DNA of 64,000 nt, taken from the NCBI GenBank assembly GCA_024279495.1, contig JAJRRL010000003.1, positions 2,323-66,322 of the forward strand. Direction: 5' to 3'. This document shows, one piece after another, positions 1-64,000 of the stretch. The DNA comes from Gammaproteobacteria bacterium (GTDB lineage: Bacteria; Pseudomonadota; Gammaproteobacteria; JAJRRL01). Within the stretch, counting starts at the first letter, position 1. The number at the start of each line of letters is the position of its first letter. The notes under the pieces were generated by a model. That model worked only from the letters and a program-made list of their open reading frames with translations. It was not told the DNA's origin and searched no databases. Position numbers and translations under genes: made by a program.

Positions 1-9234: not shown

Positions 9235-10614
9235 ATGCTTACTTTAAATAAGAAGAGTCTCGCAGTACTTGGTTTAACAGCCTCATTAGTATCACACACA
9301 GCACTGGCTGCTAAGAAAAAAACAGATATTAGTACTACCCCATATGGTATTGAACGGTTTGTAGCTCCAGGGGTTACCGTTACCTCTACTCCTATGTTTA
9401 ATGGACGAGAAGGTGCTTATAATTCAGACATCTTATATAGCTTGCCAAGTATTAATGGAGATTTAATTCTTCTTCGTCAGCGTCAGGCATTTTATGAGGC
9501 TTTGGCTAAGAAAGGTTTGACTGCTCCCGACCATGCCATTATTGCTATCAGTGGTGCATTAGAAGCAGCGGCTATGCATGCCAATACGTATTCTCGAGAC
9601 ACGACGAGGAAAGAGGGTAGCGTTAACTTGAACACAGCAGAGTTAGATGTTTCGGTGCTTGCTAATCCGTGGGCGACGGCTCTTTTTTCATTAGATTACG
9701 ATAGTTCGCCTGCTTCGACTGGGTCTCGAGAAGAAAACTCTCGTTTGTATTTGCAGCGAGGCTTCATCACCATCGGTAATTTATCAAAGTCACCGTTCTA
9801 TTTCACAGCGGGTCAAATGTACGCACCTTTTGGTTTGTATCACAGCATGATGATCACAACGCCGGTTACTAAAAGTATGGGTCGAGTGCTTAAGCGCATG
9901 ATGGTTGCTGGTTACGATAATGGCATGGCGAGTGTGTCTGTTTATGGGTATCACAGTGAGCTATCAGGAAGTAATACTTCTCCGTTTAACCAAGGTGGTA
10001 TTAATATGTTGCTTAAAAAGACTTTTAAGCAAGTTAATGCAAGTTTTGGTATAGGTGTTATATCTAGCATCGCGGATAGTCAAGGTATGTTGCGAAATGG
10101 GCTTGAGGCAACAGCAACCAATGATAGTGATCAGTTCACAGGGCTTGTTGCCATGGAGCACAATCGCAAGTTGGCTCATGGAGTGCCTGCTTTGGCATTA
10201 GATGCGATGACACAATGGCATCACTGGGGTTTTACAGCGGGTTATGTGAGTGCTTTGAGGAGTTTTGATTCAGCAGATATGAGCTTTAATAGTCATGGAG
10301 CTCAGCCTGCTGCGCTTCACACAGAGCTGAATTATGTGTGGCATTGGCATGCCAGACCCATTACTGTTGGCCTGACTTACGGGCATACCTGGGAAGCTTT
10401 GGCTTTGAACTTGCCGCAAAATAGTATTGGCGCCGTTGCAAATATGTCGCCTTGGAAGGGCGTGACTGTTGGTTTGGAGTACCGCCATGGTCTTAATTAC
10501 ATAGCAGGTAATCAGGCTTCCGGTGGAATGATAGTTTCTTCTGAAGAGGTTTATGACATAGAAGCTGGTGGCCACCAAGATAGCATCACCGCTCAAGTTG
10601 GATTTTACTTCTAG
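9235..10614 (+). CDS. Outer-membrane beta-barrel protein, porin-like (Legionellales MOMP-like). Start at internal Met 9235 with a signal peptide.
   Basis: MLTLNKKSLAVLGLTASLVSHTALA is a signal peptide. The C-terminal residue is aromatic (..VGFYF) and the beta-strands show alternating hydrophobicity. RBS GGAAGGA upstream. Confidence 0.6.
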   Translation: MLTLNKKSLAVLGLTASLVSHTALAAKKKTDISTTPYGIERFVAPGVTVTSTPMFNGREGAYNSDILYSLPSINGDLILLRQRQAFYEALAKKGLTAPDHAIIAISGALEAAAMHANTYSRDTTRKEGSVNLNTAELDVSVLANPWATALFSLDYDSSPASTGSREENSRLYLQRGFITIGNLSKSPFYFTAGQMYAPFGLYHSMMITTPVTKSMGRVLKRMMVAGYDNGMASVSVYGYHSELSGSNTSPFNQGGINMLLKKTFKQVNASFGIGVISSIADSQGMLRNGLEATATNDSDQFTGLVAMEHNRKLAHGVPALALDAMTQWHHWGFTAGYVSALRSFDSADMSFNSHGAQPAALHTELNYVWHWHARPITVGLTYGHTWEALALNLPQNSIGAVANMSPWKGVTVGLEYRHGLNYIAGNQASGGMIVSSEEVYDIEAGGHQDSITAQVGFYF

Positions 10615-10618
10615 GCGT

Positions 10619-11341
10619 TTAGTTAAGTGTAAATGATTCTTCAGCAGGCTGTTCGGTCATTTCACCGGCAGTAGTTGTGGAACCAGTTTCCGATGTTCCT
10701 AGACTTAAGTGTATTTCACTTGGCAAATAATTCTGGTCTGGGAAGAACAGAGAAGCATTGTTTATGTCCTCTATTTCGCCAGTTTGCCCACCTAAGAGTC
10801 GTAGTAAGCTTAGACTTCGGCAGCGTCTCCAGCGAGCATCTGTGCTGGGTTGAATGTTTTTTGGAATGTCACCTGTTGCCGTTTTATTTGGATCGGTCAT
10901 GACATGGTTCATTAATAGTATGATTAAACACATGCTTGGGCTTTCGGCATGACTAATCTCTTCATGGTTTCGTCTGGTTTTCGAATATAAAGTGTAGCGA
11001 CCAACGCGGCATCGCCTAGGCATGAGTTGTTGATACTCATATAAAAAACGCCAGAGGAAAGTGACGCCATGAGCCTGAAAATAATGGCTCCATCCTTGGG
11101 CTCTATTGTACCAGAAATCCTTTCTTTGCAGCCTTACTGGCTCTGCGCTTGGCGGGGCGTTTTCTATAGTATTTGGAATGATTTTTTTTAAAGTATTAGT
11201 GTCGTTACTATCCATTTGAACCCTTTCTACCGGGGGTTTGGGGATATCTTCCATATCAATGAATTGATTGATGATTTGAAGAGCTTTTTCTCTTGTCTCT
11301 TCCGCTACCGCTACCGTTTCAGTCGGAGTTTTTTTTGACAT
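10619..11341 (-). CDS. Hypothetical protein (240 aa). The composition of its central part is unusual and a frameshift is possible.
   Basis: ORF only. No recognisable motif. The W/R-rich central segment looks atypical. Confidence 0.35.
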   Translation of the reverse strand: MSKKTPTETVAVAEETREKALQIINQFIDMEDIPKPPVERVQMDSNDTNTLKKIIPNTIENAPPSAEPVRLQRKDFWYNRAQGWSHYFQAHGVTFLWRFLYEYQQLMPRRCRVGRYTLYSKTRRNHEEISHAESPSMCLIILLMNHVMTDPNKTATGDIPKNIQPSTDARWRRCRSLSLLRLLGGQTGEIEDINNASLFFPDQNYLPSEIHLSLGTSETGSTTTAGEMTEQPAEESFTLN

Positions 11342-11471
11342 GGTGTGCCTCCTGGGAGGTGATCGTTTGCTAGGAGTGTCTATCAGTGTGACAGCATGAT
11401 ACTTGGGGGCTGTTTATCATTTATTTTTAGAAGTGAAAATAAAGATAAGCAGCTTTGTCCATGCTAAAAGG

Positions 11472-11897
11472 TTATTTTGATTTTGGCAACACGTTTTCAA
11501 TGGCGGTCAGATATTCACTATCATCAATGGTGCGTTGCTCTTGTTGAGCTTGGCACAGAAGTTCAGCGATCACTTGCATAATTTTGTGTTCTAAATCATG
11601 GGTATCGAGCAAATAGCGGGAGGCGTTGAGCCAGCGTTTTTTCATGCCAGAAGGACGATCACAGCGAATTTGCTCTCTTAAACTGATGTGTAAGCTTAAA
11701 TGTAAAAAAGGGTTATTGTGAGTTTCAAAGTCGGCATGAAGAGTTTTTTCTGAGTTATTTAGCAAAGCATGATAGTCGGGGTGGTACTGAATGACACTAG
11801 CAATATCTTTTTCTAGAGGCGTTAACGGCTCATTGTTTTGAGCTTTTTGCCAAGCTGTTAAAATGGTTTTTCGCATTTGTAGACGGTCATGCATCAT
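11472..11897 (-). CDS. Conserved hypothetical protein. Its ATGA start/stop overlap with nth suggests translational coupling.
   Basis: The start ATG at 11897-11895 overlaps the nth stop TGA at 11896-11894. ~141 aa. Possibly a DUF1841-like family, unverified. Confidence 0.5.
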   Translation of the reverse strand: MMHDRLQMRKTILTAWQKAQNNEPLTPLEKDIASVIQYHPDYHALLNNSEKTLHADFETHNNPFLHLSLHISLREQIRCDRPSGMKKRWLNASRYLLDTHDLEHKIMQVIAELLCQAQQEQRTIDDSEYLTAIENVLPKSK

Positions 11898-12550
11898 GAG
11901 AGTGTCTCTTCTAGGTTTTTTGAGCCATAGCGGCACCATGTTTCAACAAGGCAGTTTGAGCACTGTGGTTTTCTGGCTTGGCAAGTGTATCGCCCCAGCA
12001 AAATTAACCAATGGTGAGCATTTAAAAGATAATGGCTTGGAATCGCTTCGAGCAGCTGTTTTTCAATAGCCAAAGGAGTGCTTCCTTTGGCGAGTCCTGT
12101 TCGATTTGCGACACGAAAAATATGAGTATCAACGGCTAAGGTTGCTTGTCCGAAAGCAGTGTTCAAAATAACATTTGCTGTTTTTCGCCCAACGCCGGGA
12201 AGGGCTTCTAATTCTTCACGAGTAAAGGGAACTTTCCCTTTGTGCTTTTCAACCAGTAGTTGGCACGTTGTTATGATATGTTTCGCTTTGTTTCGATACA
12301 AGCCGATGCTCTTGATAGCATCCGTCAGGCCTTCTAAACCAAGTTTAAGTATTTTTTCCGGAGTGTTTGCTTTTTTGTAAAGAGGTTTGGTCGCTTTGTT
12401 AACGCCAATGTCAGTTGCTTGTGCTGACAAAATAACACTAATGAGTAGTTCAAAGGTGCTGTGATAAATCAGTTCGGTTGTTGGGTTTGGGTTGTCCGCT
12501 TCTAAGGTTGAGAAAAAAAGCTCTCGGTTTTTTTTAAAAACCACAATCAA
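11894..12550 (-). CDS. nth: Endonuclease III (DNA glycosylase/AP lyase)
   Basis: HhH-GPD motif (LPGVGRKTANVIL). C-terminal 4Fe-4S cluster CQARKPQCSNCLVETWC. Confidence 0.9.
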   Translation of the reverse strand: MIVVFKKNRELFFSTLEADNPNPTTELIYHSTFELLISVILSAQATDIGVNKATKPLYKKANTPEKILKLGLEGLTDAIKSIGLYRNKAKHIITTCQLLVEKHKGKVPFTREELEALPGVGRKTANVILNTAFGQATLAVDTHIFRVANRTGLAKGSTPLAIEKQLLEAIPSHYLLNAHHWLILLGRYTCQARKPQCSNCLVETWCRYGSKNLEETLS

Positions 12551-13176
12551 AGCTCCTTCTTTTTTTCTTGCATGCGAGCAAGAGCTGCTTGAATGGCATC
12601 TTGCCTTGCTTTCAAGCTTGTTTTTTTTGGGCCACTTTTTTTCATGGATTGATGTTTGCTTCGGTGATCTTTGCTGCGGCGCTTGTCTCGAGTTTGATGA
12701 TTGTCAAAGCGAGTACGCCAAATATTTTGTTGTGTTTTAGCGTCCTCTCCTGTTTTTGCTTGAATAGGATGTATGTCAATGCAATCCATAGGGCAAGCAG
12801 GGATACAAAGCTCACAGCCTGTGCATGCATCAGCAATAACCGTATGCATTCGTTTGCTACGCCCTATGATGGCATCGGTTGGACAAACAGGTAAGCATTT
12901 TGTACAGCCTATACAAAGAGACTCATCGATGATGACAATGGAGGGGGCTTTGGTTATTTTTTTTAAATCATCTTCTAGATGCTCGGTGTCTTTTTCTAAA
13001 TATTTCCCGATAGCTCGCAATGTGGGTACGCCGCCAGGCAAGCATCGATTTAGAGGAGCATTTTCTTCAATAATCGCTTTAGCATAAGGACGGCAGCCAG
13101 GGTATTCACATAGCTCACATTGTGTTTGCGGTAGCAAAGCATCGATGGCATTGATCTGTGAATCGCTGTTGCTCAT
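12547..13176 (-). CDS. rnfB: RnfB-like 4Fe-4S ferredoxin (electron transport complex subunit B homologue)
   Basis: N-terminal CELCEYPGC cluster and two CxxCxxCxxxCP ferredoxin motifs (CIGCTKCLPVCP, CTGCELCIPACP). Conserved position immediately upstream of nth, with a 4-nt overlap. Confidence 0.75.
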   Translation of the reverse strand: MSNSDSQINAIDALLPQTQCELCEYPGCRPYAKAIIEENAPLNRCLPGGVPTLRAIGKYLEKDTEHLEDDLKKITKAPSIVIIDESLCIGCTKCLPVCPTDAIIGRSKRMHTVIADACTGCELCIPACPMDCIDIHPIQAKTGEDAKTQQNIWRTRFDNHQTRDKRRSKDHRSKHQSMKKSGPKKTSLKARQDAIQAALARMQEKKKEL

Positions 13177-13177
13177 G

Positions 13178-14833
13178 TTATGAGGTCTCGTTAGCAGTAG
13201 CGAGTAGCGCTTCTACTTGCTCTGGAGTGACACGACTTAGCAGTGGAGAGAAATCAGCGATTCTGTGGTTAAGTAAAGGTGTGTTGAGGCTATCCCAAGC
13301 TAAATTTTCGACACTTAAAAAGTCTTTTACTTGGCTGGCAATGTGAGGAATCACAGGGGCAAGATAGATTGAAAGCACTCTGAATAGTTCGACACCCATG
13401 CTGCATACAGCTTGTACCTTTGGATCTTGAGGATCGATTTTTGCTAAAGCCCACGGTTTGTTTGCGTCGATGTATTGATTCACGCGATCAGCGAGTGACA
13501 TAATAAGCCGGATTGCTCGAGCATAGTCTGTTGTGTCATACAGGTTAGCAATGGTCTCTTTTTCTTTTAGACATTCTTCTAGAAGTTCTGGATTGTCTAA
13601 ACTGCTTGATAGTGTGTTGTTGAAATGTTTTCGTAAGAAACCCGCGCAGCGGCTGGCGATGTTAATGTATTTGCCAACAAGATCTGCATTAACGCGTAGG
13701 CGAAAGTCTTCTAGGTTTAAGTCAATGTCATCGGCATTATTGCTTAATTTGGCAGCGTAATAATAGCGTAGGCAGTCAGGGTTTAGATGTGTCAGGTAGT
13801 TGCGAGCAGTAATAAACGTACCGCGAGATTTCGACATTTTTTCATTATTTAAGGTGAGGTAGCCGTGTACAAATAATTTAGTGGGTAAGCGTTTTTCTGT
13901 TGCATGTAAGACAGCAGGCCAAAACAAGCCGTGGAAATAAGCAATGTCTTTTCCGATAAATTGATACAGCGTAACATCGCTTTTTTCTCCCCAGTAACGA
14001 TCCATGTCGAGCTTGAGGTTGGGGTTGTTGTCAGCCAATTGTTTAAAGCTAGCAATGTAACCTATCGGTGCATCCATCCAGACATAAAAAAACTTATCGG
14101 TTTCACCAGGAATGGGAAAGCCAAAGTAAGGAGCGTCTCTGGATATATCCCAAGGGCGAAGCGTTTCTTTAAACCATTCCTTGAGTTTATTACTGACTCG
14201 CTCGGGTAGTGCGCCAGCGTCTAACCAATGTGTTAAAAACTCTCGCAGTGGTTCTAAAGCTAAGAAGACGTGTTCTGATTTTTTGTGGATCGGCGGTTTT
14301 CCTGAAAGAATGGAGCGTGGGTCCACTAACTCAGTAGAAGAATACGATGCGCCGCATGCTTCACAGTTGTCGCCGTATTGATCTTCGGCCTTGCACTTGG
14401 GGCAGATGCCTCGAACGTAGCGGTCTGGTAAGAACATGCCATGCTCTTCATCGTAGGCTTGCGAGATAGATTGCCGGATGATGTGGCCTTTGTCCTTGAG
14501 TGTTTGATACATATCTGAGACGAGTTCTTTATTTTCGGGTGAGTGAGTTGTGTAGAAATTGTCGAAAGCGAGATGAAAGGCAGCCAGATCTTCTTGGTGG
14601 TGTTTTCGGACACGCTCAGTGAGAGACTCGGGAGATTCATTATTCTCAGCAGCTTTTAGCATGATCGGAGTGCCATGTGCGTCTGAGCCACACAGGAAAA
14701 GAGTCTCTCGGCCTTGGGCTCGAGCTGCTCGCGAGGCAATATCCGCCTGAATGTACTCCACTAAATGCCCCAGATGGATATCGCCGTTGGCGTAGGGCAG
14801 CGCTGCTGTGATCATGAGTGGTGATTGGGTCAT
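13178..14833 (-). CDS. metG: Methionine--tRNA ligase (short form without the C-terminal tRNA-binding domain)
   Basis: HIGH-type motif (GDIHLGHLVEY), KMSKS, zinc knuckle CPKC...CEAC. 551 aa. Confidence 0.9.
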   Translation of the reverse strand: MTQSPLMITAALPYANGDIHLGHLVEYIQADIASRAARAQGRETLFLCGSDAHGTPIMLKAAENNESPESLTERVRKHHQEDLAAFHLAFDNFYTTHSPENKELVSDMYQTLKDKGHIIRQSISQAYDEEHGMFLPDRYVRGICPKCKAEDQYGDNCEACGASYSSTELVDPRSILSGKPPIHKKSEHVFLALEPLREFLTHWLDAGALPERVSNKLKEWFKETLRPWDISRDAPYFGFPIPGETDKFFYVWMDAPIGYIASFKQLADNNPNLKLDMDRYWGEKSDVTLYQFIGKDIAYFHGLFWPAVLHATEKRLPTKLFVHGYLTLNNEKMSKSRGTFITARNYLTHLNPDCLRYYYAAKLSNNADDIDLNLEDFRLRVNADLVGKYINIASRCAGFLRKHFNNTLSSSLDNPELLEECLKEKETIANLYDTTDYARAIRLIMSLADRVNQYIDANKPWALAKIDPQDPKVQAVCSMGVELFRVLSIYLAPVIPHIASQVKDFLSVENLAWDSLNTPLLNHRIADFSPLLSRVTPEQVEALLATANETS

Positions 14834-14968
14834 GCTCGACTCCTTTTTTAAAACGCCCTCATGTTACTGCTTATGTACAGCGCAGTCCACAGAAGGTACA
14901 ATTGACAGAGGTTCACGCATGAAAATGTGATGCGTACGAGCTGACATTTAATACAATTAGGAGTGATC

Positions 14969-16045
14969 ATGCCATCTTCTTTTGATACTGTTTGCGAGGC
15001 ATTAGGGGCGATTATAGACCCTTATACGCATCAGAAGTTTGATAAAAAATCGATCACATTGCAGGGTGATTCGGCAGCAGCAGAGTTAGTGCTTTCATTG
15101 GGTTATCCCATCTCGGATCGTTTGTTTGAGTCACATCACGTATTAATAAAAGGTACCTTGTCTGAGCATGGCTGGGAGGCAAAGCGTATTGATCGAGTGA
15201 ATCGTATTCGATCGCATTCTGTACAAGAAGGTGTGAAAGCGCTTCCAGGTGTAAAAAATGTGATTGCCGTTGGTTCTGGCAAGGGCGGTGTTGGTAAATC
15301 AACGGTTGCTGTGAATTTGGCTTTTGCTTTAGCGCGCATGGGTGCGCGAGTGGGTGTGTTGGATGCCGATATTTATGGGCCTAATGTGCCAGCTATGTTG
15401 GGGGTTGAGCCTCAAGAAGTGTCGGTTGCTCAAGAGAAAGACGTGTTTGAGCCAGTATTGGCTCAGGGTTGCCAGAGCATGTCGATGGCTTATTTAGTGC
15501 CAGATGGTCGACCCATGGTGTGGCGAGGGCCGATGGTGAGCGGGGCTTTATTGCAGTTAGCTCAGCAAACACGTTGGGATCAATGTGATTACTTGATTGT
15601 CGACCTTCCTCCAGGAACAGGTGATATTCAGCTGACTTTGTCTAAAAAAATTCCAGTGACAACGTCTGTGATTGTCACAACCCCGCAAGTGGTGGCTTTG
15701 CTTGATGTTCAAAAAGGAATCGGCATGTTTGAAAAGGTCGGTATTCCCATAGCTGGTTTGGTTGAAAATATGAGTGGCTTTACCTGCCCGCATTGCCATG
15801 AACAGAGCGACATTTTCTCTAAATCAGGTGGCGCGGCTTTGGCAGAGGCTCTCTCGATACCCTTACTAGGAAGCCTGCCTTTATCTCCCAAGTTGCGAGA
15901 AGCCGGGGATTTAGGAGTTCCTTTGGCAGATCAAGATGAGATCTCGTCGATATTTGAGGAGATGGCAGTGTCTGTTACTTCCGGAATATCAACACAAGAC
16001 ATTGATTATTCAAGGCATTTCTCAAATGTCCAGGTCACTGACTAA
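14969..16045 (+). CDS. mrp: Fe-S cluster carrier ATPase Mrp/ApbC
   Basis: Walker [10 protein letters not shown]. CxxC (CPHC) near the C-terminus. RBS AGGAG 6 nt upstream of the ATG at 14969. Confidence 0.85.
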
Positions 16046-16115
16046 ACACTTGCTTATTCAGGTCCTACGCGCGAAACTTGGGGTTCACATCACATTGACC
16101 GGAGAAATGACAGAT

Positions 16116-16703
16116 ATGTCGATTAAATCAGATCATTGGATAAGACGAATGGCTTTAGAGCGTGAGATGATTTCACCGTTTGAGTCAGATCAGGTGAGTA
16201 TGCTCGATGGGCGTCGCGTTGTCTCTTATGGAACGTCTAGTTACGGTTACGATGTGCGTTGCGCCGATGAATTTAAAGTGTTCACAAACATTCACTCAGT
16301 AGTGGTTGATCCTAAAGCCTTTGACGATAAAAGTTTTGTGGATGTCCAAACGGATGTGTGTATCATTCCACCTAACTCATTTGTCTTGGCCAGAACGGTT
16401 GAGTATTTTAAAATTCCTCGAGAAGTACTGACAATTTGTTTAGGCAAGTCTACTTATGCACGTTGCGGAATTATTGTGAATGTCACGCCACTTGAGCCTG
16501 AGTGGGAAGGTCATGTTACCTTAGAGTTTTCAAATACAACCAATTTACCAGCAAAAATTTATGCAAACGAAGGCGTGGCTCAGATGTTATTTTTAGAGTC
16601 AGACGAAGTGTGTGGTACCTCTTATGCTGATCGTGGTGGTAAGTACCAGGGTCAAACAGGTGTGACTCTGCCTCGTTTAAAAGAATCTAAGACTGAGGAA
16701 TAG
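16116..16703 (+). CDS. dcd: dCTP deaminase
   Basis: [13 protein letters not shown]...[32 protein letters not shown]. ~195 aa. The ORF-track start at 15936 overlaps mrp and is rejected. Confidence 0.85.
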
Positions 16704-16707
16704 TCCT

Positions 16708-17763
16708 ATGATTGAGCTTCGTGGCATTAAAAAAACATATCGCTTACCGACAGGTGAATCACTGCGCGTGCTTGATGATGTTAACTTGATTATTCCCAAA
16801 GGAAAAATCATGGGAGTCATTGGGCGTAGTGGTGCAGGTAAAAGCACCTTAGTGCGTTGTGTGAATGGTTTAGAAAAGCCAGACAGTGGAGAGGTTTTTC
16901 TAGATGGCCAATCACTTCTGACAGTATCTGCTTCTGCACTTCGTAAAGCGCGTTCAAAAATGGGCATGATTTTTCAGAATGTAAATTTACAAAAAAGAAA
17001 AACGGTTTTTGAGAATGTCGCTTTTCCATTGATCTTGCAAGGTGATGATAAAGACGCGATTCGCAAGCGAGTCATGAGTTTGCTTGATCAGGTGAGCTTG
17101 ACTGACAGGGTTGATCATTTTCCTTCACAGCTCAGCGGTGGTCAGCAGCAACGAGTTGCGATTGCTCGAGCCTTAGCAACAGCGCCGCCTGTTTTGCTAT
17201 GTGATGAAATGACTTCCGCTTTGGATCCAGAGACGACGCAACAAATTTTATCGCTTTTGCTGTCATTACAGCGCTCTTTGAATTTAACCGTTCTGCTAAT
17301 CACGCATGAGATGGCTGCGATTCGACAAGTGGCGGATCGAGTGGCGGTGATGGAAGCTGGCCAGCTTATTGAAGAAGGGTCAGTGCTTGATATTTTTCAA
17401 AAGCCCAAAACAGAGACTACAAAAGCGTTGGTTCAATCCGATGCTCATTTAGGTTTACCTGCTTCGTTGCAAGCGGTTTGCCAAGCTGAGCCTGTTGAAT
17501 CAGGTTATCATTTATTAAATTGCACTTTTTCAGGAGCAGTGGCCGCTCAGCCACTTATCAGTGAATGCACGACTCGCTTTGGCGTTGCTCTTAATATTTT
17601 GCAAGCGAATCTAACAACGGTGCATGGCAGTTTGATGGGTAAAATGTGTGTGGCTATTGAGTTAAGTGATCATTTGCCGCAGGTTGTTGGTTTTTTAAAA
17701 GAGAGCGGTTTAACAGTGGAGGCATTGGGTTATGTTAACCGGAATGACTGGAGTCTTTCTTAG
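16708..17763 (+). CDS. metN: Methionine ABC transporter ATP-binding protein with a C-terminal NIL domain
   Basis: Walker A GRSGAGKST, signature LSGGQQQR, Walker B LLCDE, plus a ~100-aa C-terminal extension typical of MetN. Confidence 0.85.
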   Translation: MIELRGIKKTYRLPTGESLRVLDDVNLIIPKGKIMGVIGRSGAGKSTLVRCVNGLEKPDSGEVFLDGQSLLTVSASALRKARSKMGMIFQNVNLQKRKTVFENVAFPLILQGDDKDAIRKRVMSLLDQVSLTDRVDHFPSQLSGGQQQRVAIARALATAPPVLLCDEMTSALDPETTQQILSLLLSLQRSLNLTVLLITHEMAAIRQVADRVAVMEAGQLIEEGSVLDIFQKPKTETTKALVQSDAHLGLPASLQAVCQAEPVESGYHLLNCTFSGAVAAQPLISECTTRFGVALNILQANLTTVHGSLMGKMCVAIELSDHLPQVVGFLKESGLTVEALGYVNRNDWSLS

Positions 17764-18385
17764 CGCTAGCTGGGATACCATCCTAATGATTGTATGCTCC
17801 ACGGTAGTGGCTGTGTTGCTTGGCTTGCCTATGGGTGTGTTTTTGTGGGGAGGCGCTTTAGGTGGTTGCATCGAAAAGCCATCCTTACATCGTCTGGTAT
17901 CGGCATTGGTAAATATCATGCGTTCAGTCCCCTTTATTATTTTAATGGTTGCCTTAATTCCAATCACACGTTTTTTAGTGGGTAGCTCAATAGGAACAGC
18001 CGCTGCGATTGTGCCTTTGGCTATTGGCGCTATTCCTTTTTTTGCACGTTTGGCTCACGCTTCTTTAGAGGCCGTTCCTCATTCTTTGGTTGAAGCCTGT
18101 GAATCAATGGGGGCGACGCCTTGGCAAATGATTTCTCGTGTGATTGTCTCAGAAGCAATGCCTGCTTTAGCTAGAGGAGTGACCTTAACAGCGGTAACGT
18201 TAGTCGGTTATTCTGCAATGGCTGGCACTGTCGGCGGTGGCGGTTTAGGCGATGTTGCTATTCGTTATGGTTATGATCAATTCAATATGCCAGTGATGCT
18301 AGTCACGATTGTGATTTTAGTTATCTTGGTTCAGCTGATGCAATGGCTGGGCGACTGGTGGGCGAACAGTTTAGATCACTCATAA
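17732..18385 (+). CDS. metI: Methionine ABC transporter permease
   Basis: 217 aa with 5 TM segments. Overlaps the metN end. RBS GTGGAGG. Confidence 0.85.
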   Translation: MLTGMTGVFLSASWDTILMIVCSTVVAVLLGLPMGVFLWGGALGGCIEKPSLHRLVSALVNIMRSVPFIILMVALIPITRFLVGSSIGTAAAIVPLAIGAIPFFARLAHASLEAVPHSLVEACESMGATPWQMISRVIVSEAMPALARGVTLTAVTLVGYSAMAGTVGGGGLGDVAIRYGYDQFNMPVMLVTIVILVILVQLMQWLGDWWANSLDHS

Positions 18386-18398
18386 AAGGAGATCACTC

Positions 18399-19187
18399 AT
18401 GAAAAAAATCTCACGGTATGCCGTCGTTGCACTTGCTTGCTTAACAGCCTCCTGCCACGATAAGTCATCCACATTAGAGGTGGGTGTGATTGCTGGGCCA
18501 GAAGCACAGCTTGCGCTTGAAGCTGCTGATGTAGCGAAGAAAAAATACGGACTGTCAGTGAGTCTTGTGCCTTTTACGGACTACAACGTACCGAATATGG
18601 CTTTAGCTGATGGCAGTATTGATGTGAATGTGTTTCAGCATAAACCCTTTCTGGAAGCACAAGAAAAAGCTCGGGGATATAAATTTGTCATTCTAGGGCG
18701 AACATTTATTTATCCCATGGCGCTTTATTCTAAAAAAATAAAAACGTTAGCGGCCTTGAAAGAGGGATCAAAAATTGCTATTCCAAATGATCCAAGTAAC
18801 GAGGCTAGAGCTCTGTTGTTGCTTCAAGATGCATCGCTTATCACACTTAAGCCAGGCGTCGGTTTTACCGCAACGCCTTTGGCAATTGTAGCTAACCCAA
18901 AACATCTCAAAATCATTCCTTTGTCTGCCGCTCAGTTACCTCGAGCCTTAGGCGATGTGGCTTTAGCTGCGATCAATACAAACTATGCACGTGCGGCTGA
19001 ATTGTCGCCAGCTCGCGATGGTTTGTTTTTGGAAAAGAAAAGCTCTGCGTATGCAAACATCATGGTAGCTCGGGCAAGTGATAAAAATGACCCTCGCTTA
19101 ATGGAATACGTTAAAGCCATGCAAAGTGAAGCGGTGCTTAAAAAAGCTCATGAGTTATTTGGTGATGATGTGATGAAAGCTTGGTAA
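18399..19187 (+). CDS. metQ: Methionine-binding lipoprotein (NlpA/MetQ family)
   Basis: Lipobox LTASC. 262 aa. Follows metNI in the canonical order. RBS AAAAGGAG. Confidence 0.85.
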   Translation: MKKISRYAVVALACLTASCHDKSSTLEVGVIAGPEAQLALEAADVAKKKYGLSVSLVPFTDYNVPNMALADGSIDVNVFQHKPFLEAQEKARGYKFVILGRTFIYPMALYSKKIKTLAALKEGSKIAIPNDPSNEARALLLLQDASLITLKPGVGFTATPLAIVANPKHLKIIPLSAAQLPRALGDVALAAINTNYARAAELSPARDGLFLEKKSSAYANIMVARASDKNDPRLMEYVKAMQSEAVLKKAHELFGDDVMKAW

Positions 19188-19193
19188 ATGGCT

Positions 19194-19239
19194 GTTTATA
19201 TTTCTACTGTACGGGCACTACTTGAATGATTTTCTGCGT
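19194..19239 (+). repeat. Direct repeat family F copy 1 (46 bp)
   Basis: gtttatatttctactgtacgggcactacttgaatgattttctgcgt is repeated at 19335-19381. Confidence 0.8.
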
Positions 19240-19334
19240 GTCACTGCTCACATACCGTGTGTACGCTGCGCTGCAATACTCAAAAATCTTCCAATTAGCA
19301 CTCCACACAGCGAAATCTAAATCAGCCACTTGAG

Positions 19335-19381
19335 TGTTTATATTTCTACTGTGCGGGCACTACTTGAATGATTTTCTGCGT
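19335..19381 (+). repeat. Direct repeat family F copy 2
   Basis: Near-identical to 19194-19239 (one or two mismatches). Confidence 0.8.
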
Positions 19382-19422
19382 TTCGCTTTTGTTGGCGCCC
19401 CGGGGATGTAGCGAGCCCACAC

Positions 19423-19502
19423 TTGTCACCCGAAGGCAATGTAATGACGTAGGGGGCCTAGCTTCGATCCAGTTTGTACGAAGTGCGAACTAAGGATCTT
19501 TA
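19423..19502 (+). repeat. MITE-like repeat family A copy 3
   Basis: cttgtcacccgaaggcaatgtaatgacgtagggggcctagcttcgatccagtttgtacgaagtgcgaactaaggatctt. Confidence 0.8.
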
Positions 19503-19511
19503 CCAATTTTA

Positions 19512-19560
19512 TTTTTAAAAGCAGTGTGCAGGGTTGTACTCACGATAAGGTTAGGGCTTA
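19512..19560 (-). repeat. Repeat family C copy 2
   Basis: Its reverse complement matches ctttcaagattaagccctaaccttatcgtgagtacaaccctgcacactgc. Confidence 0.7.
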
Positions 19561-19563
19561 ATC

Positions 19564-19643
19564 TTGAAAGATCGCTAGTTGTTACCTTGTAACAACGGAT
19601 CAAGCCTGGGTCCTCGACGTCACTTCGTTCCTGAGGATGACAA
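19564..19643 (-). repeat. MITE-like repeat family B copy 1 (~80 bp, inverted orientation)
   Basis: Reverse complement of cttgtcatcctcaggaacgaagtgacgtcgaggacccaggcttgatccgttgttacaaggtaacaactagcgatctttcaa. Confidence 0.8.
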
Positions 19644-29005: not shown

Positions 29006-29491
29006 ATGCCTTCATTTGATGTTGTATCTGCGCCTGACTGGCACGAAATTAGTAATGCGGTGGATCAAGCAAACCGAGAAGTAACGACACGTTTTGATTT
29101 TAAAGGAACTAATTCGTCGTTTGAATTAAAAGAAAAAGAAGTCGCCATGACAACAGAAGCCGACTTTCAGCTTAAGCAGATGCTCGATATGTTTCGCGGT
29201 AAGCTCGTGAAGCGAGGGGTGGATTTGGGTTTTCTAGAAGAAGATGAGCCAACGCTGCATCATAAAAAGGCAACGCAAAATTTGCGCTTTAAAGATGGTT
29301 TATCCACAGAGACCGCAAAAAAGATCACGAAAGGGCTCAAAGCCATGAAGTTTAAAGTCCAAGCGCAAATTCAAGGTGAGCAAGTTCGTGTCACTGGCAA
29401 GAAGCGAGATGACTTGCAGGTGGTGATTACGTACCTTAAAGAGAATGAAGATGAGTACGCGCCCATGGAATACACCAACTTCCGCGATTAA
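29006..29491 (+). CDS. yajQ: YajQ family nucleotide-binding protein (UPF0234)
   Basis: MPSFDVVS...RFDFKG and the two-domain YajQ pattern. 161 aa. Confidence 0.8.
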   Translation: MPSFDVVSAPDWHEISNAVDQANREVTTRFDFKGTNSSFELKEKEVAMTTEADFQLKQMLDMFRGKLVKRGVDLGFLEEDEPTLHHKKATQNLRFKDGLSTETAKKITKGLKAMKFKVQAQIQGEQVRVTGKKRDDLQVVITYLKENEDEYAPMEYTNFRD

Positions 29492-29497
29492 AAACCG

Positions 29498-29536
29498 CAT
29501 CTTTGGGCATCTTCAGTGTCGATCTTGCGCTTCCGG
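29498..29536 (+). repeat. Direct repeat family E copy 1 (39 bp)
   Basis: gcatctttgggcatcttcagtgtcgatcttgcgcttccgg is repeated exactly at 29618-29657. Confidence 0.85.
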
Positions 29537-29617
29537 TACTCATGTACTCTATGTACATTCCGTTCCGTTGCTCAGCTCTCCTTGAATATGCATCAAAGCT
29601 GCGATTTTTAGTGGCTA

Positions 29618-29657
29618 GCATCTTTGGGCATCTTCAGTGTCGATCTTGCGCTTCCGG
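29618..29657 (+). repeat. Direct repeat family E copy 2
   Basis: Identical to 29498-29536. Confidence 0.85.
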
Positions 29658-29678
29658 AAGATTAAATAGCCCCAACCA

Positions 29679-29758
29679 CTTGTCATCCTCAGGAATGAAA
29701 TGACGTCGAGGACCCAGGCTTGATCCGTTGTTACAACGTAACAACTAGGATCTTTCAA
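29679..29758 (+). repeat. MITE-like repeat family B copy 3
   Basis: cttgtcatcctcaggaatgaaatgacgtcgaggacccaggcttgatccgttgttacaacgtaacaactaggatctttcaa. Confidence 0.85.
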
Positions 29759-29760
29759 GA

Positions 29761-29806
29761 TTCAGCCCTAACCCTACCGTGAGCTTAACTCTGCAGACTG
29801 CTTTTA
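29761..29806 (+). repeat. Repeat family C copy 4
   Basis: ttcagccctaaccctaccgtgagcttaactctgcagactgc. Confidence 0.7.
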
Positions 29807-29823
29807 GAAATTAAAGTTTATAT

Positions 29824-29900
29824 AGATCCTTAGTTCATGCTTCGCACGAACTGGATCGAAGCTAGGCCCCCGACGTCACTGCGTTGCCTTTGGGTGACAG
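29824..29900 (-). repeat. MITE-like repeat family A copy 4 (inverted)
   Basis: agatccttagttcatgcttcgcacgaactggatcgaagctaggcccccgacgtcactgcgttgcctttgggtgacag. Confidence 0.8.
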
Positions 29901-29924
29901 AAAAGGGGTCATTTCCCAACGAAG

Positions 29925-29946
29925 TAACAACTAGGATCTTTCAAGA
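29925..29946 (+). repeat. Partial family B 3'-end fragment that overlaps the stop codon of the gene at 29941..30975
   Basis: gtaacaactaggatctttcaagat. Confidence 0.6.
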
Positions 29947-30975
29947 TGTAAGCTTAACGACCTTATGCTCCACACCCTTATCATTTCTTTTTTGAATGCA
30001 GCGGCATAGATAGGCAATGCATTTTTTGAAGAATTCCGTGATACGAAGACAGAGTGCGGTGAAGCTACAGCGGGGGGTGTCGGCAAAAGCAGGGGCGGCA
30101 TTAATTAGAATATTGACCTTAAGTTTGTCTTGCGCAAATTTTTTGCACCAATCAAGGTCAGATTGATCGGGTTCGGTAGCTGATGTATCAGCCTCTTCAT
30201 CTGCTAAAGAGCAAGCTTGAATTCGCTTAATAAAGTATGTGCTAATACTTGGTGTGGAGTCTGTTTGCTCAAGATTTATTATGGCAGCTGCTTTTCTGTG
30301 TATGGCGCTAATACTCAAGCTGCTATCTAAGGCAAGAGTTTCCTTCTTGTTTTTATACATGATTAGCAAGTTCATTTGACCTTTTGCATTTTGATACTCC
30401 AGAGCAAGGCAAGCGTGCTCGTCTTGCCCGAACTGTATGACGTACAGCATAGCCTGCTCATTATGATTGAATCTGAGCATTGAGTTGAGCTTGGCTTTAG
30501 ATTTGTGAGGTAGTGAGCGACGGCTGGATTTGTTTATGTTCGCAGAAAAATCAGGATCCCCATTAAAAGAGATGTGCCGTTTGAACATCTCCTTAGCAAA
30601 CTGCTGGCACCATTGATAATCAGTTTGATTGTCAGAGGTCGGAGGTGTGTCGGCGGTTTTTTGTTTGGATAAAGAGGTGATCAGCGAATGCTGAATGACA
30701 TATGATTGAACTGAGGCCAAACGGTCGGTGGGCCTGAAAGCTAAGATTGCAATGGCTTTGGAGAAGATATCATTGCGATATTGCTTATCATGTAGGGTAA
30801 GCTCGGTGGCAGCTCTATAAATAAAGAGTATGGCGGCCTGTTGTTTGATGGTTTTATGCTCAATAGCAAGGCAGGCTCGCTGGTCTTCTTTGAAATCAAG
30901 CACATGTAGGAGAGCGTTCTCTTGATTGAAAGAGAAGCAGCTATCAAGTTTGCTCGTTATTTCTTGCTTTGCCAT
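29941..30975 (-). CDS. Hypothetical protein (344 aa) built from two tandem ~150-aa repeats, with a Cys-rich C-terminal tail
   Basis: Repeat 1 (..ENALLHVLDFKEDQRACLAIEH..DYQWCQQFAKE) against repeat 2 (..EQAMLYVIQFGQDEHACLALEY..DLDWCKKFAQD). Confidence 0.55.
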   Translation of the reverse strand: MAKQEITSKLDSCFSFNQENALLHVLDFKEDQRACLAIEHKTIKQQAAILFIYRAATELTLHDKQYRNDIFSKAIAILAFRPTDRLASVQSYVIQHSLITSLSKQKTADTPPTSDNQTDYQWCQQFAKEMFKRHISFNGDPDFSANINKSSRRSLPHKSKAKLNSMLRFNHNEQAMLYVIQFGQDEHACLALEYQNAKGQMNLLIMYKNKKETLALDSSLSISAIHRKAAAIINLEQTDSTPSISTYFIKRIQACSLADEEADTSATEPDQSDLDWCKKFAQDKLKVNILINAAPAFADTPRCSFTALCLRITEFFKKCIAYLCRCIQKRNDKGVEHKVVKLTS

Positions 30976-31362
30976 GCTGTCGTTTATTCCTAGGTGGATG
31001 ATAGGTTAAATATTAACCATTTTAGAGGTCGGAGTCAATCGAGAAGAAGCTTTTATGGTGCTAGCATGTCTTAGTGGTTGGGACGATCAATTCTGCTCAT
31101 TCAGCCCAACAAAAAAACAATCAGATTATCTCTCACAAGCCCCAGGCTGATCTCCGATACGGCCTTTTAGAGCTGTCTGATCTGGACTGGCGTTATCACC
31201 TAAAGACTGACGTATTTAAGAACAAAAGTTGATTAAATATAGAGCCGGGAAGAATAGTAGGCAATTTTTGCTTAAAAATCAACGACTAGCGTCACATAAG
31301 TTCCAAAAACAGACCATATTTAAAGCAGTTCTAGCGTTTTTTTTTATCGAAAATGAGGAAAA

Positions 31363-31399
31363 GTGGGTTATCAAGTGGTATAATGTGGGTAGATGTGGA
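31363..31399 (+). promoter_or_regulatory. Candidate mraZ promoter with an MraZ-type operator: four GTGG(G) direct repeats at ~10-bp spacing around a TATAAT box
   Basis: GTGGGttatcaaGTGGtataatGTGGGtagatGTGGA, with TATAAT at 31378-31383. Confidence 0.45.
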
Positions 31400-31408
31400 G
31401 GGATCGAC

Positions 31409-31870
31409 ATGTTTAGAGGACTTACAGCTATCACCGTTGATGCGAAGGGGCGCTTGGCGATCCCAACTCGTTATCGCGCCTCGATTGAGGAAGAAGCGAA
31501 AGGTCGTCTAGTGGCAACAATCAACACCATGGATTCGTGTTTGTTGCTATACACTTTACAGGAGTGGGAAGCCATCGAAGAGAAGCTCTCTCAGTTATCT
31601 AGTTTTCATCCAGCAACGCGCCGTATTCAGCGTCTGCTCATTGGTCATGCAACCGACATGGACATGGATCGCAGTGGTCGAATTTTGTTGCCAGCACTGC
31701 TTCGTGACTATGCTCAGATTGATTCTCAAGTGATGCTTGTAGGACAAGGTAATAAATTTGAATTGTGGGCTGAAGAAAGATGGCGTGAAGCATGCCACGA
31801 ATGGCTCGATGACGATGGCTCTGATGAAGATGGCAACCTCCCGTCAGAATTAGCGGGGCTTTCACTATGA
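31409..31870 (+). CDS. mraZ: Transcriptional regulator MraZ
   Basis: It starts MFRGLTAITVDAKGRLAIPTRYR and has two SpoVT/AbrB-like repeats. RBS GGAG. The ORF-track extension to 31229 is rejected. Confidence 0.9.
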   Translation: MFRGLTAITVDAKGRLAIPTRYRASIEEEAKGRLVATINTMDSCLLLYTLQEWEAIEEKLSQLSSFHPATRRIQRLLIGHATDMDMDRSGRILLPALLRDYAQIDSQVMLVGQGNKFELWAEERWREACHEWLDDDGSDEDGNLPSELAGLSL

Positions 31871-32820
31871 CAGAAAAATATACTCATCAAGCCGTTTTGT
31901 TGCAAGAAGCTATTGATGCTTTAGCTATTCATCCAGCGGGTGTTTATCTCGATGGTACTCTTGGTCGAGGCGGGCATAGCCGTTTAATTTTAGAGCATTT
32001 GGGCCAAGATGGTCGCTTAATTGCTTTTGATCAAGATCCTGTGTTGGCAGATGCTGATCAGCGTCCAGCAGAACTTGCTGAGATGTTTGCTGATCCACGC
32101 TTTGAATTTGTGTCAGCGAATTTTGTCTCTCTCCAAGCGGAGTTAGAAAAGCGAGACTTGCTTGGGCGAATCAATGGCATTTTATTAGACATTGGGGTGT
32201 CATCACCACAGATTGATGATCCCGCACGAGGTTTCAGTTCTGACCATGATGGTCCACTGGACATGCGTATGGATACGCGACAAGGAAGCCCAGCCTCTGA
32301 GTGGCTGGCGTCAGTGGATGAGTCGACCTTAGCGCGAGTGATTAAGCGTTACGGTGAACATCCTAGAGCACGAACGATTGCACAGGCTATTTTGCGTGAG
32401 CAATCGTTTGAGCCTATTACTACCACACGCGAATTGCGTGATGTGATTTTGAAGTCAGTCGGGCCGTCTCCTTCAGGAAAGTCACCTGTTGGTCAGGTCT
32501 TTCAAGCCATTCGGATTGAAATCAACCGAGAGTTGCAGGTGTTGGAAGAGACCTTGCCGCAATGTGCAGCAGCGCTGACAGCTGGTGGTCGTTTGGCTGT
32601 GATTAGTTTTCATTCACTGGAAGACCGAGTCGTCAAAACATTTATCCAACGTGAATCAGCAGGCAACGACTGGGTTCCAGGCATGCCTGTACCAGAATAC
32701 AATCAACCAGCACGTTTTCGTCAGATCACTCGTTTATTACGTCCTAGTGCTGAAGCAATAGAAGCTAATCCGCGCGCTCGTAGTGCTAGGTTGCGTGTGG
32801 CAGAGAGGTTATCGTTATGA
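31867..32820 (+). CDS. rsmH: 16S rRNA (cytosine1402-N4)-methyltransferase
   Basis: HQAVLLQEAIDAL...DGTLGRGGHS...LLDIGVSSPQ. 317 aa. Confidence 0.9.
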   Translation: MTEKYTHQAVLLQEAIDALAIHPAGVYLDGTLGRGGHSRLILEHLGQDGRLIAFDQDPVLADADQRPAELAEMFADPRFEFVSANFVSLQAELEKRDLLGRINGILLDIGVSSPQIDDPARGFSSDHDGPLDMRMDTRQGSPASEWLASVDESTLARVIKRYGEHPRARTIAQAILREQSFEPITTTRELRDVILKSVGPSPSGKSPVGQVFQAIRIEINRELQVLEETLPQCAAALTAGGRLAVISFHSLEDRVVKTFIQRESAGNDWVPGMPVPEYNQPARFRQITRLLRPSAEAIEANPRARSARLRVAERLSL

Positions 32821-33152
32821 ACGCTATCGTACACGCATTTAAATCATCCATGACACAAGTTGCAGGTCGCGTTTGGGTATTGCCTCGTGCTTGGCAATTG
32901 CGCGGGATGATGTGTCTTGTCTCCCTAATCGTTTTATCAGCGCTTGCTTTAGTGTATATCAAAGACACCAATCGTTTGTTGCTTGCTGATACAGAAAGCG
33001 TACGAGTGTCTGTTGAAGCACAACGCTGGCAGCATGATGAACTGTTGGTTCAGCGAGGTCAGCTGCTGAGAGCCGATGTATTGGCGAGTAAAGCAAGAGC
33101 TCTTAACATGGACATGCCAAGTCATATTCAGTTTATTGAGGTGCTTAATTAG
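32817..33152 (+). CDS. ftsL: Cell division protein FtsL
   Basis: A small bitopic protein (one TM, then a coiled coil) in the canonical slot between rsmH and ftsI. Confidence 0.6.
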   Translation: MNAIVHAFKSSMTQVAGRVWVLPRAWQLRGMMCLVSLIVLSALALVYIKDTNRLLLADTESVRVSVEAQRWQHDELLVQRGQLLRADVLASKARALNMDMPSHIQFIEVLN

Positions 33153-33167
33153 CCTCAAAGGATATCA

Positions 33168-34829
33168 ATGATGCCACGATTTTCTCAAAAGGCTCGAACA
33201 CGGTGTATGCATGGTTTGCTGATTGTGTTGTGCTTTTTAATCGTCGCTCGTCTTATCGATTTAATGATTGTTCAACGTGATTTTTTAGTGGCGCAAAGCA
33301 GAGCTCGTATTTTACGTAAGCTTCCCATGTCTGCTAGACGAGGCATTATTTATGATCGGAAACACAAAGCATTAGCTGTGAGTGCTCCTGTGAAAGCAGT
33401 GTGGGTTGATCCTACTGATTTTCCATTAAATAATAAAAATATAGCGAGACTCACGCAACCACTAGGTTTGTCTGAGTCTGCTATCAAAAAACGCATAGTA
33501 AAACACCGTTCTAGTGAGTTTGTTTATATCAAGCGAGGTGTTCTAGCGAAAGAAGCGAAAGCCATTCAAGCCTTGAATTTGCCGGGAGTGTATTTACGAA
33601 CAGAGTATCGTCGGTTTTACCCACAAGGTGAGTTGTTTTCACATTTGGTGGGCGTGACCAATGTGGATGAGCGTGGGCAAGAAGGCATAGAGTTAAGTTA
33701 CGACACATGGTTGCGAGGAATTAGTGGTAAAAAAACGGTGATTCGTGATCGCCTTGGTCGAGTGGTTTCTAACTTACGTGTGAATCGCAAACCCAAACAA
33801 GGTCATGACTTGCAGTTAAGTGTGGATACTAGCATTCAATACGCAGCTGCAGATGCTTTGAAAAAAGCGGTGAAAGAACACGATGCTGTTTCTGGTTCTG
33901 TGGTGGTGATCGACGCACAAAACGGTGACCTATTAGCAATGGTTAATTACCCAAGCTATGATCCAAATCAACGTCGTGGCGTGCCCATGTCGCATCGGCG
34001 TAACCGAGCAGTGACTGATTCTTTTGAGCCGGGCTCTACTATTAAACCATTCACCGTGGTAGGTGCTTTGGAAAGCGGTCGGTACAATAGTAAAAGTGTG
34101 ATTCATACATCGCCTGGCTGGATGCGTGTGGGTCGATTCACTATTCGTGACGAATTAAATTACGGTGATGTGACCTTACGACGCTTGCTTAAAAAATCCA
34201 GCAACATTGGTGCGGCTAAAATCATGTTGTCGTTAGATCCTCAAGCTTATTCTGAACAATTGAGTCAGTTTGGTTTTGGTGTGCGAACGCAAAGTGGCTT
34301 GCAAGGTGAAGTATCGGGTCGACTTATTCCACATACGCATTGGGCATCGAGTGAAGTTGCGACCATGGCTTACGGTTATGGTATGTCTATCACCACCTTG
34401 CAGTTGGCGCATGCGTATTCCATTTTAGCCAGTGGTGGAATGAATTATCCGGTGCGTGTTTTAAAGCAAGACAAGCCGCCAATAGGAGAGCGTGTTATTC
34501 CTGCTCGTATTGCGCATCAAGTGTCAGACATGTTGTTTGCTGTGGTTGAAAAGGGGGGCACAGGAAAACGTGCACGTGTGGCAGGTTATCGTGTGGCTGG
34601 AAAAACAGGTACGGCAAACATTGCCACGCCTTCGGGTTACGATAAAAAACGTGTGATCAGTTCCTTTGTGGGTTACGCGCCAGCTTCGAAGCCACGTTTT
34701 GTGGTGGCAGTTGTGATTCGCGAACCGCACAAAAGCCATTTTGGTGCTTTGGTCGCTGCGCCGGCGTTTGCAAAAATTATGGCGGCGGCTCTTCATTCAT
34801 GGGCTGTATTACCGGACTCTGTAGGCTGA
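33168..34829 (+). CDS. ftsI: Peptidoglycan D,D-transpeptidase FtsI (PBP3)
   Basis: N-terminal TM. SxxK (STIKP), SxN (SSN), KTG(T) (KTGTA). 553 aa. Confidence 0.9.
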   Translation: MMPRFSQKARTRCMHGLLIVLCFLIVARLIDLMIVQRDFLVAQSRARILRKLPMSARRGIIYDRKHKALAVSAPVKAVWVDPTDFPLNNKNIARLTQPLGLSESAIKKRIVKHRSSEFVYIKRGVLAKEAKAIQALNLPGVYLRTEYRRFYPQGELFSHLVGVTNVDERGQEGIELSYDTWLRGISGKKTVIRDRLGRVVSNLRVNRKPKQGHDLQLSVDTSIQYAAADALKKAVKEHDAVSGSVVVIDAQNGDLLAMVNYPSYDPNQRRGVPMSHRRNRAVTDSFEPGSTIKPFTVVGALESGRYNSKSVIHTSPGWMRVGRFTIRDELNYGDVTLRRLLKKSSNIGAAKIMLSLDPQAYSEQLSQFGFGVRTQSGLQGEVSGRLIPHTHWASSEVATMAYGYGMSITTLQLAHAYSILASGGMNYPVRVLKQDKPPIGERVIPARIAHQVSDMLFAVVEKGGTGKRARVAGYRVAGKTGTANIATPSGYDKKRVISSFVGYAPASKPRFVVAVVIREPHKSHFGALVAAPAFAKIMAAALHSWAVLPDSVG

Positions 34830-35022
34830 AACAGTCGCTTTTTCTCTCCTTCTTTGCTTGCACCGTTGAAAAACGGTGTCCAGCCCGGCTCTCCTCGAAA
34901 GAAGAAAGATTACTTTACTTTAGGAATCAATACCATACGATTTTTAATTATTAAGAACAAATAAAGCTTGCGCTTTCATCCAGTGATGCAGTATTATTAT
35001 TGCTCAACTTTAGGGGGGTGTT

Positions 35023-36726
35023 ATGAAAAGTGATTCTGAGAGAAAAAGTAGGCAAGACAATAGTTTAAGTAGCAGCAAGGGGCATTTCCTGCTTGTCTCG
35101 AAATCTGATGTTGATGGTATTGAGGATAAATTGCGTCCCTCTGATGTTCAGGTATATCATCCTGAGACTCATATAGCAGGGTTCTATGTAGAGTCAAAAT
35201 TGCGCCCCTCTGGAATTCCTTCGTTTCAACCGGCTGGATCTAAGACAGCAGGGATCTCGGCAACGGGACTTTTTTCAGGAGAGAACAAAAACACGCCCTT
35301 AAGCTTATTTAAGCCTCACTTGAATACAGGTTTTGTGATGAATCCTTATCGTGTTGAAGCAAGGCAAGGAGATTTTGCGGCTTCTTATTCAGGAGGCCTC
35401 ACTCTTAAAGAGAAGCTTAAAGAAGCTGTGGACGGAGAAAAGCATTGGTATCACTTGGCTGATGGGCAAATTACAATAGATGGAAAAACAAAGTATCCGG
35501 GCAAGCCTGTTTTCTTTCGAGTAATGCAGTATGCAGCTAATCAGATGAGAATCAGAAATGTCGAGAGGCATGATGGTGCTGATAAGCGTATTAAAACAAA
35601 AGTGTTTTATTCCAAGGGAAACATGGCTGCCTTTGGCCGTAGGCTTTGGGAAAGGGTTAATACGAAGAAAGAAAAATACGCAGATGGCAAGTGGGCCATG
35701 GAAAGCAAGCTTAGCTATAATGAAGTGATTTGCTTTAAAAGAGAAGGCGTAGAAAATCCGATTGCAGGTTTGGCGTGGTTTGGCAAGGATCCGGATCAGC
35801 CGAAGGATTCGGAATGGAAGGCACACGTCACTTCTGTGAAGAAGAGATACCTTCAGTTATTAAAAGACTACAAGCATTTGGAGCTGTATTTCTATGAAGT
35901 TAAAGCAAATAAAAACATTGTTAGAGTCATGGAAAATGACCAAGCCATAGCTTTTTTAGGATCTAAAAAAAGCATGGAAAGTGGCTTTAAAAAAGCGACC
36001 CCTTTTACGGGCTTTCCTGAGCAGCCACATTTATTGCCCAAGCATGTTGTTTCCTTAGTGGAATCTGCGGAAGACTACTTACTTGATCCTACAGACCAAG
36101 AACCAGATTTTGTCACGGCATTTCTTAATGCTTACTCTGAGAAATGTGAAGCTTACAATCAATTAACAGCCAAAGAGAGAACCGTTGGTTTTTTAGAGTT
36201 GGTGGATTTGTATTATTCGAATGACAGCAGCGTTGAGGTGGGTTTTCTGGGGGCATGTTTTTCGGTAATACTTCCTAATGAAAGCCAGGAAATGTATAGA
36301 GAGAGAGCCAAGGCTAAGTGCATAGAATCAGCTTCAGCTGAGCCTACGGGTGCTTTGCCTGATTCTGCGGGTGCTTTGCCTGATTCTGCAGTTTCTGATG
36401 CTGCTTTGCCTGCCGGCGGCGTAAAACAAGAAAAGAGCAAACCGGTCACAAGAAAACGAGATAGCATTGCTCTTATCGTTGGAGCTGTTGCAGGGTATGC
36501 TGCTACTTTAGGTGGTGGTGCGGCAGCTGGTCTTGTTCTCTTTAATATGGTGCCTATGATGACTTCTACCGCAGCCTGGGCGTTTGTTGGCTTAGCCGTT
36601 GTGGGTCTTGCGGCAGGTATTATCACCACGATGGCGTTGACAAAGAGAGCAAAATCACAGAGCCTGTTTGGAAGTGGTGAGTCTTCGGCTGGAAGCTCAA
36701 ACGACACTTCTTTCCAAAAACAATAA
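35023..36726 (+). CDS. Hypothetical protein (567 aa) with a C-terminal hydrophobic hairpin (two long TM segments). Candidate membrane-inserted effector.
   Basis: N-terminal KLRPS-containing duplicated segment. GALPDSA x2 encoded by a perfect 21-bp tandem repeat at 36349-36390. C-terminus IALIVGAVAGYAATLGGGAAAGLVLFNMVPMM...AWAFVGLAVVGLAAGIITTMAL. Confidence 0.55.
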   Translation: MKSDSERKSRQDNSLSSSKGHFLLVSKSDVDGIEDKLRPSDVQVYHPETHIAGFYVESKLRPSGIPSFQPAGSKTAGISATGLFSGENKNTPLSLFKPHLNTGFVMNPYRVEARQGDFAASYSGGLTLKEKLKEAVDGEKHWYHLADGQITIDGKTKYPGKPVFFRVMQYAANQMRIRNVERHDGADKRIKTKVFYSKGNMAAFGRRLWERVNTKKEKYADGKWAMESKLSYNEVICFKREGVENPIAGLAWFGKDPDQPKDSEWKAHVTSVKKRYLQLLKDYKHLELYFYEVKANKNIVRVMENDQAIAFLGSKKSMESGFKKATPFTGFPEQPHLLPKHVVSLVESAEDYLLDPTDQEPDFVTAFLNAYSEKCEAYNQLTAKERTVGFLELVDLYYSNDSSVEVGFLGACFSVILPNESQEMYRERAKAKCIESASAEPTGALPDSAGALPDSAVSDAALPAGGVKQEKSKPVTRKRDSIALIVGAVAGYAATLGGGAAAGLVLFNMVPMMTSTAAWAFVGLAVVGLAAGIITTMALTKRAKSQSLFGSGESSAGSSNDTSFQKQ

Positions 36727-36739
36727 AAAGGAGGCTAGG

Positions 36740-37105
36740 ATGGCATTACTTTGGGTGTTTCTAGGTTGTGGTATCGGAGGCATGCTTCGTTATTGGGTCT
36801 CTGTGTTGTTGCGCGCTCAAAGTTTTCCTTATGCAACGCTTATTGTGAATGTCAGCGGCTCTTTTCTCATCGGCTTATTGGCTTCGCTCTTTCTTGCTCG
36901 ATGGAATCACTTAAGCTTTTTAAAGCCTTTATTACTGGTTGGTTTTTTGGGCGGCTACACGACCTTTTCATCGTTTTCACTAGAAACCTGGCGCTTGCTA
37001 GAATCAGGCAATCACTTAGGCGCCATCTGCAACATTGCGCTTAGCCTGATACTTTGCCTGTTTGCCGTCTGGCTAGGCTTGTGCTTGGGTCGTCAGATCG
37101 CGTAA
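36740..37105 (+). CDS. crcB: Fluoride ion channel CrcB/Fluc
   Basis: GIGGMLRY and GFLGGYTTFSSF motifs with 4 TM. A perfect RBS AAAAAGGAGG. 121 aa. Confidence 0.8.
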   Translation: MALLWVFLGCGIGGMLRYWVSVLLRAQSFPYATLIVNVSGSFLIGLLASLFLARWNHLSFLKPLLLVGFLGGYTTFSSFSLETWRLLESGNHLGAICNIALSLILCLFAVWLGLCLGRQIA

Positions 37106-37115
37106 GGCTAAGTCT
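37071..37115 (+). repeat. crcB 3'-end segment, copy 1 of a triplicated ~40-bp direct repeat
   Basis: ggcttgtgcttgggtcgtcagatcgcgtaaggctaag, with related copies at 37391-37434 and 39040-39083. Confidence 0.65.
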
Positions 37116-37164
37116 TTTATATCAGCAATCCCCATTTTTGGCCAAAATAGAAGAGCCCCAGCCT

Positions 37165-37244
37165 CTTGTCATTCCCAGGAACGTAGTGACGTAGGGAACC
37201 CAGGCTTGATCCGTTGTACGAAGGACAACTAGGATCTTTCAAAA
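37165..37244 (+). repeat. MITE-like repeat family B copy 4 (diverged)
   Basis: cttgtcattcccaggaacgtagtgacgtagggaacccaggcttgatccgttgtacgaaggacaactaggatctttcaaaat. Confidence 0.75.
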
Positions 37245-37266
37245 TTTGGCTTCAATCCTATTAGAC

Positions 37267-37312
37267 GAAAACTCTCTTCAAAATGCTCATATACTCGCAT
37301 GTACGCTTCGCT
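37267..37312 (+). repeat. Repeat family D copy 2
   Basis: gaaaactctcttcaaaatgctcatatactcgcatgtacgcttcgc. It is flanked by the inverted repeat gacgaaaa..ttttcgtc. Confidence 0.4.
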
Positions 37313-37390
37313 TTTTCATTGACTTTTCGTCTAACCTTGCCTCAAATCTGGGAATTTGATGTAGACTATAAATTTCGTTTATGCATTTTA

Positions 37391-45608: not shown

Positions 45609-47018
45609 TTAAAAAGAAGCGATAACATCAATATCACAAAAAGGAAGGGTTTTCCCTTGAATGATTTGCCCTTGTTCGCAGCCCTTTCCTGCAACGAGTA
45701 CGGTATCGTTGGTTTGTGCGATTGATAATGCGTGTTCGATCGCTTTTTTTCTATCGAGAATGATAAGTGGTTTTTGGAGTAAGTCTTTGCAAATAGCATC
45801 GGCGATGTCTTGCGGGGACTCATCACGAGGATTGTCGTTGGTGATTATGACTGTGTTTGCCAATTCAGAAGCAATGTTTCCCATGATCGCTCGTTTTCTT
45901 TTATCGCGGTTTCCGCCGCAACCAAAGACACAGATTAGTTTTCCTTCGGTAGATTTTTTCAACGTACTTAAGGCTTTTTCTAAAGCATCAGGAGTGTGAG
46001 CATAATCCACAATCGCGCGAATATTTTTTTGGTTTGATACCGTTTGCATTCGTCCGGGAACAGCTTTGAGTTCAGGGAGTGTTTTTTCAATGGTTTTTAA
46101 ATCGACGCCTAAGCTTCCAAGTACAGCCACCACAGCCAAGACATTACTTGTATTGAATTCTCCAATTAAGGAGTGACTCATGATTAATTCACCCCATGGC
46201 GTTTGAATGACATTGTTTTCTTTTAAGTGAATAGCAGGAACAGGGATGAGTGCGTTGGGGTCTGTTGAGTAAGCTAAGCATGTTTCCTTGATGGCATTTG
46301 ATTCTATCCAAGATCGACCAACAGCGTCATCCCAATTAATCACAGCTGTTTCTAAGCTAGGTTGTTCCCAGAGTTTGGCTTTGGCTTTTGCATACTCTTC
46401 CATGGTTTCATGATAATCCAAATGATCGTGCGAGAGATTAGTGAAAACACCGATTGGCATGTGAATCGCGCTCACGCGTGATTGATCGAGAGCATGGGAG
46501 GAGATTTCCATGGCAACATGAGTAGCGCCAGATTTTTGGCAATCAAGCAATGCTTTAATGCAAGTAATAGGGTCTGGCGTTGTTAAGCCAGTGTGATTGA
46601 GCTTTGGTAATACCCCAACGCCTAAGGTACCCACAACGCCACAGAGATAGTCGCAAGCAGTTAGTGCTTGCGCGAGATAGTGGCTCACTGATGTTTTGCC
46701 GTTAGTGCCAGTGATACCAATGACCGTTAGCGATTCAGAGGGTTTGCCATAAAAGTCATGAGCTAGTTCGCTGATGTGTTGTTGTAAATTTGCTACAGCA
46801 AGGGCGGGGCATTGTGAGGGAAGGTTTTGTGTTAATTTTTCCGGATCATACAAAATAGCTGACGCACCGGCCTTTGAGGCTTGCCCCATGAAATCACGCC
46901 CATCGGAGTTTACGCCTGGGTAAGCTAAAAACACATCGCCAGGCGACATCTTTCTACTATCTAAGCATAGCCCTGTGAATGACACATTAGGAAGACGTTT
47001 GGAAAGTAGGCTGCTCAT
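45609..47018 (-). CDS. murE: UDP-N-acetylmuramoyl-L-alanyl-D-glutamate--2,6-diaminopimelate ligase. It is inverted relative to the rest of the dcw cluster.
   Basis: GITGTNGKTS P-loop. DNPR motif (meso-DAP specificity). VFGCGGNRD. Start ATG at 47018 with AAGGAG RBS. Confidence 0.9.
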   Translation of the reverse strand: MSSLLSKRLPNVSFTGLCLDSRKMSPGDVFLAYPGVNSDGRDFMGQASKAGASAILYDPEKLTQNLPSQCPALAVANLQQHISELAHDFYGKPSESLTVIGITGTNGKTSVSHYLAQALTACDYLCGVVGTLGVGVLPKLNHTGLTTPDPITCIKALLDCQKSGATHVAMEISSHALDQSRVSAIHMPIGVFTNLSHDHLDYHETMEEYAKAKAKLWEQPSLETAVINWDDAVGRSWIESNAIKETCLAYSTDPNALIPVPAIHLKENNVIQTPWGELIMSHSLIGEFNTSNVLAVVAVLGSLGVDLKTIEKTLPELKAVPGRMQTVSNQKNIRAIVDYAHTPDALEKALSTLKKSTEGKLICVFGCGGNRDKRKRAIMGNIASELANTVIITNDNPRDESPQDIADAICKDLLQKPLIILDRKKAIEHALSIAQTNDTVLVAGKGCEQGQIIQGKTLPFCDIDVIASF

Positions 47019-47220
47019 GGAGACTCCTTGGTTTGCTACGATAGGAATTGCCTTGATTTTAGCAGCACATTGAGGCAAGCATCCAGTCAAGGTTAGTCAT
47101 TTTTCAGCGCTATTTTTTTATTGCATAAAGAGATTTTCTGTTGATGGACTCATGTGGTTTCAAGCTGATCAGTATGCTACTCTTCAGCCCTGCTAACTAT
47201 ATATAAAGTAGAGGAATATC

Positions 47221-48570
47221 ATGAAATCATCACTAGCTGCTGTTGCTACTGCTTTGGGCTTGCCTTGGGGTGGAGAAGAGTGTGACTTCGAAAGGATTTG
47301 TATTGATTCACGTCACATTACGCCAGGGTGTTTGTTTATTGCTCTAAAAGGTGAGCAGTTTGATGGTCATGATTTTGTAAAAGAAGCCAGCAAGCAAGCC
47401 GCTGCTTGTTTAGTAAGCCAGAGCGTCGACTCATCTGCTCCACTTCTTGTAGTAAACGATACGCTTGAAGCCATGACCCAAATGGCTGCATGGTGGCGAA
47501 AAAAGTATACAGGACCTGTTCTAGCCATTACTGGCAGTTGTGGTAAAACCACCACTCGTTCCCTTTTATCGGCTCTAATGGCTAGCCAAGGCTCGGTTCA
47601 TGCAAGCATTAAAAGTCATAATAATCACATTGGTGTTCCGCTGACATTGCTCGGCATTCGCTCAGATCACGATAGCGTTGTGGCCGAAGTGGGTACTAGC
47701 GGGCCTGGTGAGATTGTAGCCTTAGCAGACATCATTCAGGCAACGATTGCGATTATTACACTTGCAGCTCCTGTTCATTTGGATGGTTTGGGTTCGCTAG
47801 CGGGTATTGTGGAAGAAAAAGGAGCTTTGGTTCGCTCACTCAAATCCGGTGGGGTGGCTATTTTAAATGCAGATGATCCTGCTTTTGAGCAATGGAAAGA
47901 GATGCTGCTTGAAGGTGTGCGTTTGGTTTCTTTTGGAGCTCAAAGCTCTGCTGATATTACTGTGACTAAATGGAAGTCGTTACCAAATGCTCGTTCTCGA
48001 GCGCGTTTGTCAGTGATGGGCGAGACAGTTGATATTGAAGTCCCCATGGTTGGTGAGCATCATGCCACAAATGTGGCGGCTGCTTGTGCGGCTGCTTATG
48101 CGGCAGGAGTGCCTATGTCAGCGATGCCAGAGGCTTTGGCTTCTGCTGTTTTGCCGCCAAATCGTTTGGTTCCGAAAAGTGGTTTTAATGGCGCTTATTT
48201 AATTGATGATACTTACAACGCAAATCCTCTGGCTGTGTCGGCAGCCATTAAGGTTCTGATGAGCTCTCCTCAAGCAAAAAAAGTACTGGTATTAGGTGAT
48301 ATGGGTGAGTTGGGTGATCAAGTAGAGAGTTTGCATGCATCTGTTGGCTTAGAAGCGCGAGACCTGGGGGTTGATCGATTGTTTGCTTATGGCGAAGCAA
48401 TGAAGCATGCGGTTGCAGCTTTCGGCGATGGCGCTCAACACTTTGAGACAAAGCAGTCGCTCTTAGAGGCTTTGCATGAGATAATGGATGCAGATACGGT
48501 AGTGCTTATCAAAGGCTCCCGTTTTATGCGCATGGAAGAAATCACACAAGGCTGTGTTGATCTGACGTAA
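47221..48570 (+). CDS. murF: UDP-N-acetylmuramoyl-tripeptide--D-alanyl-D-alanine ligase
   Basis: ITGSCGKTTT, DDTYNANP. 449 aa. Confidence 0.9.
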   Translation: MKSSLAAVATALGLPWGGEECDFERICIDSRHITPGCLFIALKGEQFDGHDFVKEASKQAAACLVSQSVDSSAPLLVVNDTLEAMTQMAAWWRKKYTGPVLAITGSCGKTTTRSLLSALMASQGSVHASIKSHNNHIGVPLTLLGIRSDHDSVVAEVGTSGPGEIVALADIIQATIAIITLAAPVHLDGLGSLAGIVEEKGALVRSLKSGGVAILNADDPAFEQWKEMLLEGVRLVSFGAQSSADITVTKWKSLPNARSRARLSVMGETVDIEVPMVGEHHATNVAAACAAAYAAGVPMSAMPEALASAVLPPNRLVPKSGFNGAYLIDDTYNANPLAVSAAIKVLMSSPQAKKVLVLGDMGELGDQVESLHASVGLEARDLGVDRLFAYGEAMKHAVAAFGDGAQHFETKQSLLEALHEIMDADTVVLIKGSRFMRMEEITQGCVDLT

Positions 48571-48585
48571 CAGGGAGAGTAAGTA

Positions 48586-49632
48586 ATGGTAACGATGTGG
48601 TTGGGAATGCACAGTGTTTTGTTTTGTCTGCTTGCTTTGCTAGTGTCTTTGGCATTGAGTTTGTGTTTAGGTAGGCCTTACATTCGGCAGTTGCAAAAAG
48701 CACAATTTAAGCAGGTTATTCGAAAAGAAGGTCCAGAATCACACCTTAAAAAACAAGGCACCCCAACCATGGGTGGTGGCCTTATTGTCGCTGTAGCTAC
48801 TATTACCACCTTACTTTTTTCAAATTGGCATAGCCTGTATGTGTGGCTGATCTTAGGAGTGTTAGTAGCAACAGCAGTATTGGGTTGGTTTGATGATTAT
48901 CAAAAAGTGACTAAGGCTAATACAAAAGGATTGTCAGGGAAGGCGAAGTTGTTTTGGCAGATCATGATAGCCGCGATTGCTTTGTTGATTGCTTACCGAT
49001 TTGCGCCATCACCAGCTTATACAGCGCTTAGCATTCCATTTATCAAATCATGCACAATAGCACTTGGTGGTTGGTTTGTGGTGCTTGGTGTGCTTGTGAT
49101 TGTCGGAACCAGCAACGCAGTCAACTTAACCGATGGCTTGGATGGCTTGGTCTCCATGCCGATTGTGCTGGTTCTTTTGGGTTTATTGGTGTGTTCCTCC
49201 TTGATGGGGAGCCAGGGATTAAGTGCTTTTTTTCACCTGCAGTACATGCCATCTTTGGCTGACATTAGCATTGTGATTTGTTCGCTGATTGGCGCTGTGC
49301 TTGGGTTTTTGTGGTTTAACGTGCACCCAGCTGAGATGTTCATGGGAGACCTGGGTTCTCTCAGTCTTGGCGCTGTTATCGGGATGATGGCCATGATGCT
49401 TCGGGAAGAATTATTACTGGTGATAATAGGAGGGCTTTTTGTTGCAGAAGCTTTATCGGTGATTATCCAGGTAGCTTCTTTTCGTTGCAGGCAAGGCAAG
49501 CGAGTCTTTAAAATGGCACCGTTTCACCATCACTTTGAACTTTCTGGCTGGGCTGAGTCGCGGGTTGTCATGCGCTTTTGGTGGGTCAGTTTACTGTTGT
49601 TATTAATCGGTATGACCAGTTTGTTTGTGTAG
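48586..49632 (+). CDS. mraY: Phospho-N-acetylmuramoyl-pentapeptide transferase
   Basis: KQGTPTMGG, NAVNLTDGLDGL and 10 TM. 348 aa. Confidence 0.9.
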   Translation: MVTMWLGMHSVLFCLLALLVSLALSLCLGRPYIRQLQKAQFKQVIRKEGPESHLKKQGTPTMGGGLIVAVATITTLLFSNWHSLYVWLILGVLVATAVLGWFDDYQKVTKANTKGLSGKAKLFWQIMIAAIALLIAYRFAPSPAYTALSIPFIKSCTIALGGWFVVLGVLVIVGTSNAVNLTDGLDGLVSMPIVLVLLGLLVCSSLMGSQGLSAFFHLQYMPSLADISIVICSLIGAVLGFLWFNVHPAEMFMGDLGSLSLGAVIGMMAMMLREELLLVIIGGLFVAEALSVIIQVASFRCRQGKRVFKMAPFHHHFELSGWAESRVVMRFWWVSLLLLLIGMTSLFV

Positions 49633-49647
49633 TTTGAGGAGGCGTCA

Positions 49648-50979
49648 GTGGGTCGTAGTATTCCTGGATACGATGAAGTCAAAACGGTATTGGTGATCGG
49701 CCTAGGAAAGACAGGTCATTCCTTTCTTCGTTATTTGTCACGCTACGACGTTCAGGTATACATCACAGACACGCGTCTTTCTAAAGAAGACATAGCGGAT
49801 CGCTTGGATGCTTCTGTGCAAGCGTTTGTTTGGGATGAAAACGAAACACCTCTATCAGAGATTGATTTAGTGGCAGCTAGCCCGGGTGTTCCCATGCATG
49901 ATTCCTTGATTCAGCGTATCGACTCTTTAGGTATATCTGTTTGCAGTGACGTTGCTTTTTTTAGTCAAGCCATACAGTCCCCGATGATTGCTATCACTGG
50001 AACGAATGGCAAAACAACAGTCACTACCTTAGTCACACGTTTGCTGAAAGAGGCAGGGTTATCAGCGATAGCTTGCGGTAATATTGGCCTTCCTGTTTTA
50101 GAGTTGTTAGAGGAAGACGCCCTAGAGTCGGCGCCAGATTTTTATGTGTGTGAATTATCTAGCGCACAGTTGGCGCGTTCACCAGAATTGAATGCTAAAG
50201 TGGCTGTGTGTTTAAACATCACCGATAATCATCTCGATTGGCATGGCTCAGCTGCTCATTACGCGCAATCAAAAAAGCACATTTATGATGGCTGCTCTTT
50301 AGCGGTTGTGCCAAAAGGAGAGGTGGTTGATGCATCTGCGACGCTTTCTTTTTCATCGAAAACGGATGCTGATGTGTGTGTGAGAGATGGGTATTATTGC
50401 ATTCAAGGAGAGCCTTTGCTGCCGGTAGAGTCAACCTCATTGCGTGCAGCCCACGAGCAGGCCAATGTCTGTGCTGCATTGGCCTGTGTGGTCGGCTGTG
50501 GTGTGGATGTTAAGCAAGTGGTTTCAGCGCTTCAATCATTCACGGCTTTGCCGCATCGATGTCAAAAATTAGGAATGCATCAAGGTGTTTTGTGGATTAA
50601 CGATTCTAAAGCAACCAGTGTTGTTGCAGCTTGTGCTGGTATGGCTGTTGCAGGAGAAGGTCTTTCGGGAAAAGTGATTCTAATCATGGGAGGCCTGTCT
50701 AAGGGTGCCGATTTACATCCTTTGGTAGATCCTATTTCACGTCTTGCCAAGCATGTGTTGCTGATGGGGAAAGACGCTCATCGTTTTGAAGAAGTGCTTT
50801 TGGCAGTCGTTGACTTAACGCGTGTGTCTAGTATGGAAGAAGCAGTTAGCCTGGCGGCTCAGCTGGCCAAGAGAGGGGATGCTGTTTTACTTGCGACAGC
50901 ATGTGATAGTCGAGACATGTTCACCAACTACGAAGAGCGAGGGGAAATCTTTTGCGACTTGGTGGCTAAGTTACATTAG
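49648..50979 (+). CDS. murD: UDP-N-acetylmuramoylalanine--D-glutamate ligase
   Basis: GTG start with GAGGAGG RBS. ITGTNGKTT. 443 aa. Confidence 0.9.
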   Translation: MGRSIPGYDEVKTVLVIGLGKTGHSFLRYLSRYDVQVYITDTRLSKEDIADRLDASVQAFVWDENETPLSEIDLVAASPGVPMHDSLIQRIDSLGISVCSDVAFFSQAIQSPMIAITGTNGKTTVTTLVTRLLKEAGLSAIACGNIGLPVLELLEEDALESAPDFYVCELSSAQLARSPELNAKVAVCLNITDNHLDWHGSAAHYAQSKKHIYDGCSLAVVPKGEVVDASATLSFSSKTDADVCVRDGYYCIQGEPLLPVESTSLRAAHEQANVCAALACVVGCGVDVKQVVSALQSFTALPHRCQKLGMHQGVLWINDSKATSVVAACAGMAVAGEGLSGKVILIMGGLSKGADLHPLVDPISRLAKHVLLMGKDAHRFEEVLLAVVDLTRVSSMEEAVSLAAQLAKRGDAVLLATACDSRDMFTNYEERGEIFCDLVAKLH

Positions 50980-50990
50980 GAAGAGGGCGG

Positions 50991-52166
50991 ATGATACAAG
51001 CTGTACGAAGAGATAGGTTGCAACCTGACAATCAAGAGAGTTCTTTTTTAAAAGACCAATGGCTCATGTTGTCGGTTGGTCTTTTGTTGGTGTTAGGTTT
51101 TGTGATGGTTGCTTCGGCATCGATGATTATTTCCGATCGTGTATTCCATGACCCTTTTCATTACATGATTCGCCAGGGTGTGTATTTGCTTATTAGTGTG
51201 TTGGCAATGTGGGGAGTGACTCGTATCCCATTGTTATTGTGGCAGCGTTTTAGTATCGCTTTATTATTGGTAAGTGTTGTGTTGCTGATTGCTGTCTTGA
51301 TTCCAGGTATTGGGCATGTGGTGAATGGTAGCCGACGCTGGATACATCTACCTTTTATGTCAATTCAGTTGTCGGAGTTTGTGAAATTATCGGTTGTTGT
51401 TTTTTTAGCAGATTACGCAACGCGAAAAGCGCAAGCACTTCGAACTGACCTGGTTTGCTTTTTAAAGCCATTGCTTTTTGTTGGCGTACTTATATTTTTA
51501 CTGTTGCTTGAGCCTGATTTTGGAACGTCCAGTATTTTGATTGCGATCACTTTGTCTGTTTTATTTATCGCCGAAGCACCTCTTAAACCTTTCTTATTGC
51601 TGGTTGCTTGTGTTGCAGTTGTGTTTGCGGCATTAGCGATATTGAGTCCTTATCGTCTGGCTCGTCTTTTGTCGTTTTTGCATCCATGGAAAACACCGTA
51701 TGGTTCGGGTTATCAACTGACGCAGTCTCTGATTGCCTTTGGGCGTGGAGGTGTGTTTGGTGTGGGTTTAGGCAATGGTTTGCAAAAACTACTGTACCTA
51801 CCAGAAGCGCATACAGATTTTTTATATGCGGTGATTGGTGAAGAGTTTGGTCTCACAGGCAGTTTAGTTGTTTTATTATTGTTTGGTACTTTTATTGCTC
51901 GTGCGTGTTGGTGGGGGCGGGAAGCTTTACGTCAGTCTCAGTCGTTTGCAGGTTTGATTGCTTACGGGATAGCTTTCTGGATTGCCTATCAGGTAGCCAT
52001 CAACTGCGGTGTGACCTTAGGTCTTTTTCCAACGAAAGGTTTGACTTTGCCATTTATGAGTTATGGAGGCAGTAGTTTGTTGGTATGTTGTCTGGGCGCT
52101 GGACTTTTATTACGCGTTACTGCTGAAGTGGGATCTTATTCGCGAGGACTTGATTATGGTCGCTAA
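50991..52166 (+). CDS. ftsW: Peptidoglycan glycosyltransferase / lipid II flippase FtsW
   Basis: SEDS family. 10 TM. Conserved position between murD and murG. Confidence 0.85.
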   Translation: MIQAVRRDRLQPDNQESSFLKDQWLMLSVGLLLVLGFVMVASASMIISDRVFHDPFHYMIRQGVYLLISVLAMWGVTRIPLLLWQRFSIALLLVSVVLLIAVLIPGIGHVVNGSRRWIHLPFMSIQLSEFVKLSVVVFLADYATRKAQALRTDLVCFLKPLLFVGVLIFLLLLEPDFGTSSILIAITLSVLFIAEAPLKPFLLLVACVAVVFAALAILSPYRLARLLSFLHPWKTPYGSGYQLTQSLIAFGRGGVFGVGLGNGLQKLLYLPEAHTDFLYAVIGEEFGLTGSLVVLLLFGTFIARACWWGREALRQSQSFAGLIAYGIAFWIAYQVAINCGVTLGLFPTKGLTLPFMSYGGSSLLVCCLGAGLLLRVTAEVGSYSRGLDYGR

Positions 52167-53241
52167 AGAAAAAAATCGCCTTGAGCGTGTGTTGATTTCA
52201 GCAGGAGGAACAGGAGGGCATATTTTCCCTGGGCTAGCCTTAGCTGATGCTTTTCAGAAAGCAGGAGTTGGTGTGTCATGGTTGGGTTCTAAGCGTCAAT
52301 TGGATCAAGAATTAATTGTTGGCAAACTACCGTTTCATGCTTTACCTATGGAGGGTTGGCGAGGTCGAGGTGTAATGGGTCGAATTCGAACATTGCTTAC
52401 CTTAATTCGCTCATGTTGGAAGGCCTGGCGTTACATCAAGTGTTTTTCACCGGATGTTGTGGTTACGTTTGGTGGTTATGTCACTGTTCCGGTTGGTTTG
52501 ATGGCTTGGCTTTTGCGTATTCCATTAGTGATTCATGAACAAAATTCTGTGCCAGGTAGCGCTAATCGCTTGCTTGCGCGCCTTGCTAAGAAAACCATGA
52601 CTGCTTTCCCTAAGGTGTTGGCTAATTCGACAGTATGTGGCAACCCTCTGCGAAAAGAATTCGAGGGTGTGGTGAAAGAACATAAGCAGTTTAAGGGTCA
52701 GTGTCATGTGCTTGTGCTCGGAGGTTCGTTGGGCGCATCAGCTATTAATGATGTTGTGTTAGAGTTTGCGTCTAATTGGAATAACAAAGAAGTCAGCTTA
52801 TCTATTAAACATCAAACAGGTGAATCCGATTACAAACGTATGGAAGGAGCTTATGGAGCATTAGAGACACTTTCTAACGTTGTTAGTGTGAAGCCGTTTA
52901 TTGATAATATGTTAGAGTCGATGCTTCAAGCCGACTTAATCATTGCTCGTTCAGGAGCACTAACTGTGAGTGAAATTGCAGCGGTGGGAGTGGCTAGTAT
53001 TTTAGTGCCTTATCCAAAAGCGATTGATGATCATCAGTTTAAAAATGCGATGCTTTTAGCTGATTCGGGAGCAGCTATTGTGGTTCGTGAAGAGCGATTG
53101 ACAGTTGAATATCTGACCAGTATAGTCACGGCTCTCGTGCAAGAATCAGGGCGTTGTGAAGCAATGGGGAAGGCGGCGCTTAGTGTTCATCGGGCCAATG
53201 CTGTTACCACGATAATGCAAGCATGTGAAGAAGTAGCGTAA
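52156..53241 (+). CDS. murG: Undecaprenyldiphospho-muramoylpentapeptide beta-N-acetylglucosaminyltransferase
   Basis: VLISAGGTGGHIFPGLALA N-terminus. 361 aa from the ATG at 52156, overlapping the ftsW end. Confidence 0.9.
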   Translation: MVAKEKNRLERVLISAGGTGGHIFPGLALADAFQKAGVGVSWLGSKRQLDQELIVGKLPFHALPMEGWRGRGVMGRIRTLLTLIRSCWKAWRYIKCFSPDVVVTFGGYVTVPVGLMAWLLRIPLVIHEQNSVPGSANRLLARLAKKTMTAFPKVLANSTVCGNPLRKEFEGVVKEHKQFKGQCHVLVLGGSLGASAINDVVLEFASNWNNKEVSLSIKHQTGESDYKRMEGAYGALETLSNVVSVKPFIDNMLESMLQADLIIARSGALTVSEIAAVGVASILVPYPKAIDDHQFKNAMLLADSGAAIVVREERLTVEYLTSIVTALVQESGRCEAMGKAALSVHRANAVTTIMQACEEVA

Positions 53242-53242
53242 T

Positions 53243-54700
53243 GTGAGAAAACAGTTATTAGAGATTAAGAGAGGAGTAGATAGCGTGAAGACACAAGACA
53301 TTCAAGCGATCTTAGTATCTCCAAAGACACGTCGAGTACACTGCATAGGTTTGGGAGGTATCGGTGTTGGAGGTATCGCTGAGTGGTTAGTTCACTTGGG
53401 ATTTAAAGTCAGTGGTTCGGATTTACATGATGGCCCTCGCTTGGATTTTTACCGCGAGTTAGGCGTCGATGTTTTTATTGGGCATCATCAAGATAACGTG
53501 CGCCAAGCTGATTTAATTGTGTATACCAGTGCTGCTAAAGAAGATCATCCTGAAAGGCAAGCAGCGCAGGCCTTAGGTATTTCACAATGCTCGCGGGGCC
53601 AGATATTAGCAGCGTTGGTCAATGACAAAAAAAATATTATTGTTACGGGTTCACATGGAAAAACAACAACAACAGCAATGACGGCCTACGCATTGCAAGC
53701 AGCGCATGTATCAATGAATTACTATTTGGGTGGTACCATTGGGCAGTCAATGAGTACAGTCTCTGTTGATTCAAAAGAGGCTTTGTGCGTGCTAGAAGCA
53801 GATGAAAGCGATGCTTCTTTTTTGTATTTAGACAATCCAGACTGCATGATCATCACAAACATTGATGCAGATCATTTATCCACTTACGATGGTTGCATTA
53901 AAAAGCTCAGAGATTGCTTTGTAAGTTTGCTTTTACGATTGCCTGCAGATGGTTTGGGTGTTTTGTGTGTTGATGATATAGGTGTGCAATCGATTTTAGC
54001 TCAGGTAACAGTGCCGCATGTCACCTATGGTTTTTCAAAAGAGGCTGACTATCAAATTGTTTCTTATAGTGGAGAAGGGTTCGAGTCTGTTATCGATGTA
54101 AATACACCTGAAGGAGATAGCCTCACCTTGACTGTGCCAATGCCAGGAAAGCATAACGCTTTAAACGCGTTGGCGGCATGGTTAGCTTGCCGTTGGGCGG
54201 CTCCAGAAGCATTGCAAGAGGCAGGCATTGTATGGCCTAATTTCCCAGGTGTTGCCAGACGTTTTATGTCTCGAGGATCGTTTAAGATCAATGGCGCCGA
54301 CATACCAGTGATTGAAGATTACGGCCATCATCCTCGTGAAATAGAAGTAACTGTTGCAGCTGCTCGGTTGGCATGGCCCAAAAAGCGTGTGGTGATGTTG
54401 TTTCAGCCGCACCGTTATACTCGAACAGCTGATTTGAAACAGGAATTCATCGATGTGTTGAGTGAGCTTGATGCGTTGATTCTTATGCCTGTCTACTCAG
54501 CAGGAGAAGCCTCCATACCAGGCATTCATTCAGAAGCCTTAGCGAAGGCAATTAAGAGTCAATCAAATAAGCCACTTGCCTTGATGAAAGAGAATGCTTC
54601 ATTGAAAGCATTGCTTCATGAGACACTGCAAGAGGGAGATGTCTTGCTTTTGCAAGGTGCTGGAGATGTGGGTGCTTTGGCGATTCATGCGTTGGGCTAA
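53243..54700 (+). CDS. murC: UDP-N-acetylmuramate--L-alanine ligase
   Basis: HCIGLGGIGVGGIAEW, GSHGKTTTT. 485 aa. Confidence 0.9.
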   Translation: MRKQLLEIKRGVDSVKTQDIQAILVSPKTRRVHCIGLGGIGVGGIAEWLVHLGFKVSGSDLHDGPRLDFYRELGVDVFIGHHQDNVRQADLIVYTSAAKEDHPERQAAQALGISQCSRGQILAALVNDKKNIIVTGSHGKTTTTAMTAYALQAAHVSMNYYLGGTIGQSMSTVSVDSKEALCVLEADESDASFLYLDNPDCMIITNIDADHLSTYDGCIKKLRDCFVSLLLRLPADGLGVLCVDDIGVQSILAQVTVPHVTYGFSKEADYQIVSYSGEGFESVIDVNTPEGDSLTLTVPMPGKHNALNALAAWLACRWAAPEALQEAGIVWPNFPGVARRFMSRGSFKINGADIPVIEDYGHHPREIEVTVAAARLAWPKKRVVMLFQPHRYTRTADLKQEFIDVLSELDALILMPVYSAGEASIPGIHSEALAKAIKSQSNKPLALMKENASLKALLHETLQEGDVLLLQGAGDVGALAIHALG

Positions 54701-54767
54701 GTTTCAAATAAGCCAACACCAGTATTCGCTCTCTTAGAAAACTGCTAAACTTGGTAGAGAAGGGGGG

Positions 54768-55574
54768 TTGTGCATGCTTTCGCGGAAAAAAAAGGTTCAG
54801 TATCAGGCGACTCGATTTCAGTCTGAACAGTCACGTCTCGAACCACCACACCGTTCGTATTGGGAGTGGGTGTTACTTGCTATCTTGATTTTTTCTTGTG
54901 CCATTAGTGCCTACTTACTGGTCAATAGTAGACGCTTTGTTGTTAAGCAGGTGCAATTACATCAACACGGCCATCACATTCAAATTGCTCAACTCACAGC
55001 CATTATCAGCAAACAAACCAAAGGTACTTCTTTCTCTTTTAGCTGCGATCGCTTGCGTCGTCGTTTGTTGTTGCTTCCTTGGGTGCAGTCGGTATCAGTG
55101 CGCAGGCATTGGCCTGATGCGGTTTCTGTTTGGTTAAAAGAAAGACAGGCTGTTGCTGTTTGGGATGAATCTGCTTTGCTCGATAAAGAGGGTGTGGTTT
55201 TCTATCCGCCTCTAGAAACCTTTCCAGCCGATTTGCCGCGCTTGTCGAGTCATGATCAGGAGCCAGCCGATGTGTTGGCAGTCTATGAAAAAATTGCGGC
55301 TAGCCTGAAGACCGCGCATTTAAGACTTGTTTCCATGAATGCGGTATCAGCGAGTAGTTGGGAATTGCTTTTGCCAACAGGTACTGTGATCATGTTGCCT
55401 AAAGAAAAAGCAGACCAAGCGTTGCAGCATTGGTTGTCTGTTTATCCACAATTGATGAAAGGACGCATGCAAGAAGTAAAGCGTATTGATTTACGTTACT
55501 CGCATGGTATGGCGGTTCAATGGGTAGACAAAAAGCGGTTTAAAAGAGCAAAGTTAAAAAAGAAACAGAAATAG
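54768..55574 (+). CDS. ftsQ: Cell division protein FtsQ (POTRA domain)
   Basis: Bitopic. The TM is WVLLAILIFSCAISAYLL, followed by a POTRA-like region. Conserved position upstream of ftsA. Confidence 0.7.
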   Translation: MCMLSRKKKVQYQATRFQSEQSRLEPPHRSYWEWVLLAILIFSCAISAYLLVNSRRFVVKQVQLHQHGHHIQIAQLTAIISKQTKGTSFSFSCDRLRRRLLLLPWVQSVSVRRHWPDAVSVWLKERQAVAVWDESALLDKEGVVFYPPLETFPADLPRLSSHDQEPADVLAVYEKIAASLKTAHLRLVSMNAVSASSWELLLPTGTVIMLPKEKADQALQHWLSVYPQLMKGRMQEVKRIDLRYSHGMAVQWVDKKRFKRAKLKKKQK

Positions 55575-55744
55575 GTTTTTTTGAAACCACCTATAGGGAA
55601 GGTTTTGAAAAAACAGATAATAACGTCAGCTCTATGGTGCATTTCTCGCTAGTGTTAGATGATTGATTAACCTATAATAGGCACACCGAAGCTCAATGAC
55701 TTGAGCGGTTTTTGCGCATATTGTTGACAGGGAGATACCCCCAA

Positions 55745-56971
55745 ATGTCTATCAAAGACGAGCACCTAATCGTTGCTCTTGATATCGGGACGAGTAAAGT
55801 AGCAGCGTTTGTTGGCGAGGTAGCACAAGATGGTGGCGTTAATGTCATTGGTATGGGAGTGCAACCATCGCGCGGTTTGAAACGCGGAGTGGTTGTCAAC
55901 ATCGAAGCGACTGTTAAAGCTATCTTACGCGCGGTTGAAGAAGCAGAATTGATGGCAGGTTGCCACATTCACTCTGCTTTTACTGGTATTGCAGGCAGTC
56001 ATATTCATAGCTTGAATTCACATGGCATTGTGGCTGTGCGTGATCGTGAAGTCACCAAGCAAGATGTCGATCGAGTGATTGATGCAGCAAAGGCTGTGGC
56101 TGTTCCAGCAGATCAAAAAATCTTACATGTGTTGCCGCAAGAATATATGATCGATAGCCAAGATGGTGTTCGTGATCCAATCGGCATGTCTGGTGTGCGC
56201 TTGGAAGCAAAAGTGCATATCGTCACAGGAGCCGTGAGTGCAGCACAAAATATTGTGAAATGTGTGGAGCGTTGTAATTTAAAAGTAGGCGATATTGTGC
56301 TTGAGCAATTAGCGTCTAGTTATGCTGTTTTAAGCGATGATGAAAAAGACCTGGGCATTTGCTTGGTTGACATTGGTGGAGGTACCACCGACATTGCTGT
56401 TTTTGTTGACGGCGCTATTCGTCACACAGCTGTCATTCCAATTGCGGGTGACCATGTTAGTTCTGATATCGCGAGTGCTTTGCGTACTTCTATTGCACAT
56501 GCAGAGCGTGTGAAAATGCAATATGGTTCAGCCATGGCAACCATGATTGAGTCAGACGCCATTATTAATGTACCGACTGTTTCTCAAACATCTACACGAG
56601 AAATATCACAACGTGCTTTGTCTCAAGTAATCGAGGCACGCTATGAAGAGCTGTTGTCGTTGGTTAAGCTTGATTTACAGCGCAGCGGCTTCCTTGATGA
56701 CCTTAGTGGAGGCATCGTTTTTACAGGTGGTTCATCGAAAATGGTGGGTTGCATTGAATTAGCAGAGCAGGTAATTGGTTTGCCAGCTCGATTAGGTAAG
56801 CCGACTATGCTTGGTGGTTTGCCTGATGTATTGAATAATCCAGCTTTCTCGACAGGAGCTGGTTTATTGTTGTATGGTCAGCGTAACCAAAAAGGTTTGG
56901 GGACGTTGGAATTGAATAATCCAGCAGGACTGTGGGAACGCATGAAAAGCTGGTTTCAAGGTAATTTTTAA
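55745..56971 (+). CDS. ftsA: Cell division protein FtsA
   Basis: LIVALDIGTSKV actin-like fold. 408 aa. Confidence 0.9.
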   Translation: MSIKDEHLIVALDIGTSKVAAFVGEVAQDGGVNVIGMGVQPSRGLKRGVVVNIEATVKAILRAVEEAELMAGCHIHSAFTGIAGSHIHSLNSHGIVAVRDREVTKQDVDRVIDAAKAVAVPADQKILHVLPQEYMIDSQDGVRDPIGMSGVRLEAKVHIVTGAVSAAQNIVKCVERCNLKVGDIVLEQLASSYAVLSDDEKDLGICLVDIGGGTTDIAVFVDGAIRHTAVIPIAGDHVSSDIASALRTSIAHAERVKMQYGSAMATMIESDAIINVPTVSQTSTREISQRALSQVIEARYEELLSLVKLDLQRSGFLDDLSGGIVFTGGSSKMVGCIELAEQVIGLPARLGKPTMLGGLPDVLNNPAFSTGAGLLLYGQRNQKGLGTLELNNPAGLWERMKSWFQGNF

Positions 56972-56994
56972 CGACTGATAGCAAGGAGATCCGT

Positions 56995-58152
56995 ATGTCT
57001 GATTTTGATAGGGGCCATTCACAAGAAGCAAAAATAACCGTGATTGGTTTAGGTGGTGGTGGTAGTAATGCTGTTGAGCACATGGTTGAACAAGGTATAG
57101 AAGGTGTTGAATTTATTTGCTGCAACACAGATGTTCAGGCCCTTGGTCGATCCAGTGCGGACCAAGTCATTCAAATTGGTGAAGAGTTAACACGTGGCTT
57201 GGGTGCAGGTGCTGATCCCAACATTGGTCGACAAGCTGCTGAAGAGAACCGCGAACGCCTTCGTGAAGTATTAGAAGGTAGCGATATGGTTTTCTTAACT
57301 GCCGGTATGGGTGGTGGCACAGGAACAGGCTCTGCTCCGATTGTTGCTGAAATAGCGAAAGAAATGGGTATTTTAGTTGTTGCGGTAGTGACCAAACCAT
57401 TTGTGTTTGAAGGTCGCAAGCGCATGGATATCGCCGATAAAGGTGTGAAAGCGTTGGTGAATTATGTTGATTCCCTAATCACTATTCCAAATAACAAATT
57501 ATTGAGTGTGTTGGGTAAAAACATCAGTCTGCTTGATGCATTCAAAGCGGCTAATAATGTTCTTTATGGGGCGGTGCAAGGCATTGCTTACCTTATTAAG
57601 CGTACAGGTTTGATTAACGTTGATTTTGCTGACGTTCGAACAGTGATGTCTGAAATGGGCATGGCTATGATGGGTACAGGCGTTGCTCGTGGTGAAAACC
57701 GCGCACGCGAAGCTGCCGAAGCTGCTTTGGCTAGCCCATTACTTGAAGATGTCGATATTAGCGGTGCTAAAGGTGTGTTGGTTAACATCACTGCTGGCCT
57801 TGATATGTCAATTGGTGAGTTTGAAGTGGTTGGTGAATCCATTAAATCCTTTGCTTCAGAATCTGCCACCGTTGTGGTTGGTACCGTTATCGACCCTGAC
57901 ATGACCGACGAACTTCGAGTTACAATTGTTGTGACTGGCTTGGGCCAAGAAGGAAGTGGTTCTGGACAACGCAAATCGATTCAATCATTGCGTCAAGAAG
58001 GTGCTGCAGTCGATTACCGACAGCTAGATCGCCCAACTTACGCACGTAACCGTGAAGTGGCAGAACCTGTCACGGCCGGCGATGATGACGATTACTTCAG
58101 CATTCCAGGATTTTTGAGAAAATCCGATGCTCAGACTCAAAACGAAGAGTAA
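56995..58152 (+). CDS. ftsZ: Cell division GTPase FtsZ
   Basis: GGGTGTG tubulin signature. 385 aa. Confidence 0.95.
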   Translation: MSDFDRGHSQEAKITVIGLGGGGSNAVEHMVEQGIEGVEFICCNTDVQALGRSSADQVIQIGEELTRGLGAGADPNIGRQAAEENRERLREVLEGSDMVFLTAGMGGGTGTGSAPIVAEIAKEMGILVVAVVTKPFVFEGRKRMDIADKGVKALVNYVDSLITIPNNKLLSVLGKNISLLDAFKAANNVLYGAVQGIAYLIKRTGLINVDFADVRTVMSEMGMAMMGTGVARGENRAREAAEAALASPLLEDVDISGAKGVLVNITAGLDMSIGEFEVVGESIKSFASESATVVVGTVIDPDMTDELRVTIVVTGLGQEGSGSGQRKSIQSLRQEGAAVDYRQLDRPTYARNREVAEPVTAGDDDDYFSIPGFLRKSDAQTQNEE

Positions 58153-58276
58153 GCTTCTGTTGCCCGATTAAGTTGTGTTGACCTGCTTTTTCGGGCTTTC
58201 TTGTCTGTTTTTGTGAAATATGTGAGACTGGGTTTGTTTAATAGGCGTAGCCAAATTCACATAGGATCATTTTATT

Positions 58277-59146
58277 ATGACAGATAAGTATCAAGGCACA
58301 GTAAAGTCAGCGATTTCTTTCGACGGCATTGGGGTTCATACGTCTCAATCAGTAACTATGACCATCTACCCAGCCTCTGTGAATACAGGCATTGTGTTTG
58401 TGCGAACAGACTTGCCTGAGTCTCCGCAAGTACCTGCTCACTCAGAATACATTACTCCCGATATCATGTTCTCGACAGCATTGCGCAAAGATGACGTGCT
58501 GATTCGTACCACCGAACATGTGTTGGCCGCTTTGGTGGGTTGCCACATCGACAATGCTTTTATTCACATGAATACGGTGGAGTGCCCTATCATGGATGGC
58601 AGTTCTGTGAGTTTTGTTGCCGGCATTCAAAAAGTAGGTCGTCAGTCTCAAGGTGAGCTTGCTTCAGTGTTGCGAGTAAAAAAGAAAGTGTCTGTGGGAG
58701 ATGAGTCGCGATGGGCTTGTTTGGAACCTGCCGATCAGTTTAAAGCAAGTGTTACCTGCGTGCATGAGCATCCAGCTTTTCAGCCAGCCGAACAAACGGT
58801 CACTTATAATGAAAACACAGACTCGTTTGCCGACACTTTTTTACCTGCCAGGACATTTGGTTTTTTAAAAGATCACGAACGCGCAAAACAAGCAGGGTAT
58901 GCTTTAGGTAGCAGCTTGGAAAACACTATTGTCTTTGATGAGGAAGTGATGGTTAACGAAGAACCCTTACGTTTTCCAGACGAATGTGCTCGGCATAAGT
59001 GTTTGGATGCAGTGGGTGATTTAGCGCTTTTAGGGCATCGTTTGCAAACTTGTTTAAGCAGCTACTGTTCTGGCCATGCTCAGACAGCCGAGTTGATGCG
59101 TGCTTTGTTGTCGGATGAATCGCAGTATGAGATAGAAAACCAATAA
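58277..59146 (+). CDS. lpxC: UDP-3-O-acyl-N-acetylglucosamine deacetylase
   Basis: TTEHVLAAL, PIMDGS and HKCLDAVGDL motifs. 289 aa. Confidence 0.9.
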   Translation: MTDKYQGTVKSAISFDGIGVHTSQSVTMTIYPASVNTGIVFVRTDLPESPQVPAHSEYITPDIMFSTALRKDDVLIRTTEHVLAALVGCHIDNAFIHMNTVECPIMDGSSVSFVAGIQKVGRQSQGELASVLRVKKKVSVGDESRWACLEPADQFKASVTCVHEHPAFQPAEQTVTYNENTDSFADTFLPARTFGFLKDHERAKQAGYALGSSLENTIVFDEEVMVNEEPLRFPDECARHKCLDAVGDLALLGHRLQTCLSSYCSGHAQTAELMRALLSDESQYEIENQ

Positions 59147-59159
59147 AAACCAACAGGTT

Positions 59160-59682
59160 ACAAGAAAGTGCTGGCGCTCCTGGCTGATGCAATTGGGGCA
59201 ATTACGTATTATTTGGTGCAATTAAAATAGCCCTTTACGATGATCGTTTAGAGATTTTTAGTCTCGGCGCTTTTCCAGGTTTGATTGACATTAACAATTT
59301 GGGTGATGGCACAACGTATTTACGTAACCCCCATCTAGCAAAAATAGCAAGACGACTTCATTTGCTTGAAAAGCTTGGAACGGGTATTCGTTTGATTTTC
59401 GATGAGTGCCATAAGAGTGGTTTAAAAAAGACGCGTTATGTTGAAGATGGTGATTACGTGAAATTAATTTTTGAGTTCTCTCGAGATGTTTGCCAATCGG
59501 TAGACTCAGAAGAGAGTGTTTTGAAGTTGTTTGTGATGCATAATGAAGTGAGCGTTTCTGATGTGATGAAGCTCCTTGATGTGTTACGAAATACGGCGAC
59601 AAGAAAGCTCAATGCGTTGATCGCTAAAAATCTTGTTAAGCGCTATGGGAAAGGGCCTTCGGTACGATACATTCGTTCTTAA
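59160..59682 (+). pseudogene. 3' remnant of an AlbA_2 / HATPase_c_4 (RecG-C-terminal-like) putative transcriptional regulator. The 5' part is missing.
   Basis: The in-frame upstream sequence encodes YDDRLEIFSLGAFPGLIDINNLGDGTTYLRNPHLA, typical of this family, but is interrupted by a stop. Only ~170 aa of an expected ~400-500 aa remain. Confidence 0.5.
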
Positions 59683-59823
59683 AAAACCTTATCTCACCAG
59701 AGCCATGTTTACGCGTTGATTTGTGTTCTGATGGAAAATCTGAATCAGTACTCCATATTTCGTGCCAAAATCTGAGTTAGTATTCCATGTTTTAGTTTAA
59801 TCGTATCGGTAGGCATGAACCAA

Positions 59824-60300
59824 CTACCTCCCAGCCAAACGCCGAAGGGCTGCTTTGAGGTCTGGGTGGATAACTGACTCGGCGGTCATGGCAATGATGC
59901 TTTTGGCGCTGTTGGATGGTGGCCTGACTGCTGGCAGAGATCGTTTTGGCGTGCTGGCTTTCATTTGCTCAGGTTTGACTCGAACAACGATCTGGCTCAA
60001 TCCTGCGTATACTCGGTTTCGCCTTAATGCAAAACGAAGGTCAGCGCTTTCTCCACGTAAATGCGTTGCCCAGGTGGCGTTGGATGTGACCAAAGTAAGA
60101 ACACCTTCATTGAAAGAACCTACTCGGCAGTGAGTGCGTAAGTGCTCAGGAAGATGATAGAGCACAGCCTTTTGAGTTTCTTTCAGCGCACCTAGGCTAT
60201 CCATGAGTCGCTGGCAAGGAGCCATAGGTAAATTTTTGGTCACATGAGAGGGGTCTCTGGCTTTATCGAAGGGGATAGGTCTACGTTTTCTACTTTTCAT
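59824..60300 (-). CDS. DUF721 family protein (DciA-like), divergent from secA
   Basis: 158 aa with the typical DUF721 pattern (..FNEGVLTLVTSNATWATHLR...). It lies between lpxC and secA, where DUF721 genes sit in several gammaproteobacteria. Confidence 0.5.
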   Translation of the reverse strand: MKSRKRRPIPFDKARDPSHVTKNLPMAPCQRLMDSLGALKETQKAVLYHLPEHLRTHCRVGSFNEGVLTLVTSNATWATHLRGESADLRFALRRNRVYAGLSQIVVRVKPEQMKASTPKRSLPAVRPPSNSAKSIIAMTAESVIHPDLKAALRRLAGR

Positions 60301-60444
60301 TGTTTAAGGCTCTCATGCCGTGTGCGAAAGGGCTGATAAGGGTGTTTTCACGGTTTGACTTTAGGTCATGGTGTGCAACAATACCCGCTCGGAGGCATCA
60401 TAACAGTATGTCGAGATACACTCTACTTTGAAGAATAAGTCATT

Positions 60445-63144
60445 ATGATCACAGCAGCTATTAAAAAAATTGTCGGCACACGAAACGATCGAATCTTGCG
60501 CCAATACGGTAAAATTGTAAAGCACATTAACGGGCTAGAGCAAGAGTTGAAGACTCTGAGCGACGATGAGCTCAAATCAAAAACAGAGCAGTTCCGTGCT
60601 CGTTTGGCTGAAGGAGCTCTTTTGCAGTCTTTGTTGCCTGAAGCTTTTGCGGTGGTGAGAGAAGCCAGCTGCCGAACATTGGGCATGCGTCACTATGATG
60701 TCCAGTTACTTGGCGCCTTGATTTTAAACGACAGCAAAATTGTTGAGATGCGTACCGGTGAAGGTAAAACCTTAATGTCTACCTTGGCTTGTTATCTCAA
60801 TGCGCTCACAGAGAAGGGCGTTCATCTTATAACAGTCAATGATTATTTGGCCGAGCGTGATGCTAACTGGATGCGTCCTCTCTATGAATTTTTAGGTATG
60901 ACCGTTGGTGTTAATTTATCGGGAATGTCTCACACAGAGAAGCAAGCAGCTTATCAATCGGATATCACTTACGGTACCAACAACGAATTTGGGTTTGATT
61001 ATCTTCGCGACAACATGGTCTACGAGGCCTCGACGCGTGTGCAACGAGACTTGCACTTTGCAGTGATCGATGAGGTCGATTCTATTTTAATCGATGAAGC
61101 TAGAACACCACTTATTATTTCAGGTCAAGCAGAGCAGACTCAAGAAGCGTATCAAGCTGTTTTTGCTTTAATGCCTGAGTTGACTTGGCAGCAGATGACC
61201 GAAGACGATAAAGAAGAAGAGTTGCCTGAAGAAGCCTTAGGTGATTACACCACCGATGAAAAAACTCGCCAAGCTTACCTAACAGAGCGAGGTCATGAAA
61301 AGATTGAGCAGTTGCTGGTGAAAGCAAACATAATGAAAGAAGGTGATAGCCTGTATGAGCTAAAAAACTTATCACTGATGCATGTGGTGAGCGCTTGTTT
61401 ACGTGCCCATTCTCTTTATCAACGAGATGTTCACTATGTTGTGAAAAACAGCGAAATTATGATTGTTGATGAGCACACTGGTCGCTTAATGGAAGGGCGT
61501 CGTTGGTCTGATGGCTTGCATCAAGCAGTCGAAGCAAAAGAGCAAGTGACTGTTCAACTCGAAAATCAAACCTTAGCTTCTATTACTTTCCAAAATTATT
61601 TCCGTCTATATGAAAAATTATCAGGCATGACGGGAACAGCAGATACAGAAGCATTTGAGTTTCAATCTATCTATGCCTTAGAAGTGGTGGTTATTCCAAC
61701 CAATCAACCAACCATCCGGCAAGATAAACCCGATTTAATTTTGCTGACCAAGCAAGCCAAATACCGAGAAGTGCTAAAAGAAATTATCACTCGTCATGAG
61801 AAAGGGCAGCCGCAGTTGGTTGGTACAGCATCTATTGAGGCTTCAGAAGAACTCTCAAAAATGCTAAAAGAAGAAAAAATTCCTCATGAAGTTGTGAATG
61901 CAAAACAGCATGAGAGAGAGGCGCATATTATCGCTCAAGCGGGTAGGTCAAAAGCAGTGACTATTGCTACAAATATGGCTGGTCGAGGAACAGATATTGT
62001 TTTGGGTGGTAATGTTGAAGAAGAAATTGCAGCCTTATCTTCACCGACAGAAGAAGCGATAGAAGAGCTCCGAACAGCTTGGCAGAAGCGTCATAAAGAA
62101 GTTTTGGCTGCTGGTGGTTTGCATGTGTTAGGAACTGATCGGCATGAATCTCGCCGTATCGATAACCAACTTCGAGGACGATCAGGTCGCCAAGGAGATC
62201 CGGGTTCATCGCAATTTTATTTGTCGATGAATGATCATCTGATGCGTATTTTTGCGTCAGAAAAAATGCATAATCTCATGAAGCGTTTGGGTTTCACAGA
62301 AGAAGATGTGATTGATAACAAAATGATTAGCAATCTGATTGAGAAAGCTCAAAGACGAGTAGAGGGCTATAACTTCGATGTTCGTAAAAATCTATTGGAA
62401 TACGATGATGTGGCTAATGATCAACGTCAAGTGATTTACGATCAGCGATCTAAAGTGTTAACCCTAGAGAACCCAACAGACACATTAGAAGGCTTGCGTG
62501 AATCTGTTGTTGCTGATTTGGTTGCTCGCTATATGCCTGAAGACATGAGCGAAGAGATGTGGGATGTCGTTGAACTCAAGCGTTGCTTGCACGATGATTA
62601 CCTTCTCGATTTGTCGATTGACGAGTGGTTGTCTGAAGGCAATCAAATTGATGCTAAAGTGATTGAAGGGCGTATTATTGCGGCCTTGCACGATGCTTAT
62701 AATGCGAAGGTAGTCGATATTTCAACGGAGCGCCGATACCAGCTCGAAAGAGGTGTGTTATTACAAACCTTAGATCAGCATTGGAAAGAGCATTTGGCTG
62801 CGATGGATCATTTGCGACGAGGGATCGATTTGCGAGGCTTTGCTCAAAAAAATCCAGCGCAAGAATACAAGCGTGAGTCTTTTGAATTATTCCAAATGAT
62901 GTTGGAACATTTTAAAGCAGAGGTCATTGGCGTTTTGGCTCGTCTTGAGTTGTCGAATGAGCCAGAGGTGTCTTTCGATCCGCAACCAGAATTGTCGATG
63001 CAGTATACGAGTCATTTTCAGAAATCGGATGGTTCAGGTTCTGGTGACGCAGCATCTGGTATCTCGAAGGTGGGGCGAAATACTCTATGTCCTTGTGGTA
63101 GTAATAAAAAATACAAGCACTGCCACGGTAAATTGGTAGAGTAG
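60445..63144 (+). CDS. secA: Preprotein translocase ATPase SecA
   Basis: Starts MITAAIKKIVGTRNDR. Walker A MRTGEGKT. DEVD. C-terminal zinc finger CPCGSNKKYKHCHG. 899 aa. Confidence 0.95.
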   Translation: MITAAIKKIVGTRNDRILRQYGKIVKHINGLEQELKTLSDDELKSKTEQFRARLAEGALLQSLLPEAFAVVREASCRTLGMRHYDVQLLGALILNDSKIVEMRTGEGKTLMSTLACYLNALTEKGVHLITVNDYLAERDANWMRPLYEFLGMTVGVNLSGMSHTEKQAAYQSDITYGTNNEFGFDYLRDNMVYEASTRVQRDLHFAVIDEVDSILIDEARTPLIISGQAEQTQEAYQAVFALMPELTWQQMTEDDKEEELPEEALGDYTTDEKTRQAYLTERGHEKIEQLLVKANIMKEGDSLYELKNLSLMHVVSACLRAHSLYQRDVHYVVKNSEIMIVDEHTGRLMEGRRWSDGLHQAVEAKEQVTVQLENQTLASITFQNYFRLYEKLSGMTGTADTEAFEFQSIYALEVVVIPTNQPTIRQDKPDLILLTKQAKYREVLKEIITRHEKGQPQLVGTASIEASEELSKMLKEEKIPHEVVNAKQHEREAHIIAQAGRSKAVTIATNMAGRGTDIVLGGNVEEEIAALSSPTEEAIEELRTAWQKRHKEVLAAGGLHVLGTDRHESRRIDNQLRGRSGRQGDPGSSQFYLSMNDHLMRIFASEKMHNLMKRLGFTEEDVIDNKMISNLIEKAQRRVEGYNFDVRKNLLEYDDVANDQRQVIYDQRSKVLTLENPTDTLEGLRESVVADLVARYMPEDMSEEMWDVVELKRCLHDDYLLDLSIDEWLSEGNQIDAKVIEGRIIAALHDAYNAKVVDISTERRYQLERGVLLQTLDQHWKEHLAAMDHLRRGIDLRGFAQKNPAQEYKRESFELFQMMLEHFKAEVIGVLARLELSNEPEVSFDPQPELSMQYTSHFQKSDGSGSGDAASGISKVGRNTLCPCGSNKKYKHCHGKLVE

Positions 63145-63152
63145 TAGGGTGA

Positions 63153-63584
63153 ATGATGAACCAAATGAACGAAGTGCCTTTGTTGGCTGTTGAAGTTGGT
63201 GTTGTGTTTAATGATCAGAAGGAAGTGTTGATTGCGCAACGCTTGCCTGGTGCATCACATGCTGGGTGTTTGGAGTTTCCAGGTGGAAAACGCGAGCCAA
63301 AGGAAGAGGCATACCAAGCCTTAGCGCGAGAGTTGCAAGAAGAAGTTGGCATTGCCATTACAGAAGCGACTCATTTCATGACGCATCCTTACGATGACGG
63401 TGTGACGCGGGTTTCTCTGAGTGTTTGGGTGGTCACGCAATTTGTAGGCGAGCCTCGTGGTTGTGAAGGCCAAACCGTGTTTTGGCAGACTCTAGAAGAC
63501 CTGGATTCCAGTAAGTTTCCACCAGGTAATAAAGCCATTATTGACGCTTTGCTTAAAGCGCCAGTGGCTGTTGGCATGGGCTAG
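63153..63584 (+). CDS. mutT: Nudix hydrolase (8-oxo-dGTP diphosphatase MutT-like)
   Basis: Nudix box GGKREPKEEAYQALARELQEEVGI. Canonical position after secA. Confidence 0.8.
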   Translation: MMNQMNEVPLLAVEVGVVFNDQKEVLIAQRLPGASHAGCLEFPGGKREPKEEAYQALARELQEEVGIAITEATHFMTHPYDDGVTRVSLSVWVVTQFVGEPRGCEGQTVFWQTLEDLDSSKFPPGNKAIIDALLKAPVAVGMG

Positions 63585-63587
63585 GCC

Positions 63588-64000
63588 ATGTATGTGGTCG
63601 CATTAACTGGTCGTATGGGCAGTGGTAAATCCGAAGTATTGTCTTTGTTTTCTTCTTACGGGGTTTCTACTTTTTCTGCCGACTCTTACGTGCATGAGCT
63701 GCTAAAGCCAGGTTCTGCTGTGTATGAAACCATTGCATTGACATACTCAGACTTACTTCGAGACGATAAAAGTATTGATCGTAGCCGCCTGGCAAAACGT
63801 GTTTTTTCTGATGAGGCAGCACTCGATTGGCTAGAATCGCTGATTCATCCATGTGTTCGAGAAGCGGTGACGCAATGGGCAGAAACAGCTGAAGGAGCGT
63901 ATGGCGTGGTTGAAATTCCGTTGCTCACAGAAGATAATAGGTTGGCAGTTATCAAGCGGGTCTGTGTGGTTGATGCATCCGATGACATTTCCCTAAAGCG
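63588..64000 (+). CDS. coaE: Dephospho-CoA kinase, 3'-truncated by the window edge
   Basis: MYVVALTGRMGSGKSEV P-loop. The ORF runs off the end of the window. Confidence 0.8.
   Translation, partial: MYVVALTGRMGSGKSEVLSLFSSYGVSTFSADSYVHELLKPGSAVYETIALTYSDLLRDDKSIDRSRLAKRVFSDEAALDWLESLIHPCVREAVTQWAETAEGAYGVVEIPLLTEDNRLAVIKRVCVVDASDDISLK

Follow-up and report, generated by a model that had tools for sequence, protein, structure and literature searches.

An apparently lineage-specific family of two-hairpin repeats, arranged as inverted doublets behind genes of an uncultured Coxiella-like bacterium

Repeat units and inverted doublets along the window

Between yajQ, on the plus strand, and a gene for a 344-aa protein on the minus strand lies a composite repeat (29647-29900, +), in which a leader (29647-29679) is followed by a B-type unit (29680-29757, +), a spacer C (29758-29819, +) and an A-type unit in inverse orientation (29820-29900, -). 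The two units scored 92.6 and 92.2 bits with the covariance model R1, which was built from nine copies. Using positions 29650-29960 as query, BLASTN against the window, that is, the whole 64-kb stretch of DNA that was analysed, returned 19643-19424 (87% over 221 nt, minus strand), 26159-26319 (86%), 7392-7236 (80%, minus strand), 44238-44387 (80%) and 37151-37246 (83%), and a separate repeat search of the window recovered the same families. The five composite loci of the preliminary description are all present, with the order and orientation of parts given there.

A degenerate 25-nt core pattern matched nine times in the window, compared with 0.00 matches expected from 100 shuffles, and one more unit, a diverged one at 7378-7462 (-), was picked up by R1 at E = 1e-5. 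The pattern and the model together give ten units in the window, where chance would give 0. A and B, previously described as related hairpin-forming elements of about 80 bp, are indeed two subfamilies of one two-hairpin unit of about 80 nt. Identity ranges from 61 to 96% between units and from 73 to 87% between composites, and recent copies are absent among them. The source is evidently a metagenome-assembled contig and there are local tandem duplications nearby, for instance 40 bp repeated perfectly at 29497 and 29618, as would suit an assembly artefact, a simple local segmental duplication or plain chance similarity. The data reject this explanation, to which we give almost no weight: ten diverged copies lie at six separate loci over 37 kb, in both orientations, with none expected by chance, and the differences between copies preserve base pairing, which is not expected from mis-assembly or recent duplication.

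The names given earlier to the neighbouring genes (AhpC-type peroxiredoxin, MetQ, YajQ, GlnII, CrcB) proved correct, and three large ORFs are true paralogues, with 40% and 26% identity. Downstream of ahpC, a solo unit with an A-type core (7024-7136, +; leader 7024-7056, core 7057-7136; 102 bits with R1) starts 6 nt past the stop codon (7016-7018), and its leader is also found in B-type copies. A full inverted doublet is found at 7237-7462 (+), with A at 7237-7316 (+), C at 7317-7377 (-) and a diverged B-like unit at 7378-7462 (-), the first unit scoring 93 bits and the diverged one 32.7 bits (E = 1e-5). This doublet aligns end to end with the others, and its diverged unit retains both hairpins with different stem sequences. 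The head-motif scan also detected an 18-nt relic of an A-type head, GTGTCACCCGAAGGCAAC (8250-8267, -), directly 3' of an RNase T-like gene (8287-8931, -). Another full inverted doublet (19423-19643, +), flanked by metQ (+) and the RNase P RNA gene (19960-20330, -), is composed of A (19423-19503, +), C (19504-19564, -) and B (19565-19643, -); each unit scored 91 bits, and the element is 87% identical to 29899-29680 over 221 nt.

The doublet at 26156-26366 (+) consists of a leader (26156-26188), B (26189-26266, +), C (26267-26319, +) and a variant right arm, a short E-type unit (-) that ends in GGGGTGACAG at 26366 and folds weakly. It is followed at 26389-26482 (-) by a partial spacer C (26389-26420, a 32-nt match to spacer C of two other loci) and a second E-type unit (-), whose head at 26482 was matched by the head-motif scan and which is marginal with R1 (E = 6.7). 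Head-to-head with the A(-) arm of the doublet behind yajQ there is an apparently internally deleted B-type unit (29908-29947, +), the internal deletion being our reading of its 5' part, GTCATTTCCCAACGAAGT. Positions 29924-29947 are identical to 29738-29761 and hold the TGA stop (29941-29943) and the last two codons of the minus-strand 344-aa gene; the overlap of a B fragment with this stop codon had been reported before, and stands, with the length of the fragment corrected from 22 bp to 24 nt. Further along, a solo B-type unit 3' of crcB (37133-37265, +) comprises a leader (37133-37165), a core (37166-37241) and the first ~24 nt of spacer C; it scored 78 bits and gave BLAST matches to the copies at 26 and 29 kb, and its first hairpin is TTGTCATTCCC-N17-GGGAACCCAG. 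The doublet at 44204-44388 (+), between glnII (+) and a 392-aa gene (-), has a truncated left arm: a half-unit (44204-44244) reduced to the spacer and the second hairpin, which forms 7 bp and has a third stem sequence, is followed by C (44251-44307, +) and A (44308-44388, -). A possible relic of the same superfamily lies 3' of ftsI (34853-34889, +; TTGCACCGTTGAAAAACGGTGTCCAG), with an 8-bp stem, a CCAG tail, a head that is one base short and a fold z of -2.8; it forms a repeat pair with a second copy of the hairpin at 41705-41740 (-), downstream of an aspartokinase/DAP-decarboxylase gene.

Spacer C, about 60 nt long, was never found free. In all six of its occurrences it is in the same fixed orientation relative to the two inverted units between which it lies, and this makes the inverted doublet of about 220 bp the recurring higher-order element. 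All five C-containing loci are such doublets (about 180-226 bp), with heads facing outward, and they hold eight of the ten units detected by R1, the other two being solo. In the doublets with units at 26189 and 44388 the second arm (the E-type arm and the half-unit, respectively) escaped detection by R1. The earlier view that individual loci hold partial versions of the composite does not apply to the loci at 7237, 26189 and 44251, each of which carries an overlooked second inverted unit, namely the diverged 7378-7462 (-), the short variant ending at 26366 and the half-unit with the second hairpin only. Identity from arm to arm within doublets is about 70%, and the ends are not sharp, grading into leaders of 10-40 nt and other repeat modules. 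Folding of the composite, proposed earlier as a check, gave one long hairpin with a three-way junction for the 29647-29900 doublet as a single strand (z = -5.2 for the plus and -5.9 for the minus strand).

Structure of the unit and its position behind genes

Preceded by the leader, the unit reads from 5' to 3' as a TTGTCAY head, a 5-bp covarying stem enclosing a conserved 17-nt loop (AGGAAYGNARTGACGTM) and a CCYAG tail, after which come a spacer (GCTTGATCC) and another hairpin, 13 bp long and carrying a conserved bulge on its 3' side. The head is present in all ten units; the invariant columns are TGTCA in the head and CC.AG in the tail, and stem pairs switch jointly between C-G and U-A. The two-hairpin structure has pairs in 94% of its cells, versus 33-46% when the partners are slid, compensatory changes occur in 12 of the 21 pairs, and the observed values were reached by none of 500 shuffles. 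RNAalifold independently recovered the same helices. Even the diverged unit and the half-unit keep their hairpins despite unrelated stem sequences. The stability of single units exceeds that of shuffled sequence only slightly (z between 0 and -2). An alternative first helix, in which GTCAY pairs with RTGAC, is thermodynamically competitive in the B-type units; it was set aside, as its sole variable pair does not covary, unlike the helix adopted here.

By type of intergenic region, units occur in none of seven divergent, three of four convergent and three of 14 co-directional regions, all of them downstream of genes. The reported position of the copies at gene 3' ends is therefore accurate insofar as they are only found downstream, with an enrichment that is only modestly significant within this one window (position and strand statistics for six to nine loci of shared ancestry, p about 0.03-0.1). 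On the sense strand G-U pairs outnumber A-C pairs by 10 to 2, the solo units point in the same direction as the gene before them, and in the two doublets between co-directional genes the degenerate arm is the antisense one, the sense arm being better preserved. The G-U excess and the better preservation of sense-oriented units lend indirect support to a possible role of the units in stabilising or processing mRNA.

The same observations, together with the maintenance of the hairpins through compensatory change, would also be in keeping with non-mobile modules of the 3' UTR that serve the host as bidirectional terminators, exonuclease barriers, processing sites or sources of small RNAs, and that were copied by recombination and kept by selection. 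In E. coli, REPs are known to stabilise upstream mRNA. We nevertheless think this account of the family unlikely. Neither hairpin of the unit is followed by a U-tract, the second being followed by TCTTTC or TCTTTA only, and for this reason the unit hairpins are not canonical terminators; none was among the 34 terminator-like sites called in a scan of positions 19000-38000, so that the terminator role suggested earlier failed the test for intrinsic terminators. The yajQ, metQ and mraZ neighbourhoods of relatives are without units, which indicates that the units are not needed for these genes. No Rfam family matched them: gathering thresholds for the whole window, and permissive E-values for the regions at 29.5 kb and 19.2-19.9 kb, gave only the RNase P RNA and noise. 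Finally, the arrangement in inverted doublets, the existence of subfamilies and of truncated copies, and the overlap of one copy with a coding end look like selfish spread.

Relation to known repeats and distribution

Of the Neisseria NTS/dRS3 hairpin (CGTCATTCCC...GGGAATCCAG), the head, the outer stem and the tail are preserved in the first hairpin of the unit. Common to the units and to NTS, which in Neisseria is CGTCATTCCCGCGMAVGCGGGAATCYRG, are an oriented hairpin, a 5' head (C/T)GTCAY, a covarying stem and a ..CCAG tail, and unit 37166, GTCATTCCC-N17-GGGAACCCAG, shares GTCATTCCC...GGGAA.CCAG with it. In NTS the bases 5' of the palindrome govern cleavage and the C after the palindrome governs binding by the single-stranded-DNA nuclease SsnA, and genomes rich in Ssn-related motifs (SRM) are reported to be enriched in symbionts (PMC11893778). 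The Neisseria dRS3-type hairpin also seeds a population of REPINs that is linked to a Group 2 RAYT (bioRxiv 10.1101/2021.07.10.451892). The units differ from NTS in the length of the loop, which is conserved at 17 nt as compared with 3-8 nt and has no counterpart in NTS or REP, and from NTS/dRS3 in the obligatory second hairpin. The dRS3 pattern ATTCCC-N8-GGGAAT had no match in the window at up to one mismatch, and neither had the published SRM expression HGTCWYN(0-2)YYVSBRHN(0-5)WNVSBRGN(0-2)RNCYNB, which the units fail on loop length and stem composition; elsewhere this expression matched once in the Coxiella burnetii secA locus (L025) and once in another locus (L016). A relaxed scan for head, stem and tail was too permissive to be of use, with 12 matches against about eight in shuffles, and missed the long-loop units. 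Contigs of the nearest relatives carry repeats built in the same order, from leader and TGTCAY head through the first hairpin and YCCAG tail to the second hairpin, with loops of 4-5 nt. Measured against the 28-nt NTS consensus, one of these has four differences, of which two compensate each other, and a short-loop copy in C. burnetii has two.

As dRS3 and RS do in NIMEs, the units cluster with other modules in intergenic mosaic arrays beside genes (PMC3898611). They are likewise similar to REP/REPIN and BIME elements, being short extragenic hairpins with a conserved head that lie behind genes in mosaics with other motifs, and the majority of doublets in the window recalls the REPIN, whose replicating entity is thought to be the inverted doublet, with singlets as remnants. 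The layout of the doublets matches that of a REPIN or of a BIME/NIME-style mosaic. The differences are that the units have the head TTGTCAY and no GTAG at either end, that they are 80 nt long with two hairpins whereas a REP has about 35 nt and one, that inverted units are separated by about 60 nt in a doublet of about 220 bp, and that no RAYT gene was found in the 64-kb window or in the relatives' loci, unlike in REPIN-RAYT systems.

Correia, ERIC, BOX and RUP elements are also small, non-coding, hairpin-forming, multi-copy and often co-transcribed with their neighbours, and BOX elements are modular too (boxA, boxB, boxC). The elements in the window differ from all of these in that they have no TA or fixed target duplication, no IHF site, no sequence similarity to them and no sharp ends. 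Closer in taxonomy are QMITE2 and QMITE1 of C. burnetii, which belongs to the same bacterial order as the host. QMITE elements are inverted repeats of 150-190 bp that come in a full and in a small, REP-like version and reside for the most part in 3' UTRs and intergenic DNA. QMITE2 overlaps the C-terminal ends of genes by a few bp, as the window element does at 29941-29947, and has direct repeats of 7-11 bp and a GTAG palindrome, neither of which was seen in the window elements (PMC5896051). Two repeats of about 200 bp at the C. burnetii secA locus are, from their inverted ends and GTAG, probably QMITE2 copies, and the window elements have no detectable sequence similarity to them.

On sequence comparison, the family appears to be specific to its lineage, in the intergenic DNA of an uncultured Coxiella-like bacterium. 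It was absent from about 102 kb of relatives in a covariance search and from 318 kb of retrieved loci in a BLAST search, a plasmid BLAST search gave no match, and a scan for the exact pattern found no match in 185,579 representative genomes. In a metagenome collection the exact pattern occurred at one locus, in four related samples; it was not accepted as a member of the family, as the match covers only 29 bp of the 3' half of the unit, without head or stem, and was judged to be due to chance. The family is real and adds a new case to a well-known class of bacterial repeats (REP/REPIN, Neisseria NTS/dRS3, MITE-like); it is not a new kind of system. Integron attC sites, CRISPR and tRNA-derived elements were also considered from the sequence and rejected, because an integrase, regular spacing and a tRNA-like fold are all lacking.

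Mode of spread and implications

The preliminary description regarded a composite of about 230 bp as a mobile MITE. An inverted doublet of about 220 bp does recur, whereas MITE status and mobility are not borne out, with no consistent target-site duplications, ends that fade and no transposase gene in the 64-kb window. According to the classical form of this idea, the ~220-bp composite would be a non-autonomous cut-and-paste transposon with terminal inverted repeats of 47-80 bp (the A/B arms), bound as double-stranded DNA by the DDE transposase of a full-length IS located elsewhere in the genome, and solo units would be decayed halves. In its favour are features typical of MITEs, namely a small, non-coding format with inverted arms, multiple copies scattered over intergenic DNA and the fold into a long hairpin (z about -5 to -6), and also the likeness to QMITE2, an element of the same order with a similar size, full and small versions, a 3'-UTR location and stop-codon overlaps of a few bp (PMC5896051). 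One solo element is also flanked by an 8-bp direct repeat (AAATCTCT, around 7025-7146), the only candidate duplication, which does not exceed what chance would give among about 2,000 combinations of offsets. Target duplications of shared length or position were not found when boundary offsets of 0-45 nt per side were scanned for six elements, nor were they consistent at the four doublets scanned. The arms are only ~70% alike, they grade into leaders and modules instead of ending sharply, and their internal hairpins with compensatory changes are not demanded by recognition of double-stranded ends, while head and tail match a hairpin type that is handled as single-stranded DNA. No IHF site was found in the elements and, as already noted, the probable QMITE2 copies at L025 are dissimilar. 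All of this leaves the classical MITE an improbable account.

An enzyme gene was also sought nearby. The window and the loci of relatives contain neither a RAYT (Y1_Tnp) gene nor a GIY-YIG (Ssn, cd10448) gene; for GIY-YIG, no match or motif turned up in any frame of the window. A 198-aa ORF flanked by units (7649-8245) was considered as a RAYT or Ssn candidate and rejected because it has no family match and its sequence is acidic and, by eye, apparently coiled-coil. The comparison with relatives' loci yielded no empty sites. Relatives at 74-75% protein identity have no units near yajQ, metQ, mraZ or secA, and they are so distant, with gene order altered, that no clean empty site is to be had; the one pair considered (L018 and L020) differs exactly at a TTGTCAY element of L018's own, and was discarded since the site is not clean, an AAA_14 gene occupying that position in L020.

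The reading that we prefer, at a probability of roughly 0.55, is that of a lineage-specific REP/NTS-type family of extragenic hairpin repeats, organised in inverted doublets, multiplied by an enzyme acting in trans on single-stranded DNA hairpins, and surviving behind genes. The NTS/dRS3/REP type of the first hairpin, which the preliminary description did not recognise, points to such an enzyme over a classical cut-and-paste transposase. Mobility of the units would then mean that the doublet is multiplied by an enzyme that recognises the hairpins in single-stranded DNA and is probably encoded outside the window; candidates, encoded elsewhere in the genome, would be a HUH transposase of the RAYT type or a process connected with a GIY-YIG nuclease of the Ssn type. 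Copies would survive only where they are harmless or helpful, that is, behind genes. There, a sense-oriented unit would be transcribed into the 3' UTR as two hairpins, which may protect or process the mRNA and would not be classical terminators. We infer mobility, the enzyme and any such role at the RNA level, whereas the repeats, their structure and covariation, the doublets, their positions and the likeness to NTS in head, outer stem and tail were observed directly.

A more speculative possibility, to which we attach rather less weight than to the MITE and host-function alternatives, is that the A/B unit is an NTS-type hairpin whose short loop was replaced by a conserved 17-nt insert with an opposed second GTCAY head (RTGACGT on the top strand, ACGTCAY on the bottom strand). 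If so, one module would present a recognition site on both strands for an Ssn- or RAYT-like enzyme of single-stranded DNA, with a new specificity, and the unit with its second hairpin could be a domesticated 3'-UTR module. As a further speculation, a CsrA-type RNA-binding regulator might bind at the conserved AGGAA of the first hairpin's loop and at UAAGGAUC in the second hairpin.

Most intergenic regions of unusual length within the first 45 kb of the window are explained by the ten units and their relics, and masking or labelling them in annotation avoids mistaking them for small-RNA genes, promoters or terminators. The oriented hairpin repeat of NTS/dRS3 type, recently tied to nucleases that cut single-stranded DNA at specific sites, is hereby extended to environmental Coxiella-like bacteria in a derived form with a large conserved loop and an obligatory second hairpin. 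In other respects this is an ordinary lineage-specific repeat family. If a matching enzyme were found in the full genome, the pair of enzyme and repeat would represent a new specificity for the nuclease family and a marker of rearrangement in this lineage.

A structured two-hairpin repeat unit

A BLASTN search of the window with 29650-29960 as the query recovered all five composite loci of the preliminary description in the orientations given there, with matches at 19643-19424 (87% over 221 nt, inverted), 26159-26319 (86%), 7392-7236 (80%, inverted) and 44238-44387 (80%), and it also matched 37151-37246 (83%) and a solo copy at about 7055-7144. A degenerate 25-nt core, TGACGTMGRGRRCCYAGSYTYRATC, occurs nine times in the window against 0.00 expected from 100 shuffles. 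With a covariance model built from nine copies and a search of the window with filters off, these nine scored 78-102 bits, and one further, diverged unit, the tenth, came up at 7378-7462 on the minus strand (32.6 bits, E = 1e-5). Pairwise identity among the units is 61-96%.

Families A and B had been described as related, and the nine-copy alignment confirms this in that both are subfamilies of one oriented unit of about 80 nt. Its head, TTGTCAY, is followed by hairpin 1, with a 5-bp stem and a conserved 17-nt loop (AGGAAYGNARTGACGTM), then by a CCYAG tail, the spacer GCTTGATCC, and hairpin 2 of 5 + 8 bp, which carries a conserved 2-3-nt bulge (CTA or CTAA) on its 3' side; the unit ends in TCTTTC or TCTTTA. 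The enlarged conserved loop and the obligatory second hairpin make it somewhat unusual. The subfamilies are distinguished by paired substitutions, with hairpin 1 stems of CCCCC/GGGGG, TCCTC/GAGGA or TTCCC/GGGAA, and hairpin 2 upper stems of GTTGTTAC/GTAACAAC or GTCCGTGC/GCACGGAC, plus variants. The tenth unit keeps the layout with wholly different stems, CCCGGC/GCCGGG and GATTTCGTTTCAGC/GCTGAGAC..GAAAT.

In the nine-copy structure 93% of cells are paired, versus 30-47% when the partners are slid, and eight pairs carry compensatory changes; with the diverged unit included, these values become 94% and 12 of 21 pairs. RNAalifold independently gave the same helices. The stability of single units barely exceeds that of shuffled sequence (z of 0 to -2), and the case for the structure therefore rests on covariation and not on folding energy. 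On the unit's own strand the non-Watson-Crick pairs are ten G-U versus two A-C, an excess which, in this small sample of copies of shared ancestry, agrees with the structure being read from a single strand, whether as RNA or single-stranded DNA.

Inverted doublets, mosaic surroundings and neighbouring genes

Segment C, a spacer of about 60 nt, had been taken for a separate repeat family; instead, it always lies between two inverted units, in one relative orientation. The resulting doublets are a higher-order element. From left to right they consist of A(+), C(-) and the diverged B(-) at 7237-7462; A(+), C(-) and B(-) at 19423-19643; B(+), C(+) and A(-) at 29680-29900; B(+), C(+) and a short variant, E-type unit (-) ending in GGGGTGACAG at 26189-26366; and, at 44204-44388, a (+) half-unit with hairpin 2 only and a third stem sequence, C(+) and A(-). 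A partial C with another E-type unit lies at 26389-26482, and solo units occur at 7057 and 37166, the latter retaining the first ~24 nt of C. Folding of the composite, as the preliminary description had suggested, showed that the doublet at 29.7 kb, as a single strand, folds into a long hairpin containing a three-way junction (z = -5.2 and -5.9 for the two strands).

A leader of about 33 nt, TGCGCTTCCGGAAGATTAAATAGCCCCAACCAC, precedes the B-type units and the 7057 copy, and the A-type leader is a C-rich stretch of about 10 nt. Outside these leaders there are further repeat modules common to these intergenic regions, so that the ends of the element are blurred and the regions are mosaics. The unit-bearing regions also hold at least four additional families of short repeats (73-96% identity) in varying combinations, with pairs at 7496-7588 and 26063-26156, 19751-19814 and 37299-37362, 19864-19920 and 29526-29582, and 7145-7167 and 37268-37290. 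These are BIME/NIME-like mosaics, not simple insertions. A classical MITE mobilised by a DDE transposase is an unlikely reading of the family, as it leaves both the blurred ends and the internal covariation unexplained.

A 40-bp sequence just 3' of yajQ is repeated perfectly in direct orientation (29497-29536 and 29618-29657, period 121 bp), a recent local duplication within the mosaic; the 81 bp between the copies match 19864-19920 in inverse orientation.

The copies had been placed at the 3' ends of genes, and this was borne out. Among intergenic regions of at least 60 bp, units occupy none of seven divergent, three of four convergent and three of 14 co-directional ones. For the six occupied regions, every divergent region would be skipped by chance with a probability of 0.10, which drops to 0.03 when three relic-only regions are added (8250-8267, 34853-34889 and 41705-41740), and convergent enrichment has p = 0.03 (Fisher test). 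Solo units and the gene-proximal doublet arms are oriented like the upstream gene, and in the two doublets between co-directional genes the degenerate arm is the antisense one; all of these position and orientation signals come from small samples of copies related by descent. The names given to the flanking genes also held (AhpC-type peroxiredoxin, MetQ, YajQ, GlnII and CrcB). The B fragment does overlap the stop codon of the 344-aa gene, but its length is 24 nt and not 22: 29924-29947 is identical to 29738-29761 and includes the minus-strand TGA at 29941-29943. The suggested role as terminators was not supported, since a U-tract follows no unit hairpin and the units are not among the terminator-like sites. 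An IHF consensus was not found in the elements.

Across 1-64000 the GC skew stays strongly and uniformly positive (+0.11 to +0.20), and most genes have plus orientation, which places the whole window on a single replichore whose leading strand is the plus strand. With six plus and four minus copies, the units are not biased relative to this strand.

Several other features of the window were observed. A near-perfect palindrome of 29 bp, ATAATCGCTTCATATTATGAAGCGATTAG, occurs twice at 41842-41903, the copies lying 33 bp apart and overlapping the start of a DUF4172/Fic gene at 41879; the pair resembles the tandem operator of a dimeric regulator. Downstream of metQ, 53 bp are directly repeated with 94% identity (19193-19245 and 19335-19387). 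Within this region, 19200-19316 is about 70% similar to a relative's non-coding DNA beside metQ (L020, 13958-14075) and about 75% similar across 63 nt to a Coxiellaceae MAG (L015, 2938-3000). The stretch 19193-19387 had no Rfam match, and could represent conserved non-coding sequence or a small RNA. The large open reading frames at 20849-23293, 23504-26080 and 26592-28955 (787-858 aa) are true tandem paralogues, as first labelled (40% and 26% identity), without a Pfam or NCBIfam family match. By eye they look like multi-pass membrane proteins, with long hydrophobic stretches; at the corresponding place a relative carries just one gene, of 909 aa. The three may represent membrane or effector proteins specific to this lineage. 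Finally, an acidic, apparently coiled-coil (by eye) 198-aa ORF at 7649-8245, without a family match, has repeat units upstream and an 18-nt unit relic (8250-8267) downstream; judging by its sequence, it is no nuclease or transposase candidate.

Likeness to other hairpin repeats, and distribution

A head-motif scan of the fetched loci of relatives found elements of the same plan with short loops. One relative (L018, YajQ 74% identical) has TTGTCATCCC...GCTGTCATCCCATTGAAAAATGGGATCCAGTTGGATCAGTTGCGGGCACAGCCCGC and, about 130 bp on, an inverted ...CCCCTTTTTCCAAAGGGGTGACAA; another (L023, SecA 75% identical) has CCCCCAGCACTGTCATTCCTGCGAAAGCAGGAAACCAGG followed by a GCGGGC/GCCCGC hairpin. These elements fold well (z = -3.2 and -4.6), and the C. 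burnetii counterpart is CGTCATTCCCGCGCAGGCGGGGACCCAG. We take the window family to be homologous to them in plan.

The Neisseria dRS3 repeat, ATTCCC(N8)GGGAAT, builds NIME arrays (PMC3898611). NTS is a 28-nt oriented hairpin, CGTCATTCCCGCGMAVGCGGGAATCYRG, cut in single-stranded DNA by the GIY-YIG nuclease SsnA; its generalised motif, SRM, is reportedly widespread, and SRM-rich genomes are reportedly enriched in symbionts (PMC11893778). The same hairpin also seeds a REPIN population tied to a Group 2 RAYT (bioRxiv 10.1101/2021.07.10.451892). The C. burnetii copy differs from the NTS consensus at two of 28 positions and the L023 copy at four, two of them mutually compensating; the chance rate of such a match is estimated at ~3e-4 in the 318 kb searched. 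The window units retain the head, outer stem and tail of NTS, as in unit 37166 (GTCATTCCC-N17-GGGAACCCAG). Neither the SRM expression nor the dRS3 pattern has a match in the window, and by the published definitions the family lies outside dRS3/NTS. Because it keeps these parts and fails the strict definitions, we filed it as NTS/REP-like, an oriented hairpin repeat that would work in the same way.

In the C. burnetii secA locus (GCA_021493565.1), a near-canonical NTS hairpin lies inside an inverted doublet of about 88 bp (8052-8140); Coxiella itself thus has NTS-like hairpins. The mraZ-yajQ junction differs between two close metagenomic contigs (L018, 937-1141, and L020, 8657-9932), one with a TTGTCAY-ended hairpin element of about 150 bp and the other with an AAA_14/DUF4143 gene; it might mark a recombination hot spot.

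Compared by description, the closest analogue within the same order is QMITE2, of 150-190 bp with inverted ends, which exists full-size and as small REP-like versions and sits in 3' UTRs, overlapping gene ends by a few bp (PMC5896051). Two repeats of about 200 bp in the same C. burnetii locus (7777-7975 and 13157-13355) are probably QMITE2, judging by their inverted ends and GTAG, and these presumed copies have no similarity to the window elements.

Among the products encoded in the window are an LbtU-type porin, a fused aspartokinase/DAP decarboxylase, and ankyrin and Fic proteins. The window's SecA shares 61% identity with the Coxiella burnetii protein and 75% with that of the best relative. 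On these grounds the source is an uncultured Coxiella-like gammaproteobacterium. The family is restricted to this lineage: the repeat core had no exact-pattern match among 185,579 representative genomes, about 102 kb of sequence from C. burnetii and relatives gave no covariance-model hit, and BLAST found nothing in the 318 kb of fetched loci. A lone metagenome locus matching the core was rejected, having only 29 bp in common, which is at chance level. That the repeats are purely host-functional 3'-UTR elements seems improbable to us, given that this would leave unexplained their absence from the orthologous loci of relatives, the doublet design and the truncated copies.

Proposed spread and significance of the family

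The doublets probably owe their multiplication to a RAYT- or Ssn-type enzyme, acting in trans on hairpins that it recognises in single-stranded DNA. Copies would be retained behind genes; there the sense arm would be transcribed and may stabilise or process mRNA. We could not find a gene for such an enzyme in the window or in the relatives' loci. The composite had been proposed as a mobile or recombining unit, and of this proposal the doublet as a higher-order element stands. Also counting against spread by an enzyme, there were no consistent target duplications, no empty site and no recent copies, the units being 61-96% identical.

This lineage-specific family is a new addition to the REP/REPIN/NTS/MITE-like bacterial hairpin repeats. 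It is useful for annotation, and is a lead towards a matching single-stranded-DNA enzyme.

Follow-up and report, generated by a model that had tools for sequence, protein, structure and literature searches.

The dcw gene cluster in the 64,000-nt stretch of gammaproteobacterial DNA analysed here (the window) exists as two halves, between which murE lies on the opposite strand, divergent from murF. This arrangement is best explained, with a probability that we put at roughly 0.8, by one ancient inversion of murE in place at a recurrently used insertion site, in which a lysC-lysA fusion gene is stable and other genes turn over. All 14 dcw genes (mraZ, rsmH, ftsL, ftsI, murE, murF, mraY, murD, ftsW, murG, murC, ftsQ, ftsA and ftsZ) are present at one locus, and Pfam and NCBIfam profile matches place every one of them except murE in canonical order on the plus strand. 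The window departs from a canonical dcw cluster in that ftsI is not followed directly by murE, 10,779 nt and seven genes intervening between the end of the one and the 3' end of the other, and that the genes do not share a strand (murE minus, all others plus). Coordinates and strands thus bear out the original prediction that the cluster is split between ftsI and murE, with murE inverted, and its view that DNA was inserted at this junction is supported as well. It had also been proposed that murE is uncoupled from the mraZ promoter, which must be so because murE is on the other strand and is not transcribable from there; murF through ftsZ are likewise cut off from the mraZ promoter, a point that the original prediction did not make.

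In Table 1, we have listed the features of the locus. The canonical E. coli-type cluster reads mraZ-rsmH-ftsL-ftsI-murE-murF-mraY-murD-ftsW-murG-murC-ddlB-ftsQ-ftsA-ftsZ, with lpxC and secA after ftsZ, and these two genes follow ftsZ in the window as well. All genes of the E. coli-type cluster are shared with the window except ddlB, there being no ddl between murC and ftsQ here, whereas the reversal of murE and the 10.8 kb of non-dcw genes between ftsI and murE set the window apart. The order mraZ-rsmH-ftsL in the 5' part agrees with that in four other loci (L082, L084, L085 and L087), and metNIQ and yajQ lie upstream of the cluster.

Table 1. Features of the split dcw cluster and of the interval between ftsI and murE (positions in the window).
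Feature	Position	Strand	Basis and remarks
mraZ	31229-31870 (ORF)	+	Pfam MraZ; domain begins at ORF residue 61
rsmH	31867-32820	+	Pfam Methyltransf_5
ftsL	32817-33152	+	Weak match (21.5 bits vs 22.9 cutoff), but in the expected position
ftsI (PBP3)	33168-34829	+	PBP_dimer and Transpeptidase domains; closes the upstream half of the dcw cluster
567-aa protein	35023-36726	+	No Pfam or NCBIfam match; C-terminal Gly/Ala-rich hydrophobic hairpin, ~aa 482-541 (hydropathy scan)
crcB, fluoride channel	36751-37105 (ORF open from 36668)	+	PF02537, 96 bits; TIGR00494, 95 bits vs 80 cutoff
38-nt module, copy 1	37073-37110	+	True 3' end of crcB; encodes ...LGLCLGRQIA, then stop
MITE-like copy	37134-37290	+	Between crcB and the ankyrin gene
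38-nt module, copy 2	37392-37429	+	32 nt upstream of the ankyrin gene; contains TTGTCT-18-TAGAAT
524-aa ankyrin-repeat protein	37461-39035	+	Ank_2, Ank_4 and Ank matches; variable cargo
38-nt module, copy 3	39043-39080	+	Directly upstream of lysC-lysA; TTGTGC-18-TAGAAT
lysC-lysA fusion	39088-41646 (probable ATG 39106)	+	NF006515, 1073.1 bits vs 802 cutoff
Two tandem 29-nt palindromes	41842-41903		Operator-like, at the start of the Fic ORF (repeat search)
Fic/DUF4172 protein	41879-43036	+	Intact HPFEDGNGR motif; variable cargo
GlnII-type (type II) glutamine synthetase	43151-44194	+	NF041605, 465.8 bits, just below the 500 cutoff; variable cargo
MITE-like copy	44238-44395		Exactly at the convergent junction of GlnII (+) and the 392-aa gene (−)
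392-aa protein	44412-45590	−	No Pfam match; 18 nt downstream of murE
murE	45609-47018	−	TIGR01085, 492.5 bits vs 257.3 cutoff; PF01225, PF08245 and PF02875
Divergent murE/murF intergenic region	47019-47220		202 nt
Candidate extended -10 for murE, TGCTAAAAT	47064 to 47056	−	Sequence inspection
Candidate -10-like box, TATATAAA	~15 nt upstream of the murF ATG		Sequence inspection
murF	47221-48570	+	TIGR01143, 415.6 bits
Downstream dcw half (murF, mraY, murD, ftsW, murG, murC, ftsQ, ftsA, ftsZ)	47221-58152	+	Pfam and NCBIfam

The same scaffold recurs in relatives of the window organism. One 25-kb contig (Logan SRR28113954; L087) carries, without interruption, mraZ-rsmH-ftsL-ftsI, lysCA on the plus strand, five variable genes of which the last is a minus-strand MFS gene, murE on the minus strand, murF on the plus strand and mraY. 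On a second contig of 113.6 kb, from four samples (ENA ERZ27247931; L081), murE and the series murF-mraY-murD-ftsW-murG-murC-ftsQ-ftsA-ftsZ are divergent, lysCA lies some 7 kb past murE, and ftsI was not reached; a third (L082) has ftsI followed by cargo, with lysCA just after ftsI, and ends before murE. The MurE and MurF proteins of the window are 55-57% (55-56% for L087) and 57-58% identical, respectively, to those of L081 and L087, to which we refer as clade B, and database searches turned up no organism closer to that of the window than this clade. FtsI is 70-72% identical to its counterparts in L082 and L087 and 53-54% identical to those of C. burnetii and Paracoxiella, and LysCA shares 70% identity with the L081, L082 and L087 copies.

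The rest of the cargo differs between these genomes. The 567-aa, CrcB, ankyrin, Fic, GlnII and 392-aa proteins have no homologue in the L081 and L082 cargo, and the L087 gene list holds no gene matching any of the six in length or Pfam family; the relatives have accessory genes of their own in the interval (AbiEii, AAA ATPase, MFS and others). A 441-aa protein with faint Ank similarity at the equivalent place in L082 gave no blastp match to the ankyrin protein of the window. The original prediction reasoned that the same arrangement with orthologous cargo in all relatives would speak for an ancient lineage feature instead of an island, and half of this is what we find, because the scaffold of ftsI, lysCA, inverted murE and murF is ancient in the lineage and only the other cargo is variable. 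Its scenario of an accessory insertion followed by a local inversion stands insofar as the rearrangement and the inserted DNA are real, and is not supported with respect to an island specific to this genome, given the inverted murE and the lysCA of the relatives and the skew and composition of the interval. Since the inversion is present in just two deep lineages, it is counted as one evolutionary event.

The inverted gene itself has long resided on the minus strand. Its 469-aa product, identical to a database protein (P0001), is by family score a meso-DAP-adding UDP-MurNAc-tripeptide synthetase, with an intact P-loop (GITGTNGKT at residue 101) and an intact DNPR motif (residue 395), the latter being a marker of meso-DAP specificity, and a Shine-Dalgarno sequence (AAGGAG) precedes its ATG at 47018. 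Coding-strand GC3 skew ranges from +0.11 to +0.46 for plus-strand genes other than ftsZ and from -0.15 to -0.60 for minus-strand genes; that of murE is -0.380, next to -0.376 for the adjoining 392-aa gene. The inverted murE genes of the relatives have similar values (L087 -0.362, L081 -0.298), as against +0.14 and +0.17 for the co-directional murE genes of L088 and L090. The third-codon skew of murE has thus fully re-equilibrated to the minus strand, and the inversion is old. A repeat search of the locus found neither a flanking inverted repeat nor any other mechanistic trace of it.

That the rearrangement is unusual, as was predicted, was confirmed with a background of 160 MurE loci from diverse bacteria, which were picked by peptide-pattern matching and are a non-random sample, not rich in Gammaproteobacteria. 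Among the 120 of these loci that carry murF, it lies downstream on the same strand in 119 (directly adjacent in 115, slightly further away in 4). In the remaining one, murF is on the other strand, some 5.4 kb upstream. None of the 120 has a divergent murE/murF pair; the arrangement is very rare and far from what chance would give.

Trees and gene order in the Coxiellales give the inversion its direction. In NJ trees of MurE, MurF and FtsI, the window and clade B are monophyletic in 100% of bootstraps, and in all three trees they are sister to five Coxiellales, with a support of 44% for MurE, 44% for MurF and 100% for FtsI. Three Coxiellales loci (L088, L089 and L090) have co-directional ftsI-murE-murF genes with gaps of 327, 96 and 460 nt between ftsI and murE, and on these comparisons the ancestral state is the canonical one. 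In C. burnetii and Candidatus Paracoxiella cheracis, which have metNIQ and yajQ upstream in common with the window, lineage-specific genes likewise separate ftsI from murE, over about 2 kb. Those of C. burnetii are a minus-strand gene of 458 aa and a hairpin ORF of 92 aa; those of Paracoxiella are an MFS gene and one of 195 aa. Unlike in the window, murE is co-directional with ftsI and murF in both, and their small inserts are without lysC-lysA. In a MAG (L171), a minus-strand gene that is not murE comes right after ftsI. The ftsI-murE junction has been used repeatedly.

The list of cargo genes given in the original prediction was upheld, and so was the presence of effector-like genes among them (ankyrin, Fic, hairpin-membrane proteins), for which an effector role is suggested by sequence features. 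The 567-aa protein, which is variable cargo, is a candidate membrane-inserted effector, and the ankyrin protein has a weak similarity to Legionella Ank effectors that lies far under the cutoffs of those models; no dot/icm genes were recognised among the scanned window ORFs. The product of lysC-lysA joins an AA_kinase, an ACT and an Orn/DAP decarboxylase domain in a single chain, and its match covers positions 5-857 of the 861 in the model. In the 392-aa protein, a HAD-like DVDET motif is N-terminal and a hydrophobic hairpin C-terminal (~aa 305-366, from hydropathy and sequence), and its gene is probably co-transcribed with murE. An AlphaFold2 model of this protein was of too low quality for use. 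Rfam microRNA matches at the palindromes that begin the Fic ORF were sub-threshold and spurious, and Rfam had no other match there.

By its composition, the cargo looks native to the host genome: GC (0.417-0.483) and GC3 (0.359-0.441) are within the range of the dcw core, and GC3 skew follows the strand in every gene tested (all but crcB). Of the usual marks of a genomic island, neither deviant composition nor an integrase or transposase, tRNA or att site at the borders was found; the window has no tRNA, Pfam and NCBIfam scans of the cargo detected neither an integrase nor a transposase domain, and no direct repeats were found to bound the whole 10.8 kb.

Repeats do occur inside the interval, in a different form from the four MITE copies that had been predicted, as only two sites there match the MITE-like family of the window. 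This family occupies six window regions in both orientations, with pairwise identities mostly of 70-88% and higher in some short segments, and, as a short non-coding element in many copies with internal inverted repeats, it is MITE-like. The copy next to crcB is 69.6-84.5% identical (blastn) to copies at ~7.0, 19.6, 26.2 and 29.7 kb; the folding energy of the copy next to GlnII is not significantly below that of shuffled sequence. All other repeats of the interval belong to a 38-nt module that comes from the 3' end of crcB and is present three times (as compared to 0.00 matches expected in shuffles). Module copies bracket the MITE segment (37111-37391) and, separately, the ankyrin gene (copies 2 and 3), a pattern that we count in favour of these being local traces of insertion. 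Copy 3 is likely the lysCA promoter, judging from its promoter-like elements, and clade-B lysCA upstream regions have TTGTCA-17-TAAAAT at the same position.

For the rest, promoters and operon structure are matters of prediction. When the murE/murF intergenic region was aligned with those of L081 and L087, the only conserved box was the one adjoining murF; a consensus scan of 47019-47220 yielded no site of at least 9/12, and the region is no richer in promoter-like sites than shuffled sequence. No convincing terminator was found after ftsI or GlnII.

A different history, in which a recent effector-bearing or horizontally transferred island entered the window genome and murE was then inverted locally, would fit the ankyrin, Fic and hairpin-membrane genes, the two MITE-like copies and the lack of counterparts in L081, L082 and L087 for the cargo genes tested, lysCA apart. 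We regard it as unlikely, as the inverted murE and lysCA are common to relatives with MurE proteins as divergent as those of clade B, the skew of murE and of the tested cargo is in equilibrium with the strand, composition is that of the dcw core, and the bounding repeats, tRNA and mobility genes of an island are missing; it is largely refuted for the scaffold and survives only for single genes (ankyrin, Fic, GlnII, 567-aa and 392-aa). Less probable still is the replacement of a lost native murE by a foreign copy inserted in reverse beside murF. Outside its own clade, the window MurE has no database match above 45-49% identity, its named top matches are partly betaproteobacterial (Methylotenera, Burkholderiales, Thiobacter), and the 44% support for the Coxiellales sister position of both MurE and MurF leaves room for a joint replacement of the two genes. 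Against this, MurF shows the same pattern of identities (41-43% to the closest Coxiellales, ~41% to Methylotenera), the NJ trees of the two proteins yield the same relationship with equal bootstrap support, and the identity of MurE to its C. burnetii counterpart (45%) is in line with that of MurF (44%) and MurD (35%).

The least probable account, to which we give hardly any credence, is an assembly artefact, either a chimeric contig or a wrong local orientation around murE. The window does come from a metagenome-derived contig of 140,422 nt whose self matches (P0001 and P0122) are single NCBI records, and MITE-like repeats are close to one junction. Yet both types of junction recur in independent assemblies of other samples, in L087 whole on one contig and in L081 in four samples, there is no repeat at 34830-35022 or at 47019-47220, and the skew of murE fits a long residence on the minus strand, for which a mis-oriented segment would have given the opposite sign.

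The inverted-murE arrangement differs from other departures from the norm. Betaproteobacteria with a MurE-MurF fusion (Bordetella; Methylotenera loci L001, L002 and L039), in which both genes form one 929-aa ORF, present the opposite extreme for the same gene pair, and this fusion has been discussed as a reflection of Mur ligases assembling into a complex (PMC10214165). The order of dcw genes is regarded as one of the most stable bacterial gene orders, and inversions were even disallowed in a reconstruction of the ancestral cluster (PMC8871954; PMC10214165). In non-rod-shaped bacteria the strict order is lost and clusters are fragmented or rearranged (PMC10214165), whereas in the window the inversion in place affects one internal gene, the rest of the order is intact, and the arrangement has been kept across deep relatives.

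In the reading that we prefer, an ancient inversion of murE in place, the source organism would belong to an uncultured lineage, sister to the sampled Coxiellales, in which the dcw cluster has long existed in two units, mraZ-rsmH-ftsL-ftsI with co-directional non-dcw genes, and murF through ftsZ. The inversion would have occurred once, in the common ancestor of the window organism and clade B, leaving murE between the units on the opposite strand, where it would be expressed from the short intergenic region that it shares with the divergent murF. The gap between ftsI and murE may then be viewed as a long-lived plasticity zone with the lysC-lysA fusion as its one stable resident, around which accessory genes come and go (in the window ankyrin, Fic, GlnII, crcB and hairpin-membrane genes), with a turnover that is associated with the MITE-like repeats and the duplicated module, in which the crcB 3' end is combined with promoter-like sequence.

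In C. burnetii, the 92-aa hairpin-membrane ORF has an EEEE block and, going by the order of locus tags, fits CBU0122. CBU0122/CvpM is a Dot/Icm effector whose gene is listed as 279 nt (PMC12754634; PMC13252051), and because this size matches, the ORF is a candidate for CvpM. It resembles the hairpin proteins of the window only in architecture, a Gly/Ala-rich hydrophobic hairpin, and BLASTP detected no homology between them (E-values 0.29 and 0.82). As for lysC-lysA, we infer a functional link with murE from the conserved neighbourhood and textbook pathway knowledge. The activities of the fusion start the diaminopimelate pathway and consume meso-DAP, which is the substrate of MurE. A tentative extension, which we consider rather doubtful, is that the ftsI-murE junction is a Coxiellales-wide recurrent integration hot spot for host-interaction genes that has here also been co-opted, the inverted murE with its own promoter and lysC-lysA forming an independently regulated meso-DAP module. 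If this were true, examples of the hot spot would be CvpM in C. burnetii, the ankyrin, Fic and hairpin-membrane genes here, and other genes in Paracoxiella and L171, and the supply and consumption of meso-DAP would be regulated apart from both dcw halves, for instance in a developmental or intracellular cycle.

In the window the dcw cluster, one of the two or three bacterial gene orders that are best conserved, is split between ftsI and an inverted murE, and the original prediction's gene map of this split is upheld by ORF listing and family scans (see the table). The three Mur ligase domains, the P-loop and the DNPR motif are all present in the window MurE, and the murE ATG at 47018 is preceded by an AAGGAG Shine-Dalgarno sequence, so that to judge by sequence the gene looks functional; the 392-aa gene follows it after 18 nt, and the two are probably co-transcribed.

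Genes and repeated modules of the split dcw cluster (window positions; lysCA, the lysC-lysA fusion)
Feature	Position	Strand	Basis or remark
mraZ, rsmH, ftsL, ftsI	ftsI 33168-34829	+	ORF listing, family scans
567-aa protein without known domain	35023-36726	+	ORF listing, family scans
crcB	36751-37105	+	ORF listing, family scans
38-nt module, copy 1	37073-37110		crcB 3' end, encodes ...LGLCLGRQIA and stop
38-nt module, copy 2	37392-37429		32 nt before ankyrin gene
524-aa ankyrin protein	37461-39035	+	ORF listing, family scans
38-nt module, copy 3	39043-39080		just before lysCA
Bifunctional aspartate kinase/diaminopimelate decarboxylase (lysCA)	39088-41646	+	NF006515, 1073 bits against a cutoff of 802
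Fic/DUF4172 protein	41879-43036	+	family scans
GlnII-type glutamine synthetase	43151-44194	+	family scans
392-aa protein	44412-45590	-	ORF listing
murE	45609-47018	-	TIGR01085, 492.5 bits
murE/murF intergenic region, 202 nt	47019-47220
murF, mraY, murD, ftsW, murG, murC, ftsQ, ftsA, ftsZ	47221-58152	+

The rarity of this arrangement can be gauged against a background of 160 MurE-centred loci from genome and metagenome collections, reused from our MurE scans, 120 of which carry murF. In 119 of these 120, murE is followed on its own strand by murF (directly adjacent in 115, slightly further away in 4), and in the remaining one, from Thermotogae, murF is on the opposite strand, about 5.4 kb upstream; a divergent murE/murF pair occurs in none of the 120. 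Where ftsI is present in a background locus, it is always upstream of murE and on the same strand. The divergent arrangement of the window is thus truly rare. The opposite extreme is found in three Methylotenera loci (L001, L002 and L039), where murE and murF are fused in a single 929-aa ORF, the known betaproteobacterial MurE-MurF chimera. The order of the dcw genes has been described as equal in conservation to that of ribosomal clusters, and one reconstruction of dcw evolution disabled gene inversions entirely (PMC8871954; PMC10214165 for the former, PMC8871954 for the latter). The MurE-MurF order, and even fusion, has been discussed as a mirror of Mur complex assembly (PMC10214165), and current thinking connects dcw order with joint transcription from the mraZ promoter as well as with assembly of the Mur ligases in a set order (PMC10214165; PMC8871954).

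Close matches to the window proteins are few. MurE, FtsI and LysC-LysA of the window each have one matching NCBI record, the contig being 140 kb long; P0001 in the protein database is identical to the window MurE, although an exact look-up of that MurE gave no record. The next-best matches were one for MurE at 57% (P0002), two for FtsI at 70-71% (P0123, P0124) and two for LysCA at 70% (P0243, P0244); all remaining matches to the three proteins fell below about 55% identity, those to FtsI including Coxiella burnetii, Candidatus Paracoxiella cheracis and Coxiellaceae MAGs. A scan of the genome collection with the window MurE returned only distant bacteria at 45% identity or less and no clade member, and a metagenome scan with the clade MurE alignment added no further member (best match 45%). 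In neighbor-joining (NJ) trees the window and the relatives behind these next-best matches (clade B: contigs L081, L082 and L087) are monophyletic at 100% for MurE, MurF and FtsI, and are sister to five Coxiellales sequences with support of 100% for FtsI and 44% for both MurE and MurF; the MraY tree was left out, as the clade sat there in a wrong place, on a long branch.

The synteny of clade B shows how much of the arrangement is inherited. A single molecule, the 25-kb Logan contig L087, bears mraZ-rsmH-ftsL-ftsI, lysCA (+), five further genes (a 179-aa gene, AbiEii, a 244-aa gene on the minus strand, an 801-aa gene and a minus-strand MFS gene), murE (-), murF (+) and mraY. In L081, a 113.6-kb ENA contig found in four samples, murE is divergent from murF through ftsZ and lysCA lies about 7 kb beyond murE, and L082 runs from ftsI through a 441-aa gene (-) whose ankyrin match is only faint, an AAA ATPase gene, lysCA (+) and four minus-strand genes to an MFS gene (-), after which the contig ends. 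The synteny of these three contigs indicates that the scaffold ftsI ... lysCA (+) ... murE (-), murF (+) is older than the split between the window organism and clade B. The clade-B lysCA is 70% identical to the window copy (90% between L081 and L082) and is the sole cargo gene shared, the other window cargo genes tested having no blastp match in the L081 and L082 loci. In the slot after lysCA the window has the Fic and GlnII genes, and clade B has the 179-aa gene and then an AbiEii-domain gene (L087 6529-7946, L081 17188-18604), the clade-B genes being probably paired as toxin and antitoxin or as an abortive-infection system.

The canonical co-directional ftsI-murE-murF order is kept in three other Coxiellales contigs (L088, L089 and L090, where ftsI and murE are 327, 96 and 460 nt apart), which argues that it is ancestral. 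In C. burnetii (L084) the ftsI-murE interval spans about 2 kb and contains a 458-aa minus-strand gene and small ORFs; the dcw cluster of this locus is interrupted once more, again for about 2 kb, between mraY and murD (17538-19565), where the only called ORFs are tiny (39 and 53 aa). The Paracoxiella interval holds an MFS gene and a 195-aa gene. An inverted murE directly after ftsI in the MAG contig L171 was ruled out, the partial minus-strand gene that begins there not being murE. It is the differing genes at this junction in C. burnetii, Paracoxiella and L171 that point to its having been struck repeatedly and independently within the order.

The strand skew of the genes bears on the age of the inversion. 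The plus strand of the window is G-rich at third codon positions throughout, and coding-strand GC3 skew runs from +0.11 to +0.46 in plus-strand genes other than ftsZ and from -0.15 to -0.60 in long-resident minus-strand genes. (At -0.128, ftsZ (56995-58152) is the only plus-strand gene tested with a negative value, which may come from selection on codons where expression is high.) The skews of murE (-0.380) and the 392-aa gene (-0.376) show complete equilibration to the minus strand; the inverted murE of clade B is similarly negative (-0.362 in L087, -0.298 in L081), and the co-directional murE of L088 and L090 is positive (+0.14 and +0.17), as are its neighbours. A recent inversion, or an assembly in which murE was mis-oriented, would predict the opposite sign, and both were rejected. 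Replacement of murE by a foreign copy is another way in which the gene could have come to lie on the minus strand. The window MurE is 45% identical to that of C. burnetii, comparable to MurF (44%) and MurD (35%), and MurE and MurF have identical NJ placement with equal support; these identities and congruent trees led us to reject xenologous replacement, and inversion in place is the favoured reading. The mechanism of that inversion is no longer visible, since no flanking inverted repeats survive: a search for such repeats or MITE remnants around murE gave only short chance or paralogy matches in both the window and L087. In their GC, GC3 and skew the cargo genes agree with the dcw core, with no integrase or transposase domain among them and no tRNA in the window. 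The proposal of an insertion followed by a local inversion is therefore right only in part and does not hold for a recent island, as the scaffold is inherited in clade B too. Neither a recent island followed by inversion nor an assembly error, the arrangement is, on these sequence comparisons, best read as an old, inherited dcw variant of a deep Coxiellales-related lineage, with lysC-lysA as the one conserved metabolic resident in a zone of accessory gene turnover.

Some growth of the interval may be traced in its repeats. The 38-nt sequence occurs three times (0.00 expected in shuffles); copy 2 reads TTGTCT-18-TAGAAT and copy 3 TTGTGC-18-TAGAAT, and clade-B lysCA genes have TTGTCA-17-TAAAAT at the place equivalent to copy 3. 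We infer that crcB would originally have lain directly before lysCA, its end overlapped by the lysCA promoter, and that a MITE-containing segment and the ankyrin gene would have been inserted later, duplicating the module each time. Intergenic members of a MITE-like family lie in both orientations at 7020-7590, 19416-19933, 26063-26320, 29637-29960, 37134-37290 and 44238-44395, mostly 70-88% identical (some short segments higher) and with internal palindromes such as TGTCACCCCCAGGAACGAAGTGACGTCGGGGGCC; four copies had been predicted in the interval, where only the last two belong to the family, the second of them exactly at the convergent junction of the GlnII and 392-aa genes. Two tandem 29-nt perfect-type palindromes (ATAATCGCTTCATATTATGAAGCGATTAG, 41842-41903) overlap the start of the Fic/DUF4172 ORF and look like an operator; the only matches there in an Rfam scan of 30-49 kb were to microRNA models, sub-threshold and spurious, and the scan showed no fluoride riboswitch ahead of crcB.

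Outside the interval, ORFs of 814, 858 and 787 aa without significant Pfam match (20849-28955), with MITE copies between and beside them, lie between metNIQ (16708-19187) and yajQ (29006-29491), where C. burnetii, Paracoxiella, L088, L090 and L171 have aminotransferase and alcohol dehydrogenase genes; this looks like a second insertion zone. Beside MITE copies are also a perfect 40-nt direct repeat just after yajQ (29497-29536 and 29618-29657, spacing 121 nt) and a 53-nt, 94% identical one just after metQ (19193-19245 and 19335-19387, spacing 142 nt). A 344-aa ORF without Pfam match (29941-30975, -) separates yajQ from mraZ, a spot with other small genes or none in relatives, and ORFs of 1098 aa (836-4132, -) and 480 aa (9172-10614, +), without Pfam domain at E <= 1e-5, add to the window's high share of orphan proteins.

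Within the cargo, the 567-aa and 392-aa proteins each end in a Gly/Ala-rich hydrophobic hairpin, with no significant homology to each other. A 92-aa ORF just upstream of C. burnetii murE encodes a hairpin and then an EEEE block, and its 279 nt are the size of CBU0122, which by its locus tag is presumably adjacent to murE. CBU0122 is a listed Dot/Icm effector named CvpM (PMC12754634; PMC13252051). Its likeness to the window proteins is one of architecture only, homology not being significant, and effector status for the latter is put forward as a hypothesis. Descent of the 392-aa gene from a copy of the MFS gene following murE in L087 was rejected, since there is no blastp match and the 392-aa protein has only its C-terminal hairpin, whereas the homologous L081 MFS protein has about nine predicted hydrophobic segments. 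The AlphaFold2 model of the 392-aa protein, made without an alignment, has a mean pLDDT of 45.

As to expression, murE lies beyond reach of the mraZ promoter, and murF to ftsZ are cut off from it by 12 kb that include antisense murE, so that transcription of both would have to start in the murE/murF intergenic region. For murE the candidate promoter there is TGCTAAAAT on the minus strand (47064 to 47056), an extended -10; for murF it is a TATATAAA box that precedes the ATG by about 15 nt and is the only intergenic block conserved with clade B. L087 has TTGACA-18-CATTAT ahead of murE. A consensus scan gave promoter-like counts not above shuffled sequence and, in this region, no site scoring at least 9/12, leaving the candidates at chance level. 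Terminator-like hairpins were weak only, and neither the ftsI-distal intergenic region nor the convergent-junction MITE showed significant RNA folding (z-scores -0.3 to -0.8).

The practical weight of these findings is modest, as the organism is known from metagenomic contigs only and the regulatory consequences are ones that we infer. A lineage in which murE has stably stayed inverted, separated from ftsI and facing murF is a natural experiment, showing that both co-transcription of murE with its neighbours and the murE-murF reading order are dispensable. The ftsI-murE junction looks like a soft spot in Coxiellales at which lineage-specific genes accumulate, and those in C. burnetii include an ORF fitting a proven effector, so that the junction could guide effector discovery in uncultured relatives.
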